This document shows, in pieces, positions 1 through 64,000 of a DNA stretch of 64,000 nt. The stretch spans positions 18,426 through 82,425 of the forward strand of contig CAIRJF010000014.1 of the NCBI GenBank assembly GCA_903878805.1, read 5' to 3'. Origin of the DNA: an uncultured Verrucomicrobia subdivision 3 bacterium (lineage in GTDB: Bacteria > Verrucomicrobiota > Verrucomicrobiia > Limisphaerales > UBA11358). How positions within the stretch are numbered: position 1 is the stretch's first letter; each line of letters starts with the position of its first letter. The translations under genes were made by a program, and so were the position numbers. Below the pieces are notes generated by a model. That model saw only the letters and a list, made by a program, of their open reading frames with translations, did no database searches and was not told where the DNA came from.

Positions 1-1
1 G

Positions 2-277
2 ATTTACGAGGACAAATGGACGGTCAGCGAAAAAATCGAATGCGTCCTCAAGACCATCACCGAGCGCGGCTCCGTGAAATTTTCCGAACTGTTTGCATCC
101 GCCGCCAATCGCGCCGAGGTCGTCTGCACGTTTCTCGCGCTGCTGGAATTGATCCGCTTGAAACAGCTCGCCTGCGTTCAACCGGAGCCGTTTGCGGAAA
201 TTGAAATTGCCCGCGCGGAGCTGGTCGTTGCAGAAACTCCCGCCGAGCAACCCGCTGCGGATTCAACTCCCGGCTGA
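2..277 (+). CDS. scpA: Segregation and condensation protein A (ScpA), C-terminal fragment; 5' end outside window
   Basis: Frame 2 is open from the window edge to TGA 275-277. Translation ...SVKFSELFASAANRAEVVCTFLALLELIRLKQLACVQPEPFAEIEI matches the conserved ScpA C-terminal region (TFLALLEL motif). Confidence 0.7.
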   Translation: MYEDKWTVSEKIECVLKTITERGSVKFSELFASAANRAEVVCTFLALLELIRLKQLACVQPEPFAEIEIARAELVVAETPAEQPAADSTPG

Positions 278-332
278 ATCAATTTTGAATTCAACTTTGC
301 GTCTGGTCACGGCTCATGTATGCGCGGAAAAT

Positions 333-2258
333 TCAATGGCCGAAAAATTTCCGCCACATCTCCGGTCCGTTCTGCCAAAAAATGATCGCCACGCCCATCA
401 GTGCGCCGCCGGCCATCACGCCGGACGCGACGGGGAAAAGAAATTCCTCCGACTTGGCCGGGGATTTTTTCTGCCACCACCAGCCGATGACTGCGCCCAT
501 GAAAAACAGCACGCCGTAATACCACTGGAAAATCCACGCCAGCCCGAAGCCGGAAGCGGACGGCAAATATTTTTCCTGTTTCGGAAAAATTACCGGCAAA
601 ATGGCGAACACAATTCCCACCGCGCCGCCGATGGCGATGCTCCAGATTTTTGCGGGCGCGAGCGCTTCAAATCCTTTGCTCAAGGCTTGCGCGACGGCCG
701 CCCACGTTTGCGCGGCGGGCGCGGGAAATTGATCTGAGCCGATGACTTCGGGCTTGTTGACGATGAGCGTGAACGCAAACACGCTGACGACCGTGCCGAT
801 AAAAATTCCCGCGAACTGCGCGAGAAATTGTTTGCGCGGATTCGCGCCGAGCAGATAGCCGCTCTTCAAATCGGTCAGCAAATCGGCGGACGAACCGGCG
901 GCACCGGCGGTTATGTTTGCGGCCATAAGATTGACGTTCATGTTGCCGGGACTCAACGCGCCGAACGTGAGCTGCGTGACTTTGCCGAGCGGGCCGATGG
1001 GCGTGGTGTCGGTCTCGCCGGTGATGCGGCACGCGACGAGCGCGAGCGCGAAGGAAAGCACGACGGCCAAAGCGCTTTGCCAATAAGGCATTCCGAACGA
1101 CGCATGTGCCAGCAATGCGAGCGCGACGAGCGAAATGAATTGACCGGCGGCAAACCAGGTCATCGGCGTTTCGATGGCTTCCATTTCCGTTGGCGTTTTG
1201 GATTTCGGCGAAAACATTTTGCCCAAATCTAAAAATGCGCGCAGCGAGATGCGCCATTGCAAAATGAAATTCAGCAGACTCGCGAACACCATGCACGAAA
1301 CACCCGGCCACAAAGTCCATTGCACACATTCGCGAAAACCACCGGTGGCTTTGATAAGCCCGGCGTTTTGCAGAGCGGGCACATACATCATCCAGCACGC
1401 GAAACTGCCAAGAAGAATACTAAGGCACACGCGCATGCCCATGATCGCGCCGGACGCGATGAAGATTGGTTCCCAACTAAACATCACCGTGCGGCCAACC
1501 CACGTCGGGCCGAATAAGAAAGCGCTGAATTTGGTGCAGAGCGTGTCGCTGGAAAATGCGGCGAGTTTCGGGATGACGGCAAAACCGTCGTGGATAAAAT
1601 TATCAATGGCCGCAATCGCTCCCGCGATGCCGAGCGCTTTCGCGGCGCGCATGCCTTTTTGTCCGTGCGAGTGCAACGCGCGCAAAGTTTCCGCCGCCGC
1701 GACGCCGCTGGGAAAACGCAGTTGCTCGATGTTGATCATCTGTTTCTTCATCGGAATAGCCATCGTCACGCCGAGAATGGCGAGAAAGAAAACCCACGCG
1801 AAGGTCAGCGGCAGCGGGAGCGCGTGGCCGTTCAGCAGGATGAACGCCGCGAACGCCGAGACCAGCGTGCCACCGGTCGAGTAGCCCGCCGAACTGGCAC
1901 AGGACTGCATACAATTATTTTCGAGGATAGTCATCGGCACTTTTGCGAGGCCGATTTTCACGAACGTCGTCCAGATAGCGAAAGACAAAATGCACGCGGT
2001 GATGGCGACGCCCATACCCCAACCGGATTTCAGACCGATGTAAAGATTGGTGAGCGAAAGAATCGCGCCGAGCACGGAACCCATCAGCACCGCGCGCCAC
2101 GTCAGCTGCTTCATGGAATCGCCGCGCCCGCGATAAACTTGTTCGAACCATTGGCGCTCGATTTCTTCCGGCGTGCCGGTGAAGCCCGCGAGCGGCAGGG
2201 GAAATTCTTCCTCATTCTTTTTTGCCGGATTCATGCGCGCGGGTTCGGAAATCGGCAC
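333..2258 (-). CDS. OPT-family oligopeptide transporter (polytopic membrane protein)
   Basis: 641-aa ORF, highly hydrophobic. N-terminal QWFEQVYRG...QLTWRAVLMGSVLGAILSLTNLYIGLKSGW is typical of bacterial OPT transporters. Antisense ORFs are Arg/His-rich junk. Confidence 0.8.
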   Translation of the reverse strand: MPISEPARMNPAKKNEEEFPLPLAGFTGTPEEIERQWFEQVYRGRGDSMKQLTWRAVLMGSVLGAILSLTNLYIGLKSGWGMGVAITACILSFAIWTTFVKIGLAKVPMTILENNCMQSCASSAGYSTGGTLVSAFAAFILLNGHALPLPLTFAWVFFLAILGVTMAIPMKKQMINIEQLRFPSGVAAAETLRALHSHGQKGMRAAKALGIAGAIAAIDNFIHDGFAVIPKLAAFSSDTLCTKFSAFLFGPTWVGRTVMFSWEPIFIASGAIMGMRVCLSILLGSFACWMMYVPALQNAGLIKATGGFRECVQWTLWPGVSCMVFASLLNFILQWRISLRAFLDLGKMFSPKSKTPTEMEAIETPMTWFAAGQFISLVALALLAHASFGMPYWQSALAVVLSFALALVACRITGETDTTPIGPLGKVTQLTFGALSPGNMNVNLMAANITAGAAGSSADLLTDLKSGYLLGANPRKQFLAQFAGIFIGTVVSVFAFTLIVNKPEVIGSDQFPAPAAQTWAAVAQALSKGFEALAPAKIWSIAIGGAVGIVFAILPVIFPKQEKYLPSASGFGLAWIFQWYYGVLFFMGAVIGWWWQKKSPAKSEEFLFPVASGVMAGGALMGVAIIFWQNGPEMWRKFFGH

Positions 2259-2264
2259 GGCGCG

Positions 2265-2714
2265 TCAGGGCTTGGTGAGAATTTTTGTCTCCCAAGAAAA
2301 TTCCAGCGGGCTGGCGCAGACGGCTTCGGCCAGACTGACAAAAGGAACCTGTGCGCCCAGCCAGCGGGTGTTTTTGGCGATGGTGTCCATGGATTCGTGG
2401 GTGTTGTTGCAGATGAGATAGAGGCCGGAGCCGAGCACGAGAAAGGCCTCGTGGCTGGTGCCGATGCCGTGGCGGGCGAATTCAAAATCGCCCGGGCCAT
2501 ATTTGCCGTCGAGCAGCGCGGTGCGGAGCGCGCCGAGGTCGGTCACGAAATTTTTGAGGAACTCGTCGTTGCGCGGGCCGGTGTAGTGCAGGATGCGCGC
2601 GCGGTTGCGTTCGAGCGAGACCACGGCCCATTCGTCGAACACCACGCCGCCGTAGCGGGAATTCATTTCCTCGGCGCAGCCCTTGATTTTTTCACGGATT
2701 TCGTCAAGCGTCAT
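2265..2714 (-). CDS. Hypothetical cytoplasmic protein (149 aa), co-oriented and tightly spaced with the OPT gene
   Basis: Intact ORF with normal composition. Its stop lies 7 nt upstream of the OPT start. No family recognised. Confidence 0.55.
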   Translation of the reverse strand: MTLDEIREKIKGCAEEMNSRYGGVVFDEWAVVSLERNRARILHYTGPRNDEFLKNFVTDLGALRTALLDGKYGPGDFEFARHGIGTSHEAFLVLGSGLYLICNNTHESMDTIAKNTRWLGAQVPFVSLAEAVCASPLEFSWETKILTKP

Positions 2715-2745
2715 GCTGCGAGCAGAGCAAATCCCGCGCCCGCGC

Positions 2746-3720
2746 TCAAGGCAATTCCGGCGGCGAGGATTTTTTTGCGGCGGTGAGGGTCAGCGTCGCG
2801 CCCTGGCCGAGAACCGCCAGCAGGAGCGTGACCGGCACGCTGACCGCGCCGAGCACCGGTGCCAGTAAAACGGTGGCGATGATGGAGCCGTAGGATTTTT
2901 TGCCGTCAATCACCTTCGCGCTCTGGCCGCGCAGCAGGTTGTAAAGATAATTTGGCCGTGCACCGAGCCAGTTCAACAGCGACTGGACAAAGCTGAAATT
3001 ATCGTATTCTGGAGCCAGCGAGCTGACCCACGTCGGCTTCAGTCCGGCTTGGTTCAAAATCTCCGAGAGCGATTCGCGTGTGTGATGCGAAAGGTGGCGC
3101 GGGATGTCCAGATGGAACCAGCCGGACTTGGTCAGCCGTGCCTCGGGACTGCCAAAGTTCGGCACGGCCACAAGGAACAATCCGCCGGGGCGCAGGATGC
3201 GCGCGACCTCCGCCACCATCGGGCGCGGGTCGGAAACGTGTTCGAGGACGTGCCACATCACGACGACATCGAAGTTATTCTCGGGAAATTTTAATTCCGG
3301 CAGCAGGCCCACACACACCGGCAGTTGCAACACTTCCCGCGCGAAACGGCACGCGCCGTCGGAAAATTCCGTGCCGGTGACGTCGCAGCCCTGTTGCTGA
3401 AAGGCGCGCAACAGCAGACCGCGCCCGCAGCCGACGTCCAGCACTTTCGCGTTTTTTTTGTTTAACCGGCGCAGCACCTGTCCCGACCGCCACCGGTAAA
3501 GTTTTTCCTGCAGCCATTCCATCACCGCCGGAAAACGCCGGCCTTTTTTGTCGCCGTAATAGCCGGCGGGATAATAGCGCCCGATGTCCGCCGGCACCGG
3601 CAGCGTGACCACCTGTGCGCACTGGCGGCAGCGGACAATCTCAAACGTCTCGCCGCTGATGTAGTCGTAGGCGGGGAAGAGCGTTTCTGCGCCCTCGGTG
3701 GAATGATTGCAGCTCTGCAT
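2746..3720 (-). CDS. Class I SAM-dependent methyltransferase with C-terminal membrane segment
   Basis: VLDVGCGRGLLL (motif I), VVVMWHVLEHV and LRPGGLFLV motifs. The ORF is open to 3837, but the Met at 3720 (MQSCNHS...) avoids overlap with the divergent gene at 3804. Confidence 0.75.
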   Translation of the reverse strand: MQSCNHSTEGAETLFPAYDYISGETFEIVRCRQCAQVVTLPVPADIGRYYPAGYYGDKKGRRFPAVMEWLQEKLYRWRSGQVLRRLNKKNAKVLDVGCGRGLLLRAFQQQGCDVTGTEFSDGACRFAREVLQLPVCVGLLPELKFPENNFDVVVMWHVLEHVSDPRPMVAEVARILRPGGLFLVAVPNFGSPEARLTKSGWFHLDIPRHLSHHTRESLSEILNQAGLKPTWVSSLAPEYDNFSFVQSLLNWLGARPNYLYNLLRGQSAKVIDGKKSYGSIIATVLLAPVLGAVSVPVTLLLAVLGQGATLTLTAAKKSSPPELP

Positions 3721-3803
3721 CGGAAAAATTAGGCTGCAAAGTGTCATCCAAACAAGTCGAAACATCGCCGTCAAAAAATTAGGCTTGGCGAACTTGATGC
3801 GAT

Positions 3804-4652
3804 TTGCATACAGTTCAGCCATTAGCCATGCAGCCATCCACGGATTCAGTCAATTATGCGAACGGCGGAAGCAGCCTGAGAAAAAAGGTCTGGCCGCATC
3901 AGCTTGTCTTGGCGCTGACGCTGGCGGCGGCGGCGGCCGCGTTGCTATTTGAAAATTCCGCAATACAGCGCTGGCTGGATGCCTTGCTGCTGCTGCTCGC
4001 GACCGCCGCGTCCATCAGCGCGCTCGCCTGCCAGTTGCCGTTGCAAAGCGTGCTGTTCGCCGCCTTCATCACCGCGCTGGTCGGCGGCGCGGCGCATGGC
4101 TTGAGCGCACGCACCGGCCTGCCGTTCGGCCCGCTGTCATTCGGCAACACCGCCGGGCCGCAACTGTTCAACACCGTGCCGTGGACCGTGCCGTTGCTGT
4201 GGGTCATCGCCATTTTTAATTCCCGCGGGGTTGCGCGCCTGATGCTGCGCCCGTGGCGGCGGGTGAAGACTTACGGATTTTTGCTGATGGGACTGACGAC
4301 GCTGCTGGCACTGGCGTTTGATCTCGCGTTGGAACCGTTTGCCCGCACGAAACACCTCTGGCTGTGGGAGCCGACAAAACTTTCCCTGACGTGGCACGGC
4401 GCATCGCCGTTGAGCTTTGTCGGCTGGGCGTTCGTGGCGCTGATCATCCTCGCTTTCATCATGCCATATCTCATCCGCAAGCAGCCGGGCAATCCCAGCG
4501 CCCCGGACTTCGCGCCGCTTGCGTTGTGGCTGGGCGCAATCATTTTATTTGCGGTGAGCGCGGCGCAGTCCGGCCTCTGGGCGGCGCTGGCATTGAACAT
4601 AATTCTGGCGGGTGTCGTGGCCGTTTTTTCCTCGCGCGGCGCAAAATGGTGA
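3804..4652 (+). CDS. Polytopic membrane protein, possibly carotenoid-biosynthesis-protein/DUF422-like
   Basis: 282-aa ORF with about 7 hydrophobic segments. The family assignment is only a pattern impression (FNTVPWTVPLLWVIAIFNSRG). Confidence 0.5.
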   Translation: MHTVQPLAMQPSTDSVNYANGGSSLRKKVWPHQLVLALTLAAAAAALLFENSAIQRWLDALLLLLATAASISALACQLPLQSVLFAAFITALVGGAAHGLSARTGLPFGPLSFGNTAGPQLFNTVPWTVPLLWVIAIFNSRGVARLMLRPWRRVKTYGFLLMGLTTLLALAFDLALEPFARTKHLWLWEPTKLSLTWHGASPLSFVGWAFVALIILAFIMPYLIRKQPGNPSAPDFAPLALWLGAIILFAVSAAQSGLWAALALNIILAGVVAVFSSRGAKW

Positions 4653-4653
4653 A

Positions 4654-5955
4654 TCAGTTTCTTCTTCTGACTTTTAATTTGGTCACGCGCGGGCCGTCCA
4701 TTTCCTCGACGCGCAAATCAAAATCGCCCACGCTCACCGAATCGCCCGGTTTGGGAAAGCCGCCGAGCTTTTCCGTCAGCCAGCCGCTCGCGGTGGTGGT
4801 GTTTTCATCGTGCGGAACCGTGCCGATGATTTTCTCCAATTCATGCAGTGCCAAAGTTCCGGCCGCCTCCCAAATATTTTCGCCGAGGCGGATCAACTCG
4901 GATTTTTCCGCGTCGAACTCATCTTGAATTTGCCCGACGAGCGCCTCAATGGCGTTTTCTAAGGTCACAATTCCAACCGTGCCGCCGAACTCATCCACGA
5001 CCACGGCGAAGTGCGCTTTGCGGTCGAGAAACCGCCGCAGCAGTTTGTCGAGCGATGCCGTTTCAGGAATGTAAAAAAGTTTTCGCGCGAACGGCAGCAG
5101 ATCCGCCGCCGTCTGCGCCCGCTCGCGCGACGCATACAAATCCTTGATATGAACCACGCCGAGCGTCTTGTCCAAGTCGTCGTTTTCGCAGATGGGAAAG
5201 CGCGAGTAGCGCGTCTTGTCCGCCAAAGCCACGCACTCGGCCAGCGAGGCCGTCGTGTCGAACGCCGTGATTTCATTGCGCGGACGCATCACCTCGCGCG
5301 CGGTGCGATGGCGCAAATCCAGCGCGTTCAAAATCAAATCGCGCCGGTCACCCGCGCCTTGCGCGGCAGATAAAACGACGCGCAATTCTTCTTCCGAATG
5401 GCGATCATGCAGCTCGCCGCCGGCAAAACCGATCCAGCGCAAAACGATTTGCGACGAGCGGTGCAGCACCCAGATGAACGGATATGACACGCGAAAAAAC
5501 AAATTCAGCGGCGACGCGACCCACAACGAAGTTTGCAGCGTGCGGCGGATGGCGATGGCCTTCGGCACCAGTTCGCCCGCGATGATGAGCAAATAGCAGT
5601 TCACAAAAAACCCGACGACGATGGCGATGGTTCCTTGCGTGTGCTCGTTGGAAATTTTCAACAGCGGAAAAACGGGTTCCAGCAGCGCACGAAAAACCGG
5701 TTCCACCAGGACGCCGAGCGCCATGCTCGCGAGCGTGATACCGAACTGCGTCGCGCCGATGTAGGAATCAATGTGCGCGACGATGTGGCGCGCGGTGCGG
5801 GCGCGGCGGTTGCCTTTTTCCGCGAGCGGTGCGAGCTGCGTGTCGCGAATGCGGACGAGCGCCAATTCTGCCGCGACAAAAAACGCGTTGAACAGCACCA
5901 GCAGCGCGACCGCGAGCAGCTTGAATCCGTCGGCGATGACTTCGTTCCCGTTCAC
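4654..5955 (-). CDS. CNNM/HlyC/CorC-family protein (DUF21 TM domain + CBS pair + CorC_HlyC C-terminal domain)
   Basis: 433 aa. N-terminal 4-TM DUF21-like region, CBS region (REVMRPRNEI...VVDEFGGTVGIVTLEN), C-terminal transporter-associated domain. GTG start overlaps the upstream stop (GTGA). Confidence 0.85.
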   Translation of the reverse strand: MNGNEVIADGFKLLAVALLVLFNAFFVAAELALVRIRDTQLAPLAEKGNRRARTARHIVAHIDSYIGATQFGITLASMALGVLVEPVFRALLEPVFPLLKISNEHTQGTIAIVVGFFVNCYLLIIAGELVPKAIAIRRTLQTSLWVASPLNLFFRVSYPFIWVLHRSSQIVLRWIGFAGGELHDRHSEEELRVVLSAAQGAGDRRDLILNALDLRHRTAREVMRPRNEITAFDTTASLAECVALADKTRYSRFPICENDDLDKTLGVVHIKDLYASRERAQTAADLLPFARKLFYIPETASLDKLLRRFLDRKAHFAVVVDEFGGTVGIVTLENAIEALVGQIQDEFDAEKSELIRLGENIWEAAGTLALHELEKIIGTVPHDENTTTASGWLTEKLGGFPKPGDSVSVGDFDLRVEEMDGPRVTKLKVRRRN

Positions 5956-6941
5956 AATTTCACCTCACCAAACATGAGTTTCAAAATGTCTTCGAGCGAG
6001 ACCACGCCGGCCTCGCTGCCATCGCGCGCGAGCACGATCGCGAGCCGCTGGCCCGCGCGCTGCATCCGACGCAGCGCGATTTCCAGCCGCGTGCCGTCAT
6101 CGAGGAACAGCGCGGGCGACATGAATTCACCGGCGGTCTTGGTCACGTCCAGATTTTCGTGAAACAGCAGCGCGCCCACATCCAGCATCCCGGCGATGCG
6201 TTTTTTTCCGTCGCGCGATTCCCAGACTGGCAGGCGCGACAGATTTTTTTCCTGCGCGAGCCTCAGCGCATCGCGCAACGGCGAGGCGATGCCGAGCGAA
6301 AAGGTTTTTGCCAGCGGCGTGGTGATTTGTGCGACGGTGAAGTGCTGCAAGTCCAAAACGCGGTTGACCATCGCGTGTTCCTCGCCGGTGAGCGCCGACG
6401 CGGCCTCGGCCATCACGGCGCGCATTTCTTCACGGTTGCCGAACAGCCGCCCGGTGAATGTCCGCGCCCCGCGCCAGCGCAGGACGAATTGCGAGATGCC
6501 GTCCACGAGAAAAACCACCGGCGCGAGCGCGAGATGCGTGAGCCGGAGCGCGCCGGCGGCCGCGAGGCAAAGCCGGTTCGGATACGCGCGAAAAAGCATT
6601 TTCGGCAACAGGTCGGAAAAGGAATAAAATACGAACACGATGACAGTGAAAAGCGCGATGATCACGGCGGTGTGGCCGGCGAACCATTCGTGCAGCTTGG
6701 CGATGACCCAACCGAGAATAAGGAAATTCACCAACGTGTTGCCAACGAGAATCGTCCAGAGAAATTTCTCGGGCTTTTCCAGAAAGCCGTGGAGAATTTG
6801 CGCCTGCGCGTTGCCCATCCGCGCAAGCCGCCGCACGCGCAACCGGTTCAGCGCGAACACGCCCGCCTCCATGCCCGACAGCAGAAACGACAGCACCAGA
6901 CACAGCACGACGCCAAAAAATGTGGTGAGGTAGGCGCTCAT
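5952..6941 (-). CDS. CNNM-family paralog lacking the CorC_HlyC domain (DUF21 + CBS pair only)
   Basis: 329 aa. DUF21-like TM region followed by a CBS pair (LAIVLARDGSEAGVVSLEDILKLMFGEV), ending right after the CBS pair. ATGA overlap with the upstream gene. Confidence 0.8.
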   Translation of the reverse strand: MSAYLTTFFGVVLCLVLSFLLSGMEAGVFALNRLRVRRLARMGNAQAQILHGFLEKPEKFLWTILVGNTLVNFLILGWVIAKLHEWFAGHTAVIIALFTVIVFVFYSFSDLLPKMLFRAYPNRLCLAAAGALRLTHLALAPVVFLVDGISQFVLRWRGARTFTGRLFGNREEMRAVMAEAASALTGEEHAMVNRVLDLQHFTVAQITTPLAKTFSLGIASPLRDALRLAQEKNLSRLPVWESRDGKKRIAGMLDVGALLFHENLDVTKTAGEFMSPALFLDDGTRLEIALRRMQRAGQRLAIVLARDGSEAGVVSLEDILKLMFGEVKL

Positions 6942-8164
6942 TTGATTTGCTGCACCAGCAGTTCGCGCACGCGCCGTTCGTCGGCGACCTGCGCGGTGAA
7001 TTTCAAGCCGGCGAACACCGCCGTTTCGCCTGCCGCCGGGACGACGCCGAGCAAATGCGTGAGCAATCCGCCCATCGTTTCCACCTCGGTCACGTCGGGC
7101 AGCAGCGGAAATTCGCGGCGAAAATCTTCGAGCCGCATTGTGCCATTAACGCGCCAGTGGCCGGGCGAAATTTTTTCCAGCACGAAGCCCTGCGGCTCCG
7201 TCGCCACGCGGATTTTGCCGACGATGCCGCCGAGAATGTCCTCCATCGTGACCAAGCCGGACGCGCTGCCGAATTCGTCCAGCACGATGGCGAGGCCGCG
7301 CTGCTGTTTTTGCAGCGCACGAAAAAGCTGGAGCAAATTCATGGACTCCGGCACGAACGACGGAAATTCAATCACCTCCGCGAGGTCAATTTTTGGGTCG
7401 AGCAACAACGCGCGCGTGTTCAAGATGCCGACAATCGTGTCTGGCGTTTCGTCGTAAATCGGTATGCGACGATGCTTGTATTTGCGCGCCACGGCAATCA
7501 TTTCATCCACCGTGGCGTCGTCGGAAATGCACGTCATACCGGCTCGCGGACGCATCATGTCGCGCGCAGTGCGCCGGTCGAGACTGATGATTTGCAAAAT
7601 GATTTCGCGTTCGGATTCTTCGAGCGTGCCTTGCTGCCAGGCGAGTTCGAGCAGTTCTTGGTATTCCGCTTCCGTCACGGCGGCGGGCGGCGCGGCTTTG
7701 GCGGCTGCCTGTTTGAGGATGGCGGCGTTCGTCCATTGCGCGGCGCGGTAAAACGGCTTGGTCACGCGGCGAAAAATCAGCAGCGGCCACGCGACGCGCA
7801 GCGCCCAGTATTCCGGCTGGCGCACCGCGAGCGTCTTGGGCAGCACCTCGCCGATGAGCAGGACGACGGCGGCGAGCGCGAGCATCGTCAGCCCGAAAGC
7901 CCATTGCGCGTCGAACACCATGCGGAGCGCGGCAGCGAGAATCGCGGCATTGGCAAAAGTATTTCCCAGCGCCAGCGTGGCTTGCAAATCGTGCGGGCGT
8001 GCCAGCAGTTCGGAAACAATTTTTCCCGCGCCGGATTTTTTTTCGAGCAGTTGCGCCACCTGCCATTTGCTCAAGGAAAAGAGCGCCGTTTCCGCGAGGG
8101 CGAAAAATAAACTCGCGCCCGCGAACACCAAAACCGCCATGAACATCGCCGTTTCCACGCGCAC
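6938..8164 (-). CDS. CNNM/HlyC/CorC-family protein (DUF21 + CBS pair + CorC_HlyC)
   Basis: 408 aa. RDMMRPRAGM...IVLDEFGSASGLVTMEDILGGIVG plus a C-terminal CorC-like domain (GHWRVNGTMRLEDF). Confidence 0.85.
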   Translation of the reverse strand: MRVETAMFMAVLVFAGASLFFALAETALFSLSKWQVAQLLEKKSGAGKIVSELLARPHDLQATLALGNTFANAAILAAALRMVFDAQWAFGLTMLALAAVVLLIGEVLPKTLAVRQPEYWALRVAWPLLIFRRVTKPFYRAAQWTNAAILKQAAAKAAPPAAVTEAEYQELLELAWQQGTLEESEREIILQIISLDRRTARDMMRPRAGMTCISDDATVDEMIAVARKYKHRRIPIYDETPDTIVGILNTRALLLDPKIDLAEVIEFPSFVPESMNLLQLFRALQKQQRGLAIVLDEFGSASGLVTMEDILGGIVGKIRVATEPQGFVLEKISPGHWRVNGTMRLEDFRREFPLLPDVTEVETMGGLLTHLLGVVPAAGETAVFAGLKFTAQVADERRVRELLVQQIK

Positions 8165-8198
8165 ACATTAGCGGAAATACTGCGCCGGAAAAGGCGAA

Positions 8199-9284
8199 TT
8201 ACCGCGCCGCCGGCGCGGACGCCAAACTTTCCAGTAACTGACATTCTGGACTCCACGACCAAGCGCGAAAGAGCAGGAGGTCGCCCCGGTCGTGGGCGCG
8301 CAAGATTTTATTCGCGTCATCCGCCGCATCGCTGACATCCACCGCCGCAAACGCGCCGCGGAAAAATTTTCTAGCCCAGTCCGCCGCCCGCCCGCCGTCG
8401 TCCCGGCGCAGCGGAATGTAAGGCGTGGTGGACGCCCAGTAGGGCAGGTAGTGATGTTCGGGAATCAGCAGGATGTCCGGCCGCGCCTTCGCCACGCTGC
8501 GCAGTTGCCACACTTCGTCCGGCCGCCGGATGCCGCCCGTAGAATCCACATAAAAAATTGTCGCGCCCCAGCGCTTGCGGGCGTAGTCAATTTTTTCCAG
8601 CAAAGTCTGCCGGACGTTCAGCACCTGCGCCTGATGCGGCTGGCCGTAGTCAAAATCCAGTTGCTGCGGGCGCACGGTCAGGCCGACCTTGAACCCGGCG
8701 TGGCGCAGCCGCGCAAAAAATTCATCCGCCGCCGCATCCATTTCCGGCGCGAGCCGTTCCAGCAAACGCGGGTCGCCGATGTAAGTGGTCTTGTGCGGAT
8801 ACTGTTCGCCCTCAAGATCCCAGACGATGACGCCCTGCGCGCCCGTGCGCTTGAGAATCGCGATGCTGCGGTCGGCGTAATCCACCAGCGCCGCGCGAAA
8901 GCGCTCCGTGCCACCCTTGCCGGTCACATCGAGATTGGAATCATTGAACCAGCCACGCGGATTGGTGGGCGACGCGTATAAGTTTGAGGCGAGAAACAGT
9001 TCGCCCACCGGTCGGCGATCCGGCCAGCGCACGATCACCGGCTGGAAAATCCACGTTCCCAACATGGCTGCCACCAGCGCGAGCATGACGCCGGCGGCGA
9101 CCGCGAGAAATTTTTTCTGCGCAGCGCGGTGGCGTGCTTGCCGCAACGCTTTTTCAATCGGGGAGAATTGCGGAACGGGAACCCGTTTTTTGCAGTGCGG
9201 GCATTTGACCTTGCGACCGCGATCGCTTTCCTCGCACACCAGCACCGTGGCGCAATGCCGGCAAGTGATTTTGATTTTATCCAT
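8199..9284 (-). CDS. Membrane-anchored protein: N-terminal zinc ribbon, one TM segment, C-terminal putative glycoside-hydrolase-like TIM-barrel domain
   Basis: CRHC-x17-CPHC zinc ribbon, TM segment (FLAVAAGVMLALVAAMLGTWIF), then GVIVWDLEGEQYP...IFYVDS...LLIPEH, reminiscent of GHL-type domains. Function not established. Confidence 0.55.
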   Translation of the reverse strand: MDKIKITCRHCATVLVCEESDRGRKVKCPHCKKRVPVPQFSPIEKALRQARHRAAQKKFLAVAAGVMLALVAAMLGTWIFQPVIVRWPDRRPVGELFLASNLYASPTNPRGWFNDSNLDVTGKGGTERFRAALVDYADRSIAILKRTGAQGVIVWDLEGEQYPHKTTYIGDPRLLERLAPEMDAAADEFFARLRHAGFKVGLTVRPQQLDFDYGQPHQAQVLNVRQTLLEKIDYARKRWGATIFYVDSTGGIRRPDEVWQLRSVAKARPDILLIPEHHYLPYWASTTPYIPLRRDDGGRAADWARKFFRGAFAAVDVSDAADDANKILRAHDRGDLLLFRAWSWSPECQLLESLASAPAAR

Positions 9285-9439
9285 GCAATTGCCGCCGGGG
9301 CGCGGCGTTGGCGGGTGAAATCAATTTCCTCATGCGAATGCTGCGTAATTTTTAGAAGCGGGCGTCAAGCGTCAAGCCCTATTATGCCTCGGAGTGACCA
9401 CACGCACCAAAAATTAATTCAGCCCGCAATAGCAACGCT

Positions 9440-9991
9440 TCACTTCGGCGTCTGCACGGTTGGCTCGATGACTTTTTTGTGTTCCAGCTTTTCCAGCTTG
9501 GGCGCGATGACGATCTGGCAGTAGGGCGCGTTGGAATTTTCATCATAGTAGCCCTGATGATAATCCTCGGCGGGATAAAATTTCGTGAATGGCACGATTT
9601 CCGTGACAATCGGGCTGCGGAAATTTTCCTGCGCGGCGAGCTTCGCCTTTTCCGCGAGCAGCCGCTGCTTCTCGTCGTGATACAAAATGATGGAGCGGTA
9701 TTGCGTGCCTTCGTCCGCGCCCTGACGATTGAGCGTGGTCGGGTCGTGCGCCTGCCAGAAAACTTCCAGCAGCTTCGCGTAGGAAATTTTGGCAGGGTCG
9801 AACGTGATTTGCGTGACCTCGGCGTGGCCGGTGTCGCCGCCGCAAACTTCGTGGTAGGTCGGGTTGATGACGTGGCCGCCGGCGAAACCGCTGGTCACGG
9901 AAAGCACGCCGGGCAGCCGTTCATAAACCGCTTCCATGCACCAGAAACAACCGCCGCCGAGCGTGGCGCTCTCAAAAGCATTCGTTTTCAT
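9440..9991 (-). CDS. msrA: Peptide-methionine (S)-S-oxide reductase MsrA; 5' end supplied by the inserted element
   Basis: GGGCFWCMEAVY catalytic motif and GHAEVTQITFDP, YHQGYY. Conservative ATG at 9991 (MKTNAFES...). The frame stays open upstream to 10204, and a hydrophobic leader (VISISLFTSILLTGNA) could be used from a TTG. Confidence 0.85.
   Translation of the reverse strand: MKTNAFESATLGGGCFWCMEAVYERLPGVLSVTSGFAGGHVINPTYHEVCGGDTGHAEVTQITFDPAKISYAKLLEVFWQAHDPTTLNRQGADEGTQYRSIILYHDEKQRLLAEKAKLAAQENFRSPIVTEIVPFTKFYPAEDYHQGYYDENSNAPYCQIVIAPKLEKLEHKKVIEPTVQTPK
9933..9972. repeat. attL-like 40-bp imperfect direct repeat (copy 1) within the msrA 5' coding region
   Basis: ccatgcaccagaaacaaccgccgccgagcgtggcgctctc matches 13611-13650 at 37/40 positions. 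The first 16 nt are identical. Confidence 0.75.
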
Positions 9992-10050
9992 TGTCGTTTG
10001 TGCGTTTCCGGTCAATAGAATCGAGGTGAACAGAGAAATTGAAATAACCA

Positions 10051-10080
10051 ACTCGCGGACTACTCGCGGACTACTCGCCA
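10051..10080. repeat. Tandem 11-bp repeat (actcgcggact x2.7) near the left end of the element
   Basis: actcgcggact/actcgcggact/actcgcca read directly. Position near the att site suggests possible recombinase arm-type sites (speculative). Confidence 0.5.
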
Positions 10081-10203
10081 ACCAGTCGAATTGTGTTCCG
10101 TGGCAACGCGTGGCAACGGCATGAATACGCGGGTTGACAGTTAGTATATTATTGTTGCCGCCATTTATGACACCGCTTCTTAACAAGGTAACAAATGAAT
10201 GCA

Positions 10204-10413
10204 TCAGGATTTGGATTGCAGGGAAGCAATCCTCTGCTCCAGCGCGGCCTTCTCGCGCAAAGCCAGGTTCAAAACTGCCGCGCGGTGATTCTTCCGTATC
10301 GCTTCGTTCACGATCCGCGTCACCTCGCCGCGCTCTTCTATTGAGGCTAAAATTAAAGCAACGTCTTCTTCTGGTTGGAATGTTACTGTTACCCTCTTTC
10401 TCTTATTGTTCAT
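10204..10413 (-). CDS. Ribbon-helix-helix (Arc/CopG/MetJ-like) small DNA-binding protein, paralog 1
   Basis: 69 aa. KRVTVTFQPEEDVALILASIEERGEVTRIVNEAIRKN fits a beta-strand plus two helices. It shares TxTFQP[ED]..VA.IL and I[VI]NEAIR with the divergent ORF at 10538. Confidence 0.6.
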   Translation of the reverse strand: MNNKRKRVTVTFQPEEDVALILASIEERGEVTRIVNEAIRKNHRAAVLNLALREKAALEQRIASLQSKS

Positions 10414-10511
10414 AGACTACAACTACGCACATTGTCTTACACTTGTCAAACACTTGCCATGTTCGGGTTTTACCCCATTGTAATTAAATTAAAAATAGTG
10501 CTTGCAAAAAT

Positions 10512-10529
10512 GTCTTACCAATGTAAGAC
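10512..10529. promoter_or_regulatory. Perfect 7-4-7 palindrome GTCTTAC-caat-GTAAGAC in the RHH-RHH divergent intergenic region (candidate operator)
   Basis: Read directly. A further TGTCTTAC half-site lies at 10433-10440, and an ACACTTG direct repeat at 10439-10445 and 10450-10456 (11-bp spacing). Confidence 0.5.
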
Positions 10530-10537
10530 TGTTGCAG

Positions 10538-10702
10538 ATGACAGCAACCACTCGCTCGAATCCAACTATTACGTTCCAGCCCGACAAGGAAGTCGCGCGG
10601 ATTTTACCAAAGATTCTTAAAAAGCAGGCTCGGCGCGGAGTTAGCTTGCGCGGCTTGAAAGCCAGAATCATCAACGAGGCGATCCGGTTGCAATACTCGT
10701 GA
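10538..10702 (+). CDS. Ribbon-helix-helix small protein, paralog 2
   Basis: MTATTRSNPTITFQPDKEVARILPKILKKQARRGVSLRGLKARIINEAIRLQYS. The ORF is open from 10502, but the ATG at 10538 leaves the palindrome in the leader. Confidence 0.55.
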   Translation: MTATTRSNPTITFQPDKEVARILPKILKKQARRGVSLRGLKARIINEAIRLQYS

Positions 10703-10762
10703 CCGCAATCCCTCAAATTCCAGGTTGCTTGCCGGAGGGCTACACGCTCGATTCGCAACTGA

Positions 10763-11190
10763 CCATTTAACAGTTTGCCATCTGGCACCGGCGCGCTCGT
10801 CAAGTGTCCGCTCGGTGGTTACTCCGTCGCCCGCTACGGCATCGAGATGGACAACCGCATCACCTACATTCAGGGTGTCAACCTCGTCAATGCGAACAGT
10901 CAGAAGGTGTTTTGGTCACCCGCGCCGGACAAAACCCAATGGAGGATTGAAAAAATGAGTTGCAAAAGTATGAAGCAGGACGAAAATGACCAAAATTACA
11001 AAAAAGAGTCCACGCTGGTCGTGGGCAAGAAACCATATGGGAAATCCCGATTGATACCACGCCTAATTATACCGACACGCAGGCGCTGCCCGCCGTGGCG
11101 GCCAAGTGGACTTACAAGGCCATCTTCCGCATGGACGAGGCGCACGCCGGCCTGTGGAGCGCGCCCGTGAGCCTCACCGTGGGGGGCTAG
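10763..11190 (+). pseudogene. Fragmented ORF with FN3-like C-terminal end, no credible start, frame change at an A6 run
   Basis: Frame B (10763-11010) has only a TTG start. After tac-aaa-aaa-g (about 11004-11011) the -1 frame continues as ...WEIPIDTTPNYTDTQALPAVAAKWTYKAIFRMDEAHAGLWSAPVSLTVGG*, an FN3-like terminal strand pattern. Confidence 0.35.
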
Positions 11191-11299
11191 CCCGATAAAA
11201 TTTCCCCGACCAAGCCGGCCGGCAAAAATCATGCGGCCGGTTCAAACAAGGTTCGTGGGGGAAAACAACAACAAACCAAGAAAGCTAAAGTAATAAAAT

Positions 11300-12211
11300 A
11301 TGAAACTTAACACACGTAACTGTATCCTGGTGCTGGCGCTGGCCGCCACACCGTTGCTGGCCTCACCGGTCGAACCGATCAACGGCGTGCTGGTGAGCAG
11401 CAATTCCATCACGATTCCTCACAAGGGAGTTTATAATACTAAAAACAAGGTCACCTTGGGCGGCATCTCGCTGTCCTGGTATCAACTGGGCAATTCCAAC
11501 CTCGTGGCCACCCTACCGCCCGGCCTGCCCGCCGGCACCTATACGCTCCATGTGGGATATGAACGGGGAATTGATTTGGCCCTTGGCGTGCAGGGTGCGC
11601 AAGGTCCGCAGGGCATTCAAGGCATAGCAGGTTTAAATGGCACGAACGGTGTTGACGGTATCAACGGCACGAACGGATTGAACGGTATCGCAGGTTTAAA
11701 TGGCACGAACGGTGTCAATGGCATTGATGGAACGAACGGTGTCTTGGTCAGCAACTTTATCCATGCCTATGCCGTTGGCGCCGAGCAATTGTTGACCAAC
11801 TACTTGATTCAATTCCCGAATTCAGTCGTGAACAGCGGAAATTCGACGAATTGGTCTGCGGATGGACTCAACTTTATCATTCCGGCCACCGGCATCTATG
11901 AAATCAAGTTCATGCTCAACGCCGATGGCAATGATCTGGGCGATTCGGCTCCGACCAATATTGCCGTGGATATTACGGACGCGACCACTCCCTTCGTCAC
12001 CGCCGATGGCGTGGATCAAGGTTACTTCCAGTTCAGCGGCACGCAGACGGGTGCCTTGAGCGGGCAGATCATTGAGCATTGCACGGCGGGCGATAGTATC
12101 TGCATCAAAAACGTCTCCACCGGAGCGTTCTCCATTGGTTCGCTGGTGCCGACCAACGCGCCCAGCGCGACCATCTCGATCACGCAGATCCAATCAATCC
12201 AAGCCAACTAA
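11300..12211 (+). CDS. Secreted collagen-like triple-helix repeat protein: signal peptide, IPT/TIG-like domain, 17 G-X-Y triplets, C1q/TNF-like (BclA C-terminal-type) domain
   Basis: Signal peptide MKLNTRNCILVLALAATPLLA. GVQGAQGPQGIQGIAGLNGTNGVDGINGTNGLNGIAGLNGTNGVNGIDGTNG at 11585-11740. C-terminal ~155 aa with a jelly-roll-like pattern (GIYEIKFML...AGDSICIKN...ATISITQI). Confidence 0.75.
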   Translation: MKLNTRNCILVLALAATPLLASPVEPINGVLVSSNSITIPHKGVYNTKNKVTLGGISLSWYQLGNSNLVATLPPGLPAGTYTLHVGYERGIDLALGVQGAQGPQGIQGIAGLNGTNGVDGINGTNGLNGIAGLNGTNGVNGIDGTNGVLVSNFIHAYAVGAEQLLTNYLIQFPNSVVNSGNSTNWSADGLNFIIPATGIYEIKFMLNADGNDLGDSAPTNIAVDITDATTPFVTADGVDQGYFQFSGTQTGALSGQIIEHCTAGDSICIKNVSTGAFSIGSLVPTNAPSATISITQIQSIQAN

Positions 12212-12244
12212 TCCAACCCGGCTAAACTGAATAATTCAAGTTTA

Positions 12245-12288
12245 ATACGGCGGCACGCGGATTCGTCCGTAGCCGCCGTATTTTTTAT
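12245..12288 (+). terminator. Rho-independent terminator after the collagen-like gene
   Basis: Stem atacggcggc / gccgccgtat (10 bp), 17-nt loop, then a T6 run. Confidence 0.7.
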
Positions 12289-12459
12289 TATGCACGAAGA
12301 AGTTTTTGCCAATTCATTTGAACCGACCACCGGAAAGATTTTCGGCGTGGCGTTGGATCGGTATGCCATCGGGCATGAAATGGCGTTAATCCGTTAACAA
12401 GTCCGAAGGGTGGAAGGTGGCGTTTTGGTTGCTACTGCTCGTGGCTGGAATTTTGATTT

Positions 12460-13541
12460 TCAGCCGATAGCCCAGAACTTCCTAGCCTCCACCTTGGTGA
12501 CCAGCGCCATGTAGTGCTTGCGGAGCATGGCCTCGGATGGCCGAGCGCGGTGGCAACCGTTGAGGCGTCACCGGTGTCAGATAACCAATAGCTCGCACAA
12601 GAATGGCGAGTGCAATCCTGCTTCCAGACTTTCCAGCCGATCGCCGCGCGCAACTTCCCTAAATCATCGCTTCGTATGTTCCGACTGACCGGCAGGGCCA
12701 CGTTGTGTTTTTTGACCGCGAGCAGCCACTTGAACACCATCGGCTTTGGATAGACGACGCGCCGCTGGCGAACCTTCGTCGTTTGCGCCTCGACCCGAAT
12801 CCAGCCTTCTTTGAAATTGATGTCTGCCCATGTCGTCTTTTCCGCTTCCTCCGGGCGCAGGCCGGCGAACGTCGAGAGGACGAACCAGCCGAAGATGCGC
12901 GGATTTACCTGCAACCATTTCAAGGATTGCCTAACCTCGTCCACCGTCATCACGGCGGGACTTGGCCGCGTCACCGTGATGGGCTCAAGACGGCGACACG
13001 GATCCGCCGCCATATAACCTTTACGGACGGCGTAATTGAACAGCGTTGAAAGCCGCCCACGATAGCAGCTTCGCGATATGAGATTCTTCGAGCGCAGATA
13101 CGCATCCACGTCAGCGAGTCCAACTCTTTCAATCGGCATCTTCTCGCGACCGGTAGCGAAGCCGTTCAGAATCCAGCCGAGACAATCAATGTAGCGCTCG
13201 TTCCGGCCCGCGCTTCTCTTTGCGTCCAGCATTTCCTTTATCACTACGTCGAGAGCGAGCGAGCTGACCGGTGATTGCGTCTGCACCTGCAAGAACGCCA
13301 GCACGTCCACACCGCGCCGCTTCGCCTCATTGTGCACCATCACTAATTTCTCCTGCTCGTGTTGCGGGATGGATGCGAGCAACTGGCGAACACCGACCAG
13401 CTCGCCGCGAATCTTTGCTGCATGAGCGTCAGCCGAATCCCTGCTCGTGAAGAATTTGCGGCGCACTTTGCCGGTGTCGTGCCAGCGCACGCGCCAGCGA
13501 GAATCACCGCGAACTTTGCATCTTGAAATGAAAACACTCAT
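12460..13541 (-). pseudogene. Tyrosine recombinase/phage integrase, frameshifted immediately before the catalytic-Tyr segment
   Basis: GLRPEE (Arg), CTRHSCASYW (HxxR box) and ALGH are present. After ...ALGH the annotated frame runs into nonsense and stops at 12432. A shift of one frame at about 12538 gives SEAMLRKHYMALVTKVEARKFWAIG* (12460-12537), the canonical integrase C-terminus with Tyr. Likely start MSVFISRCKV at 13541. Confidence 0.7.
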
Positions 13542-13610
13542 TGCGTGGCAACAAATGTGGCAACGATATTTGACGCATCGAAAGGCCAATGAAACGCGCA
13601 CACAAGTAAT

Positions 13611-13650
13611 CCATGCACCAGAAACATCCGCCGCCCAGCGTGGCGGTCTC
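13611..13650. repeat. attR-like 40-bp imperfect direct repeat (copy 2)
   Basis: ccatgcaccagaaacatccgccgcccagcgtggcggtctc. 37/40 identity to 9933-9972. Confidence 0.75.
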
Positions 13651-13743
13651 GATTTTATTTGTGTTCATAAAATTGTTCGTTTGCGCACTTGCGGCGAAGT
13701 GGATTGCGCCCGCCGCCAGCAAAGTAAGTAAAATTATTTTCAT
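13611..13743 (-). pseudogene. msrA: Displaced original 5' end of msrA (signal peptide + GGGCFWCM), truncated at the repeat
   Basis: MKIILLTLLAAGAIHFAASAQTNNFMNTNKIETATLGGGCFWCM, after which the frame reads into integrase-flanking sequence. Homologous to the N-terminus of the intact msrA at 9933-10050. Confidence 0.7.
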
Positions 13744-13802
13744 CGTCGCAGTTCTTTGACCCTCGCATAGCGAAGGCATTCAATCAAATCGAAATGAAAT
13801 GT

Positions 13803-15257
13803 TCACTCGCGGATGATGGCCGTCAAATCCCAGTTCTTCAGCTTCACCATGTCGAGGCTGCGCACGGCAATGCGCAGGCCGTTCGTGCCCGGCAGGTCGC
13901 CGAGATTTTTCGTCGGCAGCACGAGCATGAACGGCGGCGCGTTGGTAAGAAAATTCTGCGCGGCCTTCATGTCACCCAAAATAATCTGGTTCGTTGCGAC
14001 CTTGCGGAATTCCCAGACGAGGCTCGATTCCGTGTAGCCGAAGCAGCCGATTTTCGTTTCCGGTCGAACGTGCGCTTCCGTCGCAAGCCAGAGTTGTTTC
14101 GTGAGAAAATGATTTTGCGCGAAAGTAAAACCAGCGAATGTCAGCAGTAAAACAAAAATGGTCATTGCGATGATGCGTTTGCTGAACCACGCGAAAGCAT
14201 TGCCTTCATTGGCGATTTGCCGCGCGAACCACAGCGCGATGCAGGGGAACGCGGGCATCGTGTAATGCGGCAGCTTTGTCCGCACCAGCGAGAAGACGCC
14301 AAAAACCAAAATCACCTGCACGAGCAGATACCAGCCGAGGTCATCGCGTTTGCGTTCCGGCCACCAGCGACGCAACGCCGACGGCACGCGCGTTGACCAC
14401 GGGAAAAAGCTGACGAAAAAAGTCGCGAAATACAACGGCACGAGCGCGAGGAAACCCAGCGTGCCTTTCATGCCGTGACTGTCAATCACGCTGACCGAGC
14501 GATTCAGGACATGCTCGCCGAGGCCGACCTTGAGGAACGCATTGTTCGTCTGCGCCATCGCCGGCAAACCCCACACGGCCACCAGCACGACGGTAAGCGT
14601 GAGGCCAAGAATGGTTTCCAGCAACGGCAGACGGAACGAATTTTTCCGCAACGCCCGGCCAAGCAAAATTCCGCCAAGCGGCAGCCACGCAATCGGGCCT
14701 TTCGTCAGAAATCCCAGCGCAAGCGCGACGTAAAAAATCCACCACCAAAAGCGGCGGCGCGCTTGTTCGGGGCGCGTCAGTTCCCAGCCGCTCCACACGG
14801 CGAGCGTGCAGAAAAAAACCAGCGCCATGTCCGCCGTCGCCAAGCGTCCGATGATGGCGACGTGCAACCCGGCCACGAATATTGCACCCGCAATCAAAGC
14901 CGTTTTGTTGTCGCCGGTAATTTTTTTGCCCCAGCGCACGAGCAGCAGCGCGGTTCCCGTCGTGAACAGCACCGAGGGCAGACGCGCGCCGAACGGATTG
15001 TCGCCAAAAACTTGGTAGCTGGCGATCTGGCACCAGTAAATCAGCGCCGGTTTGTCGAGCCGCCACGCGCCGTTGAACCACGGCACAACATAGTCGCCGC
15101 GCTGCATCATCTCGCGCGAGGCCTCGCCGAAACGCGCCTCGTCGCGGTCGGTCAGCGGCAGAATCCAGTTGCCCGCGAGCAGCAGCGCGAGCGAAAAAAG
15201 CACAATGGCGGTTTGTGGGCGCGCGGCAATTTTTTCAAACCAAGATGACATAGCCAT
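13803..15257 (-). CDS. ArnT/PMT-like membrane glycosyltransferase (GT39/GT83-type, 4-amino-4-deoxy-L-arabinose transferase-like)
   Basis: 484 aa and polytopic. N-terminal LTDRDEARFGEASREMMQRGDYVVPWFNGAWRLDKPALIYW is the hallmark of this family. Confidence 0.8.
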   Translation of the reverse strand: MAMSSWFEKIAARPQTAIVLFSLALLLAGNWILPLTDRDEARFGEASREMMQRGDYVVPWFNGAWRLDKPALIYWCQIASYQVFGDNPFGARLPSVLFTTGTALLLVRWGKKITGDNKTALIAGAIFVAGLHVAIIGRLATADMALVFFCTLAVWSGWELTRPEQARRRFWWWIFYVALALGFLTKGPIAWLPLGGILLGRALRKNSFRLPLLETILGLTLTVVLVAVWGLPAMAQTNNAFLKVGLGEHVLNRSVSVIDSHGMKGTLGFLALVPLYFATFFVSFFPWSTRVPSALRRWWPERKRDDLGWYLLVQVILVFGVFSLVRTKLPHYTMPAFPCIALWFARQIANEGNAFAWFSKRIIAMTIFVLLLTFAGFTFAQNHFLTKQLWLATEAHVRPETKIGCFGYTESSLVWEFRKVATNQIILGDMKAAQNFLTNAPPFMLVLPTKNLGDLPGTNGLRIAVRSLDMVKLKNWDLTAIIRE

Positions 15258-15352
15258 CGCCAGAAGGATGCAGGAGACGACGCGAGGAGTCGCTAATTTT
15301 TTTCAATTTAAGCCTCGTCACCTCGTCTCCTACAAATTTAGAAACTGCGATT

Positions 15353-16057
15353 TTGGCTTTTATTTGCAGGCGTAACGTATACCTTCGGCGGGTGTTCGTC
15401 ATCGGAAAAATCCGTCCGCACGCATGGCCTTGGCTGCTGGTCGGCATGGCGGCCATCGCGCTGGCTTGGCTGCTCGAAAATCGCGTGGACGCCGCGCTGG
15501 TCGTGTCGCCGAAATCAGATTTGCACGAATTCGCGTGGTGGTGTTCCAAGCTCGGCGAAGGCTGGGTGGCGGCGGTCTGGGGAATTTTTTTCGCGGTAAT
15601 TTTATTGCTGGTGAACCGTCCGCAGCTCGCGGCGAAAATATTTTTTGTCGTGCTCACGTCGGAACTCACCGGCCTCGCGGCGACGATTTTGCGAATTGTG
15701 GCTGGCCGCACGCGGCCGAGCAATCACGCCGTGCCGCAGGGATTTTATGGCGTGTGGCATGATGGCCATTGGATCATCGGTAATCCGGCGTTCAGTTCCT
15801 TTCCGTCCGGCCATGCGGCGTCAGCGGTGGGGCTCACGGCGGCGGCGTGGCTGTTCCATCGCGGCTGGGGTGCGCTTGCGGCGGTGTATGCGCTGGCGGT
15901 GATGTGGTCGCGCATCGCGCTGGAGTGGCATCATCTCTCCGATGTGGTGGCGTCCACGGTGCTGGCGATTCCGCTGGCGCTACTGCTGAAAAAAGTTTTG
16001 TTCCCGACCGTAGAATTTCAATTTGGAAATCTAAACCGCGCGTTACGGAAGAAATAA
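15353..16057 (+). CDS. PAP2-family membrane phosphatase
   Basis: PAP2 motifs GRTRPS, PSGHAA, SRIALEWHHLSDV. The start is uncertain (several in-frame starts). Confidence 0.8.
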   Translation: MAFICRRNVYLRRVFVIGKIRPHAWPWLLVGMAAIALAWLLENRVDAALVVSPKSDLHEFAWWCSKLGEGWVAAVWGIFFAVILLLVNRPQLAAKIFFVVLTSELTGLAATILRIVAGRTRPSNHAVPQGFYGVWHDGHWIIGNPAFSSFPSGHAASAVGLTAAAWLFHRGWGALAAVYALAVMWSRIALEWHHLSDVVASTVLAIPLALLLKKVLFPTVEFQFGNLNRALRKK

Positions 16058-16059
16058 TT

Positions 16060-16689
16060 CTATGTCCCAAACAACCGGTCGCCCGCGTCGCCGAGGCCGG
16101 GCAGGATGTAGCCGACGCTGTTCAACTGCCGGTCAATCGCGGCGGTGAAAATGGGTAGCGTCTTGAAACTATTTCTTACGCGGGCAATTCCTTCCGGCGC
16201 GGCGACGAGGCTCACGAGCCGGAGATTTTTCGCACCTTGCGCGCGCAAATAATCCAGCGCGGCCACGGCGCTGCCGCCGGTCGCGAGCATCGGGTCAATG
16301 AGAATGATTTCCACATTGCGCAAATTCTTCGGCAAACTTTTTTGGTAAAAGTGCGCGGCCAAAGTTTTTTCGTCCCGCTTCAAGCCGAGAAAACCGACGC
16401 GCGCGTGCGGAATTATTTTCAAAATGCCGTCGAGCATTCCCAAGCCGGCGCGCAAAATGGGCACGAGGACGATTTCGTTTTGCAACTGGGCACCGGTGGT
16501 TTTTTCCAACGGCGTGCGGACGGAAATTTTTTTCAGCGCGAAGGAGCGCGTGGCTTCGTAAGTCATCAAAGCCGCGATTTCATTGAGTAATTGGCGGAAC
16601 TCCTGCGGCTGCGTCCGCGCGTCGCGCAACCGCGTGAGGTTGTGCTGCACAAGCGGATGACTTACAACGATGACGTTTTTCACGTTCAA
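16060..16689 (-). CDS. upp: Uracil phosphoribosyltransferase
   Basis: 209 aa. HPLVQHNLTRLRD, IDPMLATGGS (PRPP loop), YILPGLGDAGDRLFGT C-terminus. Confidence 0.9.
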   Translation of the reverse strand: MNVKNVIVVSHPLVQHNLTRLRDARTQPQEFRQLLNEIAALMTYEATRSFALKKISVRTPLEKTTGAQLQNEIVLVPILRAGLGMLDGILKIIPHARVGFLGLKRDEKTLAAHFYQKSLPKNLRNVEIILIDPMLATGGSAVAALDYLRAQGAKNLRLVSLVAAPEGIARVRNSFKTLPIFTAAIDRQLNSVGYILPGLGDAGDRLFGT

Positions 16690-17843
16690 GGCTGGTAGAG
16701 AAAATACATCAGACCCGCTTGCAGCTTCGGCGCTTCGACGCCGAAGTCGAGCTTGAGGTCGTGAGCCTTGCTGCTTTGACCGAACATCGAAAGAAAATTT
16801 GAAAGGTCATAGCGCTCGCGGTATTCGACGAGATTTGCCGAATCAAGGTGCGTGATGTCGAGTGCGCGATCCACGGTGTCGTCGAAATCGCCAAGTTCGT
16901 CCACGAGGCCGAGGTCGAGCGCCTGTTTGCCGGAGAGCACGCGGCCATCGGCAAAATCCGTCCAGTTGTCCGCGAGCGCCGCGCCTTGTTTTTTGTTCAG
17001 TTCATGCGCGGCGGTGCGACCATCGGCGACGACGCCCTTGAATTTTTCATAGGTCTCGTCAATCAAACCCTGCACCATCGCGTGTTCTTCCGGCGGAATT
17101 TCGGAAGGCTCGCGTTCGCCGCTCAACATGTCCTTGAACTTGCCGCTCTTGAACGTCGTGGGCGCGATGCCAACCTTGTCCATCAGGCCGCGATAATTGT
17201 AGCCGTGCATGATGACGCCGATGCTGCCGGTGATCGTGAGTTCGTTCGCGACAATCCAGCGGCAGCCGGATGAAATGTAATAACCGCCCGACGCCGCCAG
17301 GCTGCCCATCGAGCAGATCACCGGCTTGCCCTTGCGACCGGGCTTGCCGTTCTCGCCCGCCTCGTCCGTTTCAAACGCGCGAATGGCCTTGTAAATGTCG
17401 TCGGATGCCAGCACCTCGCCGCCGGGAGAATCCACTTTCAGGATGACGGCCTTGACGCGTTTGTCGTCGCTCGCGCGGTCAAGCTGCGCCTGGATGACAT
17501 CCACCGCATTGTTGCCGTTGTCGTCGTAATCGTGGCCGGAGATGACGCCGTCCACCGTGATTACGGCGATTTTGTTCTGCGAATCGTTGTCCTCCAAAAT
17601 ACATTCTTCCAGTTTTGGCCCGACTTCGCGCGCGCTGGCCGTTTTGTAATTATGATTGAAGCTGAAAGTATGAATCACCATTTGACCGACAATCACCAGC
17701 CCGGCAAAAAACAGCAGCACCGCGAGAATGATGGAAATGATCATCCAGCCGCGCGACTTGCGCGGTTTCGGCGGCGGTGCGATGACGGGCGGTGACGACA
17801 GCGGCGGCGGGGTCGAACCAAACGGAAAAGGCGGTGCATCCAT
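16686..17843 (-). CDS. sppA: Signal peptide peptidase SppA (S49 family, 36K type)
   Basis: N-terminal TM, SPGGEV, GSLAASGGYYIS (catalytic Ser region), TGSIGV. 4-nt overlap with upp. Confidence 0.85.
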   Translation of the reverse strand: MDAPPFPFGSTPPPLSSPPVIAPPPKPRKSRGWMIISIILAVLLFFAGLVIVGQMVIHTFSFNHNYKTASAREVGPKLEECILEDNDSQNKIAVITVDGVISGHDYDDNGNNAVDVIQAQLDRASDDKRVKAVILKVDSPGGEVLASDDIYKAIRAFETDEAGENGKPGRKGKPVICSMGSLAASGGYYISSGCRWIVANELTITGSIGVIMHGYNYRGLMDKVGIAPTTFKSGKFKDMLSGEREPSEIPPEEHAMVQGLIDETYEKFKGVVADGRTAAHELNKKQGAALADNWTDFADGRVLSGKQALDLGLVDELGDFDDTVDRALDITHLDSANLVEYRERYDLSNFLSMFGQSSKAHDLKLDFGVEAPKLQAGLMYFLYQP

Positions 17844-17889
17844 AATCCCCGCAAATTAACGCAAACCGGGCAGGTCGGCAAGCGGTGCT

Positions 17890-18879
17890 TCACCAATAAT
17901 GATGCACCAGCGGCCGAATCTCGCGCGCGTAAAGCGCGGAGATTTTTTCCATCGTCGTCTGGGAAAGTGGTGGCAAATCGGACGCGGCAATGTTCTCCGC
18001 AACCTGCGCCGGGCGTTTCGCGCCAGGAATGGCGCCGGTCACGGCGGGAAATTCCAGAATCCAACGCAAGGCCAGTTGCGCCAGCGATGCGCCGGGCGGA
18101 ACGAGTTTTTTTAATTCTTCCACCGCGCGCAGGCCGGTCGCAAAATCCACGCCGGAAAAAGTTTCGCCGCGGTCAAACGCCGCGCCATGGCGGTTGAAAT
18201 TCCGGTGGTCATCTTTCGCAAACTTGCTCGCGGCGGAAATTTTGCCGGACAGCAAACCGGAAGCGAGTGGCACGCGCGCGAGGATGCCGACCTTGCGTTT
18301 CTGCGCCTCCGCAAAAAATAATTCCGCCGGACGTTGCCGGAAAATATTGAAGATGATCTGCACGGACTGGACGTTCGGAAACTCGATGGCCTTGAGCGCC
18401 TCCTCCACTTTTTCCACGCTGACGCCGTAATGCCGCAATTTTCCGGCCTTCACCAAATCGTCAAGAATGCCAAACACTTCCGGGCGGTAAAAAACTTCCG
18501 GGTGCGGGCAATGCAGTTGCAGCAGGTCAATCGTGTCCGTGTTCAGATTTTTCAGGCTACGGTTGACCCACGCGGTGAGATTTTTGCGGCTGTAACCTTT
18601 GACCGTTTGGACGGGCAGGCGGCGTCCGGCTTTGGTGGCGATGTAGAATTTTTCCTTCCGCTCCTTTTTTAATTTGGCGAAGAGCCGTTCGCTGCGGCCA
18701 TCACCGTAAACATCGGCGGTGTCGAAAAAATTTACGCCGCCGTCGAGTGCCGCGTGCAACGCGGCGAGCGATTCGGCATCGCTCACGTCGCCCCACGAGC
18801 CGCCGATGGCCCACGCGCCAAAGCTGATTTCAGAGATTTTCCAGCCGGTGCGGCCAAGCGTGCGGTAATTCATGCGCAA
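17890..18879 (-). CDS. Aldo/keto reductase family oxidoreductase
   Basis: YRTLGRTGWKISEISFGAWAIGG, FFDTADVYGDGRSE and an AKR C-terminal pattern. Confidence 0.85.
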   Translation of the reverse strand: MRMNYRTLGRTGWKISEISFGAWAIGGSWGDVSDAESLAALHAALDGGVNFFDTADVYGDGRSERLFAKLKKERKEKFYIATKAGRRLPVQTVKGYSRKNLTAWVNRSLKNLNTDTIDLLQLHCPHPEVFYRPEVFGILDDLVKAGKLRHYGVSVEKVEEALKAIEFPNVQSVQIIFNIFRQRPAELFFAEAQKRKVGILARVPLASGLLSGKISAASKFAKDDHRNFNRHGAAFDRGETFSGVDFATGLRAVEELKKLVPPGASLAQLALRWILEFPAVTGAIPGAKRPAQVAENIAASDLPPLSQTTMEKISALYAREIRPLVHHYW

Positions 18880-18920
18880 AATTTAGGCGAATGCGTTGCG
18901 TAAGCAAGGCGGCAAATTTT

Positions 18921-20495
18921 TCAGCACCGGTTTACGAGCGAGGTGAAGTAACGCCGGAACGCCGCGTGGAGGGAATCTTCCGCCGCCTTGGGATTGGGAA
19001 CTTCTTTGCGCGCGGTGGAGAACAGGTTCATGGTGGCGTTGGCCTCGTAAAAAATTATTTTTTCATCCGCGCCGACGTCGAAATCCATGCCGAACACGTC
19101 TAGCGGAATCCGGCTGCGGATTTTTTGGAGCGACTGCATGACCGTCCGCCCCAATCCGGCCTCGGCGTCCTGGCACAGGCGTTTTTCCTCGTCGAGCAAG
19201 TGCGGGTTTTTTAGATAAAATGCCACCCGCTCGTCAGACCTACGCGCATAAATTTTCCAATAGTCATCGTAATCCACGCGGACAAGGACGGTTTCATCGC
19301 GGACAAACGCCACACGGAGTTTGCGGTAAAACTCGCTGCCGTTTCGGCTGTCCACGAACTGCGTGACAAAAAACTTTTCCGGAAAATCCGCCGCCAGCAC
19401 CGCGAGCAGTGCCGCGCGGTTGTCCACCTTCGTCATGCCGACGCCCATTTGCGAGGCGAGCGTGCGCGTAATCAGCGGATATTCGTAGTGCGACTCGATT
19501 TCCCGCACCAATTCCTCGCGCGTTTTTCCCGCCGAGGAAAAACGCATTGTCTTGGGAACAATGACGCCGGGAAGGTCCTCGACCAGCTTGGCGGAAACAT
19601 CGCGCGTGGTTTGCACCGCCTGCGTGGGATGATTGATCACCGGCACGCCAAAGCTATCAACCAGCGCAATCACCACCGGCAGCTTGCCCTCGGAAATGAT
19701 GCGCTCGCCATTGGTATGATTGTTGAGAATCAAATCCGGCTGCGGAATTTTGGCGCGCGCGAAATGCCGCGTGGCGTCGCCCTCAAAAACGAAGGTGAAA
19801 TGAAATTCATCGCGTAAACGTAACGCAATCTGGCCGGGATAATTCGGGCAGGCGATATGCAGATGCTCAAACGACTTAAATTCACCGTCAACGATGTCGG
19901 GATTTTGATTGAGGATGAGAATGTTTGCCTGCTGCGTTGGCCGCCGCTCCGCAAGATACACCGGCGATTCCGCCACCCGCGCCTCAAGCGACAGGATATA
20001 AATTTTTTTGGCCTCGTCCGCCCGCCCGAGTTCTTTCAGCGCGAGACTTTTGGCATACAAAGCTTCATACTGCGCCGGATTTAATTTCAGTGCCGCCTCG
20101 CACGCCGCCAGCGCCTCGTCAAAATTTTTCAGCTCCAGCAAGGTGATGGCCTTGGTCACCCACGCTTTGAGGTAGGCGGGATTGGCCGTGAGCGCTTGCG
20201 CAAACGCCGGCAATGCCTCCGCGCGGCGCTCCGTCTCGGTCAGGGCGATTCCCAAGTTCGTCCATGCCTCCGCCGATTGGTCGTCCAAGGCCGCGGCCCG
20301 GCGCGCGAGCGGCTCCGCCTCGGCAAATTTTTTCAGTTTGATTTTGACCGCCGCCAAATTGTTCAGCGTGGAGACCCGGTCGGGAATGATTTCCAGCGCG
20401 CGCGCAAACTCGGTTTCGGCGGCGTCAAAACGGTTTTTTTCCAGAAGCTGCAAACCTTTGAAAAAAGATTGTCTGGCTGTTTCAAAATCATCCAT
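18921..20495 (-). CDS. TPR-repeat protein with C-terminal ATP-grasp-like domain
   Basis: N-terminal ~170 aa of TPR-like repeats. C-terminal region with an ATP-grasp-like pattern (FFVTQFVDS...YRKLRVAFV...DVFGMDFDV...IIFYEANATMN). Confidence 0.6.
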   Translation of the reverse strand: MDDFETARQSFFKGLQLLEKNRFDAAETEFARALEIIPDRVSTLNNLAAVKIKLKKFAEAEPLARRAAALDDQSAEAWTNLGIALTETERRAEALPAFAQALTANPAYLKAWVTKAITLLELKNFDEALAACEAALKLNPAQYEALYAKSLALKELGRADEAKKIYILSLEARVAESPVYLAERRPTQQANILILNQNPDIVDGEFKSFEHLHIACPNYPGQIALRLRDEFHFTFVFEGDATRHFARAKIPQPDLILNNHTNGERIISEGKLPVVIALVDSFGVPVINHPTQAVQTTRDVSAKLVEDLPGVIVPKTMRFSSAGKTREELVREIESHYEYPLITRTLASQMGVGMTKVDNRAALLAVLAADFPEKFFVTQFVDSRNGSEFYRKLRVAFVRDETVLVRVDYDDYWKIYARRSDERVAFYLKNPHLLDEEKRLCQDAEAGLGRTVMQSLQKIRSRIPLDVFGMDFDVGADEKIIFYEANATMNLFSTARKEVPNPKAAEDSLHAAFRRYFTSLVNRC

Positions 20496-20679
20496 GGGAC
20501 GTTATTTAAATTGCCGCGCGGCATTTTTTTGCTGGCGGAATGCGAATCATCAGATTTCTGCGGATGTTAAAGCGTGACGCCGGAAAATCAACGCGGAACC
20601 GTTCTCGGCCACTGCCCACCAGATTTCTTTCGGAAGTAAAGCCGCTTTACTCTTTTCCGCTCGCGGTTAGAATCGGCTG

Positions 20680-21351
20680 ATGGCTGGCGAATACGACTCC
20701 ACTGAATTTGTTGACACCGATTTCACGTCGCAGAAATCTCCGTTCGCCGCGCCCGCGCCCGACCCGCTCCGCGCGCCGACGCGCGAGGATGTGGACCGCC
20801 GCGTTGTTGACGCGCAGCAAAAGCTCGTCGCGCTCAAGCGCGCGCAGGAGGAGCTGGAACGCGAACGCGCCGGGTTGGAAGAACTCCGCCGCCGTCAGAC
20901 GGAATTCCAGACCGGTCGCGACGAAATCATCCAGCAGCTCACCCGCGGCCTCGGCCTGCTCGAAGAAGCTGAGTTTGCCGCGCGCCGCGAGGCCGAGCAG
21001 ATGGTCAAAACGGTCGGCGATTTCCGTGCCGCGCTCGCCAAGGTGCAGGCCATCCACGACGAAGTTTGGACGAAAGAAAATTTTCAAATCGAACTTACGC
21101 GCGCGCTGACGACGATTGAAAACGCGCGGATGGAATGGAATTCCGCCCGGCTCAAACTGCCAGTGCTCGCGGGCGAAACCAAGCCGACCGCTGTCGGCGA
21201 AAAAAATTCCACCGCCGCGTCCGCCGCGCCGTCATTGGCGGAAATGGATTTCGGCTCGCTCTGCAAAATCGGGCTGGCGTTGACGTGGCCGCTGCTGCTC
21301 GTCGCGCTGGGCGCGCTGGGAATTTTTATCGCGATCCTGTTGCGAAAATAA
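20680..21351 (+). CDS. Hypothetical tail-anchored coiled-coil protein
   Basis: 223 aa. Long charged heptad-like region (QQKLVALKRAQEELERERAGLEELRRRQTEF) and a single C-terminal TM (LALTWPLLLVALGALGIFIAILL). Confidence 0.6.
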   Translation: MAGEYDSTEFVDTDFTSQKSPFAAPAPDPLRAPTREDVDRRVVDAQQKLVALKRAQEELERERAGLEELRRRQTEFQTGRDEIIQQLTRGLGLLEEAEFAARREAEQMVKTVGDFRAALAKVQAIHDEVWTKENFQIELTRALTTIENARMEWNSARLKLPVLAGETKPTAVGEKNSTAASAAPSLAEMDFGSLCKIGLALTWPLLLVALGALGIFIAILLRK

Positions 21352-21357
21352 AACCGC

Positions 21358-21870
21358 ATGGCACTGTCGAAAAAAAAGCCCGACCCAATTTCCGAGAAGG
21401 CTCGCGCCTTGGCCGACCAGATTGCCGCACTAGAATCCGAAATCAAAATCCTCGACACGCAACTCACCCGCCCGCCGGAGCCAAAATTCCGCTCCACCAC
21501 CAAGCCGCCGGGCGAAACTTTTTTGCGTGCCGACGATATTCCCGCACCCGCGCCCAAACCGAGCGAGCCGGTATTTGAGGAGGTCAACCGCACCAAGCTC
21601 GGGGCGCGCGACGACGCCGAGGCGGCGGAACTTTTCAACGAGCTGGGCGTGCGCAAATATGATCTGCCCGCGCTATTCAACCGGCTGCGCAATCATTTTC
21701 GCGGCCCGACGACCAGCAATCCGCGCCTCGTGAATTATCTCGCCGCTGGTGGCGTGCAGGGCCTGCGCCCGCTGCGCTACGAGAAGCGCGTGGCGCGCAA
21801 CCGTTTTTTTGCGCTGGTAATTGTCGTCACCGTCGTGTTGCTGGGATTATTTTTGATGCTCAAACATTGA
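21358..21870 (+). CDS. Hypothetical tail-anchored protein
   Basis: 170 aa. Short N-terminal coiled coil and a C-terminal TM (FFALVIVVTVVLLGLFLML). Starts 7 nt after the previous gene and abuts ogt. Confidence 0.55.
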   Translation: MALSKKKPDPISEKARALADQIAALESEIKILDTQLTRPPEPKFRSTTKPPGETFLRADDIPAPAPKPSEPVFEEVNRTKLGARDDAEAAELFNELGVRKYDLPALFNRLRNHFRGPTTSNPRLVNYLAAGGVQGLRPLRYEKRVARNRFFALVIVVTVVLLGLFLMLKH

Positions 21871-22362
21871 ATGAAAGTGCCGCTGATTGAAATCCCGATA
21901 GCCACGCGCGAAGGAATTTTTCTCGCGCGCTATTCGGAAAACGGTCTGGCGGAATTAAAATTTCCCCAGGTGGGGCGAGCCCGAGCCGCTAACCAAGAAA
22001 AAGCCCCCGCCCAAATTCGCGGCTGGCAGCGTTTGACCGAAGCCGCGTTGAAAAATGTTTTGAGCGGTCGCGCACCCAAAAAATTTCCGCCGCTGGATTT
22101 GGTTGGGACGGATTTTCAGAGAAGCGTTTGGAACGCGCTGCGGAAAACTTCTTGCGGCAAGACGAAAAGCTACGGGGAAATTGCGGTTGCAATTGGCAAG
22201 CCCAAAGCGGTGCGGGCGGTGGGCGGTGCGTGCGGGGCGAATCCGGTTCCGGTTTTAATCCCGTGCCATCGTGTGCTGGCGGCGAATGGGAAAATTGGCG
22301 GTTTTTCCGGCGGACTGGATTGGAAGCGCGACTTGCTGGCGCGCGAGGGAATCAAAATTTAA
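21871..22362 (+). CDS. ogt: Methylated-DNA--protein-cysteine methyltransferase
   Basis: PCHRV active-site motif (IPCHRVLAANGKIGGFSGG) and the preceding YGEIA helix. Confidence 0.85.
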   Translation: MKVPLIEIPIATREGIFLARYSENGLAELKFPQVGRARAANQEKAPAQIRGWQRLTEAALKNVLSGRAPKKFPPLDLVGTDFQRSVWNALRKTSCGKTKSYGEIAVAIGKPKAVRAVGGACGANPVPVLIPCHRVLAANGKIGGFSGGLDWKRDLLAREGIKI

Positions 22363-22371
22363 TCAGCGCGT

Positions 22372-23127
22372 TCAGTTTCTGGCGGTGGCGCGGGCGGCTT
22401 CGATTTCTTTTTTCGCTTTGGCAAAATCTTCGCGGTAATCGTCGTCCTTTTTCAATTGCTTGACGATGGCTAGGGCGAGGACGCGGCCGGCGTAGATGTC
22501 CGTGGGATAATGCCGCGCGATTTGCACGCGATGCCAGCCCATCAGTCGCGCGTGGGTGAGGATGGCGTCGCGCTGTTCCGGCAGCAAATCGGCGAGGACG
22601 AGCGCCAGCACCATCGTTTCAGTGGAATGGCCGCTGGGGTAGCTAAAGGATTTTTCCAGCTTGCCGTTGGCGAGGCTGGGGTCGGTGGTGAACGGGCGCG
22701 GGCGTTGGAAATGATCCTTGCCGAGGTCGGTCACTGTCTCGGCGTCGAGCTGAACTTTTTGAAAGAATGCGGCGGTTATGGGGAGGTTGGTTTCAACAAA
22801 AAAGCTGCCGACGGAATCGGTGAAATTAAAGACGGAGAATTTTTTTTCGGAATAGGCAGCCTGCTTGTCGGCCTCGCTGGCGGCGTGATAAACGGATTTC
22901 ACTTCCTCCATGTCGGCGGCTTGCTCGGCGGAATCCATGAGCGGCGGCGGTGGGAGCAGCGTGGCGGCGTCCGGCTTGCCGGGTTCGAGATAATGCAGCT
23001 CACTTTTCGCAACCAACTTGCCGGGTTGCGCCATTGTATCGACTTGCGCGTGGAGCGGGGTGACAGCTAGCGAAAGGCCCAAACAGGCGGCGGTCAAAGA
23101 CAAAAAATTACGTGGATAAATTTTCAT
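22372..23127 (-). CDS. Secreted class A nonspecific acid phosphatase (PAP2 superfamily)
   Basis: Signal peptide. KDHFQRPRP, YPSGHS and HRVQIARHYPTD motifs. Confidence 0.8.
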   Translation of the reverse strand: MKIYPRNFLSLTAACLGLSLAVTPLHAQVDTMAQPGKLVAKSELHYLEPGKPDAATLLPPPPLMDSAEQAADMEEVKSVYHAASEADKQAAYSEKKFSVFNFTDSVGSFFVETNLPITAAFFQKVQLDAETVTDLGKDHFQRPRPFTTDPSLANGKLEKSFSYPSGHSTETMVLALVLADLLPEQRDAILTHARLMGWHRVQIARHYPTDIYAGRVLALAIVKQLKKDDDYREDFAKAKKEIEAARATARN

Positions 23128-23162
23128 GCGATGAATCAGAAACTTGAGTTTTCTAACGAACT

Positions 23163-24086
23163 TCAGTTGCCGCCGCTGTTAGGAATTTGATTGCCTTGGC
23201 AATCCCAATTGATGTCAGTCCGCGCCGGATCGTAGCCTGCAGGAACGGTTCCGGTTGGGCCGACAACAGTTCCGTCGGAGACGACGTAATTATATTTGAA
23301 ATAGCCGGCATGACCGTCACTAAAGGTAATTTGACCACCTTGATTGTGGCGGGAGGAAAAGCGTGTCGTGTAACATTGCGGCGTAGCCAATGTCGTGGGG
23401 CTGGATCCGGAATACGGTGTTTCGTCCGAACGGTAACGAACGTCGGAGAAAAGCACGAGGGCAGAAGGATGGGCTATCATTTGGGTTTTCAAGGGCAGGC
23501 GCGAAGGTGCACTTAAACTTTCTAAATAGGTGGATTTTGAATTCATTCCATAACTGAACAGCGGGCGAGTTCCAATGTCCATTTGTCCGGCATTCGATTG
23601 ATCCGGCCCATAAACGCCAAGCGCGTAAGCTGTCGGGCAAATAAAAATATTGTGGCCGGTGGACACGGAACCGGAGAACGCCGCCCGGTTTGCACTGAGG
23701 GCGTAAAAATACATTGGTTGACTGGCAACATACGAAGGCAAGGCATTGAACCAAGCATTGTCACCAATGTGGAGATTGACGTGATAAGAGTTGATGTTTT
23801 GCCAAGAAGGAGTGTCTAAATCACTTGAATTGAATTGAGCCGCTGGCTCATATCGGGGATATGGGGAAAATTGGTTGTTGTCCTCAACATACATGCAGGC
23901 GGCCAATCCCCACTGTTTTGAATTGCTCAAGCAGACGGTCTGTTGTGCCTTGGCCTTGGCCTTGGAGAGTGCGGGCAACAGCATCGCGGCGAGGATGGCG
24001 ATGATGGCAATGACCACCAACAATTCAATCAGTGTAAAGCCCTTGCAAAGATTGCTTCTCTTGTCTGAAATATTCTTTTTATCCAT
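23163..24086 (-). CDS. Prepilin-type N-terminal cleavage/methylation domain protein, DUF1559/H-X9-DG-like
   Basis: [31 protein letters not shown]-terminus. C-terminal [18 protein letters not shown]. This family is expanded in Verrucomicrobiota/Planctomycetota. Confidence 0.85.
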
Positions 24087-24321
24087 GTCGGCAATTGTGC
24101 CAACCCAATGTTACAATCAGATGTCATCAATGTTACGAATCTGTGACTTGATTGTGTCTGCTTGTTTTATTTTTTAACCAAATGGTTACTTAAAATGTTG
24201 TAACCTAATTGTCACCTGTAAGCCATTTGTTTGTAACTTATAAGTGGATAATTACGGCGTCCGGAAAAGTGTAAGCTTTTAATTTTGTGCCGGGTCTTAA
24301 ATCGAACCAACATCTAACTAA

Positions 24322-27300
24322 ATGAAAATAAAAAACATTGCATCCATTGCTGCGCTGATTGCGGTCTCTCTGTTCACGGCTAATGCCGCGAACACTACCC
24401 TGACCGCTTGGACCTTTGACAACAATGGTCTCGGATCCAATATCAGCCCGACCCCATCCACGGGATTGGGTGCTGCGGCCAGCGTGGTTGCCCCATACGC
24501 TCCCGGCAATCAAACTATAGTTTCTCTTTCCGGCAGCAGCACGATTTCTCAGCCCTACAGCTGGCAGTTACAATCCGGCTGGTCCACCAATGCTCCGCTT
24601 GGCTCGCAGGGTGCGCAGTTTGCTGGCAGCACTGCGGGTTATTATCAGGTTCAAGTTTCTTTTGATGTCAATGCGACGGCAGATGCGGAAGCCTATTTGC
24701 AGGTGCAATACACGACGGAAGGCACGATCTGGCACAACGCTACCATTACTTCCGTCGGCACCGGGGCGACCATTTACAACAACAGCAGCACCAGCAACAG
24801 CCTGGTAGTTGGCTCTTATTGCAAGCTCGCGAGCGGTTGGAACAACCAAATCAAGGTGAGTCTGGTTGGCGTCTCGGGAGTTGACAATTGTGCCGCTTTT
24901 GCGATTCGCGTCGTCAATGCCGCGACGGGGACAAATTGTCTGACCACGACCGGCGCACATTACAATAACACGAGCGGCAGTTGGGCTTTTGACAACGTGG
25001 TCATCCAAGGCGTTTCCTACGACACCATTGCCGACTGGACTTTTGACAATCTTTCCAGCCTTCCCGCCCCCGTGAACAACCCGACGCCCGCTATCTCAAA
25101 CAACACCGCCACCGCGGCTATCATCGGCTTCAATCTGCCGAGTTATGTTTTCGCCGATGGCAGCGTTGGCAGCACCAATTATGCTGATATACCGAAGAAT
25201 GGTGTTCCGTATTCTTCCACTGGATCGGCGGGTCAATATGTCTGGCGTTTGCGCGGTCAGAATCCTGGCAACGGTTGGAACACCGCCGCGCCCATCGGTT
25301 CGCAGGGTGCTGAATTTGACGTTAGCACTCTTAATTACTCGAATGTTGTGTTGACTTTTGACCTTTATCAGACGAGTCAGGGCGAGGCCAAGATGTGTGT
25401 GCTTTACACCACTGATGGCTGGGTCACGACAAACATTGCCAACAATATTTCGTATGGTGCGAACCCGACTTTGATCGTTTCTAATAGCGCGGCAAATCCG
25501 CTCGACCTTCCCGGCACATATTTTTTCAACACTTTTGGTTCAATTTTTTTCAACAATCTGATTGTTGATTTCACCGGCGATCATACTGTGGAAAATAATC
25601 CAAACTTTGGCATTCGGATTGTGAATGCGGCCACCGGATCGGAATGTGTGAACTATTTGGGGCAGCCTTACAACAATGCCTCCGGCAACTCGCGCTTGGA
25701 CAACGTAGCGATCAATGGTCAGTATGAAGGTTTGTTTGCGCCGGTGGTCACCAATGCTCCCGTGGCCACAGTGGATAGCCCGTTCACCAACACTTTTGCT
25801 GTCAACGCGGCGTGGGCTTTGAACATTAACAGCATCTATGTCAATGGATTGCTCGTGCCGTCCTCGGCTTATACGATTACTTACAGCAATATCGTATTTA
25901 ACCCGGCTAACTCCACCGCGTTACAGGTGAGCGGCTTGGATAGCTTTGTCATTTATGCGAATGGTTTCACTACGGCCAAGTATAACCAGTTTGTTGCTAC
26001 CGGCAAAGCCGTCAAATTGACGCTTACTCAGCCGGCGGCTCCCTCGACCAGCGGTGGCACTCTGACGCTTCAGCCGATGGAGGCGGTTACGGATCAATAT
26101 GGTAACGGCACCACGAACCCCTATGCCAGCATGTATGTCGTCGCGAGCGTAAGCAACTCGGTCGCTTGGACTTTGGGAGGCAGCACCACTCAACCAATTG
26201 TGAACGGTTATTGTGTGTTCTCCAACCTGACCGCCACTGTGGCCGGTTCCACCAAAGTTACAGGTGCGGCAATCCAGTTCACTATTTACAACTACACAAA
26301 CACCGCTACGAACGGAACGACTGCCACCAACTATTCCTCCACATTCACGATTGGGGTTCCGCCGGTTCCGTTCACGCTGGGTAACTTGGCGGCTATTCAA
26401 AGTGATACGGTCTCGAACAACACCACCTTCAGCATTATTGAGTTGCAGCCTTCCACCGCCGGCCAAAGTAAACCCGTCAACATCGTTCCAATTAGTGCCA
26501 CCGGCGCAAATGCGTTACGTATGTCGCCCTCGGGTTCCGGAGGCCACTTGACATTGAGTGATGACGGCACGTTCCTGTGTTTTGCGGCCTATCAGGACGG
26601 CAGTTCGGTGACCCCTGACGAAACCTTCAACCTCAACCGCGCGGTTGGGATTATTTCCAACAATCTTGCCTTCGGCATACCGGTCAGTTATGTGTCCAGC
26701 TCGTTTGGCGGCAGCCAGGCTCGTGCCGCGTGCAGCCCGGACAACCAAAATTTCATCATTGATGATAAAGGCGGTCTTTATGTCAATAACACCTTGGTTT
26801 ACGCGCAAAACAACATCAGCGTGAAATCTTTCGGTGGTGCCACTTGGGCGCTGACGGCCAAGGTGCCTTATCCGCCCCAGCCATCTATGTTTCAATTTGT
26901 AAACGGAGGTGCCAATCCGCTGCCGCCGGATGCGATTGATTGGTCTGATCCGGGCGACAACGGGCCGAAAGTTGTCACCTCTTTGACTCCCCCTTCGGAT
27001 CCCGTCGCTCAGGACTTCTATCTGATCGCAACCAATGGAGCTTATAACATTGCCTATATCCTTGACCAAAACGGTGGCATCGGCGGAACCAACACCGTCA
27101 TCAGCAAATGGGTGTTCAATTCCGATCCCGCAGTGCTAGTCTGGAGCAACGTCGGTCGGTGGACTAACATTGACAACGGTGACAGTTTGTTTGCCACCAC
27201 CAACGGTGTGGGCGGTGTTTATCTGTTCTACGCAAATGGGGGCGGCGCCAAAAGCGGAAATTCAATTGTCCGCCTGACCGATCAAAACGTTGCCGGTTCG

Positions 27301-28821
27301 CTAAACATTATCTCCACCAACGTGATTTACACCGCACCCTCTGGCACTACGGTTGAAGGCGTTACCTTCGTCCCCCAGACCACGTCATATGGGACGGAAT
27401 TGACCCCGCCCCCAGTGCTTACGACACAGCTCGTCTCGACCAATGGTTATCCGACGTTCGCATTGGGTCTGGCCTCGGACGATGGCATCTGGCGTTCCAA
27501 TATCACTTCCATCACCGTCAATGGCAACCTGTTGCCGACCACTGCATATAACACTAATCAAGCCGGCATGTTGGTGTTCGATCCTGCTCAATATGCGCCA
27601 TTCAAAACCGTGAGCACCAATTTGATTGTCATCAGTGCCACGGGCTATAGCACCAACTCGATTACCCAGGTCATCGGCGGCGTGGCGGCTAAACTTCTCG
27701 TCACCACCCAACCTAAAGCCCCGCCGACAAATAATTATGCCTTGGCGACACAACCGGTCGTCACGGTGGTAGATGCTGGCGGCAACCCCGTTTCCAGCAC
27801 GGCCGTCATCACTGCTACGCCGGTGCAAGTCACCTGGACTTTTAGTAGTGGTGCTACGACTGTCTCGGCAAATGCTTCAACTGGTGCAGCTGTCTTCAGC
27901 GGCCTGACCCCTAATAACAGCACCCCGACTAATCCGATTCCAGTTGCCACAATTAGCTTCAGTTCACCTGGGCTTACCAGCGCAACCAACACCGCCTTCA
28001 TTATTCCTGGCATTCCGCCGGCGATAACCCCGGCGGCATCACCCACAGTGGACAGTCCGTTCGTCGTTACCTTCACGGACAATTCGGCTTGGCGCGCGGT
28101 CATCACCAACGTCACCGTGAACGGTAGTGCGCTGACAAATACCGCCTACACTGTGGCCAGTGGCCAAATCACATTCAACCCGGCATTATCCAAGCTGCTG
28201 CAGACCAACGGAACGGATACCATTTCCGTCCTGTCGTCAAATTACAATGCCTCCATATTCACGCAGACGATTGGCGCTGGTGTCGCCGCGAAATTGATCA
28301 TCATTAACCAGCCCTTGGATCCGCTAGCCGATGGTGGTGTCCTTACCCATCAACCTGTTGTGACCGTTAATGACCAATACAACAATTTGATTTCCACCAC
28401 GGCCACAATCACTGCTGCACCGGGACAGAGCACTTGGACTTTGGGCGGCACTACTAATGTAGCTGCAGTGGCTGGCACGTCCACCTACGCCGGTCTGACC
28501 GCGTTCAGCACTAATTCAGTGAGCGGCGTCACCATTGTGTTCAGTTCCGGATCGCTCTCGACGACCAGTCTTCCGTTTAACATTCCTGCACCAATTATTT
28601 CAACTCTTAGTGGGGTGAATTTGAGCGGTGGAAAACTGGCGTTCAGCTTCACCAACGCGGCCGGCTTGAGCTTCTCGGTTCATGCCACGAATAACATCAC
28701 AATTCCCAAGCCTTGGCCCGTAGTTGGAGCGCCTGTTGAAAGCCCGGCCGGAACTTATAACTTCACCGACCCGAACGGTGCGACCAACGCCCAATTGTTC
28801 TACTACTTGAGCCAGCCGTAA
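24322..28821 (+). CDS. Giant secreted multi-domain repeat protein (1499 aa)
   Basis: Signal peptide MKIKNIASIAALIAVSLFTANA. Two tandem ~230-aa homologous N-terminal domains (WTFDN...GSQGA(Q/E)F...IR(V/I)VNAATG...DNV). Three HID/DUF1533-like units (e.g. TFTDNSAWRAVITNVTVNGSAL), each followed by a Big-like unit (AAKL...QP...QPVVTV.D..GN). Central unassigned ~330 aa. C-terminal FYY-ending domain. Confidence 0.8.
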   Translation: MKIKNIASIAALIAVSLFTANAANTTLTAWTFDNNGLGSNISPTPSTGLGAAASVVAPYAPGNQTIVSLSGSSTISQPYSWQLQSGWSTNAPLGSQGAQFAGSTAGYYQVQVSFDVNATADAEAYLQVQYTTEGTIWHNATITSVGTGATIYNNSSTSNSLVVGSYCKLASGWNNQIKVSLVGVSGVDNCAAFAIRVVNAATGTNCLTTTGAHYNNTSGSWAFDNVVIQGVSYDTIADWTFDNLSSLPAPVNNPTPAISNNTATAAIIGFNLPSYVFADGSVGSTNYADIPKNGVPYSSTGSAGQYVWRLRGQNPGNGWNTAAPIGSQGAEFDVSTLNYSNVVLTFDLYQTSQGEAKMCVLYTTDGWVTTNIANNISYGANPTLIVSNSAANPLDLPGTYFFNTFGSIFFNNLIVDFTGDHTVENNPNFGIRIVNAATGSECVNYLGQPYNNASGNSRLDNVAINGQYEGLFAPVVTNAPVATVDSPFTNTFAVNAAWALNINSIYVNGLLVPSSAYTITYSNIVFNPANSTALQVSGLDSFVIYANGFTTAKYNQFVATGKAVKLTLTQPAAPSTSGGTLTLQPMEAVTDQYGNGTTNPYASMYVVASVSNSVAWTLGGSTTQPIVNGYCVFSNLTATVAGSTKVTGAAIQFTIYNYTNTATNGTTATNYSSTFTIGVPPVPFTLGNLAAIQSDTVSNNTTFSIIELQPSTAGQSKPVNIVPISATGANALRMSPSGSGGHLTLSDDGTFLCFAAYQDGSSVTPDETFNLNRAVGIISNNLAFGIPVSYVSSSFGGSQARAACSPDNQNFIIDDKGGLYVNNTLVYAQNNISVKSFGGATWALTAKVPYPPQPSMFQFVNGGANPLPPDAIDWSDPGDNGPKVVTSLTPPSDPVAQDFYLIATNGAYNIAYILDQNGGIGGTNTVISKWVFNSDPAVLVWSNVGRWTNIDNGDSLFATTNGVGGVYLFYANGGGAKSGNSIVRLTDQNVAGSLNIISTNVIYTAPSGTTVEGVTFVPQTTSYGTELTPPPVLTTQLVSTNGYPTFALGLASDDGIWRSNITSITVNGNLLPTTAYNTNQAGMLVFDPAQYAPFKTVSTNLIVISATGYSTNSITQVIGGVAAKLLVTTQPKAPPTNNYALATQPVVTVVDAGGNPVSSTAVITATPVQVTWTFSSGATTVSANASTGAAVFSGLTPNNSTPTNPIPVATISFSSPGLTSATNTAFIIPGIPPAITPAASPTVDSPFVVTFTDNSAWRAVITNVTVNGSALTNTAYTVASGQITFNPALSKLLQTNGTDTISVLSSNYNASIFTQTIGAGVAAKLIIINQPLDPLADGGVLTHQPVVTVNDQYNNLISTTATITAAPGQSTWTLGGTTNVAAVAGTSTYAGLTAFSTNSVSGVTIVFSSGSLSTTSLPFNIPAPIISTLSGVNLSGGKLAFSFTNAAGLSFSVHATNNITIPKPWPVVGAPVESPAGTYNFTDPNGATNAQLFYYLSQP

Positions 28822-28850
28822 GTTGTTCGGGTAAAAAATTCAAAACGCCA

Positions 28851-28884
28851 CGGGCGGGTTTCGCAAGAAACCCGCCCGTTTTTT
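28851..28884 (+). terminator. Rho-independent terminator after the giant gene
   Basis: cgggcgggttt-cgcaag-aaacccgcccg (11-bp perfect stem) followed by T6. Confidence 0.85.
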
Positions 28885-28916
28885 GCGTTCTAAAATGAAA
28901 AATCCGCAAAAACCCC

Positions 28917-29630
28917 TTATTTCACGCGGGAAAGCACGGTGAATAACTCGACTTTTTTGCGAATTATCGCAGTCAATTCAAATTTGTCCGCCATTGCCAA
29001 TCTTGGAAACCCAATTCCCTCCGCAATCGTCGGCGCATTGCGACCGCCAAAAATTTTCGGACAGATTGTGAGGTTGATTTCGTCAACCAAACCCGCGCGA
29101 AACAAGGCGTCATTCAATTCGCCGCCGCCTTCGCATAAAAGCCGGTTTACCTGCCACTTCGCCCGCAGCCAGTGCAGTGCAGCGTAAAAATTAATTTCTG
29201 TTTCGCCAAAAACTTTCACTTCATCTGCCAATTCCCGCAGCAATTTTAATTTTTTTTCCGAGGCGCGTTCCGTCGTCAGCACGATGATGGGCGAAAACCG
29301 TTTCTTGAAAATTTCCGCCGCCGGATCAATCGAGCCGCTGCCGCTGACAAGCACGCGCAAATTATATGCCGCTAGTCCTTTTTTAAGCCGCAGCTTGCGA
29401 AATTTTTCACCGCCCGTTCCTAAAATACTTTGCGAAATCTCCACTGTCCGTGCGCCGCACATCACCGCATCCGCCGTCGCGCGTAGCTCGTAGAGGTGTT
29501 CCAAATCCCGCGCGCTGCCAAATGAATGCACCGCGCGGTTCGCCGTCGCGATTTTTCCGTCCGCCGTCATCGCCATGTTGACGAAAATGAAAGGCAGTTT
29601 TGGATTTTTAATTTTTAGTTTTGAATTCAC
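28917..29630 (-). CDS. RibD C-terminal-domain reductase (diaminohydroxyphosphoribosylaminopyrimidine reductase / DHFR-like family)
   Basis: FIFVNMAMTADGKIA, RATADAVMCGARTV, LLCEGGGELN motifs. No deaminase domain. Confidence 0.75.
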   Translation of the reverse strand: MNSKLKIKNPKLPFIFVNMAMTADGKIATANRAVHSFGSARDLEHLYELRATADAVMCGARTVEISQSILGTGGEKFRKLRLKKGLAAYNLRVLVSGSGSIDPAAEIFKKRFSPIIVLTTERASEKKLKLLRELADEVKVFGETEINFYAALHWLRAKWQVNRLLCEGGGELNDALFRAGLVDEINLTICPKIFGGRNAPTIAEGIGFPRLAMADKFELTAIIRKKVELFTVLSRVK

Positions 29631-30700
29631 AAAATCAGCATCGCGTCGCCGTAAGAAAAGAACCGGTATTGCTCGCGAATTGCCTCGGCGTAAGTTTTCA
29701 AAATCAGTTCGCGTCCGCGCAATTCTTCGCCCGGCGAGGCGAAGGCGCTCACCAACATCAGCAACGTGGATTCCGGCAGATGAAAGTTGGTCAGCAGCGC
29801 ATCCACGATTTGAAACCGTGCCGGTGGAAAAATAAAAATGTCCGTTTTGACCGCATAAAAATTGATTATTCCACCGTTCAATCGCGCCACACTTTCGAGC
29901 GTGCGTGTGACCGTGGTGCCGACGGCGATGACGCGATGGCCAGACTTTTTTGCTTCGTTGATGAGGGAAACGGTTTCCAATCCAACTTCAAACCTTTCTG
30001 CGTGCATCTTATGATCAGCAATGTTTTCAGCCTTTACGGGTAAAAAAGTTCCCGCGCCGACGTGCAGCGTGACGAAGCAAATCTTCACGCCGCGCGCGCG
30101 GATTTTTTCCAGAATTTCCGGCGTGAAATGCAAGCCTGCCGTCGGCGCGGCCACGGAACCGGCGGGTTGCGCGTAAACGGTTTGATAACGCTCCTTATCT
30201 TCAGGCAATTCGCCGTGGCGTTCGATGTAGGGCGGCAGTGGCAATTCGCCGAGCGCGTCGAGTTCGGCGAGCAGATTCGGCGTGCCGGAAAATTGCAGGC
30301 GACGTTGGCCTTCGGCGTTCACGTCGGTCACGGTGGCAATTATTTTGGTCGCGCCGCCGTTTTTGTCTTGCAACTGGATTTGCGTTCCGATTTGCGCGCG
30401 TTTTCCGGGTCGCATCATCGCCCACCAATCGTTTACGGCAACTTCTTCGAGCAGCAACATTTCAAATTTTCCGCCGGTCTGGGAATTTTTTCCATGCAAA
30501 CGCGCGGGAATGACGCGCGAGTCGTTCAAAACCAAAACGTCGCCGGGATTCAAAAATTCCAGCAGGTCAGGAAACTGGCGATGTTCGATTTTTCCAGTTT
30601 TCCTTTGTAAAACAAGCAGACGCGAGCCGTCGCGGCGCGCGGCGGGTTGCTGCGCGATGAGTTCGGGTGGCAGATCAAAATGAAAGTCAGCAGTTCGCAT
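29627..30700 (-). CDS. queA: S-adenosylmethionine:tRNA ribosyltransferase-isomerase
   Basis: MRTADFHFDLPPELIAQQPA N-terminus and SVAAPTAGLHFT, AVGTTVTRTLES. The ORF is open to 30742, but the conserved N-terminus begins at 30700. Confidence 0.9.
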   Translation of the reverse strand: MRTADFHFDLPPELIAQQPAARRDGSRLLVLQRKTGKIEHRQFPDLLEFLNPGDVLVLNDSRVIPARLHGKNSQTGGKFEMLLLEEVAVNDWWAMMRPGKRAQIGTQIQLQDKNGGATKIIATVTDVNAEGQRRLQFSGTPNLLAELDALGELPLPPYIERHGELPEDKERYQTVYAQPAGSVAAPTAGLHFTPEILEKIRARGVKICFVTLHVGAGTFLPVKAENIADHKMHAERFEVGLETVSLINEAKKSGHRVIAVGTTVTRTLESVARLNGGIINFYAVKTDIFIFPPARFQIVDALLTNFHLPESTLLMLVSAFASPGEELRGRELILKTYAEAIREQYRFFSYGDAMLIL

Positions 30701-30801
30701 TGGTGCAAGCGTAACGGAGCGGGGCGGGCGATGACAATTCACAGTTCGGATAAATTGTGAATAACTTTTGAATAATTATCGGTTTCGCCGTCCAAATTCC
30801 A

Positions 30802-30845
30802 TTGACAAGGTGGCGTATTGTGGGTAGAAATGGGTCGTTGTGGGT
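30802..30845 (+). promoter_or_regulatory. dcw promoter candidate with three phased TGGGT repeats (MraZ-box-like operator)
   Basis: TTGACA at 30802-30807, then after 17 bp tagaaa at 30825-30830. TGGGT at 30821, 30831 and 30841 (exact 10-bp phasing), 25-35 nt upstream of the mraZ start. Confidence 0.6.
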
Positions 30846-30869
30846 GATTAAGCTGTTTGGCAAATCACT

Positions 30870-31343
30870 GTGAACAAAATGAGCGACGCCAAAACAATTC
30901 CGCAAACCGTTTATAATTCCTGCTTTCAGCATGGCGTTGACGAGAAGCGGCGTTTGCAGATTCCGGCGAAGTGGCGGCCGGAAGACGACGGCGTGGAGCT
31001 CACGATGATGCTCTGGCCGAAGCATAATGCGGGAATGTGTCTGCGCGTTTTGCCGCCGGTGCAGATGGCGCAGTTGATGGCGGACATTGACGCGATGCCG
31101 AAGGGCGACGAAAAGAAAATTTATCTGAAGCGTTTCATCGGCAGCGAATCCGCGCAGGTGACGCTCGACAAGGCGGGACGCATTTGCATCCCCGACGAAA
31201 TGGCGCGCAAGGCAGACATCAAAAATGACGCGGTGCTCGTCGGTTTGCTCGACCGATTTGAGATTTGGAGTCCGGCACGTTACGAAAAAGTCAAGGCAGC
31301 GGACGCGGTGCTCGCGCACGAAGCCTTCAAATTCATGGAATAA
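30870..31343 (+). CDS. mraZ: Transcriptional regulator MraZ
   Basis: Two MraZ/SpoVT-AbrB-type repeats (VDEKRRLQIPAKWR; LDKAGRICIPDEMARKADI). First gene of the dcw cluster. Start is GTG 30870 or ATG 30879. Confidence 0.85.
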   Translation: MNKMSDAKTIPQTVYNSCFQHGVDEKRRLQIPAKWRPEDDGVELTMMLWPKHNAGMCLRVLPPVQMAQLMADIDAMPKGDEKKIYLKRFIGSESAQVTLDKAGRICIPDEMARKADIKNDAVLVGLLDRFEIWSPARYEKVKAADAVLAHEAFKFME

Positions 31344-31348
31344 AAAAT

Positions 31349-31849
31349 ATGAACCTAGGAAAATTACTTGGCGCGGGGAAAACCTTTTTTGGCGGCGGCG
31401 GCAAAGTGGCCTATCGCACGGACAAAAGTTTTTACCTGCCGAAATTCAACGCGGAGAAAAATCCGTTTGCGCCGAAGCCGGTCGAGTCATCGCCTGCGCC
31501 CGCGCCGGAAGTGAAAAAAGTTTCCGCCGCGCTTTTGGCCAAGACGCAAAAGATTCCGGTGTTCGCCGCGCAGCAGCCGAAACCGGCGATGCCCGCGCGT
31601 TCGACGAGTTGGACGGATAAACTAAATCCGTTTCGCGCGCCGCAGCCTGCGCGGCTTGCGCCGCAAAGCGCCACGCAGGTCGAGCTTTCGCTCGAAGCCG
31701 TAAAAGTGGTTCACAACGATTTGGCGGACGCAGACATCGAAGTTGTGCCCGTAAAATCCCGCACGGCGGCGACGCCGGAACCGGCGATGTTGCCGCCCGC
31801 ACGCTCGTCCTGGGAATTTTTAGGCGAACGGCTCGTGAAACAATCTTGA
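31349..31849 (+). CDS. Hypothetical Pro/Ala-rich protein inserted between mraZ and rsmH
   Basis: ATG at 31349, 5 nt after the mraZ stop. 166 aa, low complexity (PFAPKPVESSPAPAPE...). No family recognised. Confidence 0.5.
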   Translation: MNLGKLLGAGKTFFGGGGKVAYRTDKSFYLPKFNAEKNPFAPKPVESSPAPAPEVKKVSAALLAKTQKIPVFAAQQPKPAMPARSTSWTDKLNPFRAPQPARLAPQSATQVELSLEAVKVVHNDLADADIEVVPVKSRTAATPEPAMLPPARSSWEFLGERLVKQS

Positions 31850-31859
31850 ACCATGCGCA

Positions 31860-32792
31860 GTGCCAGAATTCATTCACAAACCAGTGATGGCGGCGGAGGT
31901 GCTGGCCGCGCTGAAGCCGCACCCGAACGGGCGATACGCCGACGGGACGCTCGGTGGAGCTGGTCACGCGGCGAGCATTCTGGCCGCGAGTTCGCCGACT
32001 GGATGGCTGTCTGGGTGCGATCGCGATGGCGTCGCTCTTGAGGTAGCGCGCGCGCGGCTGAATGAAAAATTTGCCGGACGGTTTGAATTGCGGCGTGGAA
32101 ATTTTGCAGAACTGGCGGATTGGGTTGCGAAAAAAAGTTGTGACGGCTTGCTGTTGGATTTGGGCGTGAGTTCGCCGCAACTGGATGTCGCCGAACGCGG
32201 GTTCAGTTTCATGCAGGACGGGCCGCTCGATATGCGGATGGATCACCGGCAAAAACTGACCGCCGCCGATTTGGTGAATGGCGAGGACGCGGAACCGCTG
32301 GCGAAAATTTTTTGGGAATACGGCGACGAACGCGATTCGCGCCGGTTTGCGAAAGCGATTGTTCACGACCGCGCTTTGCGAAAATTTGAGACGACGAAGC
32401 AGTTGGCGGATTTGATCGAGCGCCTCGCGCCGAGGCACGGAAAAAAAGCGCATCCGGCGACGAAAGTTTTTCAGGCATTGCGAATCGCAGTGAACGATGA
32501 AATCGGTTCGCTGAAACGTGGTTTGGAAGCGGCGGTGAAAATTTTGAAGCCGGGCGGACGGCTCGCGGTGATCACGTTTCATTCGCTCGAAGATCGTGTG
32601 GTGAAAGAGTTTGGCCGCGAAAAGAGTCGTGATTACACGTTTTCGGGCGAAGTGGACGTGCCGGAATTGCGGACGCCAATCGTGCCGGAATTGAAGTGGG
32701 TTTCGCGCAAGGCGATTTTGCCAAGCGACGAAGAATTGAAAGAAAATCCGCGTGCTCGCAGCGCGCAATTAAGAATTTTGGAGAAAATTTAA
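31860..32792 (+). CDS. rsmH: 16S rRNA (cytosine1402-N4)-methyltransferase RsmH (MraW)
   Basis: HKPVMAAEVL, DGTLGGAGHA, LLLDLGVSSPQLD, FHSLEDRVVK motifs. Confidence 0.9.
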   Translation: MPEFIHKPVMAAEVLAALKPHPNGRYADGTLGGAGHAASILAASSPTGWLSGCDRDGVALEVARARLNEKFAGRFELRRGNFAELADWVAKKSCDGLLLDLGVSSPQLDVAERGFSFMQDGPLDMRMDHRQKLTAADLVNGEDAEPLAKIFWEYGDERDSRRFAKAIVHDRALRKFETTKQLADLIERLAPRHGKKAHPATKVFQALRIAVNDEIGSLKRGLEAAVKILKPGGRLAVITFHSLEDRVVKEFGREKSRDYTFSGEVDVPELRTPIVPELKWVSRKAILPSDEELKENPRARSAQLRILEKI

Positions 32793-32793
32793 G

Positions 32794-33168
32794 ATGGCAA
32801 AGAATCGTAAAAATCAGGCGGCGGCAATCCGGTTTGGGCCGGTATTGAAAGTCGTCTTACTGTGCTCGCTCATCGGCGGCTCGGCGGTCGGCTACGTCTG
32901 GCAGAAGAATGAGATTTATCGGCTCGGTCAGCAGATCCGCCAGCGCGAAACGAAACTCGCGCAGTTGCAGGGCGACAACAAAAGATTTTCCGACCAGATT
33001 TCAATTTTGCATTCGCCGGTGATGCTCGACCAGCGTGCGAAGGAATTGAATCTCGGCCTCGCGCCGGCGACGCCGATGCAAGTTGTGCGGCTGACGGAAA
33101 TGCCGGTCGCACCGGAAAAGAGTTCGCGTCAGTTTGCCCAGCGGCCAGTGACCGAACTCACGCCGTAA
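32794..33168 (+). CDS. ftsL: Cell division protein FtsL-like
   Basis: 124 aa. Single TM followed by a coiled coil (YRLGQQIRQRETKLAQLQGDNKRF). Sits between rsmH and ftsI. Confidence 0.7.
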   Translation: MAKNRKNQAAAIRFGPVLKVVLLCSLIGGSAVGYVWQKNEIYRLGQQIRQRETKLAQLQGDNKRFSDQISILHSPVMLDQRAKELNLGLAPATPMQVVRLTEMPVAPEKSSRQFAQRPVTELTP

Positions 33169-33194
33169 ATAAAAGTTAATTTTGGCCGCCGCTC

Positions 33195-35132
33195 GTGACG
33201 CCGTTGGTTGAGGAACCGATCGCCACGGGCGGCTGGCCGTTTTTTAGGATGACCAACAAACAACAAATTCGCCGCGCGCTGCTGCTGCTCGCCTTTCTTT
33301 CGCTGGCGTTTGGCGGTTTGTGCTACCGGCTCGTGGATTTGCAGGTGTTGCGTCACGACGAATTGAGCGCGGCGGGCGAGAAGAATACTCAGCGCGAATT
33401 CTGGCAGGCACCGCGGCGTGGCGACATTCTCGACGTGAACGGAAATATTCTCGCCACGAGCGTGCCGGTGAAAACGATTTGCGCCGATCCATCGCTGATG
33501 GGGAACTTTCAACCACTGATCGCGCACACGATTGCGCCGCTGCTGAAATTAAATGAAGCGGATTTGGTGAAACGGCTTACACCCTATTTGACACGTAATG
33601 CCAAGGGCGAAGTTGTCACAAATAATCTGCATTACGTCCGGCTGGCTAAAAATATTACCGAAGAAAACTGGCGGCAGGTGGCGGCGGCGATGACGAATCT
33701 CACTTTCGGTGTGGACGTAAAAAAATTGCCCCGTGCGCAAAGGGAATTTGTTCGTAATTTGAAAAACTATTCAGTGTTTTCCGAGCCGGATCAGATGCGT
33801 GTTTATCCGAATGGTTCGCTGGCGTCGCAGGTGATTGGTTTTCCCGCGTCGGAGGAGCAAAAAATCAGCGGGCGGATTGTGACGCAAATCGCCGGTCGCG
33901 ATGGTGTGGAATTGGCGCTGCAAAAACAGTTGAGCGGCGTCGCGGGCTGGAAGGTCACCGAGACGGATCGTGCGCAACATGAGTTGGTCGCCATGCGCGA
34001 CGAGGATGTGCATCCCCGCGACGGTTTGAATGTCGTGCTGACGATTGACTCGGTGGTGCAGCACATCGTGGAGACGGCGCTGACTGACGCGCTGAAAAAA
34101 CATTCGCCGCGGAGCATCACGGGCATCGTCATGCGCCCGAAGACTGGCGAAATTCTGGCGATGGCGTCGCTGCCGAATTACGATCCAAACCAACCGAACA
34201 CCATCACGCCGGAAACGCGCAATCGAGTGATCACCGATGTCGTCGAGCCGGGTTCGACATTTAAGATTGTCGTCGTGTCCGGCGCGTTGAACAACGGCAT
34301 TGTCAGCTTAAACACGCCGGTGTATTGCGAAAATGGTGCGTTCGCGTTTGCTGGTCGCGTGTTGCACGATCATGAACGGCTTGGTAACGAAACGGTGAAA
34401 AGCGTCATCACGAAATCGTCCAACATTGGCGCGGCAAAAATCGGCATTCAACTCGGCGCGGATAATCTTTACAGCTACGCGTGGAATTATGGTTTCGGTC
34501 AGCGCACGGGCATTCCGCTGCCGGGCGAGGCGCGCGGATTTTTGTATCCGGTCAAGGATTGGAGCAAAGTTTCCATCGCGCAGATTCCGATGGGACATGG
34601 CGTCGCGGTGACGCGGTTGCAAATGCTTTACGCCATGGCGTCCATCGCGAATGACGGTTGGCTGATGCGCCCGATGATTGTGAAACAATTGCAAGAACGC
34701 GATGGCTCGGTGGTGCAACGCTACGCGCCGGAGCGCTTGCGCAAAATCATCGGTGAACAAGCAGACTTGGATATGATCACCGCGCTGAAAACTGTGCCTA
34801 CGAAAGATGGCACCGCGCCGGACGCTGCGATGAAAAATTACGTCGTCGCCGGCAAAACCGGCACGGCGCAAAAGGCGGAAAACGGCGCTTACGCCTCGGG
34901 AAAATATATTTCTTCGTTCATCGGATTTTTCCCGGCGGATAATCCGGAATTGTGCATTTCGGTCGTGATGGATGAGCCGAAGGAAGGTTATTACGGCGGC
35001 AAAGTCTGCGGCCCGGTGTTCCGCGACATCGCCGAGCGTTGCGCGAGTTATTTGAACATTCCGCCCGATCCGAATCTGATGACCAACAATCCGTCCGCAT
35101 TCGTTGTGGAAAACGGTGCGCACAAACTTTGA
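33195..35132 (+). CDS. ftsI: Peptidoglycan D,D-transpeptidase FtsI (PBP3, class B PBP)
   Basis: GSTFK (SxxK), KSSNIG (SxN), AGKTGTA (KTG). N-terminal TM. An alternative ATG start lies at 33249. Confidence 0.9.
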   Translation: MTPLVEEPIATGGWPFFRMTNKQQIRRALLLLAFLSLAFGGLCYRLVDLQVLRHDELSAAGEKNTQREFWQAPRRGDILDVNGNILATSVPVKTICADPSLMGNFQPLIAHTIAPLLKLNEADLVKRLTPYLTRNAKGEVVTNNLHYVRLAKNITEENWRQVAAAMTNLTFGVDVKKLPRAQREFVRNLKNYSVFSEPDQMRVYPNGSLASQVIGFPASEEQKISGRIVTQIAGRDGVELALQKQLSGVAGWKVTETDRAQHELVAMRDEDVHPRDGLNVVLTIDSVVQHIVETALTDALKKHSPRSITGIVMRPKTGEILAMASLPNYDPNQPNTITPETRNRVITDVVEPGSTFKIVVVSGALNNGIVSLNTPVYCENGAFAFAGRVLHDHERLGNETVKSVITKSSNIGAAKIGIQLGADNLYSYAWNYGFGQRTGIPLPGEARGFLYPVKDWSKVSIAQIPMGHGVAVTRLQMLYAMASIANDGWLMRPMIVKQLQERDGSVVQRYAPERLRKIIGEQADLDMITALKTVPTKDGTAPDAAMKNYVVAGKTGTAQKAENGAYASGKYISSFIGFFPADNPELCISVVMDEPKEGYYGGKVCGPVFRDIAERCASYLNIPPDPNLMTNNPSAFVVENGAHKL

Positions 35133-35136
35133 GGGT

Positions 35137-35868
35137 ATGAACGAATCACGTCCGCAACTTTTTGGAATGCTCGCCGGATTATTTCTGGCGGCAGGATTGG
35201 TCTGTTCCGCGATGCTCGGCACGAGCGCGTGGGTGAAAATAAAAAACTCGCAGTTTATCAGCGTCAAAGGCTCGGTGCAAAAAGACATTGAATCTGACCT
35301 TGCGATTTGGTCTGGAAGTTTTCTGGTCGAAGGCGAAACGTTGCTCGACGCGCAGCATAAAATTCAGGCGAACCGCGAAATCGTCGGCAAATTTTTGCAC
35401 GATTCGGGCGCGACGGATTACACTTTTACGCCCATTGGCATTGAGGAATTGAAGGCGTCGCAAAAATCCGCCGACGGCTATGTTTCACAACGCACGACTG
35501 GATATCGCCTGACTCAATCCGTTTCCGTCGAGTCCGCTGACGTTGACCGGCTGGACAAGCTCGATTCCACGCCGCTCGTGGAGCAGGGCGTGATTTTCAC
35601 CGTCGCGCCGCCGCAATTTATTTACACCAAGGCGGGCGAAACCAAAATTGAAATGCTGGCCGAGGCGACGAAGGACGCCCGCGCGCGCGCCGAGCAAATC
35701 GCCACGCAAGGCGGTCGCGACATCGCGCGGTTGCACGACGCGGATCAGGGAATTTTTCAGATTACGCCGCAGCACAGTGTTGCGACGAGCTGGCAGGGCG
35801 AGAGCGACACAAGCTCGCGCCAGAAAACCATCACTGCTGTGGTGACCGCGACGTTTTTGTTGAAATAA
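35137..35868 (+). CDS. SIMPL-domain (DUF541) protein, membrane anchored
   Basis: N-terminal TM, then a SIMPL-like pattern (GYRLTQSVSVES...KIEMLAEATKDARARAEQIA). Occupies the slot where murE is usually found. Confidence 0.65.
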   Translation: MNESRPQLFGMLAGLFLAAGLVCSAMLGTSAWVKIKNSQFISVKGSVQKDIESDLAIWSGSFLVEGETLLDAQHKIQANREIVGKFLHDSGATDYTFTPIGIEELKASQKSADGYVSQRTTGYRLTQSVSVESADVDRLDKLDSTPLVEQGVIFTVAPPQFIYTKAGETKIEMLAEATKDARARAEQIATQGGRDIARLHDADQGIFQITPQHSVATSWQGESDTSSRQKTITAVVTATFLLK

Positions 35869-35872
35869 TTTT

Positions 35873-37255
35873 GTGGAAACAAGTTCGTTGAAATTTATTG
35901 CCGAAGCCTGCGGCGCGGAAATTATCGGCGACGCGGCGGGTGTGGAAATTAGTTCCGTCTGCACTGATTCGCGCGCGGCGAAAACGGGTGATTTGTTCTT
36001 TGCCATCACGGGCGGAAAATTTGACGGCCATGATTTCATCAATGAAATCGCGGCGAAAGGTGCGGCGGCGGTCGTCGTGGAAAAGAAAAAACTGCCGGCG
36101 AAACTGCCAGCGTGCGCGGTGCTGGCGGTGGACGATGTCCGCGTTGCGTTTGGAAAATTTGCGACGGCGTATCGGCGGCAATTTCATTTGCCAGTCATCG
36201 CAGTGGGCGGCTCGAATGGCAAGACGACGGTGAAGGAACTCGTCGCATCCGTGCTGCGGCAGAAATTTTCGACGTTGTGGAGCGAGGCGAGTTTTAACAA
36301 CGACATCGGCGTGCCGACGACGTTGTTGCGGCTGAATAAAACGCATCAGGCGGCGGTGCTCGAAGCGGGCACGAATCATCCCGGCGAACTTGCGCCGCTC
36401 GTGAAAATGATTGCGCCGAAGTTTGGTGTCATCACGAACATCGGGCGCGAGCATCTGGAATTTTTTGGCGATGTTGCCGGTGTGGCGCAGGAAGAAGGTT
36501 CGCTGGCGGAACTGTTGCCAGCAGGTGGAAAATTATTCTTGAACGGCGATAGCGAGTGGACGGAAAAAATCGCGGCACGCGCGCAGGCGCAAGTTGTCCG
36601 CGTTGGCATTGGTGAAAAAAACGATTGGTGCGCGAAGAAAATTCGCCTCGATAAAAGCGGTGTGACTTTTCAGGTCGTCACGGCGAACGAAGAATATTGC
36701 GGCGCGTATCGGATTAATTTGCTCGGCCAGCATCAAGTGACGAACGCGCTGTTCGCCGTCGCACTGGGTGCGGAACTGGGACTCGACCGCGCGGAAATTC
36801 AGGATGGACTGGTCGCGTGTCCGCCGCCGAAAATGCGTTTGAATTTTTGGGAAGTCAACGGCGTGCGCGTGCTGGACGACAGTTACAACGCGAATGCGGA
36901 TTCGACCATCGCGGCCTTGGAAACATTGTGCGGATTGCCGTTGCAAGGCCGGCGCGTGGCGGTGCTGGGCGACATGGCGGAACTCGGCGCGCACAGCGCG
37001 GCGGCGCACGCGGAGGTCGGCCGACGAGCGGCGGAATTGAAGCTCGGCCAGTTGTTCGCCATCGGCAAAATGGCGGCGGTGACGGGCAAAGCGGCGCGCG
37101 ACGCGGGGCTGATGCGCGTGTTTGAATTTGCGGAGGTCGAGGCGGCGCTGAATGTGGTGAAAGGTTTTTTGAAGCCGGGCGACGTGGTGTTGTTGAAGGC
37201 GTCGCGCGTATCGCGGTTGGAGCGGATTGCGGAAATGTTGAAGACGGAGAAATAA
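35873..37255 (+). CDS. murF: UDP-N-acetylmuramoyl-tripeptide--D-alanyl-D-alanine ligase
   Basis: GGSNGKTTVKEL P-loop, EAGTNHPGE, DDSYNANADS. 460 aa. GTG start. Confidence 0.9.
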   Translation: METSSLKFIAEACGAEIIGDAAGVEISSVCTDSRAAKTGDLFFAITGGKFDGHDFINEIAAKGAAAVVVEKKKLPAKLPACAVLAVDDVRVAFGKFATAYRRQFHLPVIAVGGSNGKTTVKELVASVLRQKFSTLWSEASFNNDIGVPTTLLRLNKTHQAAVLEAGTNHPGELAPLVKMIAPKFGVITNIGREHLEFFGDVAGVAQEEGSLAELLPAGGKLFLNGDSEWTEKIAARAQAQVVRVGIGEKNDWCAKKIRLDKSGVTFQVVTANEEYCGAYRINLLGQHQVTNALFAVALGAELGLDRAEIQDGLVACPPPKMRLNFWEVNGVRVLDDSYNANADSTIAALETLCGLPLQGRRVAVLGDMAELGAHSAAAHAEVGRRAAELKLGQLFAIGKMAAVTGKAARDAGLMRVFEFAEVEAALNVVKGFLKPGDVVLLKASRVSRLERIAEMLKTEK

Positions 37256-37273
37256 AATGAGAAAATCTGACTT

Positions 37274-37819
37274 ATGAAACTTTCAGAATTACAGCTTTAT
37301 TTACGCGGCAGGTTAGAAACGCTGACTTTCCCAATTGCCACAGACGAACGCAATCGCTGGATTGAGCAACGTCAGCCTGAAATAGAAAATTCGGGCTTTG
37401 GTGAATATCGAACAGTAGATCATTATCACCTTTTTATAAATAGTGACCATGTTGTTGCGTCGCGTCTTTTGAATGATCAAATGCTCAACGTCTCCGATAA
37501 TTACGACGCTCAATGGAAACGACGCGAACAACCGGATTCCAAGACTGGCGAATTTGCGCCTGAATTATGGCGTTTTCGATTTTGGATTACTGGTTGTGAG
37601 CAACCTTTTGAAGTCGCAGATTTAGATGAGCACGATTTCGTCACGATTTCTTGTTCACTGTTAGATTACGAACATCAGGGCAAATCTTATTTGACTCTTA
37701 CAGACGAAGATGGCGAACCAATTTCATTAAGAATTGCAGACGTGATGCTCGCGGCAGGATTTGATTATAGAAATTATGAAATTAAGAACGACGACCCAAA
37801 AATAAGTCGCCTAAACTAG
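37274..37819 (+). CDS. Orphan hypothetical protein, low-GC insert between murF and mraY
   Basis: 181-aa intact ORF. Hand count of its first 60 nt gives 40% GC, versus visibly GC-rich flanks. No recognisable family. Confidence 0.55.
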   Translation: MKLSELQLYLRGRLETLTFPIATDERNRWIEQRQPEIENSGFGEYRTVDHYHLFINSDHVVASRLLNDQMLNVSDNYDAQWKRREQPDSKTGEFAPELWRFRFWITGCEQPFEVADLDEHDFVTISCSLLDYEHQGKSYLTLTDEDGEPISLRIADVMLAAGFDYRNYEIKNDDPKISRLN

Positions 37820-37856
37820 TTCTAGTTCATTGAATTTTTTGCGTTAAAAAATTGAA

Positions 37857-39035
37857 ATGCTTTACCTTTTGAGCCAGCAAATTTTGGACTGGGCGCACGG
37901 CTCCGAATGGGAGTCGCGGCTGGCGTTTTTGCGCCTGTTCAAATACATCACGGTGCGGAGCGCGGGCGCGGCGGTCACGTCGCTGCTGTTGTGCTGGTGG
38001 CTCGGACCGAAAATTATCCGCTGGCTGAAGGATTTGAAATTCGGCCAGGAATACGCGGACAAGGCGGAGGAATCCGGTGTGCGGCACGTCGTGGACAAAA
38101 AAGGCACGCCGACGATGGGCGGAATTTTGATCGTCCTCTCGCTCGTGATTTCGACGATGTTGTGGGCGGAATGGAACGCGCAGGTGGAACTGACGATGCT
38201 GTCGGTTTTGGTGTTGGCAGGCTTGGGTTTTTACGACGACTACGCAAAAATCTTGAAGCAGAGCGGCGGTGGCACGCCGCCGCGCGTGAAGTTGATCACG
38301 CAATTTTCGCTGGCGATTTTTGTGGGAATTTATTTATGGAATCTGCCCGCGACGAGCGAACTGCATTTGCTCGGCGTGAAAAGCGTCTGGCACAGCAATC
38401 TGGTTTCGAGCGTGATGCTGCCGTTTTACAAATACCCGCTGCACGTCGGCGCAATCGTCGGCGTCATCATCGTGGCGCTGGCAATCGTCGGCAGCTCGAA
38501 CGCGGTGAATTTGACGGACGGACTCGACGGTCTCGCGACCGGCTGCACGTTGATCGTGGGATTTGTTTTTTTATTTTTCACCTATCTCGCGGGCAACATC
38601 AAGGCGGCGGCGTATCTGCAAATTCCTTATGTGAGCGGCGCTGGCGAGCTGACGGTTTTTTGCGCAGCGTTGCTGGGCGCGGGGCTGGGATTTTTGTGGT
38701 TTAACTGCCATCCGGCGCAGGTGTTCATGGGCGACACGGGTTCGCTCGCGCTCGGCGGCGCGTTCGGGATCATCGCGGTGTTGATCCATCAGCCGTTTGT
38801 GCTGGTCATCGCGGGTGGCGTATTCGTGGCCGAAGCGGTTTCGGTGATCTTGCAGAAAGGCTGGTTCAAGTTCACGCGCATCCGCACGGGAACAGGCCAA
38901 AGAATTTTTTTGATGGCGCCGCTGCACCATCATTTCCAAAAAAAGGGCTGGCACGAATCGCAGGTGGTGATGCGTTTTTACATTTTGTGCGTGTTATGCG
39001 CGGTCGTGGCGCTGGCGACGCTGAAACTCCGGTGA
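37857..39035 (+). CDS. mraY: Phospho-N-acetylmuramoyl-pentapeptide-transferase
   Basis: GTPTMGG, NAVNLTDGLDGLA, APLHHHF motifs. Polytopic. Confidence 0.9.
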   Translation: MLYLLSQQILDWAHGSEWESRLAFLRLFKYITVRSAGAAVTSLLLCWWLGPKIIRWLKDLKFGQEYADKAEESGVRHVVDKKGTPTMGGILIVLSLVISTMLWAEWNAQVELTMLSVLVLAGLGFYDDYAKILKQSGGGTPPRVKLITQFSLAIFVGIYLWNLPATSELHLLGVKSVWHSNLVSSVMLPFYKYPLHVGAIVGVIIVALAIVGSSNAVNLTDGLDGLATGCTLIVGFVFLFFTYLAGNIKAAAYLQIPYVSGAGELTVFCAALLGAGLGFLWFNCHPAQVFMGDTGSLALGGAFGIIAVLIHQPFVLVIAGGVFVAEAVSVILQKGWFKFTRIRTGTGQRIFLMAPLHHHFQKKGWHESQVVMRFYILCVLCAVVALATLKLR

Positions 39036-39328
39036 AATGAAGATTGTGAATCAACAAAAAAACATCGCTCGGACGCGCTTTGTTGCTTGCGGAAAAGCCG
39101 CGCGGTTGCTAACAATTTCCGTCAGAGCGGCAGGGCGCATGCCGGTCAGCAAGAGTGTTTCACCAGTTCATCTTTCTGCCGGTAATTATTTTCACGACGA
39201 AGTGTCGTCCGGCTCTTAAAACAGGAATATAAATTTAAAGCGTTGCGAAATTTTTCGAGGGAAAGTTCCGCCGCGCCAAACTCAAAAATAAAATTACCTC
39301 GAACTAAAACGCCACCGCACTAAAACAT

Positions 39329-40114
39329 ATGAATAACCCGAATCCATTCGTCCCGAAAGGCTCGCTGCTCGAACAACAAAGCGCGCGCCGTTCCCGTCTC
39401 AAGCTCGCGGTGTTTTGCGTGCTCGCGGTCAGCGTCACCGGCCTCGTTGCCGTGCTCATCCAAGGTTGCAAACGCGAGAAGCCGGCTGATGAAATCCAGC
39501 CGTTGAATCTGGATACAAATTCGGTGGACACCAATCTGCCGACGATGAACGAAGTTTCCAATCCGCCCGTGGTCGTGCCGCCCGTGGCCACGAATCCGCC
39601 GGTGATTGTGCCTCCGGTCGCGCCTGTCCAACCCATCGCGCCCGCCGCTGGTGCCGAATACGTCATCGTCAAGGGCGACACGCTCGCCAAGGTTGCCAAG
39701 AAAAACGGTGTGACGCTCAAAGCGCTTGAAGCCGCGAATCCCGGCGTGGTTCCGACCAAATTGAAAGTCGGCCAGAAGCTTGCCCTGCCCGCTGGCGGCA
39801 GTGTGTCGGCTGATGCCAGCGCTTCGCCAATGGCCGTTGCCGATACCGGCGGCGCAACCTACACGGTGAAGTCCGGCGATACGCTCACGAAAATCGCCAA
39901 GAAAAACGGCACGACCGTCAAAGCCATCGAAGCGGCGAACGGTCTGACCACGACCAAAATCAAGGTCGGCCAGAAATTAAAAATTCCGTCGAAGGGCGAA
40001 GCTGCCGCGCCCGTTGCGCCCGCGCCGGTGGTGGACACTGCGCCCGCACCCGCGTTGCCGCCGGTTCCCGCGCCCGCTCCGGCGACGACTGCGCCCGCAC
40101 CGGCGCAGCAGTAA
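39329..40114 (+). CDS. Membrane-anchored protein with two LysM domains and Pro/Ala-rich linkers
   Basis: TM segment (LAVFCVLAVSVTGLVAVLI). LysM 1: YVIVKGDTLAKVAKKNGVTLKALEAANP...VGQKLALP. LysM 2: YTVKSGDTLTKIAKKNGTTVKAIEAANG...VGQKLKIP. Occupies the usual murD slot. Confidence 0.8.
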   Translation: MNNPNPFVPKGSLLEQQSARRSRLKLAVFCVLAVSVTGLVAVLIQGCKREKPADEIQPLNLDTNSVDTNLPTMNEVSNPPVVVPPVATNPPVIVPPVAPVQPIAPAAGAEYVIVKGDTLAKVAKKNGVTLKALEAANPGVVPTKLKVGQKLALPAGGSVSADASASPMAVADTGGATYTVKSGDTLTKIAKKNGTTVKAIEAANGLTTTKIKVGQKLKIPSKGEAAAPVAPAPVVDTAPAPALPPVPAPAPATTAPAPAQQ

Positions 40115-40152
40115 GCCGCCGGTTTGCGCGGCCGGATTTTTGAAAAGTTGAA

Positions 40153-41307
40153 ATGAAAGTCGCCGTCACCATTCTGGCCTTTTGCGTCACCAGCCTCCTC
40201 GCGCTGGGTCTGGTGATGCTTTACAGCTCCAGCATGGTGATGGTGGATAAGCGGACCAATTCCGAAATCGGCGCGCACATGCTCCAGATGCAACTGATCT
40301 GGTGCGCTCTAGGATTTATCGCCTGCGTCACGCTGGCTTCGCTCGACTACCAAATCCTAAAAAAATTCGCCTTGCCGGTTTTCGCCGGTTCGTTGTTTCT
40401 CGCCGCGCTGGTATTTGTGCCGCACCTTGGCATCAACCTCAACGGCGCGCACCGCTGGATTCGCCTGCCGGGCGCCACGTTTCAACCGTCAGAGATGGTC
40501 AAAATCGCCCTCATCATCATGCTCGCGTGGTATGGCGATTATTCGCAGCGGAAAATGAACACTATCAAGCGCGGCATCATCGTTCCCGGAATGATCATCG
40601 CGTTCGCGCTCGGCTTGATTTTTATTGAACCCGATCGCGGCACGACCATTCTGCTCGCGGCGGTCAGCGGCACGATGCTGATGATTGCGGGCGTCCGCTG
40701 GCTGCACGTCATTCCGCCGGTGTTGCTCGCGGCGGCGGCGCTGGTTTATTCGCTCATGCACGACTCCATGCGCAGCGGCCGCATCACCGCGTGGCTCCAT
40801 CCCGAGGCGCACGCCGGCGGCGCGGCGTTGCAGGCGGAGCAGGCCAAAATCGCCATCGGCTCCGGCGGACTCACCGGCCTAGGCCTCGGCGACGGCATGC
40901 AAAAGCACGGTTTCCTGCCGGAAATCCAAAGCGATTTTATTTTCGCCAACATCGGCGAAGAACTCGGTCTCGTCGCCACGCTGCTTGTTGTTCTCGCGTT
41001 TCTCGTCATCACCATTTGCGGACTCTTCATCGCGTTGCGCGCGCGCGACCAGTTCGGCTGCCTGCTCGCGGTCGGCGTGACTTCGCTGATCAGTTATCAG
41101 GCCATCATCAACATCGGCGTCGTCACCAGCTTGCTGCCGAACAAGGGACTCGCGCTGCCGTTCATCAGCGCCGGCGGCTCCAGTTTACTCGCGATGCTGA
41201 TGGGCGTCGGGATTTTGTTCAGCATCGCGCGGCAGGCCGTGCCCGCAAAAATTTCCGCCTCCGACTTTGTCGCGAACGACAATCCCTTTGCCGCCAAGGC
41301 AGCATGA
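40153..41307 (+). CDS. ftsW: SEDS-family peptidoglycan glycosyltransferase FtsW
   Basis: 384 aa, polytopic. INLNGAHRWIRLPGATFQPSEMVK and GLALPFISAGGSS motifs. Confidence 0.85.
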   Translation: MKVAVTILAFCVTSLLALGLVMLYSSSMVMVDKRTNSEIGAHMLQMQLIWCALGFIACVTLASLDYQILKKFALPVFAGSLFLAALVFVPHLGINLNGAHRWIRLPGATFQPSEMVKIALIIMLAWYGDYSQRKMNTIKRGIIVPGMIIAFALGLIFIEPDRGTTILLAAVSGTMLMIAGVRWLHVIPPVLLAAAALVYSLMHDSMRSGRITAWLHPEAHAGGAALQAEQAKIAIGSGGLTGLGLGDGMQKHGFLPEIQSDFIFANIGEELGLVATLLVVLAFLVITICGLFIALRARDQFGCLLAVGVTSLISYQAIINIGVVTSLLPNKGLALPFISAGGSSLLAMLMGVGILFSIARQAVPAKISASDFVANDNPFAAKAA

Positions 41308-42482
41308 ATTCCTCCGCCAACGAGAAACCCCTCATCGCCATCGCGTGTGGCGGCACGGGCGGACACCTCTTTCCCGGTCTCGCCGTCGCCCGGCAATTGC
41401 AGGCGCGCGGCTGCGACGTTGCGCTACTGATCTCGCCCAAGGAAGTGGATCAGCAAGCCGTGAAATCCGCGTCTGGCCTGGAAATTCTCACCCTTCCCGC
41501 CGTCGGTTTGCAGAACCGCAATTATTTTTCCTTTGCCAAAAGTTTCTGGAGTTCCTTCCGCGCCGCGCAGAAATTTTTCAAGCAACGCCAACCCGCCGCC
41601 GTGCTCGCGATGGGCGGATTCACCAGCGCGCCGCCGGTTTTCGCCGCGAAATTTTGCGGCGAAAAAACTTTTCTGCATGAGTCTAACACCATTCCCGGCC
41701 GCGCCAACCGGTTGCTCGCGCGCTTTGTGGACATGGCGTTTATTGGGTTTCCCGAAAGCGCCGCGCGCCTGCGCGCCCAAAAAACTGTTGTCACCGGCAC
41801 GCCAGTTCGCCCGCAGTTTTCAGAATGCAGAATACTGAATCCAGAATCCAACCGCCGCGCGCTCGGCCTTGATCCAAACTCGCCGGTGATTCTCATTGTC
41901 GGCGGCAGCCAGGGCGCGCGCGGCTTGAATGACCTGATTTTATCCGCGCTGCCGTTGCTCCAAAACCGTGGCTGGCAATTTCTACATCTCACTGGCGCAA
42001 GCGATTTTGAAAGAGTAAATGCCGCCTACGCAGCGAACGGAATCAAAGCAATCGTCAAACCGTTTATGGTGGAAATGAATATGGCGCTGGGCGCGGCGAC
42101 GGCGTGCATCAGTCGTTCCGGTGCGTCATCCTTGGCCGAAATGGCGGCGATGCGCTTGCCTTCGCTGCTCGTTCCGCTGCCGACGGCAGCGGACAACCAC
42201 CAATATTTCAACGCGCTCGCGTTTGATAAAACCGGCGCGGCAAAATTGTTGGAACAAAAATCATCGCCGGAAAAAGTGGCCGCGATGCTCGCCGAAATTG
42301 TCGGCGACGCAACCGCGCGGCAACAAATCCAATCCGCGCTGGCGCAATGGCATGCGCCCGGAGCGGCGGCGGAAATTGCCCAAAACATTTTGAACGCGCT
42401 GGGAGAAAAGTCCTCCGTCGTTCCCAAAAGCGGTCAGCAAACCGGAATGAAGGGTGAGCTGAATTTGAAAGTTGTCGCATGA
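41304..42482 (+). CDS. murG: UDP-N-acetylglucosamine--N-acetylmuramyl-(pentapeptide) pyrophosphoryl-undecaprenol GlcNAc transferase
   Basis: IAIACGGTGGHLFPGLAVA N-terminus, VGGSQGA. ATGA overlap with the ftsW stop. The upstream in-frame extension to 40791 is antisense-like junk. Confidence 0.9.
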   Translation: MNSSANEKPLIAIACGGTGGHLFPGLAVARQLQARGCDVALLISPKEVDQQAVKSASGLEILTLPAVGLQNRNYFSFAKSFWSSFRAAQKFFKQRQPAAVLAMGGFTSAPPVFAAKFCGEKTFLHESNTIPGRANRLLARFVDMAFIGFPESAARLRAQKTVVTGTPVRPQFSECRILNPESNRRALGLDPNSPVILIVGGSQGARGLNDLILSALPLLQNRGWQFLHLTGASDFERVNAAYAANGIKAIVKPFMVEMNMALGAATACISRSGASSLAEMAAMRLPSLLVPLPTAADNHQYFNALAFDKTGAAKLLEQKSSPEKVAAMLAEIVGDATARQQIQSALAQWHAPGAAAEIAQNILNALGEKSSVVPKSGQQTGMKGELNLKVVA

Positions 42483-43429
42483 CGCTGGCCGCTGACATTT
42501 CTGAGATGCCAACGCCAAACAAAAATAATTTTGCCGGTGAACTCGCTGCCTTGGTTTTGCCTGCGACCGTCTTCCGGCGCGACGAGCCGATGGCGAAGCA
42601 CACGACGCTGCGCGTCGGCGGGCCGGCGGATGTTTATGTCGAGCCGGCGTCGGAAGCTGATTTGGCCTTGATTTTACAATGGTGCAGCGAGCGTGGTGTG
42701 AATTTTTTTATTCTGGGACGCGGTTCAAATTTGCTGGTGCGCGATGGCGGTTTTCGCGGTGTGGTGATCTGTCTGTCGTTACCAGAATTTTCGCGGATTG
42801 AAATCGATGGCACCCGCATCCGTGCAGGAGCCGGCGCCAAACAGAAAAATGTCGCGGTTGAGGCGAAGCGCAACGGCTTGAGCGGCGTGGAATTTTTGGA
42901 AGGTATTCCCGGCAGCATCGGCGGCGCGCTGCGCATGAATGCGGGCGCGATGGGCGGCGAGACTTTTAATGCGGTTGAATCGGTGCGCGTGATGGATTTC
43001 GGCGGAAACATTTCTGAATTATCGCCGGCAGAAATGTCGGTGGCGTATCGCAGTTGCGCGACGTTGAAAAATCTCATCGCGTTGAGCGCGGTGTTTCAAT
43101 GCAAACCGGAGCCGCGCGAGGAAATTGAAAAGCGCATGAAGGCATATAGCGAAAAGCGCTGGAGTTCCCAGCCAGCAGCGCCGAGCGCGGGTTGCATGTT
43201 CAAAAATCACGTAACGATTCCAGCGGGCAAACTGATCGACGAACTCGGCTTGAAAAACACCAGGATCGGCGGCGCGCGGATTTCGCTGGAGCATGGAAAT
43301 TTCCTGGTGAATGACGGCGGCGCGACGGCGAAGGATGTGCTGGAATTGATTGGGATTTTGCGGGCGAAGGCGAAAGCGGAGCGCGGCATTGATTTGCATA
43401 CGGAAGTGGAAATTGTAGGCGAAGATTGA
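42479..43429 (+). CDS. murB: UDP-N-acetylenolpyruvoylglucosamine reductase
   Basis: HTTLRVGGPADVYVEP, GRGSNLLV, AGCMFKN. ATGA overlap with murG. Confidence 0.9.
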   Translation: MTLAADISEMPTPNKNNFAGELAALVLPATVFRRDEPMAKHTTLRVGGPADVYVEPASEADLALILQWCSERGVNFFILGRGSNLLVRDGGFRGVVICLSLPEFSRIEIDGTRIRAGAGAKQKNVAVEAKRNGLSGVEFLEGIPGSIGGALRMNAGAMGGETFNAVESVRVMDFGGNISELSPAEMSVAYRSCATLKNLIALSAVFQCKPEPREEIEKRMKAYSEKRWSSQPAAPSAGCMFKNHVTIPAGKLIDELGLKNTRIGGARISLEHGNFLVNDGGATAKDVLELIGILRAKAKAERGIDLHTEVEIVGED

Positions 43430-43463
43430 TTGACAACCAAAGTGGTTCCGTTATGGTTGCGTC

Positions 43464-43658
43464 ATGATAAGCATCACCATCAAGGGCATACCCAAGGAAA
43501 CTCACCGGGAGTTAAAAAAACGGGCAGCGGCGCACCGGCGGAGCTTAAACAGCGAAGTGATTTGGGTTTTGGAATCAACTTTGGGTGGCGTGCCGGAAGC
43601 CGTCCACAGACTTCAACCACTGGAAAAAACGGACAAGAAACTTGCGCGAAAAAAGTGA
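43464..43658 (+). CDS. Ribbon-helix-helix, FitA/Arc-type antitoxin-like small protein (no cognate toxin adjacent)
   Basis: MISITIKGIPKETHRELKKRAAAHRRSLNSEVIWVLES is the typical FitA-like RHH N-terminus. Its stop TGA 43656-43658 overlaps the ddl GTG at 43655. Confidence 0.6.
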   Translation: MISITIKGIPKETHRELKKRAAAHRRSLNSEVIWVLESTLGGVPEAVHRLQPLEKTDKKLARKK

Positions 43659-44647
43659 GTGAAAAATTAAAAATTACGGTCATGCTCGGCGGACCGAGCG
43701 CGGAACGCGAAGTTTCCCTGCGCTCCGGTGCGGCGGTGGCGGCGGCATTGCGGTCGCTTGGTCACACGGTCAGTGAACTCGACCCGCGCACGCCGGACTG
43801 GGTTTTACCTGCGTCGACGGACGTGGTTTTTCTTGCGCTGCACGGAACGTATGGCGAGGACGGCGCGGTGCAAAAGCAGTTGGAAAAACTAGGTGTGCCT
43901 TACACCGGCTGCGATGCCGAGGCGAGCCGCATTGCCTTCGACAAGGTGCTGACCAAGCAATGCTGCATCGAGGCGGGCGTGCCGACGGCGAAATTTGTGG
44001 CGGTGCATTCGGCGGCGGCGGATTTTCCCGGCAACCTTTCGCTGCCGCTGGTGGTCAAGCCGACGCGGCAGGGGTCAAGCGTAGGCCTGCAATTTGTCGA
44101 GCGCGGCGAGGACTGGCCGACGGCGCTCGCGGTAGCGCTGCAATTTGATTCGGAAGTTCTGGTCGAGGAAAAAATCATTGGTCGCGAGACAACGGTGGGA
44201 ATTCTCGGCGGAAAAGTTTTGCCGGTGGTCGAAGTGCGGCCAAAGGCGGGCAGCTACGATTACGCCAACAAATACACCGCCGGCGCGACGGAATATTTTT
44301 GCCCGGCGGATTTTGACGCGGCGACGACCAAAAATATTCAAGCCGCCGCGCTCGGCGCGTTTCGCGCGATTGGCGGACGCGACTATGCGCGGGTGGACGT
44401 GATGGTGCGCGCGGATGGCGCGCCGGTGGTGCTGGAGGTGAACACGCTGCCGGGCATGACCGAGACCAGTTTGCTGCCCAAAGCGGCGGCGGCGGCGGGT
44501 TTGAGCTATGCCGAACTTTGCCAGCGCATGATTGAACTGGCTTTGGATAGAAAAAGTTTTGCACCGAGCCGCCGGCAAATCTCTGCCACCAGAGTTTCCA
44601 ACTCCGGTTTTATCAGTGCGGCTTTGCGGCTCTGTGGTTTTGTGTGA
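43655..44647 (+). CDS. ddl: D-alanine--D-alanine ligase
   Basis: KITVMLGGPSAEREVSLRSG, ALHGTYGEDG, EVNTLPGMT. GTG 43655 is preferred over the upstream in-frame extension to 43430, which is basic and low complexity. Confidence 0.88.
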   Translation: MSEKLKITVMLGGPSAEREVSLRSGAAVAAALRSLGHTVSELDPRTPDWVLPASTDVVFLALHGTYGEDGAVQKQLEKLGVPYTGCDAEASRIAFDKVLTKQCCIEAGVPTAKFVAVHSAAADFPGNLSLPLVVKPTRQGSSVGLQFVERGEDWPTALAVALQFDSEVLVEEKIIGRETTVGILGGKVLPVVEVRPKAGSYDYANKYTAGATEYFCPADFDAATTKNIQAAALGAFRAIGGRDYARVDVMVRADGAPVVLEVNTLPGMTETSLLPKAAAAAGLSYAELCQRMIELALDRKSFAPSRRQISATRVSNSGFISAALRLCGFV

Positions 44648-44653
44648 AAAACT

Positions 44654-45616
44654 ATGTGGTTCAAGCGCGAACAAAATAAAAACCGCCGGCTGCACCGCCA
44701 TCATGTGCTGGACGTGAAGCTGCGCTCCGACCAGGTGCAGGCGACTCGGCTGCGGCTGGCGCTGCTTGCGCTGATGGTTCCGCTTATCACCGTGCTGGCG
44801 CTGTATCTCGTGTGGCGCGTCGGCGAGGCGACGCTCAATGCTTTTGTTTACGACAACGCTGATTTTGCCATCTTGCAGATTGACGTGCAGACGGACGGCG
44901 TGATCGCGCCGGATCAGTTGCGCCGTTGGACCGGCGTGAAGCCGGGGGCAAACCTCATCGCCCTCGACCTCGCGGCGGTGAAGCGCAACCTCGAACTGGT
45001 CTCGCTGATTGATTCGGTTTCCGTCGAACGCGTGCTGCCGCGCACGTTGCGAATCCGCGTGACGGAGCGCGACCCGATTGCGCAGGTCAATGTGCCGCGC
45101 GCGGATGGCGCGAACGGTATTGCTGTTTCCGTTTTTCAACTCGACGCGGACGGCATGGTGATGCAGCCGCTTGACCCGCGGCTTTGCACGGTTCCGCTGG
45201 CGCAGATGAACTCGGAGTTGCCGGTTATCGAAGGTGTCAATGCGTTTCAATTGCAGCCGGGTCGGCGCATAGAATTGGCGCAGGTGCAGGCGGCGGTGCA
45301 GTTGATCGCCGCGTTTGCGAAATCGCCGATGGCGGGGCTGGTGGATTTGCGGCGCGTGGATGTTTCCGCGCCGGGCGTGCTGGTGGCGACGACGGAGCAG
45401 GGCAGCGTGGTCACTTTCGGCCTCGACCGTTTCGACCAGCAATTGCAGCGCTGGCGGCAGATTTATGATTTGGGACTGCGCCAGCAGCGGGCGATTGGAT
45501 CGGTGGATTTGGCGGTGGCGAACAATGTGCCGGTGCGTTGGATGCTGGCCAGCGCCGCGCCGGCGGGCGGGCTGCCCAAGGCGGTGAAACCTAAAAACCG
45601 GAGAAAAAATGTTTGA
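44654..45616 (+). CDS. ftsQ: Cell division protein FtsQ (POTRA domain)
   Basis: N-terminal TM and a POTRA-like region (LRIRVTERDPIAQV). Sits between ddl and ftsA. Confidence 0.75.
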   Translation: MWFKREQNKNRRLHRHHVLDVKLRSDQVQATRLRLALLALMVPLITVLALYLVWRVGEATLNAFVYDNADFAILQIDVQTDGVIAPDQLRRWTGVKPGANLIALDLAAVKRNLELVSLIDSVSVERVLPRTLRIRVTERDPIAQVNVPRADGANGIAVSVFQLDADGMVMQPLDPRLCTVPLAQMNSELPVIEGVNAFQLQPGRRIELAQVQAAVQLIAAFAKSPMAGLVDLRRVDVSAPGVLVATTEQGSVVTFGLDRFDQQLQRWRQIYDLGLRQQRAIGSVDLAVANNVPVRWMLASAAPAGGLPKAVKPKNRRKNV

Positions 45617-46832
45617 CGATTCCAACATCATTGCCGGCCTCGAAATTGGCACTTCGAAAATCTGCATCGTTGTCGGCGAGCAGAATGCCGACGGCGCGCT
45701 GAACATCATTGGCCTCGGCCAGGCGCGCTCGCGCGGCGTGCGCAAGGGCGAAATCTGCAACACCGAGCAGGTCGAGGAAGATTTGCGCGCGGCCATCTTC
45801 GAGGCCGAGCAGATGGCCGATGTGGAAATCCGCAGTGTTTATCTGGGCGTGAGCGGCGGACATATTCGCGGTTTCAACAATCGCGGCGTGCATCCGGTGG
45901 TTTCCGCCGACCGCGAAATTTCGCAGGACGATGTTGATGACGTGGTGAAAAATGCGAAGGCCATTAATTTGCCCGCCGAGAACACGATTATTAACCACGT
46001 CCGCCAGCATTTTTATGTGGACGGGCAGGACGGCGTGACAAATCCCGTCGGGATGCTCGGCGCGCGGCTGGAAGTGGACATGCACGTCATCCACGGCCAC
46101 GCCAACCGGCTCCAGAATGTCATCCGCCTCGTTCGCGCGACTTCGCTTACGGTGGACGATGTGGTCTTCAACGGCGTTGCCACATCGCTCGCGCTGTTGA
46201 CGAATGAGCAGAAGGAACTCGGCGCGCTCGTCATTGACATTGGCGGCGGCACGACGGAATTCGTCGCGTATTCCGACGGCATCATCCGGCATTCCGGCGT
46301 GCTGGCGGTCGGCGGCGACCATGTTTCCAACGATCTGGCCTACGGTCTGAAAGTGCCGTTGAGCCGCGCAGAAAAATTGAAGCTGGAACACGGCACTGCG
46401 ATTCCCACCGAGGCCGGGCGCGGCCAGACCATCAGCATCACCAACGAACTTGGCCTCGAACTCAAGCGCATCAATGTCGAGCATCTCCAGAAAATCATGT
46501 CGCTGCGGCTCGAGGAAATTTTCCAGCTCATTGCGCAGGACTTGGAGCAGGCCGGGCTGACCGATTACATGCGCGCCGGCGTTTTTCTCTGCGGCGGCGG
46601 CTCGCGGGTGCGCGGCCTCGTGCCGCTGGCGGAAAATGTTTTTCAAATGAACGTCACGCCCGGCCATGCTTGTGCCGTGAGCGGGCTGACGGCGGCGCTT
46701 GACCAGCCGGAATTTGCCGCCGCCATCGGCCTAGTGAAATACGGCTCGCTGCGCAACCGCAGCCGCAGCGCGCGACCGTCATTCGTGACCGGCATCAAAG
46801 GCGTGTTCGGAAAATTGCTGCCGCGCAACTGA
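45609..46832 (+). CDS. ftsA: Cell division protein FtsA
   Basis: Actin-fold motifs GLEIGTSKICIVVGE, VIDIGGGTTEF, GVFLCGGGS. Confidence 0.9.
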   Translation: MFDDSNIIAGLEIGTSKICIVVGEQNADGALNIIGLGQARSRGVRKGEICNTEQVEEDLRAAIFEAEQMADVEIRSVYLGVSGGHIRGFNNRGVHPVVSADREISQDDVDDVVKNAKAINLPAENTIINHVRQHFYVDGQDGVTNPVGMLGARLEVDMHVIHGHANRLQNVIRLVRATSLTVDDVVFNGVATSLALLTNEQKELGALVIDIGGGTTEFVAYSDGIIRHSGVLAVGGDHVSNDLAYGLKVPLSRAEKLKLEHGTAIPTEAGRGQTISITNELGLELKRINVEHLQKIMSLRLEEIFQLIAQDLEQAGLTDYMRAGVFLCGGGSRVRGLVPLAENVFQMNVTPGHACAVSGLTAALDQPEFAAAIGLVKYGSLRNRSRSARPSFVTGIKGVFGKLLPRN

Positions 46833-46836
46833 AAGG

Positions 46837-48054
46837 TTGAACATGGAAAATCAACATCCGCTTTTTGAAACGCCGGAAATTTCCGGCCAGCCCTCCGTGC
46901 GCATCATCGCCGTCGGCAATGCCGGCGACGCGTTGCTCGGCGCGCTCTCCACGACGGAATTTGCCGGTGCGGCATTCGCCGCCATCAACACCGATGCCGC
47001 CGCGCTCGCCGCATCCTCCGCCAAGGTGAAGATCCATCTCGAAAATAAATTATTCCGCGGCCTCGGTTCCGGCGGCGACCCCGAACGCGGCAAGGCGCTC
47101 GCCGAAGAACAATTTTCCATGCTCAAATCCGCCTGCGAAGGTGCGAACGTCGTTTTCATCCTCGCCGGTCTCGGTGGCGGCGCGGGTAGTGGGATTTCGC
47201 CGGTGCTGGCCAAAGCCGCGCACGAAGCTGGCGCGCTCGTGCTGGCGTTCGTCACGCTGCCGTTCGAATGCGAAGGCAACCGCCGCGAAGCGCAGGCGCA
47301 GACCGCGTTGGAACAATTAAAATCCGCCGCCGACGGCGTCATCTGTTTGCCGAGCCAGAAAATTTTCAAGCTCATTGACGAGAACTCCACCCTCGTCGAA
47401 ACCTTCCGAGTCACCGGCGGATTTCTCACCGAAGGCGTGCGCGGCGTGTGGTCGCTGCTCTCGCGGCCGGGGATTATTCCCGTTCACTTTGGCGATCTGT
47501 GCCAGTTGCTCCGCGACCGCCATGCGGAAAACGCCTTTGCCTTTGTCGAAGCCTCCGGGCCGGGGCGCGCGCGTGAAGTGGTGGAAAAAATTCTCAACCA
47601 TCCGCTGCTTGACGAAGGCCGCGCCCTCGCGGAATCCGATGCCGTGCTCGTGAGTCTGACGGCGGGCAAAGATTTGACCATGGCCGAGATCAACCGCGTG
47701 ATGGAACAGGTCAAGCGCCAGTGCGTGCACGCCCAGATTGTCATGGGCGCCTCGGCGGATGCGGGTTTGCAGGATAAACTCTGCGTCACCATCATCGCTG
47801 CGCGCCAGAATGCCGCCAGCAGTGTGACCCCGCGGGCGGAGAGCCACAGCGCGACCGCCACTGCCACCCACTCGCATCGGGAACCGGCGTTGCCGCGCCA
47901 GCGCAAACGCGGGACGGTGGCCAAAGCGGTGCAGGGACAACTGCCGTTGACGATTATCTCCAAAGGCCGGTTCGACAAGAGCGAACCGACGTTGCATCGC
48001 GGCGAAGATCTGGACATCCCGACCTTTATCCGCCGCGGCGTGGCAATGAATTAA
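46837..48054 (+). CDS. ftsZ: Cell division protein FtsZ (divergent)
   Basis: Tubulin/FtsZ fold is recognisable (AINTDAAAL, GLGSGGDPERG, AGLGGGAGSG, LPFECEGNRR). C-terminal DLDIPTFIRRG anchor peptide. Last gene of the dcw cluster. Several GTP-contact motifs are altered (see findings). Confidence 0.8.
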   Translation: MNMENQHPLFETPEISGQPSVRIIAVGNAGDALLGALSTTEFAGAAFAAINTDAAALAASSAKVKIHLENKLFRGLGSGGDPERGKALAEEQFSMLKSACEGANVVFILAGLGGGAGSGISPVLAKAAHEAGALVLAFVTLPFECEGNRREAQAQTALEQLKSAADGVICLPSQKIFKLIDENSTLVETFRVTGGFLTEGVRGVWSLLSRPGIIPVHFGDLCQLLRDRHAENAFAFVEASGPGRAREVVEKILNHPLLDEGRALAESDAVLVSLTAGKDLTMAEINRVMEQVKRQCVHAQIVMGASADAGLQDKLCVTIIAARQNAASSVTPRAESHSATATATHSHREPALPRQRKRGTVAKAVQGQLPLTIISKGRFDKSEPTLHRGEDLDIPTFIRRGVAMN

Positions 48055-48056
48055 CT

Positions 48057-48410
48057 TCAATTTCGCGACCAGGCGGTGAGCACGTTGTTCGTGCCGAAGA
48101 TCAGGCGGAGTTTGCTTTCGCGATAAGTCGGGGTGGATTGCATGACCCCGACGCCCATGCCGCCGTTGTAATAGCCTGTGCCGAGGCCAACGCTGCCGCC
48201 GGTGGTGTAACGCGAAACCCATTCTGCGACCGTTGTGCCGTCGGTCAGTTTCGCCTGCTTATCGGGCGGGCCGAGTTCCGTCACCGCGTGGTCAAAGGTG
48301 AAAACACCCACGCGGGCGTTCCAATCCACGCTGTGCGTGGCGCAGCCGAAGATGAAGAGTGCGATGAGGAGCGTAAGAATTTTGCCGGCGAAATTTTTCT
48401 TCATGGACAC
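48057..48410 (-). CDS. Small lipoprotein, Gly-rich
   Basis: Lipobox LFIFGC after a basic n-region. 117 aa. Confidence 0.65.
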   Translation of the reverse strand: MSMKKNFAGKILTLLIALFIFGCATHSVDWNARVGVFTFDHAVTELGPPDKQAKLTDGTTVAEWVSRYTTGGSVGLGTGYYNGGMGVGVMQSTPTYRESKLRLIFGTNNVLTAWSRN

Positions 48411-48506
48411 AATCTAATCGCCCGACCAGCTTAACGCAAAGGGGAAAACCGATAAGGAATGCAGGAAAGCAGGACAAGAAATTCCGTTCCTAAATTCATG
48501 CTTTCC

Positions 48507-49424
48507 TCATTCATTTGGTTTGGTCGTGAAACCTGCGACGACGGGGCGATGGTCGGAGCCGACGCCCCAGTTGGCAATTACAGGAATAAAACTTTCGTGT
48601 GCGAGCCAGAATGGTTTCATCGCGGGACTCAATAAAATGTAATCAATGCGGCTGTAAGTGTCGTTTTTGCCAAAGTAATACGTCCAACTGACGTTGCGCG
48701 GCTCGAAGTAGGGCGGTTCGCCGTGGGCGTTGTCGCCGTTGCGCTCGGCGGGGCGCGTGTCGAACAGTTTGGTTTTGCCGTGACCGATGATTTGCCGGAT
48801 GGCAGACGAATCTTTTTCGTCGTTGAAATCGCCGAGGACGATGAGCCTGGCCTCGGGATTTTGAGCGAGCCGCGCATCAACAAGGTTACGCAATACTTTC
48901 GCTTCGCCGAGGCGTTCCTCGGCCTCGTCCGCGTCGGGCGTGATGAGATGTGATTTCAGGTGCGCGGCGATGAGCGTGAAAGTGAAGTTGGTTGCGGACT
49001 GGATGTCCACTTCCGCGAAGCCGCGCTTCACCTGAAAGCGTTTGCCGTCGAGCAGATAGGATTCGTTCGTGTGCGGCCGCCGCGCGACGATGGGAAATTT
49101 GCTCAACACGGCGAGGTGGATGTTGGTGTCGAAACTTTGCACGTGTTCCCAGAATGGAAAATCGAGTCCCTCGGCCTTGAGTGAGGCGCGCAATTCCAGC
49201 AGCGCGTTGGTCGTGCCCATTTCCTCGAGCGCGAGCACATCGGGATTGATGGCGCGGATGGTTTCGCGAATTTTCGCTTTGGCCTCGGCGGTTTTGACTT
49301 GGGAACGCGAGGCGGTCGGCTGGTCGAGATAATTTTCGACGTTGTAAGTCGCGACGCGGAAAGTGTCGGCGAAGGAATTCAGGTCAGCCAGTAGTAAAAT
49401 GAGAAGGGCAAGGCGACGAATCAT
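48507..49424 (-). CDS. Secreted endonuclease/exonuclease/phosphatase (EEP) family protein
   Basis: Signal peptide MIRRLALLILLLADLNSFA, FRVATYNVENY, LALEEMG, SDHRPV. The ORF is open to 49481. Confidence 0.8.
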   Translation of the reverse strand: MIRRLALLILLLADLNSFADTFRVATYNVENYLDQPTASRSQVKTAEAKAKIRETIRAINPDVLALEEMGTTNALLELRASLKAEGLDFPFWEHVQSFDTNIHLAVLSKFPIVARRPHTNESYLLDGKRFQVKRGFAEVDIQSATNFTFTLIAAHLKSHLITPDADEAEERLGEAKVLRNLVDARLAQNPEARLIVLGDFNDEKDSSAIRQIIGHGKTKLFDTRPAERNGDNAHGEPPYFEPRNVSWTYYFGKNDTYSRIDYILLSPAMKPFWLAHESFIPVIANWGVGSDHRPVVAGFTTKPNE

Positions 49425-49570
49425 GCGGCAGATTAAATAGGACGGGCGTCGGACGAAAGAAAAACTGTTGAAATCGGCCAATAAAACCGGGGTTTTAATG
49501 GGCGAAAAATATTTTGAACAAATTGATGGTGGCTCGGTCTATTATTCTGATTGGTTTGGGTTATGGGTTA

Positions 49571-49613
49571 AAGCGCCTGACTTTTATTGGGTTTTAGTCA
49601 GGCGCTTTTTTTT
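49571..49613 (+). terminator. Intrinsic-terminator-like hairpin inside the folE2 5' leader (attenuator/riboswitch expression-platform candidate)
   Basis: aagcgcctgac-(15-nt loop)-gtcaggcgctt, an 11-bp perfect stem, followed by a T8 run. It ends 34 nt upstream of the folE2 ATG, and no upstream + strand gene exists to terminate. Confidence 0.55.
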
Positions 49614-49646
49614 GCCCAAATCGGACTAACCTGCTATTTTTCACCC

Positions 49647-50498
49647 ATGTCTCGAAAAGCCAAAAGCAAAGTTTCCCCGCTGAAGTTGGACGACAAGCAA
49701 AGTGAGCGCGATACGCGCGAACTGAACATTGATAAAGTCGGCGTTCGCGGGCTGCGGTTTCCCATCCAAGTGCGCGACCGCGTTCGCCGTATTCAAAACA
49801 CCGTGGCGACGCTGGGGATGTTCGTGGATTTGCCGAAAGAATTCAAAGGCACGCACATGAGCCGGTTTGTCGAAGTGCTCACGTCGCACGGCAATGTCAT
49901 CCACGTTGAGAACATCACGGAGATTCTGCAGGAGTTGCAGCGGAAACTGAATTCCGCCACATCGCACTTGGAAATTGAGTTTCCGTATTTCATGAGCAAG
50001 AAGTCACCGGTGTCGCGGCGGGAAAGTTTGATGGATTACGTGGCGCGTTTCGACGCGGCGGCGTGCGGGAAAGAAACGGATTTCGTTTTGACGGTGAAGG
50101 TGAACGTGACGACGCTGTGTCCGTGTTCCAAGGCGATTGCCAAATACGGCGCGCACAATCAGCGCGGCGAGGTGACGGTGGCCTTGCGCTTCAGGAAAAC
50201 GGTGTGGATCGAGGAAGTCATCGAGATGATCGAAGCGTCGGCGAGTTCGGAACTTTACGCATTGCTCAAGCGCCAAGACGAAAAAGCGGTGACCGAACGC
50301 GCATATGAAAATCCGGTGTTCGTCGAAGATTTAGTGCGCAACGTGGCGCTGCGGCTCAACGCACATCCGCTGGTGACTTGGTATAAAGTTGAGGCGGAGA
50401 ACTTCGAGAGCATCCACAATCACAACGCTTATGCGTGCATTGAGCGTCGTCCGGAAATCCGCATCAAAATGGCCAAACTGCCGGCGGGAAAGCGTTGA
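49647..50498 (+). CDS. folE2: GTP cyclohydrolase FolE2 (GCYH-IB)
   Basis: IDKVGVRGLRFPI, GTHMSRF, LCPCSK, GAHNQRG motifs. Start at MSRKAKSK (49647), not 49587, which would translate the hairpin. Confidence 0.88.
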   Translation: MSRKAKSKVSPLKLDDKQSERDTRELNIDKVGVRGLRFPIQVRDRVRRIQNTVATLGMFVDLPKEFKGTHMSRFVEVLTSHGNVIHVENITEILQELQRKLNSATSHLEIEFPYFMSKKSPVSRRESLMDYVARFDAAACGKETDFVLTVKVNVTTLCPCSKAIAKYGAHNQRGEVTVALRFRKTVWIEEVIEMIEASASSELYALLKRQDEKAVTERAYENPVFVEDLVRNVALRLNAHPLVTWYKVEAENFESIHNHNAYACIERRPEIRIKMAKLPAGKR

Positions 50499-50603
50499 AA
50501 GCAGCGAAAATTTCCAAAAATTTGTGTGGCGTATTTGATTCCTTTTGATACATTCCCGCGCTCTTGATGAACTGGCATTGTTGCCAGGAATAATTTTAAT
50601 TTT

Positions 50604-51200
50604 GTGACCGCAAAGAAAAAAATGTCTAAAAAACCTGCCGCGCGCAGTAAATCGCAGGCTGTTGCCACGTCGGCCGCCATCTTGGGTCGCCCGGTGGCCA
50701 AGGCCAGCGCCGGTCCCGATTTGAAGAAAGTGAAACCGGAATGGCAAAAGTTCTGTCTCCATTTGCTGGAGTTGCGTGAGCAATTGACCAAGCAGATGAG
50801 CGGCCTCGCCGAAGAATCGGCGCAGGAAATGGCCGGTTACAGTCTGCACATGGCGGATTCCGGCACGGATAATTTTGACCGCGATTTTGCGTTGAGCTTG
50901 TTGTCGTCCGATCAGGACGCGGTTTTTGAAATTGAGGAAGCGCTCAAGCGCATCGAACGCAAGACGTATGGCGTTTGCGAATTGACCGGGAAAAATATTC
51001 CCAAGGCGCGTCTCGAAGCGATTCCGTGGACCCGTTTTACGGTGGACGCACAGGCGCAACTCGAACGTGAAGGGGCGTTGAAATCCCGTCGCCTAGGCGC
51101 ACTTGGAACGATAGATGCCGTCGGTGCCACCACGGATGTGGACGGCGACGATGACGAACACGGCGACGAACCGGCAAAAGCAAACAAAGACAAAGAATAA
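50604..51200 (+). CDS. TraR/DksA-family protein lacking the 4-Cys zinc finger (DksA2-like C-minus form) with acidic tail
   Basis: YGVCELTGKNIPKARLEAIPWTRFTVDAQ aligns to the DksA C4 finger, but only the first Cys is kept. A coiled-coil region precedes it. Confidence 0.7.
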   Translation: MTAKKKMSKKPAARSKSQAVATSAAILGRPVAKASAGPDLKKVKPEWQKFCLHLLELREQLTKQMSGLAEESAQEMAGYSLHMADSGTDNFDRDFALSLLSSDQDAVFEIEEALKRIERKTYGVCELTGKNIPKARLEAIPWTRFTVDAQAQLEREGALKSRRLGALGTIDAVGATTDVDGDDDEHGDEPAKANKDKE

Positions 51201-51203
51201 TTT

Positions 51204-51371
51204 ATGGCTCGCGAAACCATCACCATCGAATGCTCGGAAGCACGCAAGGAAGGCAAGTCGCCTTCGCGCTACACCACCAGCCGCAATAAAAAATTGCAGA
51301 CGGAAAAGCTGGAAGTGAAAAAATACAACCCCGCGCTCCGCCGCCACACCTTGCACAAGGAGATTAAATAA
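51204..51371 (+). CDS. rpmG: 50S ribosomal protein L33, Cys-less (C-minus) form
   Basis: 55-aa ORF, below the track cutoff. [55 protein letters not shown]. The CxxC pairs are replaced (CSEA, NPAL). Confidence 0.85.
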
Positions 51372-51374
51372 TTT

Positions 51375-51632
51375 ATGCCCCGCAAGACCAATACCGATAA
51401 GAAGACTGACAAGCGCGGCAAGAGCGTCCGCGAACAGCGCACGCCGCGCCCGAAGCCGAAGTGCGATTTCACCATTGACGCGCTCGACTACAAGAACGTC
51501 ACCTTGCTCCGCACCTTCGTGACGGATCAGGGCCGCATCCTGCCGCGCAAATACACCGGCCTGCCCGCGCCGTATCAACGGCGCATGACCGCCGCCATCA
51601 AGCGCGCGCGTCAGATGCTGTTGATGAAGTAA
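51375..51632 (+). CDS. rpsR: 30S ribosomal protein S18
   Basis: [47 protein letters not shown]. Confidence 0.9.
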
Positions 51633-51641
51633 TTCTCCCGC

Positions 51642-51678
51642 CGCCTCGTTTCGCCAACGTGAAACGGGGCGTTTTTTT
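51642..51678 (+). terminator. Rho-independent terminator after rpsR
   Basis: cgcctcgtttc-(8-nt loop)-gaaacggggcg (11 bp, one mismatch) followed by T7. Confidence 0.7.
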
Positions 51679-51679
51679 C

Positions 51680-51706
51680 TGCAAATCAGTTGCAAACGAT
51701 TTGCAA
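51680..51706. promoter_or_regulatory. Overlapping palindromes upstream of the ZIP-fur operon (candidate Fur/Zur box)
   Basis: TGCAA-atcag-TTGCA overlapping a perfect TTGCAAA-cga-TTTGCAA (51690-51706), 25 nt upstream of the ZIP start. Confidence 0.45.
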
Positions 51707-51730
51707 TTAAATCAAACTGCTGCTGTCACC

Positions 51731-52459
51731 ATGGAATACTTTGTTTTACTTTCGAGCATCGCCCTCGGCGCACTTACCGTTTTCTGGTTGCGCTTGACCG
51801 ATGCTAAACGCGTGAAGGTGCTCAATGCCTTCACCGGTTCGTATTTGCTCACGCTGGTGATGTTGCATCTGTTGCCGGATTTGTATGAACCGGAAGCTGG
51901 CGTCGCGCTGAAACCACTGGTCATCGGCGGATTCATTCTTTTTGGTTTCTTTCTGCAAATCGCGATGGATTCCATTTCGATGGGGATTGAACACGGACAC
52001 GCGCACGAAATCCATGGGCGGATGGCTTTCGGAATTCTTGCCGGCTTGTGTATACACGCATTTGTCGAGGCGCTCGCGCTTGGCAAATCGCCGGAACACC
52101 AGACCGCACACGATCTGGCCGCGCATCATTTTCTGCTCGTCAGTGTTGTCGTGCATAATTATCCCATCTCCATCGCGCTGCTGGGAATGCTGCTGCAAAG
52201 CGGCATGAAAAAATCATCTGCGCTGCTGTGCCTCGGCCTGTTCGCCGTCATGGCGCCGATTGGAATGTTTACCAGCAGCTACACCGGCCTCGCAGTCTAT
52301 TCGCGCTACCTGATGGCGATTGTCATTGGCATTTTCATGCACATTTCTACGACCATTTTGTTCGAGAGCGAAGATCACCACCGCGTTCCGGTCGGGAAAA
52401 TGATTGCCATCATCGTCGGCCTGATTTTGGGAATCGCCTGCGTCATTTTTGAAGCATGA
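51731..52459 (+). CDS. ZIP-family divalent metal (zinc) transporter
   Basis: Polytopic. His-rich loop GIEHGHAHEIHG and the HAFVEALALG motif. ATG at 51731 (MEYFVLL). Confidence 0.8.
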   Translation: MEYFVLLSSIALGALTVFWLRLTDAKRVKVLNAFTGSYLLTLVMLHLLPDLYEPEAGVALKPLVIGGFILFGFFLQIAMDSISMGIEHGHAHEIHGRMAFGILAGLCIHAFVEALALGKSPEHQTAHDLAAHHFLLVSVVVHNYPISIALLGMLLQSGMKKSSALLCLGLFAVMAPIGMFTSSYTGLAVYSRYLMAIVIGIFMHISTTILFESEDHHRVPVGKMIAIIVGLILGIACVIFEA

Positions 52460-52917
52460 AGAAAACCTGCGCACACAAGCATGCGGAGAAAAAGCAGGAA
52501 CTATCTTCGCTAACCGGACGGCTACGCCGCGAAGCGCATAAAATCACGAGCCCTCGCGCCGCGATTCTTGAAATTTTACGCCACCACGCGCATCCGCTGA
52601 CGAACAAGGAAATTTTTGCTGAACTGCCGAAAGGCGAATGCGACCTCGCCACGATTTACCGTGCGATGCAATTAATGGAAGAACTGGGAATGGTGAAGCG
52701 CTTTGACTTTGGGGATGGTTCCGCGCGGTTCAAACTGGTCGGCGAAGGCGACGAAAGCCACCATCATCATCTGATCTGCACCCGCTGCGCCGAGGTGGTG
52801 GAGATTGGAGAATGTTTTCCCGAGGAAATCGAGCGCCGGATTGCGAGAGCGAATGGATTCACCGGTGTGACCCACCGGCTTGAATTTTTTGGCCTCTGCC
52901 CCGGCTGCCAGAAATGA
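52456..52917 (+). CDS. Fur-family metalloregulator (Zur suggested by context)
   Basis: Winged-helix N-terminal domain, HHHHLICTRC and GLCPGC (two CxxC). ATGA overlap with the ZIP gene. Confidence 0.8.
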   Translation: MKKTCAHKHAEKKQELSSLTGRLRREAHKITSPRAAILEILRHHAHPLTNKEIFAELPKGECDLATIYRAMQLMEELGMVKRFDFGDGSARFKLVGEGDESHHHHLICTRCAEVVEIGECFPEEIERRIARANGFTGVTHRLEFFGLCPGCQK

Positions 52918-52921
52918 AAAA

Positions 52922-52941
52922 GGCGGCGATTACTCGCCGCC
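52922..52941 (-). terminator. Hairpin terminator serving the minus-strand small ORF/prmA operon
   Basis: ggcggcga-ttac-tcgccgcc (8-bp stem). On the minus strand it is followed by TTTTT. Confidence 0.5.
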
Positions 52942-52947
52942 GACATC

Positions 52948-53112
52948 TCAAGCTGTTTCCTCGGCCATCCAATCGCCGAGTTGTAAGTATTCTCTTATTT
53001 TTCTGCGCTCGTGTCTGTTCTTGAGCGACTTTTTGGTGTGATGTTCCGTCTTACGGAACGGATGTTTCGGATTGCGAATCACTTCGCCGATTACTTCGAT
53101 GCTTTTCATCAT
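52948..53112 (-). CDS. Unannotated small basic protein (54 aa)
   Basis: MMKSIEVIGEVIRNPKHPFRKTEHHTKKSLKNRHERRKIREYLQLGDWMAEETA. AGGAAA lies 6 nt upstream of the ATG and a terminator hairpin follows directly. Below the ORF-track cutoff. Confidence 0.35.
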   Translation of the reverse strand: MMKSIEVIGEVIRNPKHPFRKTEHHTKKSLKNRHERRKIREYLQLGDWMAEETA

Positions 53113-53238
53113 AGTATTTCCTTTCATTTACCAACATCGAACTGACAGCGTAAACAATGCCAACTACCATCAGCTCGAAATCTGCCTTAAAACTTCAATT
53201 TATCAGACGTCACACCCTAAACATCTGTTCAAAAATTT

Positions 53239-54150
53239 TCAGACAAAACAAAAAGAGCCAGAACACCATTCATTTTCCACGCGTTTGGCGACTAATTTTA
53301 ATTTCAATTCTACAAACGCCCGCTCCACTTCGCCAAATTCTACCGCCAGAATTCCGGCCAGCACCAAAGTGCCGCTCGGCTTCAGCCGACTCACAATTCG
53401 CCGTTTCTCGGCAATCAGCAAGTTGGAAATCAGATTTGCGCAGACCAAATCATATTGCCGCACTGGTTTCAGCGGCAGTTTGGTCACATCGCCGCGCGTC
53501 AGCGTGAGTTTGGCGTCAACACGGTTCTTGCGCGCATTTTCCTTCGCCACGCGGACGGATTCAGGATCAAAATCAAACGCATGAACCGGTTGATAACCCA
53601 GCTTGGCGGCGGCAATCGCCAGAATTCCCGATCCCGTGCCGATATCCAAAATTGATTTTGCTTTGGTGGGGCGAGCGTTCGCGCGAGCCGCTCGCACAAT
53701 TTCATTCAAGCAAAACGAAGTCGTCGGATGCTGGCCAGTGCCGAAGCTCAAGCCGGGATCAAGAATGACCACCGCTTGATTTTTGCGCGACTTTTGTTTG
53801 CTCCAGCTCGGTTTGACCAGCAGCGATTCGCCAATTTCCATCGGGTGAAAATGGCGCTTCCAAGATTCCTTCCAGTCCTCGCGCTTCACCTTGGAGATTT
53901 CAATTTTGCCCGCGCCAATTTTAAGTCCGCAACTTTCAATCCGATTCAATCCGTTGGTAATTTCCGCGCCCATCTTTTTTGTATCTGGTTTTTCATCGCG
54001 GAAAATGCTGATCGTGCTGACGCCGGTTTCCAGATTGAAGTAGGACGCCGTTGCCGCCCCGAAAAGTTCGCCAAGCATTTCAGTCACGGCGTCCTCGGCT
54101 TCGAGCGAAGTCGTAACGGAAACGCACCAAAGTGGTTTGTTTGATTTCAT
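53239..54150 (-). CDS. prmA: Ribosomal protein L11 methyltransferase
   Basis: ILDPGLSFGTGQHPTT, ILDIGTGSGILAIAAAKLG, VCANLI motifs. Confidence 0.9.
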   Translation of the reverse strand: MKSNKPLWCVSVTTSLEAEDAVTEMLGELFGAATASYFNLETGVSTISIFRDEKPDTKKMGAEITNGLNRIESCGLKIGAGKIEISKVKREDWKESWKRHFHPMEIGESLLVKPSWSKQKSRKNQAVVILDPGLSFGTGQHPTTSFCLNEIVRAARANARPTKAKSILDIGTGSGILAIAAAKLGYQPVHAFDFDPESVRVAKENARKNRVDAKLTLTRGDVTKLPLKPVRQYDLVCANLISNLLIAEKRRIVSRLKPSGTLVLAGILAVEFGEVERAFVELKLKLVAKRVENEWCSGSFCFV

Positions 54151-54151
54151 A

Positions 54152-54826
54152 TTATCCGACCAGATCGCGCCATGGTGTGAAATTCAGCAGTTCAATTTCC
54201 GCCATGTGTGGATGCAACGCGACCTGCGTGATGCTGGCATATTCCACCTCAAAAGAATTCGTTTTCGGCAGCGGCAACTCCAGCAGAATTGCCAGCAACA
54301 TTCGAATCACGCCGCCGTGACAAAAAATGGCGACGTTTTCGCCCTTATGTTTATTGACGATTTCGCGTAGGCACGGCTCAATCCGCGCGCGGAAAGTTTT
54401 TCCACTTTCACCGTTTGGCGAGCCGGGATGTTCGATTTGGTCCAGCCATTCGTGAACAGCAAAATTGAATTTGTCACGCACCGCCGCCCAGTTCAGTCCG
54501 GTCCAGTCACCGAAATCAATCTCGCGCAGGTCGTGAAAAATCGTTTGCTTGTGACCTTGCGTCTTGAGTGTGGGCGCAAGCGTTTGCTGGACCCGTTTCA
54601 TCGGGCTGGCGTAAACGGCATCAATCGTTTTGACACGCAGATATTCAGCCAGAATTTTCGCCTGCTGTTTGCCGCGTGGCGAAAGATTCATGTCAATCCG
54701 CCCGCCGAAAACGCCGTGATAGCGTGCTTCGACTTCACCGTGACGAATCAGCAGCAGCCGTGTCGCGGGCGGCTGCGGAATTATTTTGCGCGGAGATTTT
54801 TTTGGAGCTTTCTTTTTTGTAGCCAT
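54152..54826 (-). CDS. Histidine phosphatase family protein (phosphoglycerate-mutase-like)
   Basis: LLLIRHGEV (RHG motif) and a later CHGGVIR. Confidence 0.8.
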   Translation of the reverse strand: MATKKKAPKKSPRKIIPQPPATRLLLIRHGEVEARYHGVFGGRIDMNLSPRGKQQAKILAEYLRVKTIDAVYASPMKRVQQTLAPTLKTQGHKQTIFHDLREIDFGDWTGLNWAAVRDKFNFAVHEWLDQIEHPGSPNGESGKTFRARIEPCLREIVNKHKGENVAIFCHGGVIRMLLAILLELPLPKTNSFEVEYASITQVALHPHMAEIELLNFTPWRDLVG

Positions 54827-54832
54827 GGAAAA

Positions 54833-55579
54833 TTAGCCTTGGGCAATGGCTGCTTGTTGTGCGGTGAGCAAATCTTTAATGCCGATTTTGCCGAGTGCGA
54901 GCAACTCGGCCAGTTGCGAGTCGGAGAAAGTTGCTTCTTCGCCGGAACCTTGCAGTTCAATGAATTCGCCGTTGGAATTCATGACTAGATTCATGTCCAC
55001 GCTCGCGACTACGTCTTCGGTGTAGCACAAATCCAGCAGCGGTTGTCCGGCGACGATCCCGACGCTTACCGCCGCGACACCTGCGAGAATTGGGCTGGAA
55101 GAAATTTTTTTCTCGGCGATAAGTTTTTTCACCGCGAGCGATAAAGCGACGAATGTGCCCGTGATTGCTGCGGTTCGTGTGCCGCCGTCGGCTTGCAAAA
55201 CATCGCAGTCCACGCAGATTGTGCGCGCACCGAGTTTCTCCAGATCAATCGCCGCGCGAATGGAGCGGCCGATGAGCCGCTGGATTTCCGACGAGCGGCC
55301 GTCGAGTTTGCCTTTGGAAATGTCGCGCGGTTTGCGGGTCAAAGTGGAGTAGGGGAGCATTGAGTATTCGGCGGTGATCCAGCCGCCCTCGACTTTTTGT
55401 TCCTTCATCCAGCGCGGGACGGATTCCTCGATGGTCACGCCGCAGATGACGCGGGTGTTGCCCCATTCGATGAGCGTGGAACCGGCGGCGTAAGGCGCGA
55501 TGTGGTTTTGAAAACGCAGCGGGCGGATTTGATTGGCGTTGCGCCCGTCGGCGCGGATGGAGTCAGACATGGGCAACAC
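54833..55579 (-). CDS. rph: Ribonuclease PH
   Basis: RADGRNANQIRP, GWITAEYSMLP, CDVLQADGGTRTAAITG. Confidence 0.92.
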   Translation of the reverse strand: MLPMSDSIRADGRNANQIRPLRFQNHIAPYAAGSTLIEWGNTRVICGVTIEESVPRWMKEQKVEGGWITAEYSMLPYSTLTRKPRDISKGKLDGRSSEIQRLIGRSIRAAIDLEKLGARTICVDCDVLQADGGTRTAAITGTFVALSLAVKKLIAEKKISSSPILAGVAAVSVGIVAGQPLLDLCYTEDVVASVDMNLVMNSNGEFIELQGSGEEATFSDSQLAELLALGKIGIKDLLTAQQAAIAQG

Positions 55580-55634
55580 TCTATCGCGCCAGAATACTTG
55601 AACGCAACGCGGAAACTTTTTTCACCTCAAAAAA

Positions 55635-58397
55635 TTACGGCGTGGACAGTCGATAGAAGCGCGTTGGTAAGGTCGCGGCGTCCGGGTCGGTCGCCTGCCA
55701 TTGGCCGCTGGCGTCGGCGGTGTTGGTGGAAATATTCGTCCACGATTTCAGGTCGGCGCTGGCTTGGAGAATGTAATTCGCCCCGGCCGTGCCGCTGGCA
55801 TTCAGCGTGATGCCGCCAGCGGAATTACGGCTGACGTTAGTGATGAACGGCGGCAACGATAGTGTGGTTAAACTGGTTTGCGTCCGCAAATTATCATTGC
55901 CACCGCCGTTGCCTCCGCTCGTCACGGTCAAAGTGGCTTTGGCACTAGTCGCGCTGCCGGCAAAATTGGCGACGACGGCGTAGTAAGTTGCCATATCGGT
56001 GGCCTTGGCGTTGGCGATGGTGAAAACAAAATTCGTCGCGCCGGAAATTACTTTGGTATTTTTATACCATTGGCAGCGCAGCGGAGCCGTGCCGGTGGCG
56101 CTCGTGCCGAAGCTCACGCGTCGACCGCTGCGCACCGTCTGGCTTACCGGCGATGCGGTGATGACGGGCGGCACAAAAACGGTCAGCGCGGTTGGCGGGC
56201 TGGTCGCGCGGCCCACGGGATTGCTGACCAAGACATTGTAAACGGCAGTTTCGTTGGTCGTGAGCGAGGTGATTTTGAGGACGTTGGTGGTCGCGCCAGA
56301 AACATTTCCGCCGTCCACCAGCGCGACGCCGTTTTTGAACCATTGGTAGCGCAACGGCGCGCTGCCGGTCGGGCTGATGGTAAGCACAGCATTTGTTCCT
56401 GAGCGCGCTAAACCGCCCGACTGCGGTATGGTGATGCGCGGAGCCGCCGCGATGCTCGGCGGAGTCAAAACTGATAATTTCGCCGCCACGCTGGTGACGC
56501 TACCGTAAACATTTTTTACAATGACAGAATAATTAGCGCTGTTTTTCGCCGTGGTTTTCAACAGCGTCAGCGAACTGCTGGTCGCGCCGGAAACGGTGGC
56601 GCTGTTCGCGAGCTTCGCGCCATTTTTCAACCATTGATATGTCAACGGATTGCTGCCAGTGGCAGCGACGCTGAAAACGGCGTTGCTGCCCACGGCCACA
56701 AACTGATTGGCGGGCGGGACGGTGATGATGGGAGCGACATTGACGGAAATGGTCGCGTTAGTGCTGGTGATACTGCCAACCACATTACTCACCACGACGA
56801 AGTAAGTTGCGACTTCATTCGTTGTGAGTGCAGCGATGGTTAAAACATTTGAGGACGAACCGGAAACGTTCCCGCCATCCGCCAACGCCACGCCAGACTG
56901 GAACCATTGATAACTTAACGGGCCGGTTCCGCTCGCATTGACCGAAAGTTTAATGGTGCTGCCGAGCGCGCCAAACTGGCTGGCCGGTTGGGTGGCGATG
57001 CTGGGCGGAGTTTGCACGGTCAATGTGGCGGTTCCGCTCGTCGCGTTCCCGGCGGCATTGGCCACGGTGACAGAATAATTTGCTGCGTCAGTTGTGGCAG
57101 CACTGGCGAACGTGAGTGTGGCACTCGTCGCGCCGGAAATGTTCACGCCATTTTTCAACCATTGATACGTCAGTGGCGCGGTGCCGCTCGCAATGACGGT
57201 GAAGGCAGCAGAATTTCCCTGCGTGACAGTCGCGCTGGCTGGTGCGGTGATAATGGTCGGCGGCACCAACACCGTCAGCGTCGCGGAGGAACTCGCGATG
57301 GAGCCAACGATGTTGGTGACCAGGACAGAATAGCTCGCCGCGTCATTCGTCGTGACGGCGGTCAGAGTGAGAACATTCGAAGTCGCACCGGAAATGGGTG
57401 AACCATTTTTCAGCCATTGATATGTCAGTGGCGCAGTGCCGCTGGCGGTGACGGTGAAAGCAACATTGCTGCTTTGCGCGACAATTACGTTTGCCGGTTG
57501 CGACGTGATTGCGGGCGGCGTCAACACGGTCAGCGTGGCGGTGCTGCTGGTGACGCTGCTGGCGGTATTACCGACGACGACCGAGTAATTCGCTGCATCC
57601 GTCGTGGAAATATTGACGATTGTGAGCGTTGCGCTCGTCGCTCCGGAAATGTTAACTCCATTTTTCAGCCACTGATAAGTCAGCGTTCCGCTACCGCTGG
57701 CGGTGATAGTGATGGAAACATTGCTCCCGGCAACCGCCGTGACGCTGGCTGGCTGGGTGACAATGGTCGGCGGCACCAGCACGGTCAGCGTCGCGGAGGA
57801 ACTCGCGATGAAGCCGACAATGTTGGTGACCAGGACAGAATAGCTTGCCGCGTCATTCGTCGTGACGGCGGTCAGCGTAAGAACATTCGAGGTCGCACCG
57901 GAAATGGGCGCGCTATTTTTCAGCCATTGATAAGTCAGTGGCGCGGTGCCGCTGGCCGTGACGGTAAAAGAAACATTGCTGCCTTGCGCAACAGTTGTGT
58001 TTGTCGGTTGCGATGTGATGGCGGGCGGAGCCAACACCGTCAACGTGGCGGCAGCGCTGGTGGTGCTGCCAACGGCGTTGGTGACAGTTACCGAATAATT
58101 CGCCGCGTCCGCTATCGTCACATTGGCGAGGGCGAGCGTGGCGGAAGTTGCGCCGGAAATCTTAACATTATTTTTCAACCATTGATAAGTGAGCGGAGCC
58201 GTGCCGCTGGCGGTGACGCTGAAAGTAACATTGCTGCCGGCGAGAATGGTTGCGCCGACCGGCAACGCCGTGATGGCCGGCGGGATAGCCACGGTCAACG
58301 TGGCAGCTGGGCTGATGACACCTCCGAGACAAGGACATTCTGGGCTTGATGGCGCAGGCGGAAAATGCTGAAGGTAATTATCCGGCTGGAACCACAT
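55635..58397 (-). CDS. Ig-like (I-set type) repeat protein, 9 tandem ~85-aa domains + C-terminal FYRL domain; apparently 5'-truncated (possible pseudogene)
   Basis: Nine units of ...GSNV.FTVTASGTAPLTYQWLKNG..ISGATS..LT...V...DAA.YSV.V.N..GS..S..ATLTV. The N-terminus MWFQPDNYLQHFPPAPSSPECPCLGGVISPAATLTV lacks a signal peptide and enters the repeat mid-domain. Confidence 0.7.
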   Translation of the reverse strand: MWFQPDNYLQHFPPAPSSPECPCLGGVISPAATLTVAIPPAITALPVGATILAGSNVTFSVTASGTAPLTYQWLKNNVKISGATSATLALANVTIADAANYSVTVTNAVGSTTSAAATLTVLAPPAITSQPTNTTVAQGSNVSFTVTASGTAPLTYQWLKNSAPISGATSNVLTLTAVTTNDAASYSVLVTNIVGFIASSSATLTVLVPPTIVTQPASVTAVAGSNVSITITASGSGTLTYQWLKNGVNISGATSATLTIVNISTTDAANYSVVVGNTASSVTSSTATLTVLTPPAITSQPANVIVAQSSNVAFTVTASGTAPLTYQWLKNGSPISGATSNVLTLTAVTTNDAASYSVLVTNIVGSIASSSATLTVLVPPTIITAPASATVTQGNSAAFTVIASGTAPLTYQWLKNGVNISGATSATLTFASAATTDAANYSVTVANAAGNATSGTATLTVQTPPSIATQPASQFGALGSTIKLSVNASGTGPLSYQWFQSGVALADGGNVSGSSSNVLTIAALTTNEVATYFVVVSNVVGSITSTNATISVNVAPIITVPPANQFVAVGSNAVFSVAATGSNPLTYQWLKNGAKLANSATVSGATSSSLTLLKTTAKNSANYSVIVKNVYGSVTSVAAKLSVLTPPSIAAAPRITIPQSGGLARSGTNAVLTISPTGSAPLRYQWFKNGVALVDGGNVSGATTNVLKITSLTTNETAVYNVLVSNPVGRATSPPTALTVFVPPVITASPVSQTVRSGRRVSFGTSATGTAPLRCQWYKNTKVISGATNFVFTIANAKATDMATYYAVVANFAGSATSAKATLTVTSGGNGGGNDNLRTQTSLTTLSLPPFITNVSRNSAGGITLNASGTAGANYILQASADLKSWTNISTNTADASGQWQATDPDAATLPTRFYRLSTP

Positions 58398-58831
58398 TCC
58401 CCACCGGCGCGAAATTGGTGGTGGTGACCGGCGATAATCCGCTTTTTCAAGTGTTGGATGCGAACAACAATCTGCTGGTGGATGTGTCGGACATTCTCTC
58501 TTCCGCCGATGGCACTTTTGGCAATGACATTTATAGCGGCAAACAGAGCGATCTCACCGGTGTGGCCGCAACCGCCACAACGGATCTGCACATTTTGACG
58601 GTCAAATATGATGATACAGGCATAGGCGGGAGTGTCGGCGTTAAATTTTATATGACCGGTTTGATGACGACCAAAGTCACCGAAACCGTGGCGGTTGCGG
58701 GAGTTTATACCCGCACTGAGTCCGTCAAGCTCGCCAGCGGAACCGGCGAAGGCAGCTATCAAGGTCAGGACTTCGTTCTCACGGGAACTTTGAGCGCGAG
58801 TGGCAAAGGCACTTTAATTTTGCCGCCGTAA
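58346..58831 (+). CDS. Hypothetical protein fragment (161 aa), no signal peptide, frame open upstream of its first start
   Basis: TTG/ATG start at 58346/58349. The frame is open back to a stop at 58316-58318. Overlaps the Ig-repeat gene 5'-to-5' by 52 nt. Confidence 0.4.
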   Translation: MMAQAENAEGNYPAGTTFPTGAKLVVVTGDNPLFQVLDANNNLLVDVSDILSSADGTFGNDIYSGKQSDLTGVAATATTDLHILTVKYDDTGIGGSVGVKFYMTGLMTTKVTETVAVAGVYTRTESVKLASGTGEGSYQGQDFVLTGTLSASGKGTLILPP

Positions 58832-58919
58832 GATTTTTCACCAAAGTTGAAATTCAGGTTGGTTCGACATAATTGAAAAGTGTCGAACCAATTTTTTAGC
58901 GCCAAGATTCCTTGATGAA

Positions 58920-59429
58920 ATGAGACCCAAAGTTGTTTTTTTAATTTTGCTGATTGCCTGCGGCATTGTGGGCATGGCCGTTTATCTTTCCAACGCGCCG
59001 CGAGTGGAGCCGGATGCCGCCGCGCCGCAAACGGTCACAAATCCTTTGCCGGTGAAAATGCCGGTCGCCGTAGCCTTTATTCCGCCGCCGCCCGTGACGA
59101 ATGCGTCGTCCATCGCACCCAACACGAACACCGCCGTTTATGTGCAGGAACGCAACGCCGAATTGATGGCGCTGGCGATGAACAATGACGCTGCGTCCTT
59201 CAACACCATCTGGTCGGAGCTATCCAACCCGGACAAGGAAATCCGAGCGGGCGCGCTCGCGGCGGTGGTGCAGTTCGGCGACCGCTCGGTCGCGCCGCGC
59301 CTGCGCGACCTCGCCGCAAAAACCGGTGATGCCGAGGAAAAAGTCGCCATCCTTGATGCCGCAAATTTTCTGGAATTGCCGCCACTCACGCAGTTGCACA
59401 ACCCGCCGCCCACGAACGCGCCGCAATAA
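58920..59429 (+). CDS. Hypothetical membrane-anchored protein with HEAT-like helical repeats
   Basis: N-terminal TM (VVFLILLIACGIVGMAVYL). C-terminal DKEIRAGALAAVVQFGDRSVAPRLRDLA is HEAT-like. Confidence 0.55.
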   Translation: MRPKVVFLILLIACGIVGMAVYLSNAPRVEPDAAAPQTVTNPLPVKMPVAVAFIPPPPVTNASSIAPNTNTAVYVQERNAELMALAMNNDAASFNTIWSELSNPDKEIRAGALAAVVQFGDRSVAPRLRDLAAKTGDAEEKVAILDAANFLELPPLTQLHNPPPTNAPQ

Positions 59430-59456
59430 TCTCGCCGCCGCTCACGGCTTGCCGCG

Positions 59457-60392
59457 TCACTTTTTCCCAATTTCCAGACCGGCGAAAAGATTTTCCAGAT
59501 TGTTCAAACCTGCTTCGTGCTTCACATTGAGCATCTGCCGCAAAAAATCCACGCCTTCCTCAACCGTGCGGACGGATTTCGGCAGCAGTGCGCCCGCCGC
59601 ATTCGCATGGCCGCCGCCCTGAAATTTTTCCGCGATTCGGCGCGCCTCGCCGTTGCGGCTGCGGAAGCTGGCGAAGATGACATTCTGCCGCCGGAACAAA
59701 GTCACCAGCACCGTGTATTTGGTCGCACCGCGTTCGAGCAGTTGATGCACGATGGAATTGGTGTTGCCCACGATGTTGTCCACGAAGCCGACCGTCGGCG
59801 AGATTTCAGAAATGTTTTTTTTGCTCCACTCAAAACCGATCGGGTCTTCCACGCGCCGTTTCACCGCCATGACTTCGAGCAGCGGATGGTTGAGCAATTT
59901 TTCCAGTTCGCCGCCGATGAGTCCGTGCAAATTCCAGAACTGATAAATCTTCACCAGCCCCGCATAGTCACCGGCGACCTCAAAATCCGGGTCGTTCTCC
60001 AAAAATAAATCCGCCACGTTGTTCAGGTGCACCAGCCGGTCGAGCGCGGGTGAGCCGAGGCCGTTTTGCTGGCACAATTCGTAGGCGAGCAGGCCGGCGG
60101 ATTTTTTTATGTCGTGATGCAGATGCGCGTTTTTGGGCGCGACTTCGGTGACATGATGATCCACGACGAGCCAATCCTGTTTGTCCATGCGCGTTTCAAA
60201 CGTAAAATCCGTCACCCACGCCGAACGTTCGCGCAAGTCGCGCTGCTTCCAGAAATTATAGTGATACGCCTGCAAGGGAATTTTCTCGCCGTAGATTTTG
60301 TGCGCGAGCCGCTGGAGCAGCAGCCCGGCAACGAAACCATCGAGGTCGCTCTCGTGGGTGATAATGACTTCCGGCTTTGGCAGCGTCAGCAT
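59457..60392 (-). CDS. DHH-family phosphoesterase (NrnA-like)
   Basis: THESDLDGF, VVDHHV and GGGHANAAG (DHHA1) motifs. Confidence 0.8.
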   Translation of the reverse strand: MLTLPKPEVIITHESDLDGFVAGLLLQRLAHKIYGEKIPLQAYHYNFWKQRDLRERSAWVTDFTFETRMDKQDWLVVDHHVTEVAPKNAHLHHDIKKSAGLLAYELCQQNGLGSPALDRLVHLNNVADLFLENDPDFEVAGDYAGLVKIYQFWNLHGLIGGELEKLLNHPLLEVMAVKRRVEDPIGFEWSKKNISEISPTVGFVDNIVGNTNSIVHQLLERGATKYTVLVTLFRRQNVIFASFRSRNGEARRIAEKFQGGGHANAAGALLPKSVRTVEEGVDFLRQMLNVKHEAGLNNLENLFAGLEIGKK

Positions 60393-60551
60393 GGCGGAAA
60401 TTTAATTCACCGGCGCGCGTGTGGCGAGCGGTGAATTTGGCGGAAAATTCTTTTGAAATCCGGCGCACTTGGGTTCAAGCTCTCGGCACGGCACAATTTT
60501 CAAACGAATTGTTGCTGCAAAAAATTCATGTCCAATCCTGTGCCAACCATT

Positions 60552-61496
60552 TCATCCGACCCGCTCGCCCGGCTCATCCAGCAAAATCAATTCGTCGGCT
60601 GGCTCGGCGCGGCGGATTTCACGCGCGCGCTGGTGTTGACGAGCGATGTCTGGAAGGCGGTGAATTGTAATTTTGACCGAGACATTGTTCGATGTGTAAG
60701 CCGCGCTGGGCGGCGCGGTGTATTTCAACGAGAGCGTGCCTGCGACCGCACCGGTTTTTCTGTAGGTGAACAAGCCCACGCCGGTTTCCTCGCTGAAAGT
60801 TCCGTTGCGAAATGTGAACGCCAGCACCGAGCTGTCCGGCTTGGTGACTGTCATCGTCATTCCGTTCAATGATGTTGGCGCGGCAGAATAAGTCATTTTC
60901 AGCAGATTCGTCTTCGAGCAGTTGCCGCTGCGATCCACGGCATACGCACGCAAAGTGTTCGTATTTGGAATCAGCGTCAGATTTACCCACCAGTTGCTCC
61001 AGGCATTGCCTGTGGAAACCGGCTGCCAGGCGTCGCCGTTCAAGCTGTAAAACACATTCGTGACCACATCATTGTCACGCGCCGTGCCGGTGACATAAAC
61101 CGCCGAGTTCGTCAACGCCGTGCTGTTCGGCGGTGTCTGAATCGTCAAGGACGGCTTTTGTGTGTCGGCAAAATACGCCGTGAATGAAACGCCGTTGGTG
61201 AACGTGAGTTTTGATTTGCTGTTGGTATGGCTGCCGTCCGCGTCGGTGAAAGCCCAGCCCGTGAAGGTGAAACCTGACTTTGGTTTCGCAGTCATGTTGT
61301 AGGCTTTGCCATTGGTCAAGGTCTGGCCATTGTAATTCGGGCTGACCGAACCGTAGTTCGCGAACGGCACGATTTGCACCATGACCGGCACCGAAACCGG
61401 CACGCCAAAACTCACGCTGGCAGCGAGCAAAAATACAAAGAAAACTGCGGCAAATTTTGCAGCAAGGCGGGCGCGCGACAAATTCATAATCATCAA
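60552..61496 (-). CDS. Secreted hypothetical beta-rich protein; C-terminus uncertain
   Basis: Signal peptide (LAAKFAAVFFVFLLAASVSFG) and repeated beta-sandwich-like segments. The last ~35 aa (HRLPDIARQHQRAREIRR...) look out of character. Confidence 0.6.
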   Translation of the reverse strand: MMIMNLSRARLAAKFAAVFFVFLLAASVSFGVPVSVPVMVQIVPFANYGSVSPNYNGQTLTNGKAYNMTAKPKSGFTFTGWAFTDADGSHTNSKSKLTFTNGVSFTAYFADTQKPSLTIQTPPNSTALTNSAVYVTGTARDNDVVTNVFYSLNGDAWQPVSTGNAWSNWWVNLTLIPNTNTLRAYAVDRSGNCSKTNLLKMTYSAAPTSLNGMTMTVTKPDSSVLAFTFRNGTFSEETGVGLFTYRKTGAVAGTLSLKYTAPPSAAYTSNNVSVKITIHRLPDIARQHQRAREIRRAEPADELILLDEPGERVG

Positions 61497-61708
61497 TTCA
61501 ACACCAGATGTTTGAAAAGGATGCGCGATTATACCGTGAAGTCAATTGCCCTGCGTCGCGACATCCATTTCTTAGCTCATTTCGAGTTGCGGTCGCGCAG
61601 CAAGGCGTTCGCCCTGAAAAATCTCTTTGAAATCAAGCCCGCGCACCGCCACAATCAGCGTTCGCTAAAATTCTGCATTCGGAATTCTGGCTCCTGAATT
61701 CTCAAAAA

Positions 61709-63526
61709 ATGAAACGCACGCACCATTCCAACGAACTGCGCCCGGCTCACATCGGGCAAACCGTCACGCTTTCCGGCTGGGTTCATTCCCGCCGCGATCT
61801 CGGCGGTCTCATCTTCATCGACATCCGCGACCGCGAAGGCCGCACGCAAACGGTTTTTGATCCTAGCGATTTGACGCCGGAACTGTTCGCGCAAGCCGCG
61901 TCGCTCCGCAGCGAATGTGTTGTCAGCATCACCGGCAAAGTCCGGCAACGTCCCGAAGGCACGAACAATGCAAAAATTCCGACAGGCGAAATCGAAGTCG
62001 GCGTGACCGCGCTCGAAGTGCTGAACATGGCGGAAGTGCTGCCGTTCGCGGTGGACGATCCCGAAGTCGCCAGCAAGGTGAACGAGGAATTGCGTTTGCA
62101 GTATCGCTATCTCGATTTGCGCCGTCCCGAAATGGCGCGCAACCTGAAAGTGCGTAGCAAAGTCGCCATCGCCACGCGCAGCTACATGGACGAGCAAGGC
62201 TTCCTCGAAGTCGAGACGCCCACACTGTTCAAGTCCACGCCCGAAGGGGCGCGGGAATTTCTCGTGCCGAACCGCCGCGAAGCCGGCACGTTTTACGCGC
62301 TCCCGCAATCGCCGCAGCAGTTCAAACAAATTTTGATGGTCGCCGGCGTGGAAAAATATTTCCAGCTCGCGCGCTGCTATCGCGACGAAGATTTGCGTGC
62401 CGACCGCCAGCCCGAGTTCACACAAGTGGACATCGAGATGAGTTTCATTGACCGCGAAGACATTTATTCGCTCATCGAAGGCTTGCTCAAACGCGTCTGG
62501 AAAACTGCGCTGAACCTTGATGTGCCCACGCCGTTCAAGCGGATTTCATTTGAAGAAGCGTTGAACCGTTTTGGCATTGATAAGCCGGACACGCGTTTCG
62601 GCATGGAACTGGTGGACATGACGGAAGATTTTCGCGCGAGCACATTCAAAGTTTTTTCCGGCACAATCGCCAATGGCGGCGTGGTAAAAGCGCTCAACGC
62701 AAAAGGCATGGCCGGCGCAACGCAAGGCCAGATTGAAACGATGACCGAATACGCCAAGAGTTTTGGTGCGAAGGGACTCGCGTTCATAAAGGTGGAAGGT
62801 GGTGAATGGAAATCGCCCATCGTGAAATTCTTCAGCGAAGCCGAAAAAGCCGCACTTACGTCCAAACTGAAAATTGAAGAAGGCGATTTGATTCTCTTCG
62901 CCGCCGACCAATGGCTCAACGCCTGCGAAATTCTCGGTAAAATCCGTCTCTATTGCGCCGACGTGCTCAAGACGCAGGGCAAACTCGTGATTGATCCGAA
63001 GCAATTTAATTTTCTCTGGGTCATCGAATTTCCACTGCTCGGCTTCGACCGCGAGAACAACCGCTGGTATTCCAGCCATCATCCGTTTACCGCGCCCGTG
63101 GCCGAAGACATCGCGCTGCTCAAAACCGACCCGAAAAAAGTCCGCGGCCAGCATTACGACGTGGTCGTCAACGGCGTCGAACTCGGTGGCGGCTCCATTC
63201 GTATTCATCAGCCTGACGTGCAGAAAACTATTTTTGAGGAACTGCTCGCCATTCCGCCGGAAGAAACGAAACTGCGTTTCGGCTACATGCTCGATGCGTT
63301 CAAATACGGCGCACCGCCGCACGGCGGCATCGCGCTGGGATTTGACCGGCTGATTGCGATTCTCTGTGGCACGTCCAGCATCCGCGACGTCATCGCCTTC
63401 CCAAAGACGGCGAAAGGCACGGACTTGATGACCGATTCGCCCTCGACCGTTTCGCCGAAACAATTGCGCGAACTTTATCTTGAAGTGAAGGTGAAGCCGC
63501 CGACACCGCCGCCGGCCAAGCCGTAG
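61709..63526 (+). CDS. aspS: Aspartate--tRNA ligase
   Basis: LSGWVHSRRDLGGLIFIDIRD, FYALPQSPQQFKQ, RCYRDEDLRADRQPEFTQVD, GGGSIRIH, GGIALGFDR. Confidence 0.95.
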   Translation: MKRTHHSNELRPAHIGQTVTLSGWVHSRRDLGGLIFIDIRDREGRTQTVFDPSDLTPELFAQAASLRSECVVSITGKVRQRPEGTNNAKIPTGEIEVGVTALEVLNMAEVLPFAVDDPEVASKVNEELRLQYRYLDLRRPEMARNLKVRSKVAIATRSYMDEQGFLEVETPTLFKSTPEGAREFLVPNRREAGTFYALPQSPQQFKQILMVAGVEKYFQLARCYRDEDLRADRQPEFTQVDIEMSFIDREDIYSLIEGLLKRVWKTALNLDVPTPFKRISFEEALNRFGIDKPDTRFGMELVDMTEDFRASTFKVFSGTIANGGVVKALNAKGMAGATQGQIETMTEYAKSFGAKGLAFIKVEGGEWKSPIVKFFSEAEKAALTSKLKIEEGDLILFAADQWLNACEILGKIRLYCADVLKTQGKLVIDPKQFNFLWVIEFPLLGFDRENNRWYSSHHPFTAPVAEDIALLKTDPKKVRGQHYDVVVNGVELGGGSIRIHQPDVQKTIFEELLAIPPEETKLRFGYMLDAFKYGAPPHGGIALGFDRLIAILCGTSSIRDVIAFPKTAKGTDLMTDSPSTVSPKQLRELYLEVKVKPPTPPPAKP

Positions 63527-63550
63527 TCAAAAATAGGTGCTGACTTGGAA

Positions 63551-64000
63551 ATGATGGATTGGAGCAAATTAAGCCGGTCTTTCATTCGCGTCTTGCAACT
63601 GCTCGTCATCGCGTATCTGCTCTTGCTGCTGGCGGTGTGGATTTTTCAGCGCCGCCTGATTTATTTCCCGACGAAAATTCCTGCGGACATCGTTGTGCAG
63701 GCTGGTGCAGAACACGGCTTCATTCCGTGGAAAAATTCTTCCGGCCAGATCATCGGCTGGAAAATTCCGGCAAGCGGAGCCGTAGTCGGCAGTGTCCTGA
63801 TTGTCCACGGCAACGCCGGTTGCGCCATTGATCGAAACTACCTTGCGCAGCCGGTTCACGACGCGGTGTCCGCAGACGTTTTTGTTATGGAGTATCCCGG
63901 CTACGGCGCGCGCGAAGGTTCGCCCGACAAAAAAAGTTTTGTGGCTGCGGCGGAAGAGGCGTTTCGACTTTTACCAACCAACGCACCGCGCTACGTCGTG
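63551..64000 (+). CDS. Alpha/beta hydrolase, N-terminal part (3' end outside window)
   Basis: ATG at 63551, frame open to the window end. MMDWSKLSRSFIRVLQLLVIAYLLLLLAVWIFQRRLIYFP...VLIVHGNAGC...MEYPGYGAREG is typical of BAAT/abhydrolase-type proteins. Confidence 0.7.
   Translation, partial: MMDWSKLSRSFIRVLQLLVIAYLLLLLAVWIFQRRLIYFPTKIPADIVVQAGAEHGFIPWKNSSGQIIGWKIPASGAVVGSVLIVHGNAGCAIDRNYLAQPVHDAVSADVFVMEYPGYGAREGSPDKKSFVAAAEEAFRLLPTNAPRYVV

Follow-up and report, generated by a model that had tools for sequence, protein, structure and literature searches.

Targeting of the msrA 5′ end, by prophage PhiM247, and replacement of a target gene's 5′ end, by SXT at prfC, are already known. The SXT/R391 elements are self-transmissible ICEs of about 100 kb with conjugation genes and Xis, found in Gammaproteobacteria, and Hochhut and Waldor (1999) reportedly observed that SXT gives prfC a new 5′ coding end and promoter, prfC staying functional. 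CIME-type elements, used here for comparison, are flanked by att sites and lack a working integrase. According to PMC2791158, which cites Hochhut and Waldor (1999), the tyrosine integrase of SXT/R391 recombines attP and attB sequences that are almost identical, within the 5′ end of prfC. In Lactobacillus crispatus, the attB/attL of PhiM247, a siphovirus prophage, takes in the first 96 nt of msrA; its 138-bp attP copies attB but has diverged from it by 15 substitutions and 1 indel, and the excised circle and restored attB were both measured (PMC10763512). The original prediction for the locus studied here did not recognise msrA as a usual integration target; that target has a published precedent. 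IGEs typically keep target function by means of an attP-borne target fragment, in protein-coding and tRNA genes alike (Mageeney et al. 2020, PMC7192596); in the part of the supplements to that work covered here, msrA is represented only by an intergenic Response_reg/msrAB site in S. pyogenes.

The DNA analysed, a 64-kb stretch from a member of the Verrucomicrobiota (the window), carries a secreted-type msrA, a gene of oxidative repair, interrupted in its 5′ end. We assign a probability of roughly 90% to the reading that the 3,677-bp insert is a site-specific integrative element and a reduced temperate-phage-like relative. It belongs with msrA-targeting temperate-phage-like elements of freshwater Verrucomicrobiota, as a reduced relative of these, and is no free-standing novelty.

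Core repeat and insertion boundaries

Exactly two copies of the 16-mer CCATGCACCAGAAACA were present in the window (9934-9949 and 13611-13626); the number expected from shuffled sequence was 0.04. Two 40-bp direct repeats beginning with 16 identical nt had been predicted; the 16-mer is real, but full identity spans 17 nt (TCCATGCACCAGAAACA, 9933-9949 and 13610-13626), and the 37/40 identity was confirmed in the correct register, 9933-9972 versus 13610-13649, the second interval having been placed one base off at 13611-13650. In a repeat search, the match grew to 59 nt with 83% identity, the two copies lying 3677 nt apart, and in a MAFFT alignment homology of roughly 70% could be followed past the core for about 110 nt in the msrA-upstream direction. 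Read on the minus strand, each copy specifies ...ATLGGGCFWCM. The bracketed insert extends from 9933/9950 to 13609/13626. Independent assemblies (L001, L051, and L049) tiled the element and both junctions, which recurred in independent Logan and ENA assemblies, and contig L002 terminated exactly at 13610. The features of the interrupted gene are as follows.

9933..9949, no strand: attL core, 17 bp, within codons C-F-W-C-M-(E), identical to the attR core
13610..13626, no strand: attR core, 17 bp, where identity to the second-lineage contigs L008/L009 shifts from 77% to 100%
9440..9932, minus strand: host-derived msrA body, native codon E44 to stop (PF01625 PMSR, E = 1.2e-64)
9950..10081, minus strand: msrA 5′ mimic brought by the element (leader), coding for ...(L)ASSPRVVRELVISISLFTSILLTGNAQTTMKTNAFESATLGGG, now the reconstituted msrA 5′ end
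13627..13743, minus strand: orphaned native msrA 5′ end, reading MKIILLTLLAAGAIHFAASAQTNNFMNTNKIETATLGGGCFWCM through the core, within the stretch matching contig L004

The msrA body to the left of the first repeat is complete, with the full PMSR domain, and the segment to the right of the second is indeed the orphaned 5′ end, as had been predicted; its ORF now continues into element DNA to 13504, overlapping the integrase start. The leader offers three candidate starts (ATG 9991, TTG 10051, and TTG 10081), and gene callers began the reconstituted 183-aa MsrA at the ATG. Ahead of the hydrophobic segment, the leader of the window copy has no ATG or GTG and only the two TTG candidates, leaving it uncertain whether the hybrid MsrA is exported; the hybrid is presumably expressed and functional.

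Empty site and second host lineage

The virtual empty site, window 14040..13610 joined to 9932..8421, was matched at 1942/1943 nt by L004 (ENA ERZ18625689, 1943 nt), a metagenomic contig of the same lake project that has a single copy of the core. The 431-nt stretch 14040..13610, which includes the orphaned 5′ end, had one mismatch, and the 1553-nt stretch 9973..8421, which includes the msrA body, was 99.7% identical. MsrA encoded by L004 (P0001, 208 aa) was 100% identical to the predicted native protein. In the more distant relatives L005-L007, msrA was likewise uninterrupted, lying in L005/L006 directly downstream of the same PMT-like gene.

A second host lineage (L008/L009) likewise carried the element at this site; the flanks there were diverged (PMT gene 85% identical, orphaned 5′ end 77%) and identity switched at the core to 100%, persisting through 1157 nt of spacer and integrase and, at 99-100%, to about 11870. 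Diverged flanks combined with complete identity from the core through the integrase show that the element integrated recently, independently, and site-specifically. No sequence joining its left half, with the RHH pair and leader, to the msrA body of the second lineage was recovered; that the whole 3.7-kb unit moved in one piece is therefore what we infer.

Composition was a weak signal. The element had a GC content of 0.534 versus a host mean of 0.563, a value as low or lower being found in 23 of 114 equal-sized host windows, and ranked 12th of 114 by tetranucleotide distance; the "visibly AT-richer" DNA of the original prediction is thus no outlier.

Integrase, att sites, and phage-like relatives

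12460..13541, minus strand: tyrosine integrase gene (phrog_1 integrase, E = 1.9e-23)
10100..10117, minus strand: pair of 8-bp repeats, GTTGCCAC in integrase orientation, candidate arm-type sites of the int-distal arm
13545..13564, minus strand: second GTTGCCAC pair, ending 3 nt before the integrase ATG, candidate arm-type sites of the int-proximal arm

The predicted tyrosine integrase is present, but its ORF is frameshifted, which had been overlooked. One C is missing between 12538 and 12537 (CA[C]TCC), just after LGH335, and this 1-nt deletion puts the catalytic-Tyr segment SEAMLRKHYMALVTKVEARKFWAIG, with its stop, out of frame; the ORF as sequenced extends to 12432. When repaired, the protein was 100% identical to the intact 360-aa P0121, an allele found on 5 contigs, and the frameshifted 369-aa form was found on 10 contigs, one of 108,939 nt. 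Among 28 aligned homologues, R229, K256, and R312 were invariant, and H335 and Y344 at least 90% conserved. With its integrase allele frameshifted, the window copy is probably no longer autonomous. Most likely it is stranded, mobile only with integrase supplied in trans from intact copies or related phages, both of which occur elsewhere among the samples of this lake project.

The sequence GTGGCAAC occurred 9 times in the window against 2.8 expected, with 4 of the 9 in the two repeat pairs. Three free phage-like contigs encoded integrases 64-73% identical to that of the window: L046-48 (70%; a 43-kb contig with DnaB-like helicase and exonuclease VIII-like genes), L062 (73%), and L063 (64%). 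Their attP order is paired GTTGCCAC, msrA-mimicking leader to GGGCFWC(M/L), core, paired repeats, and int, the leader and core lying 80-140 nt upstream of int and collinear with the virtual attP of the window; the leader in the window is likewise collinear with the attP leaders of L046, L062, and L063. The same paired repeats flank both attP arms in all three, reading GCTGCCA in L046 versus GTTGCCA. The diverged, element-borne msrA 5′ end postulated for attP is thus seen directly in non-integrated contigs, and the paired 8-mers are probably integrase arm-type sites. No circular attP junction of the window element, the mark of its excision, was found in JGI metagenome contigs, IMG/VR, or the protein collection.

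Integrase homologues of 38-52% identity in GTDB MAGs, as well as some on IMG/VR viral contigs, lay 150-340 nt away from tRNA genes, in most cases for Val and in others for Glu or Gly, with no msrA and no GCFWC-encoding leader nearby. Targeting of msrA is limited to the integrase subclade with at least 64% identity. Among deposited phages, the only integrase matches were Akkermansia phages, at about 27% identity.

Other genes of the element

10204..10413, minus strand: small RHH-like ORF 1, 69 aa (weak Pfam match to RHH_6, E = 0.053)
10414..10537, no strand: divergent control region between the RHH-like genes (pattern search and direct reading)
10538..10702, plus strand: small RHH-like ORF 2, 54 aa from ATG or 66 aa from the upstream TTG 10502
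10775..11190, plus strand: chimeric frame-broken ORF with a joint near 11050 (three-frame translation, variant L050)
11300..12211, plus strand: collagen-like cargo, 303 aa (PF01391, E = 3.9e-10; BclA_C, E = 0.0015)
12246..12285, no strand: GC-rich hairpin followed by a T-run, candidate bidirectional terminator (direct reading)

The gene list of the original prediction was recovered in full: the integrase, a pair of small RHH-like ORFs, an ORF with a broken frame, and a collagen-like ORF. ORF 1, transcribed towards the leader and msrA and found as the exact protein on 9 contigs, is a candidate regulator or directionality factor. ORF 2 is its paralogue (43% identity, E = 6.6e-6) and had no significant family match in Pfam, phage-family profiles, or NCBIfam; the pair, with matches of E about 0.05, may act as regulator and/or directionality factor. 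GTCTTAC at 10434 and 10512 and the inverted GTAAGAC at 10523 in the control region are candidate operators.

The "broken FN3-like" ORF is frame-broken as predicted, but it appears to be a chimera across a recombination or deletion joint near 11050, which had been missed. Its left part ends naturally in variant L050 (...KKPYGKSRVK, then stop), which was 100% identical over 9960-11050 and unrelated past that point; its right part is what remains of the C-terminal end of a different gene (...WSAPVSLTVGG, then stop). The collagen-like protein, probably surface or secreted cargo, has a Gly-X-Y repeat segment (Pfam match at residues 96-147), an N-terminus judged by eye to be signal-peptide-like, and a C-terminal domain weakly resembling BclA (PDB 1wck, E = 0.002); its NCBIfam matches are collagen-like adhesins, and the N-terminal half of the gene is mosaic between copies. 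The candidate terminator, not called by a simple terminator scan, sits between the convergent collagen-like and integrase genes. Pfam and phage-family profile searches of the element detected no replication, packaging, or transfer genes.

Integration model and alternative origins

The integrase would recombine a 17-bp core common to attP and attB (TGTTTCTGGTGCATGGA in gene orientation), which falls in the codons of the catalytic motif C-F-W-C-M. Upstream of the core, attP carries a diverged msrA 5′ end (a signal-peptide-like segment and ...ATLGGGCFWCM), with paired GTTGCCAC, the probable arm-type integrase sites, on either arm. Once the element is integrated, its leader becomes the new msrA 5′ end, keeping the PMSR domain intact, and the native 5′ end and promoter remain upstream of int, now reading into it. 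The prediction that the element restores its target with its own msrA-like leader is supported by the empty site, the uninterrupted msrA of more distant relatives, the second-lineage insertion, and the leaders of the free attP sites.

A possible but rather doubtful origin is decay in situ, in which a full-size msrA-targeting phage integrated and was cut down to 3.7 kb by internal deletions, the mini-element never having been mobile as a 3.7-kb unit. This would suit the nearest integrase relatives, which are on phage-like contigs of 5.8 to 43 kb, the frameshifted integrase, the joint at about 11050, where L050 diverges exactly, and the lack of replication, packaging, and transfer genes. However, the block of about 1.74 kb comprising int, terminator, and collagen C-terminus is 99-100% identical despite flanks of 77-85%, indicating that at least the compact right half had already formed when the element last moved. 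The near-isogenic empty site, differing at 1 of 1943 nt, points to insertion in the very recent past, leaving little time for stepwise decay, and the signal-peptide-like N-terminus of the collagen-like protein suits cargo better than a tail-fibre remnant.

We consider it improbable that the element is a satellite or cis-mobilisable mini-element, made up of att sites, int, regulators, and one cargo gene, that relies on helper msrA-targeting phages for transfer, and its frameshifted copies for integrase as well. It shares the attP layout and a 64-73% identical integrase with phage-like contigs of the same lake-metagenome project, ERZ18628823 being the source of both L046 and the element contig L051; it has spread to two host lineages, and its mosaic cargo suggests recombination among circulating copies. 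Against this, no packaging signal or capsid-redirecting gene was found, nor any similarity to the phages outside int and attP, nor any such element among IMG/VR viral contigs, and integrases sharing 70% identity may be too different to recognise each other's arm sites, given GCTGCCA in L046 versus GTTGCCA. Local duplication of the msrA 5′ end around native genes, or an assembly artefact, agrees with a composition inside the host range but is refuted by the empty-site contig and by the recurrence of the insert in a diverged host (L008/L009), where identity switches sharply at the core, the junctions also being reproduced in independent assemblies.

Comparison with known systems

Read as a site-specific integrative element, the insert resembles PhiM247 in target gene, gene end, and long diverged homology in attP. 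Unlike PhiM247, a full-size prophage of a Firmicute, the window element is 3.7 kb, lies in Verrucomicrobiota, and has a 17-bp core on the GCFWCM codons. With SXT/R391 it shares a tyrosine integrase, near-identical att sites, and the 5′ end of a conserved protein-coding gene as target; it differs in having no transfer genes and another target gene. The tRNA-targeting integrases of Verrucomicrobial phages and islands belong to the same protein family, but are without a nearby msrA or GCFWC leader. Like CIME-type elements, the window copy keeps both att sites while its catalytic tyrosine is out of frame; unlike them, it was inactivated by a single-base deletion and the intact allele is circulating, which points to a very young defect and no stable class. 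The element fits the class of IGEs with an attP-borne target fragment exactly (PMC7192596); its host phylum is poorly sampled. It is a clean, well-supported case of an established strategy and does not represent a novel type of system.

Boundaries of the element and the att core

An integrase-bearing element had been predicted in the 5′ end of msrA, bounded by two 40-bp direct repeats. Alignment reproduced the 37/40 identity of the repeats in the register 9933-9972 versus 13610-13649; the coordinates given for copy 2 (13611-13650) were one base off. The integrase, the collagen-like ORF, the frame-broken ORF and the two small ORFs of the original prediction were all found by translation and profile scans. 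The features are as follows.

9933-9949, attL core
9950..10081, minus strand, leader (element-borne mimic of the msrA 5′ end)
10204-10413, minus strand, small divergent ORF (RHH1)
10538-10702, plus strand, small divergent ORF (RHH2)
10775-11190, frame-broken ORF
11300-12211, collagen-like ORF
13541 down to approximately 12460, minus strand, integrase gene (int), matching phrog_1
13610-13626, attR core
13627..13743, minus strand, orphan (displaced native msrA 5′ end)
GAGAGCGCCACGCTCGGCGGCGGT-TGTTTCTGGTGCATGGA-TTACTTGTGTGCG, predicted attP, the predicted circular junction of the element

The fully identical block is 17 nt long (TCCATGCACCAGAAACA, 9933-9949 and 13610-13626). Within the 64-kb window, the 16-mer CCATGCACCAGAAACA has just two occurrences, 9934-9949 and 13611-13626, versus 0.04 expected from shuffled sequences. 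A repeat search extended the pair to 59 nt with 83% identity and a spacing of 3677 nt, and alignment of the repeats with their flanks, as had been proposed, showed approximately 110 nt of recognisable homology on the msrA-upstream side. The predicted msrA body to the left of copy 1 and orphaned 5′ end to the right of copy 2 were both present: on the minus strand, a complete PMSR domain was continuous with copy 1 (PF01625, E = 1.2e-64), while copy 2 was preceded by MKIILLTLLAAGAIHFAASAQTNNFMNTNKIETATLGGGCFWCM and followed by unrelated sequence. The core is therefore directly repeated at both ends of the element, and the integrase adjoins one of them, its start at 13541 being 68 nt from the attR core.

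Recombination took place inside the 17-bp block. This block falls on the part of msrA that encodes the catalytic-cysteine motif, C-F-W-C-M-(E/D), and was identical in all 4 related msrA loci compared at the DNA level (L002 and L005-L007), an invariance expected under strong protein-level constraint.

Empty site and independent insertion in a second host lineage

A virtual empty-site protein, made by joining 13743..13610 to 9932..9440, was queried against the protein collection. The top match, P0001 (208 aa), was 100% identical over the full length. The empty-site contig, L004 (ENA ERZ18625689, BUCK21-1_SAMEA6872774 scaffold_36131; 1943 nt), contains the 3′ end of the PMT-like gene that lies upstream of msrA, an uninterrupted msrA and the next gene, and 1942 of its 1943 nt match the two flanks of the window fused at the core, which confirms the predicted empty site as an uninterrupted attB. 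The BUCK21-1 samples are presumably stratified freshwater-lake metagenomes. Msr​A was uninterrupted and directly 3′ of the PMT-like gene in L005 and L006, and the same intact msrA was present on the short contig L007; MsrA of these more distant relatives is 88% identical. These matches indicate that the element is exactly 3,677 bp and polymorphic in an almost clonal population, and the insertion is recent. An assembly artefact was ruled out, since contigs from independent assemblies (L001, 24000..11021; L051, 11191..9960; L049, 10946..7349) together span the element with its two junctions and are 100% identical to the window.

When the element was sought at msrA of other genomes, it was found in a second host lineage (L008 and L009; ENA ERZ27313614 and ERZ27313613, respectively), with identity to the window switching at the core. 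Outside the element, identity was 85% in the PMT-like gene, 60% in the intergenic region between this gene and msrA, and 77% in the orphan msrA 5′ end. From the first core base, it was 100% over 1157 nt of spacer and integrase, save one indel. It remained at 99-100% across the hairpin between the two genes and over the C-terminal half of the collagen-like protein, as far as approximately 11870, and was 69-89% past that point, in the collagen-like repeat and N-terminal part. The abrupt change of identity at the core marks site-specific integration, not homologous exchange through the flanks, and the element has inserted independently at the same site in this lineage. The mosaic collagen-like gene indicates that copies of the element recombine with one another. 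An empty site of the second lineage was not found among the 39 MsrA homologues inspected.

Several contigs break between 10946 and 11050, and others end at 13610 (L002), 9935 (L052 and L054) and 9960 (L050 and L051). Contigs would stop at the cores if the same samples contained occupied, empty and differently hosted junctions together, at which the assembly graph branches; the fit of these ends to population heterogeneity at the breakpoints is only suggestive.

Integrase and its frameshift

The integrase ORF matched the PHROG family phrog_1, "integrase" (E = 1.9e-23, residues 29-355). NCBIfam matches to XerC/XerD (E of approximately 1e-8) were under the curated cut-offs, as expected for a non-Xer integrase. 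PF00589 scored 23.5 bits on the frameshifted ORF, under its cut-off of 27.1, and is precomputed on most of the integrase homologues. A search of PDB sequences with the integrase gave no match. The gene is assigned by these profiles to the tyrosine recombinase/phage integrase family, and the window copy is predicted to be inactive, for the following reason.

Three-frame translation showed a change of frame directly after ...ATALGH, with the expected C-terminus SEAMLRKHYMALVTKVEARKFWAIG followed by the stop codon in another frame. A single C present in L008, L009 and L010 (CA[C]TCC, minus strand) is missing from the window copy between 12538 and 12537. The true stop codon occupies 12462-12460, and the integrase repaired in silico is identical to the intact protein P0121 (100% over 360 aa). 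In an alignment of 28 members, R229, K256 and R312 were invariant and H335 and Y344 were at least 90% conserved; an invariant Asp, not His, lies three residues ahead of R312. The catalytic residues are conserved and in frame in P0121, and the deletion in the window copy, falling after H335, puts the catalytic tyrosine Y344 out of frame. This frameshift was missed in the original prediction.

The product of the frameshift, 369 aa long or 302 aa when a later start is used, was found in several assemblies and on at least 10 contigs, with a contig of 108,939 nt among them, versus 5 short contigs with the intact form, indicating that the defect is real, young and dominant in the strain of the window. 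Sequencing error and programmed frameshifting are both unlikely, because the same product recurs on these contigs and the intact allele differs by exactly one C. The window copy can probably move only if another source provides Int in trans.

Phage-like relatives and free attP sites

The nearest integrases (P0123, 73%; P0122, 70%; and P0124, 64% identity) are encoded on phage-like contigs that stem from the same lake-metagenome project. On L046-L048, which belong to contigs of up to 43 kb, int is accompanied by genes for a DnaB-like helicase (phrog_19, E = 1e-96) and an exonuclease VIII-like protein (phrog_412, E = 6e-64), by a second integrase gene and by very large ORFs that converge on int; L062 and L063 resemble them at a smaller length. 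No capsid or terminase gene was seen in the examined parts of these contigs, and "phage-like" is therefore the safe description. The second tyrosine recombinase on the 43-kb contig with the 70% integrase (L046:3043-4002) is XerC/D-like, 319 aa long, with Phage_int_SAM_4 and Phage_integrase domains.

In L046, L062 and L063, a short ORF mimicking the msrA 5′ end lies 80-140 nt upstream of int, and its likeness to msrA ends right after the core. The mimics are as follows.

L063, MKLTILLIMLAINAESADLTNQTERAYFGGGCFWCM, with the exact 17-mer
L062, ...VVRQWALSISVFALISLAVNAQNTNSIMKTELADFGGGCFWCM, with the core TGCTTCTGGTGCATGGT
L046, ...GNAQTTNSIMQTERAYLGGGCFWCL, with the core TGCTTCTGGTGCCTAGA

Each mimic with its core is a free attP site. 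The element had been predicted to carry its own diverged msrA 5′ end, and its leader is of the same kind as those in the three free attP sites. The virtual attP of the window (10140..9933 joined to 13609..13530) aligned collinearly with them. In this alignment, a pair of 8-mers (GTTGCCAC) lies approximately 150 nt before the core, with GCTGCCA in L046, and a second pair ends 3 nt before the int start codon. GTGGCAAC occurs 9 times in the window, with 2.8 occurrences expected, and 4 of the 9 make up the two pairs, which are candidate arm-type Int sites. Outside int and attP, no similarity was found between the element and these contigs.

A circular form, which would show excision of the element, was not found: the predicted attP junction gave no match in an exact DNA scan of JGI metagenome contigs, the core with the int side gave none in IMG/VR, and in the protein collection the virtual ORF across attP matched nothing but P0241, the orphan ORF at attR.

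Target specificity in the wider integrase family

More distant relatives (at most 59% identity) were present at 35 GTDB loci, mostly in Verrucomicrobiota MAGs with a few in other phyla. Targeting of msrA by the whole family was ruled out: neither msrA nor a GCFWC-encoding motif was near int at any of these 35 loci, msrA was near int at none of 16 IMG/VR loci, and the relatives lie by tRNA genes. Among the 15 closest GTDB relatives scanned, 11 have a tRNA gene 150-340 nt away (nine Val, one Glu and one Gly); several JGI loci have tRNA fragments just upstream of int, and at two IMG/VR loci a whole tRNA gene adjoins it. Targeting of msrA is thus a derived specificity of one subclade (at least 64% identity), in which the 17-bp msrA core plays the role that conserved tRNA sequence has for the relatives. 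The subclade belongs to a Verrucomicrobial phage integrase family. In deposited phage genomes, only integrases of Akkermansia phages matched, at approximately 27% identity. The host of the element was placed in Verrucomicrobiota by the sources named for its closest MsrA and integrase homologues.

Among relatives associated with tRNA-Val, the tRNA gene is found in either orientation relative to int (L013-L018 and L021 versus L020, L024 and L025), at approximately 155-260 nt when on the minus strand and 155-210 nt when on the plus strand; either end of such a gene may serve the family as a target.

Reconstitution of msrA

The hybrid ORF runs from the leader through the core into the body with the PMSR domain intact, so that the insertion appears to rebuild its target. 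The leader now provides codons 1-43 of msrA, and the remainder of the PMSR domain comes from the host part. The hybrid gene is probably transcribed from the RHH1 side, because RHH1 and the leader have the same orientation and a 124-bp divergent region upstream has two copies of GTCTTAC and an inverted copy. This AT-rich region (10414-10537; GTCTTAC at 10434 and 10512, inverted GTAAGAC at 10523) looks like an operator/promoter switch. At the other end, the native msrA promoter and orphan ORF (13743..13504) would now read into int (ATG at 13541); in a further and unlikely reading, int would be under the host msrA promoter and excision could be coupled to oxidative stress. A scan for promoter and terminator consensus sequences gave counts at or under shuffle expectation and was uninformative on the hybrid msrA and int promoters.

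Every native relative inspected at full length has a signal-peptide-like N-terminus. The leader of L063 is ATG-initiated and signal-peptide-like, and those of L046 and L062 have a plausible GTG start (MRQW...). The window leader has GTC at the codon matching this GTG, and its candidate starts are TTG at 10081, TTG at 10051, or ATG at 9991, the last giving a leaderless protein of 183 aa, which is the choice of the gene callers. Continued export of the hybrid MsrA is uncertain. In the same unlikely reading, integration would also swap the signal peptide; with the GTG of the phage leaders lost in this copy and TTG candidates or a leaderless ATG left, MsrA could move from periplasm to cytoplasm, and repair of oxidative damage would undergo a form of lysogenic conversion.

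At 10055-10080 (minus strand), the window leader has GAGTAGTCCGC twice, as an 11-nt tandem duplication, with a single copy in L062 and L046. The duplication falls where the signal-peptide-like segment has lost its GTG start candidate. In nearly all MsrA relatives of full length, an internal Met comes just after the signal-peptide-like N-terminal segment (...MNTNKIETATLGGG); gene callers sometimes start there, giving 183-aa forms, and it may be a second, leaderless MsrA start. Two proteins of the same 90% MsrA cluster, P0246 (L064) and P0252 (L065), have typical bodies and N-termini unrelated to the conserved ...MNTNKIETATL of the clade right up to GGGCFWCM. Arm repeats were not seen on their short contigs, and these two might be msrA genes rebuilt by other elements. 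The 361-aa product of the gene 3′ of msrA (8199-9284, minus strand) has one hydrophobic segment and, at its N-terminus, a zinc-ribbon-like CxxC...CxxC motif, and gave no significant family match.

Probable cargo gene, other ORFs and composition

By inspection, the N-terminus of the collagen-like protein is signal-peptide-like. Gly-X-Y collagen repeats follow (PF01391, E = 3.9e-10, residues 96-147), and the C-terminal domain bears a weak similarity to BclA (Pfam, E = 0.0015; PDB 1wck, E = 0.002). PHROG "tail fibre" matches were confined to the repeat region (residues approximately 95-148), and the protein is best read as secreted or surface cargo.

As predicted, the element lacks genes for replication, packaging and transfer: profile scans of its five ORFs found no terminase, capsid, portal or replication genes (Pfam, PHROGs and NCBIfam) and no conjugative transfer genes (Pfam and PHROGs). 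With no structural or replication genes between the att sites, it is not a prophage.

The broken FN3-like ORF of the original prediction does have a frame break, and it is a joint near 11050. A variant of the element, L050 (ENA ERZ27313162), is 100% identical to window positions 9960-11050, including the RHH pair and the left-hand ORF, and unrelated beyond; there, the left-hand ORF ends naturally (...KKPYGKSRVK*). This divergence indicates that other cargo variants of the element circulate. The divergent 420 nt (L050:1-420) matched none of the fetched loci; they include a strong hairpin and then a T-run. Rfam gave only chance-level matches on the element and L050.

The two small ORFs can be assigned to the RHH regulators only weakly. 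ORF 10204-10413 matched RHH_6 at E = 0.053, and 10502-10702, read from an upstream TTG, matched no RHH family in Pfam or NCBIfam; the two are paralogues of each other.

The claimed AT-richness of the element is slight, and neither its GC nor its tetranucleotide content is an outlier. Its GC content is 0.534 (cargo part 0.517, int 0.574) versus 0.563 on average for the host; GC was as low or lower in 23 of 114 host segments of the same size, and its tetranucleotide distance ranked 12th of 114. Composition therefore adds little, and the comparative evidence carries the case.

Significance and comparison with known systems

The insertion is real, and the original interpretation is supported with amendments. 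As sequenced, the element behaves like a freshly disabled, cis-mobilisable element. It is unlikely that the 3.7-kb unit is a true minimal satellite-like hitchhiker of msrA-targeting Verrucomicrobial phages, with integration going beyond the preservation of msrA.

The case is an unusually complete metagenome-only example of an integrase lineage leaving tRNA for a protein-coding target, using the DNA of the invariant catalytic motif GCFWCM as core and an attP-borne surrogate 5′ end that includes a signal-peptide-like segment. In practice, it offers Verrucomicrobiota, for which genetic tools are few, a defined attB/attP/Int set, and it provides a marker by which a family of uncultured temperate phages of this phylum can be recognised. 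Sampling in the same lake project captured the empty site, the occupied site and both the intact and the frameshifted integrase, a population snapshot in which the origin and loss of small mobile elements can be studied. This very clean case leaves the present view of integrative elements as it was and would not surprise a specialist.

What the element has in common with SXT/R391 is no more than 5′-end replacement in the target; SXT/R391 is the classical case and is reported to replace the 5′ end of prfC, a finding credited to Hochhut and Waldor in 1999. It is not an ICE of this type, for which prfC, Int_SXT and a conjugative module are diagnostic; the target here is msrA and there are no transfer genes. 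Integration of SXT/R391 in prfC is given in PMC2791158, which cites Hochhut & Waldor 1999. An attP-borne fragment restoring a protein-coding target has been described as the norm for integrative elements (PMC7192596). For msrA itself, not recognised as a usual target in the original prediction, there is a precedent: in Lactobacillus crispatus, attB of the prophage PhiM247 spans the first 96 nt of this gene, attP is a diverged form of attB, and excision has been measured (PMC10763512). What is new here is the host phylum, the phage lineage, the position of the core on the catalytic-motif codons, the switch from tRNA to msrA documented within one integrase family, and the very small size of the derivative.

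Follow-up and report, generated by a model that had tools for sequence, protein, structure and literature searches.

A complete dcw cluster ending in ftsZ

The window analyzed here, a 64,000-nucleotide stretch of DNA from an uncultured Verrucomicrobia subdivision 3 bacterium, carries a complete dcw cluster with the gene order ftsQ-ftsA-ftsZ, and ftsZ is the last gene at its 3′ end (Table 1). In three relatives (loci L081, L082 and L085) ftsZ is likewise placed after ftsA. A scan of the window and of 85 flanking loci (+/-10 kb) revealed no second tubulin-family open reading frame (ORF). The ATG at 46843 is probably the real start of ftsZ rather than the TTG at 46837, because an AAGG lies 6 nt 5′ of the ATG and P0001, a database protein of identical sequence, has 403 aa.

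Table 1. Features of the dcw cluster and of the ftsZ gene, in window coordinates; substitutions are given in E. coli FtsZ numbering.
Feature	Coordinates	Strand	Description
dcw cluster 5′ of ftsA	31860..45616	+	mraW, ftsL/DivIC-like, ftsI, SIMPL, Mur ligase, unknown ORF, mraY, LysM protein, ftsW, murG, murB, ddl, ftsQ
ftsA	45609..46832	+	directly 5′ of ftsZ; stop 4 nt before the TTG
ftsZ ORF	46837..48054	+	405 aa counted from TTG; 403 aa from ATG 46843
T1 loop and start of H1	46909..46938	+	aa 25-34, AVGNAGDALL (B. subtilis GVGGGGNNAV); G17A, G20N, G21A, G23D, N24A
T2 loop	46987..47001	+	aa 51-55, NTDAA; N43 and D45 kept; Q47A
T3 loop	47062..47082	+	aa 76-82, LGSGGDP; A70S, A72G, N73D
T4 tubulin signature	47167..47193	+	aa 111-119, GLGGGAGSG (B. 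subtilis GMGGGTGTG); T108A, T110S
T5/T6 segment	47347..47361	+	aa 171-175, LPSQK (B. subtilis IPNDR); N165S, D166Q
Helix H7	47404..47427	+	aa 190-197, FRVTGGFL (B. subtilis FREADNVL); N186G, D187G
T7 synergy loop	47467..47499	+	aa 211-221, PGIIPVHFGDL (B. subtilis PGLINLDFADV); N207P, D209H, D212 kept
C-terminal linker	47812..47922	+	aa 326-362, variable, disordered; pLDDT <50; dN/dS about 0.13-0.3
Conserved C-terminal module	47926..48051	+	aa 364-405, QGQLPLTIISKGRFDKSEPTLHRGEDLDIPTFIRRGVAMN; canonical FtsA-binding peptide and upstream lineage-specific motif (LPLxIxSKGRFxKSEPT)

The preliminary description had identified the ORF as FtsZ, an assignment borne out by matches to Pfam Tubulin (PF00091, 1.8e-32) and FtsZ_C (PF12327, 1.4e-17), that is, the tubulin/FtsZ fold followed by the FtsZ C-terminal domain, and by alignment with FtsZ chains in the PDB. 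When the protein was searched against all PDB chains with phmmer, aa 10-356 aligned with B. subtilis FtsZ with no gap across T1, T4, T5/T6, H7 and T7, and a MAFFT alignment with E. coli FtsZ gave an identical residue mapping. The E. coli residue numbering used throughout was confirmed on PDB entries. An AF2 model of the protein, built without ligand and of moderate confidence (mean pLDDT 63), matched FtsZ structures at TMt 0.77-0.84, and its top structural matches were FtsZ in every case. Membership of the BtubA/B or eukaryote-type tubulins was not indicated, as neither a Tubulin_C domain nor paired A/B genes nearby were found and the C-terminal domain is FtsZ_C. The residues L178 and L272, which are hydrophobic and lie at the longitudinal polymerization interface in E. 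coli, correspond to L186 and M282, both near-invariant in the clade. The score against the NCBIfam ftsZ family TIGR00065 was 243.3 bits, below the curated equivalog cutoff of 295.2 bits, and some relatives of this protein carry the label "hypothetical protein" in NCBI records.

The C-terminus had been described as retaining an intact FtsA-binding peptide in a gene positioned after ftsA, and both observations held: ftsA lies directly 5′, and the predicted FtsA-binding peptide EDLDIPTFIRRG (aa 390-401), recognized by its sequence, is present and invariant across the clade. Across the verrucomicrobial FtsZ radiation the C-terminal module is better conserved than the GTPase motifs.

Substitutions in the GTP-binding site

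The substitutions noted in the preliminary description were all reproduced by the gap-free HMMER alignment to FtsZ structures and by MAFFT. Mis-registration of the original hand alignment was ruled out, since the HMMER alignment is free of gaps through all motifs. The earlier list was correct as far as it went, and it had overlooked the changes in T3 (A70S, A72G and N73D) and Q47A.

On the phosphate side of the pocket, G19 and G22 of T1 are invariant across the clade, with variation at positions 20 and 24. The T2 loop retains N43 and D45, the Mg2+-water ligands, and has Ala in place of Q47; the corresponding SaFtsZ residue, Q48, is the partner of N208 (E. coli N207) in the inter-subunit K+ site of the next subunit (PMC8936486). 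In T3, G72 and D73 show no variation within the clade and recur in Verrucomicrobiales. The tubulin signature G-G-G-T-G-[ST]-G is replaced by GGGAGSG, in which all T4 glycines are invariant. In SaFtsZ, T109 makes a contact with a gamma-phosphate mimic (PMC8936486).

None of the residues that read guanine is present: N24 has become A32, N165 is S173, and N186 and D187 of H7 are both Gly (G194 and G195). The stacking residue F182 (F190 in the window protein) remains and is invariant. In model proteins, SaFtsZ N25 forms a hydrogen bond to GDP (PMC8936486), and N165 forms one to guanine, with H7 recognizing the base (PMC8456036).

In the T7 synergy loop, the pattern N-x-D-x-x-D reads P-V-H-F-G-D. 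The last Asp (D212) had been singled out as the sole survivor of this loop, which proved correct, and it is kept in 198 of 201 clade members. The Pro at position 207 of the window protein is a rare local variant, the clade norm being Gln (192/201).

These positions have been studied by mutation in model proteins. In E. coli FtsZ (EcFtsZ), T108A brings the GTPase almost to zero; rings are still made with GTP and Mg2+, and they are static, with subunit turnover nearly absent (PMC5979038). D210 is the swinging catalytic Asp of SaFtsZ, and the substitutions N208L, D210N and D213N each suppressed assembly (PMC8936486). The doubt raised earlier over whether this FtsZ hydrolyzes GTP normally is thus justified by EcFtsZ T108A (PMC5979038) and by SaFtsZ D210N and N208L (PMC8936486). 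The Thr to Ala change in the window protein is identical to that of EcFtsZ T108A; the latter, however, is a single engineered change in a canonical background, whereas here it arose in nature, has become fixed and is one of many changes.

Conservation and selection across the clade

Among database proteins, the 120 best relatives share 73-100% identity with the window FtsZ. When each GTDB species was represented by one genome, a scan recovered 259 relatives, and the best 80 of these came from 80 different assemblies, with one match each, labeled Verrucomicrobia subdivision 3, Limisphaerales or Verrucomicrobiia. The host lineage is uncultured and belongs to Verrucomicrobia of soil and fresh water.

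The replacements have reached, or come close to, fixation. Among 201 clade members, H209 and F182 occur in all, followed by S110 (199), A21 and D212 (198 each), Q166 (195) and A108 (194); G186 and G187 occur in 186 and 171 of the 201, respectively. Entropy was calculated over 196 distinct clade sequences, and it is 0 at the phosphate, ribose and Mg ligands G19, G22, G103, G105, G107, G109, G111, E138, R142 and F182, with N43, D45 and G71 invariant or nearly so. Positions 24, 165 and 187 fall in the 75th-95th percentile of core variability in the same set, with A/T/S at 24, S/N/C/G at 165 and G/E/N/S at 187. Co-loss statistics, uncorrected for phylogeny, hint at two modules of positions, 47/108/207/209 and 24/165/186.

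Against seven relatives, dN/dS of the FtsZ core was 0.09-0.15, and ftsA, ftsQ, ddl and murB gave equal values when the same pairs of genomes were compared. With dN/dS of ~0.1, an intact ORF in >200 relatives and the new residues fixed, the gene is neither a pseudogene nor in decay, and sequencing noise is ruled out because ~200 independent relatives share the substitutions. The earlier term "degenerate" for these motifs is therefore misleading, as the substituted residues are at or near fixation throughout a clade of order rank and the gene is under purifying selection. Judged from its sequence, the GTP site of the window protein is remodeled and not decaying.

The nearest near-canonical orthologue, P0125 (locus L082), which has GGGTGTG in T4 and GLINVDFNDL in T7 and whose gene also follows ftsA, gives a view of when this happened. 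Against P0125, identity is 53% for the FtsZ core, 67% for FtsA and 74% for Ddl, whereas within the clade the FtsZ core has diverged just as fast as FtsA. Because FtsZ is less similar than FtsA and Ddl across this deeper split but keeps pace with FtsA inside the clade, we conclude that a burst of change on the clade stem was followed by stasis. Such a burst on the stem with later stasis marks a functional shift.

Comparison with other FtsZ proteins and tubulin

Verrucomicrobial FtsZs have been described as the most divergent among bacteria (PMC9871819; PMC1845146), and a Ser in the tubulin signature has been noted (PMC1845146). The preliminary description had remarked that divergent FtsZ is known in PVC bacteria, in agreement with these papers and with our measurements: over the core, verrucomicrobial FtsZs are 25-42% identical to the E. 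coli or B. subtilis protein, compared with 54% between those two. For the window FtsZ, core identity to canonical FtsZ (E. coli, B. subtilis, S. aureus) is 34%. It shares with the canonical proteins the two-domain fold, the post-ftsA position in the dcw cluster, the FtsA-binding peptide and the glycine-rich phosphate loops, and it retains N43/D45, E138, R142, F182 and D212 as they do. Unlike them, it has GGGAGSG for GGGTGTG, a T7 loop of P/Q-V-H-F-x-D for N-V-D-F-A-D, and Ala for Q47; it lacks N24, N165 and N186/D187, carries an extra conserved C-terminal motif, and scores below the NCBIfam cutoff.

Part of this divergence is shared with Verrucomicrobiales FtsZ (n = 119). Both groups have G21A, A72G/N73D, M104L, T110S and a C-terminal module of the form GRF(D/E)K.EPT...GEDLD.P.F.R. 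The T7 loop of Verrucomicrobiales reads GLIRIGMDDLL, with D209G in 119/119, mostly N207R, and Q47R, so that residue 209 is Gly in Verrucomicrobiales but His in the window clade. In Verrucomicrobium spinosum (V. spinosum), a member of this order, ftsZ is essential and division proceeds by ordinary binary fission (PMC12283558). Because the Verrucomicrobiales T7 is altered although V. spinosum ftsZ is essential, a non-canonical T7 is a phylum-wide feature that is compatible with an essential FtsZ. The nucleotide side differs: Verrucomicrobiales FtsZ retains G20, N24, T108, N165, D166 and D186 and is canonical there, while the window clade lacks all six. Comparison with verrucomicrobial FtsZs, to which the preliminary description had pointed, thus places the nucleotide-binding side of the window protein as more altered than that of the 119 Verrucomicrobiales sequences, and the feature peculiar to the window clade is the loss of nucleotide-side residues.

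The window protein is nevertheless neither unique nor the most extreme. Eight of 23 key residues are changed in it, against a range of 0-12 among the 125 nearest full-length representatives of 50%-identity clusters, which places it at a middle to fairly high level of change within a wider radiation. The neighboring verrucomicrobial FtsZs P0241, P0164, P0178 and P0201 have 9-12 of the 23 changed, including loss of T4 glycines (G107R, G111E), F182 or D212. They resemble the window FtsZ in their post-ftsA position, their C-terminal module, and H209 or another non-Asp residue in T7. The extreme neighbors have a destroyed tubulin signature, such as GLGGRTGTE, and still lie directly after ftsA in the dcw cluster; they are probably unable to bind nucleotide, unlike the window protein with its predicted binding.

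Tubulin, which has a T1 loop of GQ[AC]G and a signature of GGGTGSG, binds and hydrolyzes GTP, and two features of the window FtsZ are tubulin-like, namely the T1 pattern G-x-A-G (here G-N-A-G) and the signature Ser. Since tubulin has G-Q-A/C-G in T1, G-N-A-G by itself is not evidence for lost GTP binding, and the Ser is likewise no argument for lost binding because tubulin has Ser at that position. For T7 there is also a tubulin precedent, as Lys replaces the catalytic Glu in beta-tubulin at a non-hydrolyzing interface. The likeness is limited: the window FtsZ has FtsZ_C and not tubulin_C, no heterodimer partner was found nearby, and tubulin retains the base-reading Asn residues that the window FtsZ lacks.

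Interpretation of the remodeled site

We lean toward the view that this protein is the orthologous dcw-cluster FtsZ of subdivision 3 (Limisphaerales), and that it would have kept nucleotide binding while base reading became relaxed and hydrolysis slow or different. The nucleotide site would have been remodeled in a burst on the clade stem and then held by purifying selection. The protein would still bind nucleotide through the retained phosphate, ribose and Mg2+ elements, with relaxed base specificity, and head-to-tail filaments would still form and be tethered to the membrane through FtsA. GTP hydrolysis may be much slower, or may follow a different chemistry based on His217 and Asp220, so that subunit turnover and treadmilling would be slower or altered and the filaments less dynamic. 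Literal transfer of the SaFtsZ D210N and N208L phenotypes would predict a dead protein, though this is contradicted by the strong purifying selection on the gene. Given selection of this kind on a protein with substitutions predicted to be lethal to its activity, the mechanism in this clade must be compensated or different, and the phenotypes of model-organism mutants clearly do not transfer one-to-one to it.

Compensation may be complete, leaving a competent, GTP-specific GTPase with normal rates in which the changes are neutral or lineage-specific. S110, the invariant H209, the kept D212 and R142 could together restore a normal GTPase, and strong purifying selection, together with the invariance of H209, D212, R142, N43, D45 and all glycine-loop residues, fits such an enzyme. 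So do the occurrence of the T1 G-x-A-G pattern and S110 in GTP-hydrolyzing tubulin and the example of Verrucomicrobiales FtsZ, which is also without N207 and D209, yet V. spinosum ftsZ is essential (PMC12283558). We nonetheless regard a normal GTPase as rather unlikely, given that T108A alone abolishes GTPase activity in E. coli FtsZ (PMC5979038), that the T7/H2 K+ contact has lost both of its partners (Q47 and N207), and that the three polar guanine readers are lost at positions that vary and are not newly fixed, which argues against a new specific recognition. This last point bears equally on a pocket re-tuned to ATP or another nucleotide and not merely relaxed. Loss of N24, N165 and N186/D187 with retention of the stacking Phe and of the phosphate and ribose contacts is what such a switch would leave behind, but positions 24, 165 and 187 vary in the clade and a new base-reading residue is fixed nowhere, so we consider a changed specificity improbable.

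The same retained contacts weigh on whether nucleotide is bound at all. Neighbors at the same dcw position with GLGGRTGTE (G107R/G111E) keep their C-terminal module, and this module outlasts the GTPase motifs across the radiation, as would be expected if the window protein were a nucleotide-free pseudo-GTPase serving as a structural adaptor through its C-terminal module and FtsA. In the window clade, however, the phosphate-, ribose- and Mg2+-binding elements are invariant or nearly so, which is unexpected for an empty pocket, and we give little credence to a scaffold of this kind. It is very improbable that the protein is a specialized paralogue with an accessory role in a cell divided by a second, canonical FtsZ encoded elsewhere in the genome: the gene holds the ancestral post-ftsA position, as it does in near-canonical and in more extreme relatives, the best 80 of the 259 GTDB loci gave a single match per assembly, and another tubulin-family ORF is absent from the window and the 85 flanking loci. 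An orthologous FtsZ that would bind nucleotide with relaxed base reading and hydrolyze it slowly or differently is the reading we prefer.

Implications for FtsZ-based division

General divergence of verrucomicrobial FtsZ was found in the literature that we covered, which was incomplete; within that coverage the clade-wide loss of T108, of the guanine readers and of D209 was not found. We put forward, tentatively, a wider possibility: in subdivision 3 and its neighbors the sole divisome FtsZ may have been freed from GTP-specific binding and fast hydrolysis to act as a scaffold that is tethered by FtsA and is slow or static, and the graded erosion from near-canonical proteins through the window type to a destroyed signature may represent a living intermediate toward division without FtsZ, as in Planctomycetes and Chlamydiae.

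In current models, septal cell-wall synthesis is distributed by the treadmilling of FtsZ, which is in turn powered by GTP hydrolysis. A natural T108A protein with no swinging catalytic Asp and no guanine-reading side chains would test how universal hydrolysis-driven treadmilling is, in a host lineage that is widespread in the environment and in which the window-type FtsZ is the only visible divisome FtsZ. Surveys of FtsZ presence can miss proteins of the window type, which score under the curated HMM cutoffs and in some records carry a hypothetical annotation. The graded FtsZ variants at one genomic position provide a set of proteins with which to ask how loss of FtsZ became possible in the PVC superphylum.

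C-terminal module and GTPase motifs of verrucomicrobial FtsZs

The canonical FtsA-binding peptide of the window FtsZ is preceded by a second, nearly invariant motif, and together they read (LPLxIxS)KGRF(D/E)K(S/T)EPT..x.GEDLD.PTF.RR in the window protein, in its relatives P0125-P0192 and in P0262, P0353 and P0376. The GRF(D/E)K.EPT core of the upstream motif is common to Limisphaerales-type and Verrucomicrobiales FtsZs, unlike the FtsZs of E. coli and B. subtilis, which do not carry it. The upstream motif is kept intact even in FtsZs whose GTPase motifs are destroyed. In three relatives encoded in dcw clusters (P0241, P0164 and P0201) the tubulin signature is wrecked by G107R and G111E, and some of them also lack F182 or D212, while the C-terminal module is intact. 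We consider these three proteins to be candidate nucleotide-free FtsZs.

Among the Verrucomicrobiales FtsZs (P0300-P0417), the T7 loop reads GLIRIGMDDLL in all 119 sequences. Position 209 is Gly in place of Asp throughout (119/119), an additional Asp is found at 211, and Arg mostly replaces both N207 and Q47. Thus, the textbook N-x-D-x-x-D loop is missing from the V. spinosum group as well, although its FtsZ counts as "canonical".

Features of the window and of related loci
Feature	Coordinates	Strand	Description
C-terminal module of window FtsZ	47926-48051		aa 364-405
P0241	L085 10001-11401		dcw-cluster FtsZ, directly after ftsA
P0164	L083 872-2206		dcw-cluster FtsZ, directly after ftsA
P0201	L084 830-2143		dcw-cluster FtsZ, directly after ftsA
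SIMPL/DUF541 gene	35104-35868	+	embedded in dcw cluster
181-aa ORF	37274-37819	+	between Mur ligase gene and mraY
Gene with two LysM domains	39329-40114	+	embedded in dcw cluster, before ftsW

Gene content and annotation

Window positions 46830-46845 hold, in this order, the ftsA stop codon (TGA), AAGG, TTG (46837), AAC and ATG (46843). The more likely start of ftsZ is the ATG, for which AAGG would serve as the ribosome-binding site, giving a protein of 403 aa.

Within the dcw cluster, the LysM gene located before ftsW also occurs in the clusters of two relatives (L081 and L082), and so appears to be a lineage-specific member. The 181-aa ORF matches no Pfam family, and its third-position GC is very low (0.35, compared with ~0.7 for the adjacent genes); this stretch may be a non-coding spacer or a foreign insertion. 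Outside the cluster, some nine immunoglobulin-type (Ig_3 / I-set) domains take up nearly the whole length of a 920-aa protein (55635-58397, -). Another protein, of 1499 aa (24322-28821, +), has three Shr-like haem-binding (HID) domains and is encoded within a stretch of lower GC (0.49-0.54). The adjoining gene (23163-24086, -) encodes an N-terminal methylation motif like that of type IV pilins.

Several verrucomicrobial FtsZs (P0273, P0303, P0359 and P0379) are labeled "hypothetical protein" in NCBI records, which fits the score of the window FtsZ below the cutoff of the ftsZ model TIGR00065. Surveys of FtsZ presence and absence may under-count the phylum Verrucomicrobia.

Follow-up and report, generated by a model that had tools for sequence, protein, structure and literature searches.

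A probable self-repressed Zur-type uptake cassette behind the dksA-rpmG-rpsR operon in Verrucomicrobia subdivision 3

The window analyzed in this study is a stretch of 64,000 nucleotides from an uncultured bacterium of Verrucomicrobia subdivision 3, which is abundant in soil and freshwater. Its list of open reading frames contains six adjacent genes at 49647-52917, all on the plus strand, for GTP cyclohydrolase IB (FolE2), a DksA protein with one finger cysteine, a cysteine-less ribosomal protein L33, ribosomal protein S18, a ZIP-family importer, and a Fur-family regulator. An initial annotation had interpreted them as a dedicated zinc-limitation island. All six reading frames were found as described, their families were assigned by Pfam and NCBIfam profile matches, and each of these families is documented as a Zur-regulon member in other phyla (PMC6103462). 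The locus has core genes as neighbors (mraY, murG, murB, ftsZ, prmA, aspS and the gene of RNase PH) and shows no anomaly in composition. For comparison, 63 related loci were taken from genome assemblies, of which about 60 from Verrucomicrobia subdivision 3 (Limisphaerales/Pedosphaera-type) were used. The triad dksA-rpmG-rpsR is present in every one of them, while folE2, importer and regulator are variable: folE2 precedes dksA in about 36 of 60, and a Fur-family gene follows the triad in 42 of the 57 evaluable loci. Since the triad, folE2 and the Fur-family gene recur across related loci, their being neighbors is no coincidence of this one genome.

The folE2 gene (49647..50498, plus strand) encodes a protein above the NCBIfam equivalog cutoff for GTP cyclohydrolase IB (NF010200, 283.5 bits, cutoff 215; PF02649, E 3.5e-94). 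Upstream on the same strand, a promoter-like block, TTTTGCCAAAT...CTGCTAyTTT (49612..49641), was recognized by its conservation among folE2-carrying loci, nearly all of which keep it, and ends about 6 nt before the ATG. In this block, neither a Shine-Dalgarno sequence for the folE2 start nor the palindrome TGCAAA-N3-TTTGCA, which is described below, is visible. It presumably serves as the gene's own promoter.

The next gene, dksA (50604..51200, plus strand; PF01258), starts with GTG and encodes a protein of 198 amino acids with a lysine/alanine-rich N-terminal extension. More than 100 environmental homologs are 81-98% identical to it. As initially annotated, a single one of the four finger cysteines is left in the motif CELT-x17-TVDA. 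For E. coli DksA, an acidic DxxDxA tip of the coiled coil is needed for action on RNA polymerase. The tip DEADLA of Pseudomonas DksA2 aligns with HMADSG here, and the second aspartate alone is kept, as in Chlamydia (HQADQG). The finger fits the C1-type motif CxxS/T-x17-C/S/TxxA, in which the first cysteine is retained (PMC9126822), and the best solved match is DksA of C. trachomatis (6PTG, E 9e-22), itself C1-type and the single DksA of its genome (PMC9126822). Both proteins, from the same PVC superphylum, share the one-cysteine motif CxxT/S-x17-TxxA and the coiled-coil segment HxADxGTDxFDR, whereas the verrucomicrobial protein is extended at its N-terminus by a basic stretch of about 45 residues and ends in an acidic tail, and the gene context is nrdR-dksA-lspA in Chlamydia and dksA-rpmG-rpsR here.

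Separated by 3 nt each (TAATTTATG junctions), rpmG and rpsR follow on the plus strand. The L33 protein encoded by rpmG (51204..51371; TIGR01023 and NF001860 above their cutoffs) reads ECSE...NPAL and, as stated in the initial annotation, has no CxxC pair; the L33 proteins of related loci are 64-100% identical to it, with one locus (L068) below 75%. Among its best solved matches are the Bacteroidota bL33 proteins of P. gingivalis (9I5T, 52.6 bits) and F. johnsoniae (7JIL, 46.6 bits), matched over almost the full length, in which ECxE...NPxL likewise replaces the two CxxC pairs and which belong to ribosomes that were purified from cells under normal growth. Because the ribosome-incorporated Bacteroidota L33 has lost the same zinc-ribbon cysteines, this loss does not discriminate a zinc-sparing paralog. 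The S18 protein encoded by rpsR (51375..51632; TIGR00165, 65 bits, cutoff 38.75; PF01084) contains a single cysteine, as is usual for most bacterial S18 proteins, including that of E. coli. The direct linkage of S18 to L33 was confirmed and extends to all related loci, in which rpsR directly follows rpmG, whereas rpmG of Bacteroidia is reported to lie in an rpmB-rpmG-bL38 operon (PMC11851116).

Upstream of dksA on the plus strand, an almost invariant block, AT-rich at first and then GC-rich, GAAAATTTCnAAAATTTGTGTGGCGTATTTGATTnCnTTTGATACATTCCCGCGCTC (50506..50566), is conserved with or without folE2 in front of it. It contains no palindrome and is the presumed own promoter of dksA-rpmG-rpsR. 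Hairpin scanning and comparison of the loci also revealed a short GC hairpin with a T-rich tail (50572..50587, plus strand) in the presumed 5′ UTR of dksA; its position is kept while its sequence varies, and a double change in one of the four predicted pairs lends it weak support. Behind rpsR, the terminator scan detected an intrinsic terminator with a 13-pair stem and a run of seven T (51642..51678, plus strand), which ends the unit, and nearly all related loci have an equivalent hairpin with T-run behind rpsR.

Neither the window nor any of 189 loci, covered as gene neighborhoods, contains a second L33 or S18 gene, and zinc-containing counterparts of FolE2, DksA, L33 and S18 were likewise not found in these neighborhoods. 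The one-cysteine DksA and the cysteine-less L33, which had been taken as zinc-sparing features, are by sequence comparison lineage-typical and the forms normal for this region of the bacterial tree, because the nearest solved DksA is the only one of Chlamydia and the nearest solved L33 proteins are the cysteine-less ribosomal proteins of Bacteroidota. Most likely they are the working copies. Together with folE2 and the S18 gene, which encodes the usual single-cysteine form, their genes look like ordinary core genes and not like a back-up set for zinc starvation.

Directly past the terminator lies a candidate operator (51679..51706), identified by motif scan and conservation. It consists of a perfect palindrome, TTGCAAAcgaTTTGCAA (51690-51706), and an overlapping third half-site upstream, CTGCAAAtcaGTTGCAA (51679-51695). 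The core is TGCAAA-N3-TTTGCA, in the full 7-3-7 form TTGCAAA-N3-TTTGCAA, which contains -35-like TTGCAA hexamers. In the window, it is the only site with zero to two mismatches. The palindrome recurs at the same position in 35 of the 57 evaluable loci, once per locus and in nearly all of them 47-61 nt past the rpsR stop codon (80 nt in L040), always in front of a metal importer and/or a Fur-family gene. It co-occurs with the regulator gene: both are present in 34 loci and both absent in 14, eight carry the regulator with a degenerate or absent site, and one carries the site alone. Allowing up to two mismatches, a consensus scan, which would miss a degenerate or different site, found none ahead of folE2 or dksA, either in the window or in about 60 related loci. 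According to a review, a Zur box in the promoter region is required for regulon membership (PMC6103462); such a box was found neither for folE2 nor for dksA-rpmG-rpsR. The exact 17-mer occurs in 120 metagenome loci, about 45 of which, from lineages with 30-70% GC, have ZnuA or ZIP genes, a Fur-family gene or both as neighbors. In two metagenome loci it precedes genes for His-rich COG0523-like proteins (assigned by reading the sequence, not by profile), and in three contigs with about 60% GC it precedes NRAMP/MntH-like genes. Therefore, the box sequence alone does not identify the metal.

The ZIP-family importer (51731..52459, plus strand; PF02535, 72.7 bits, gathering threshold 35.1) comprises 242 amino acids from a conserved ATG, with the start MEY/MDY... 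kept in related loci, and carries a His-rich loop, EHGHAHEIHG. It matched no NCBIfam equivalog, hence the profiles assign no substrate. ZIP transporters have a broad specificity and can import not only zinc but also iron or manganese. In the relatives, the importer slot is occupied by ZIP type 1, 2 or 3 or by znuA-znuC-znuB. The best solved matches of the relatives' ZnuA-like protein are all zinc-binding (YcdH 143 bits, AdcA 136 bits, Lmb, ZnuA 120-124 bits), whereas manganese-binding proteins reached at most 92 bits and YfeA, named as iron-binding, 103-105 bits. Its His-rich loop aligns with the loops of zinc-binding proteins, and the third ligand position is histidine (YHHAF), giving a three-histidine site. 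The ATPase and permease of this ABC importer match ZnuC/AztA and AztB/ZnuB best.

The regulator gene (52456..52917, plus strand; PF01475, E 3.8e-27) overlaps the importer gene by ATGA, the overlap behind the annotated translational coupling. A GC-rich hairpin from the terminator scan (52922..52941) lies between it and a convergent small minus-strand ORF and is terminator-like on the minus strand only, where a T-run is located downstream. The Fur-family domain has the structural Cys4 site (C108, C111, C148 and C151, in CxxC pairs 108-111 and 148-151) that is expected of a Zur, and residues 102-105 form an HHHH motif, which is also found in actinobacterial Zur proteins. Its sequence was not recognizable as Zur. 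Among NCBIfam profiles it scored highest with Bacillus Fur (109 bits), followed by PerR (70 bits) and E. coli Zur (32 bits), all below their cutoffs, and among PDB entries Bacillus-type Fur (91.6) and PerR (71.8) ranked above the Zur proteins of Mycobacterium (61.6) and Streptomyces (54.8). As match scores place the regulator nearer to Fur than to Zur, the zinc assignment rests on genomic context: the same operator and an orthologous regulator flank znuACB or ZIP importers in the relatives. Based on this context and the features of the relatives' ZnuA, zinc is most likely the metal of the cassette, and the regulator most likely a Zur.

We consider it likely that the 3.3 kb comprise three or four neighboring transcription units in a core region just downstream of a cell-division/cell-wall cluster, with only the ZIP-regulator pair as a probable self-repressed Zur cassette. 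The first unit would be folE2 with its conserved promoter-like block. The second would be the tightly packed operon dksA-rpmG-rpsR, which has its own upstream block and would stop at the intrinsic terminator. The third, past the terminator, would start with the 7-3-7 palindrome, followed by the importer and the translationally coupled regulator. By analogy to Fur-family repressors, the metal-loaded regulator dimer would bind the palindrome and thereby block the promoter of its own operon, while at low metal it would dissociate and both importer and regulator would be made. Of the initially proposed zinc-limitation island, the part that stands is the ZIP-regulator pair, which would form a self-contained metal-responsive uptake cassette with zinc as the best-supported metal; folE2, dksA, rpmG and rpsR lie outside it.

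That all six genes form a single Zur-controlled island, in which FolE2, DksA, L33 and S18 are alternative paralogs replacing zinc-containing primary proteins under starvation, appears unlikely. The contiguity of the genes, their families' place in known Zur regulons (PMC6103462) and the persistent adjacency of the cassette and the triad over wide divergence would fit it. However, one operator shared by the six genes was not found: the conserved terminator separates rpsR from the palindrome, and the scanned regions 5′ of folE2 and dksA have no site, here or in the relatives. Furthermore, the triad also occurs in the 14 loci without the cassette, the conservation of L33 and of the dksA upstream block is that expected of core genes, and the DksA and L33 forms are those that Chlamydia and Bacteroidota have as their sole copy or build into their ribosomes. 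Unlikely as well is a system for iron or manganese, with a true Fur or Mur repressing a ZupT-like Fe2+/Mn2+ importer. The Fur and PerR matches, the JGI name "ferric uptake regulator" for the regulator orthologs, the NRAMP/MntH-like genes behind the same 17-mer and the broad ZIP specificity speak for it. The binding protein of the orthologous cassettes, however, favors zinc-specific proteins over iron/manganese ones by more than 35 bits and has the His-rich loop and the third-position histidine, the accompanying ATPase and permease point to zinc importers, the same box precedes znuA-like and COG0523-like genes in other lineages, and the HHHH motif resembles that of actinobacterial Zur proteins.

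A purely accidental neighborhood does not explain why the cassette has kept its place right after dksA-rpmG-rpsR in deeply diverged loci (DksA identity as low as about 59%) and despite several importer replacements. A functional reason for a cassette locked behind the triad across the order and at least four such replacements, namely that terminator read-through or an operator roadblock links the import of zinc to the making of ribosomes and DksA, or else descent from an ancestor in which a zinc-sparing operon under Zur control turned into the sole, constitutive copy, is a speculative and rather improbable proposition. Taken as an account of the locus by itself, such a relic, in which the zinc-containing primaries were lost and the adjacency is a fossil, is very improbable. 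It would agree with an adjacency that survives importer swaps and with an rpmG-rpsR linkage that is unusual next to the rpmB-rpmG operon reported for Bacteroidia (PMC11851116). Against it, there is no trace of an operator 5′ of dksA, and cysteine-less L33 and C1-type DksA are common to other phyla; therefore, these types predate the lineage.

Among known systems, the proposed Zur cassette resembles self-regulated operons of a zinc importer and zur that carry a palindromic Zur box, such as znuABC-zur of Desulfovibrio, which has the predicted Zur box ATGCAACnnnGTTGCAT upstream (PMC545781). Common to both are the Fur-family regulator at the end of an importer operon and a 17-bp 7-3-7 palindrome with a TGCAA core just upstream, and related verrucomicrobial loci with znuA-znuC-znuB-regulator have the same layout. 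In contrast, a ZIP protein takes the place of the ABC importer here, the sequence of the regulator is not close to those of characterized Zur proteins, and the inner bases of the half-sites are TGCAAA instead of TGCAAC, both boxes being predicted. In actinobacteria, Zur regulates an rpmB2-rpmG2-rpsN2-rpsR2 operon. The Pseudomonas zinc-sparing set under Zur contains dksA2, folE2, rpmE2 and rpmJ2 (PMC6103462). The families of FolE2, cysteine-poor DksA, cysteine-less L33 and S18 stand side by side here as in such Zur-regulated sets (PMC6103462), but these genes have no Zur box before them within two mismatches, and the triad occurs throughout the lineage, even in genomes that lack the cassette.

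The locus corrects a tempting over-reading: adjacent genes of Zur-regulon families do not amount to a zinc island if only two of the six are under the operator. Automated "ferric uptake regulator" labels for this regulator are probably wrong. No paper on Zur in Verrucomicrobia was found by full-text literature search, and subdivision 3 now has a candidate Zur together with an operator that can be tested, TGCAAA-N3-TTTGCA. Also documented now are the dksA-rpmG-rpsR operon, which none of the related loci examined lacks, and a fixed operator-regulator frame, within which zinc importers of different types have replaced one another. If the descent from a sole, constitutive copy were true, the transcription and translation apparatus of these bacteria would be permanently economical with zinc.

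The six contiguous open reading frames on the + strand (49647-52917) lie exactly where the initial annotation had placed them, and profile searches bore out all six family assignments. FolE2 matched NF010200 with 283 bits (cutoff 215), the DksA/TraR protein PF01258, the ZIP transporter PF02535, and the Fur-family regulator PF01475, while L33 and S18 each exceeded the NCBIfam equivalog cutoff. Also, the single remaining cysteine of DksA (CELT-x17-TVDA), the cysteine-poor motif of L33 (ECSE...NPAL), and the translational overlap of the ZIP and regulator genes (ATGA), all pointed out previously, were recovered; the dksA/rpmG and rpmG/rpsR junctions both read TAATTTATG. The six-gene finding is genuine yet over-interpreted; a zinc island acting as one regulatory unit is not supported.

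Species-representative genomes were scanned with the DksA protein, which yielded 63 loci, and the window proteins were mapped onto these by tblastn to separate fixed from variable parts. Nearly all loci belong to MAGs that carry the label Verrucomicrobia subdivision 3, Limisphaerales or Pedosphaera, and more than 100 environmental proteins share 81-98% identity with the window DksA. In the window, the six genes are preceded by mraY, murG, murB, and ftsZ and followed by prmA and the genes for a histidine phosphatase, RNase PH, and aspartyl-tRNA synthetase; no composition anomaly was found around them. The six-gene region is a core region and no accessory island. The contigs of the related loci L023, L040, L043, L045, L061, and L062 carry record titles naming Bifidobacteriaceae, Candidatus Acidoferrum or Akkermansia muciniphila, which on a typically verrucomicrobial locus are probably binning or labelling errors. 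Two contigs of the same MAG SMAG_U7775 (L007 and L066) overlap across folE2-dksA but differ slightly in sequence there, which suggests heterogeneous strains or a break in the assembly at this locus.

The triad dksA-rpmG-rpsR was observed in the same order and with tight spacing in every locus covering that stretch, with DksA identities from 95% down to ~59%. In nearly all loci, the DNA past the rpsR stop codon has a GC-rich hairpin and a T-run (51642-51671 plus T7 in the window, with a 13-pair stem). A perfect palindrome, TGCAAA-N3-TTTGCA, is located ~55-60 nt past the rpsR stop codon (almost always 47-61 nt, but 80 nt in L040) and occurs once per locus. In the window it spans 51690-51706 (TTGCAAAcgaTTTGCAA) and is overlapped by a third half-site (51679-51695); the 64 kb contain no other site with two or fewer mismatches. 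The ZIP importer and regulator genes behind it are referred to as the cassette. Of 57 evaluable loci, 42 have a Fur-family gene downstream, and the presence of the palindrome tracks that of the regulator gene: both are present in 34 loci and both absent from 14, eight have the regulator but a site that is degenerate or missing, and one has the site without the regulator.

The operator shared by all six genes, as the idea of a single regulatory unit had it, could not be recovered: with as many as three mismatches tolerated for the window and two for the full set of loci, the palindrome scan gave no site 5′ of folE2 or dksA. According to a review (PMC6103462), a gene truly belongs to a Zur regulon only if it has a Zur box, if binding has been demonstrated, or if both apply; under this criterion, membership of folE2 and dksA-rpmG-rpsR is not established. 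A nearly invariant block of ~60 bp precedes dksA (50506-50566 in the window) and is kept whether folE2, which sits 5′ of the triad in ~36 loci, or unrelated genes lie upstream. Thus, the triad has its own control region. Parsing this block into a classical UP element, −35, −10, and discriminator was rejected since the spacing is off the sigma-70 consensus; it is a conserved promoter-like block, and no more specific label is given. Upstream of folE2 a different conserved block is found, TTTTGCCAAAT...CTGCTAyTTT, ending a few bases short of the ATG. The TTTGC-N8-GCAAA repeat of many folE2 promoters was discarded as a form of the same operator, as its half-sites have the opposite orientation and the window lacks the repeat.

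The cysteine-poor proteins DksA and L33 were compared with solved structures. Chlamydiae and Verrucomicrobia both belong to the PVC superphylum, and the top solved match of the window DksA was the Chlamydia trachomatis orthologue 6PTG (E 9e-22), with E 4e-5 for Pseudomonas DksA2 and 1e-4 for E. coli DksA. The C1 DksA motif has been defined as CxxS/T-x17-C/S/TxxA, and Chlamydia genomes have a single DksA of this type (PMC9126822, the paper describing 6PTG). The 6PTG protein is a one-cysteine C1 type like that of the window. Given this sole C1 DksA and the common superphylum, the most fitting reading of the one-cysteine form is that it represents the group's ancestral, working DksA. For L33, the top solved match was a chloroplast-type bL33, followed by L33 of the Porphyromonas gingivalis (9I5T) and Flavobacterium johnsoniae (7JIL) ribosomes, all having the ECxE...NPxL pattern in common with the window protein. 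As the latter ribosomes contain such an L33, the Cys-less protein is the form built into ribosomes in another large phylum. Identity of L33 is 75% or higher in every related locus but the very divergent L068 (64%), and FtsZ and PrmA are less conserved in the same loci. S18 of the window has a single cysteine, as does E. coli S18, and bears no mark of an alternative form. Genes for L28, L31, L36, S14, S6, L9, or a second L33 or S18 were not found in the collected loci, which cover local neighbourhoods only. Judged from sequence, the forms of DksA, L33, and S18 together with the conservation of L33 favour, but do not prove, primary and constitutive genes.

Rfam searches (gathering thresholds for the whole window, permissive E-values for 49400-53300) gave no riboswitch or ribosomal-protein leader, and no structured leader is claimed 5′ of dksA, where RNAalifold yielded nothing beyond a hairpin of four pairs, one of them with a double change. 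Within the presumed dksA 5′ UTR, a short GC hairpin with a T-rich run behind it (50572-50587) is conserved in position and variable in sequence; it could be an attenuator or a stop for folE2 read-through. At folE2 (49612-49649) and the ZIP gene (51707-51733), the promoter-like block ends at most ~10 nt from the ATG without a Shine-Dalgarno sequence, suggesting that both mRNAs may be leaderless or near-leaderless.

Between a divergent phosphatase-family gene and folE2, an element conserved in the window's subgroup only (10 loci) extends over 49500-49613 (+). It starts with a promoter-like AAATAnTTTGAAC...GGTCTAtt, continues with ~65 G/U-rich nt containing repeated TTGGGTT motifs, and ends in a terminator with a 9-bp stem, GCGCCTGAC...GTCAGGCGC, plus T8, in which one compensatory C:G to A:T change occurs. 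This candidate small RNA matched no Rfam family, the sole match, mir-14 (E 0.19), being due to chance. Between the regulator gene and prmA (52948-53127, −) lies a small ORF for a basic product of 54-59 aa (...NPKHPFRK...KKSLKNRHERRKIREYLQLGDW...); it is conserved on the prmA strand in ~50 related loci, including cassette-less ones, and had no Pfam match. Further downstream, a 920-aa protein with about nine immunoglobulin-like repeats (Ig_3/I-set) is encoded at 55635-58397 (−).

The window-type ZIP importer was found in only ~22 of the mapped loci. Alternatively, the palindrome is directly followed by a second, unrelated-looking ZIP/ZupT-like protein (L007, L008, L011, L015, L035), a third ZIP type that is rich in His (in metagenome loci, e.g. 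L167), just the regulator, or znuA-znuC-znuB and then the regulator (L055, L061, L064, L067). In these named loci and in L047, one slot holds different zinc importers (three ZIP types and znuACB), and the importer sits between operator and regulator gene wherever the regulator is present. L068 also has the order znuA-znuC-znuB-regulator, with no recognisable palindrome. Different importers at one position indicate repeated in-place replacement, and despite several replacements the cassette lies directly 3′ of rpsR over the full sample depth.

The ZnuA-like proteins have His-rich loops, e.g. HLPGEHGHHHHDGPNPHLWLDP, and their top solved homologues are all zinc-binding (YcdH, 143 bits; AdcA, 136 bits; Lmb; ZnuA, 120-124 bits), whereas manganese-binding proteins gave at most 92 bits and YfeA, named iron-binding, 103-105 bits. 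At the position that separates zinc-specific from manganese-specific proteins, zinc types such as ZnuA have His and manganese types such as PsaA have Glu; the ZnuA-like proteins have His (YHHAF). It is mainly because of this palindrome and importer context, with znuACB relatives and a zinc-type ZnuA, that the regulator is called Zur. A Cys4 site and an HHHH motif are present in the regulator. Its sequence, however, speaks against the Zur assignment: in NCBIfam the nearest family is Bacillus-type Fur (109 bits, below the cutoff of 220), and the best PDB match is 9ire (91.6 bits), PerR next, with mycobacterial Zur at 62 and Streptomyces Zur at 55 bits; JGI labels its orthologues 'ferric uptake regulator'. 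Classification by profile and PDB similarity (Fur before PerR before Zur, no equivalog cutoff reached) was set aside as not decisive. Within the cassette model, zinc is the likely metal.

A metagenome scan for the exact 17-mer TTGCAAACGATTTGCAA gave at least 120 loci. Among the matches listed, at least 16 represent the same verrucomicrobial rpsR-adjacent site, and in at least ~29 further loci, on contigs of 30-70% GC, the 17-mer adjoins a Fur-family gene, at 24-59% identity, and/or genes of the ZnuA-like or ZIP-like kind. By sequence reading of the families, it lies directly 5′ of a His-rich COG0523-type protein, a classic Zur target, in at least two loci (L097, L162; ~30% GC) and of NRAMP/MntH-like genes on at least three contigs (L086, L141, L145; ~60% GC). 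These NRAMP genes are manganese-type. The box type is therefore shared among Fur-family regulators that differ in metal and phylum; it is a widespread Fur-family operator type, with mostly, not solely, zinc genes among the matches listed. A full-text literature search for Zur in Verrucomicrobia found no paper. In Desulfovibrio, a predicted Zur box, ATGCAACnnnGTTGCAT, precedes znuABC-zur (PMC545781). The window box matches its geometry of 7-3-7 (equally 7-1-7, TGCAAAy-N-rTTTGCA) and is a variant of it.

In the proposed mechanism, a dimer of the metal-loaded regulator would bind the palindrome, with its TTGCAA hexamers in both halves that resemble a −35 element, and thereby repress its own operon, and metal limitation would release the repressor. 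folE2 and dksA-rpmG-rpsR would be transcribed from their own promoters, independent of the regulator. As a system, the cassette is of an ordinary kind, a probable importer-zur operon that represses itself, and the dksA-rpmG-rpsR operon is an unusual yet unremarkable lineage-specific synteny.
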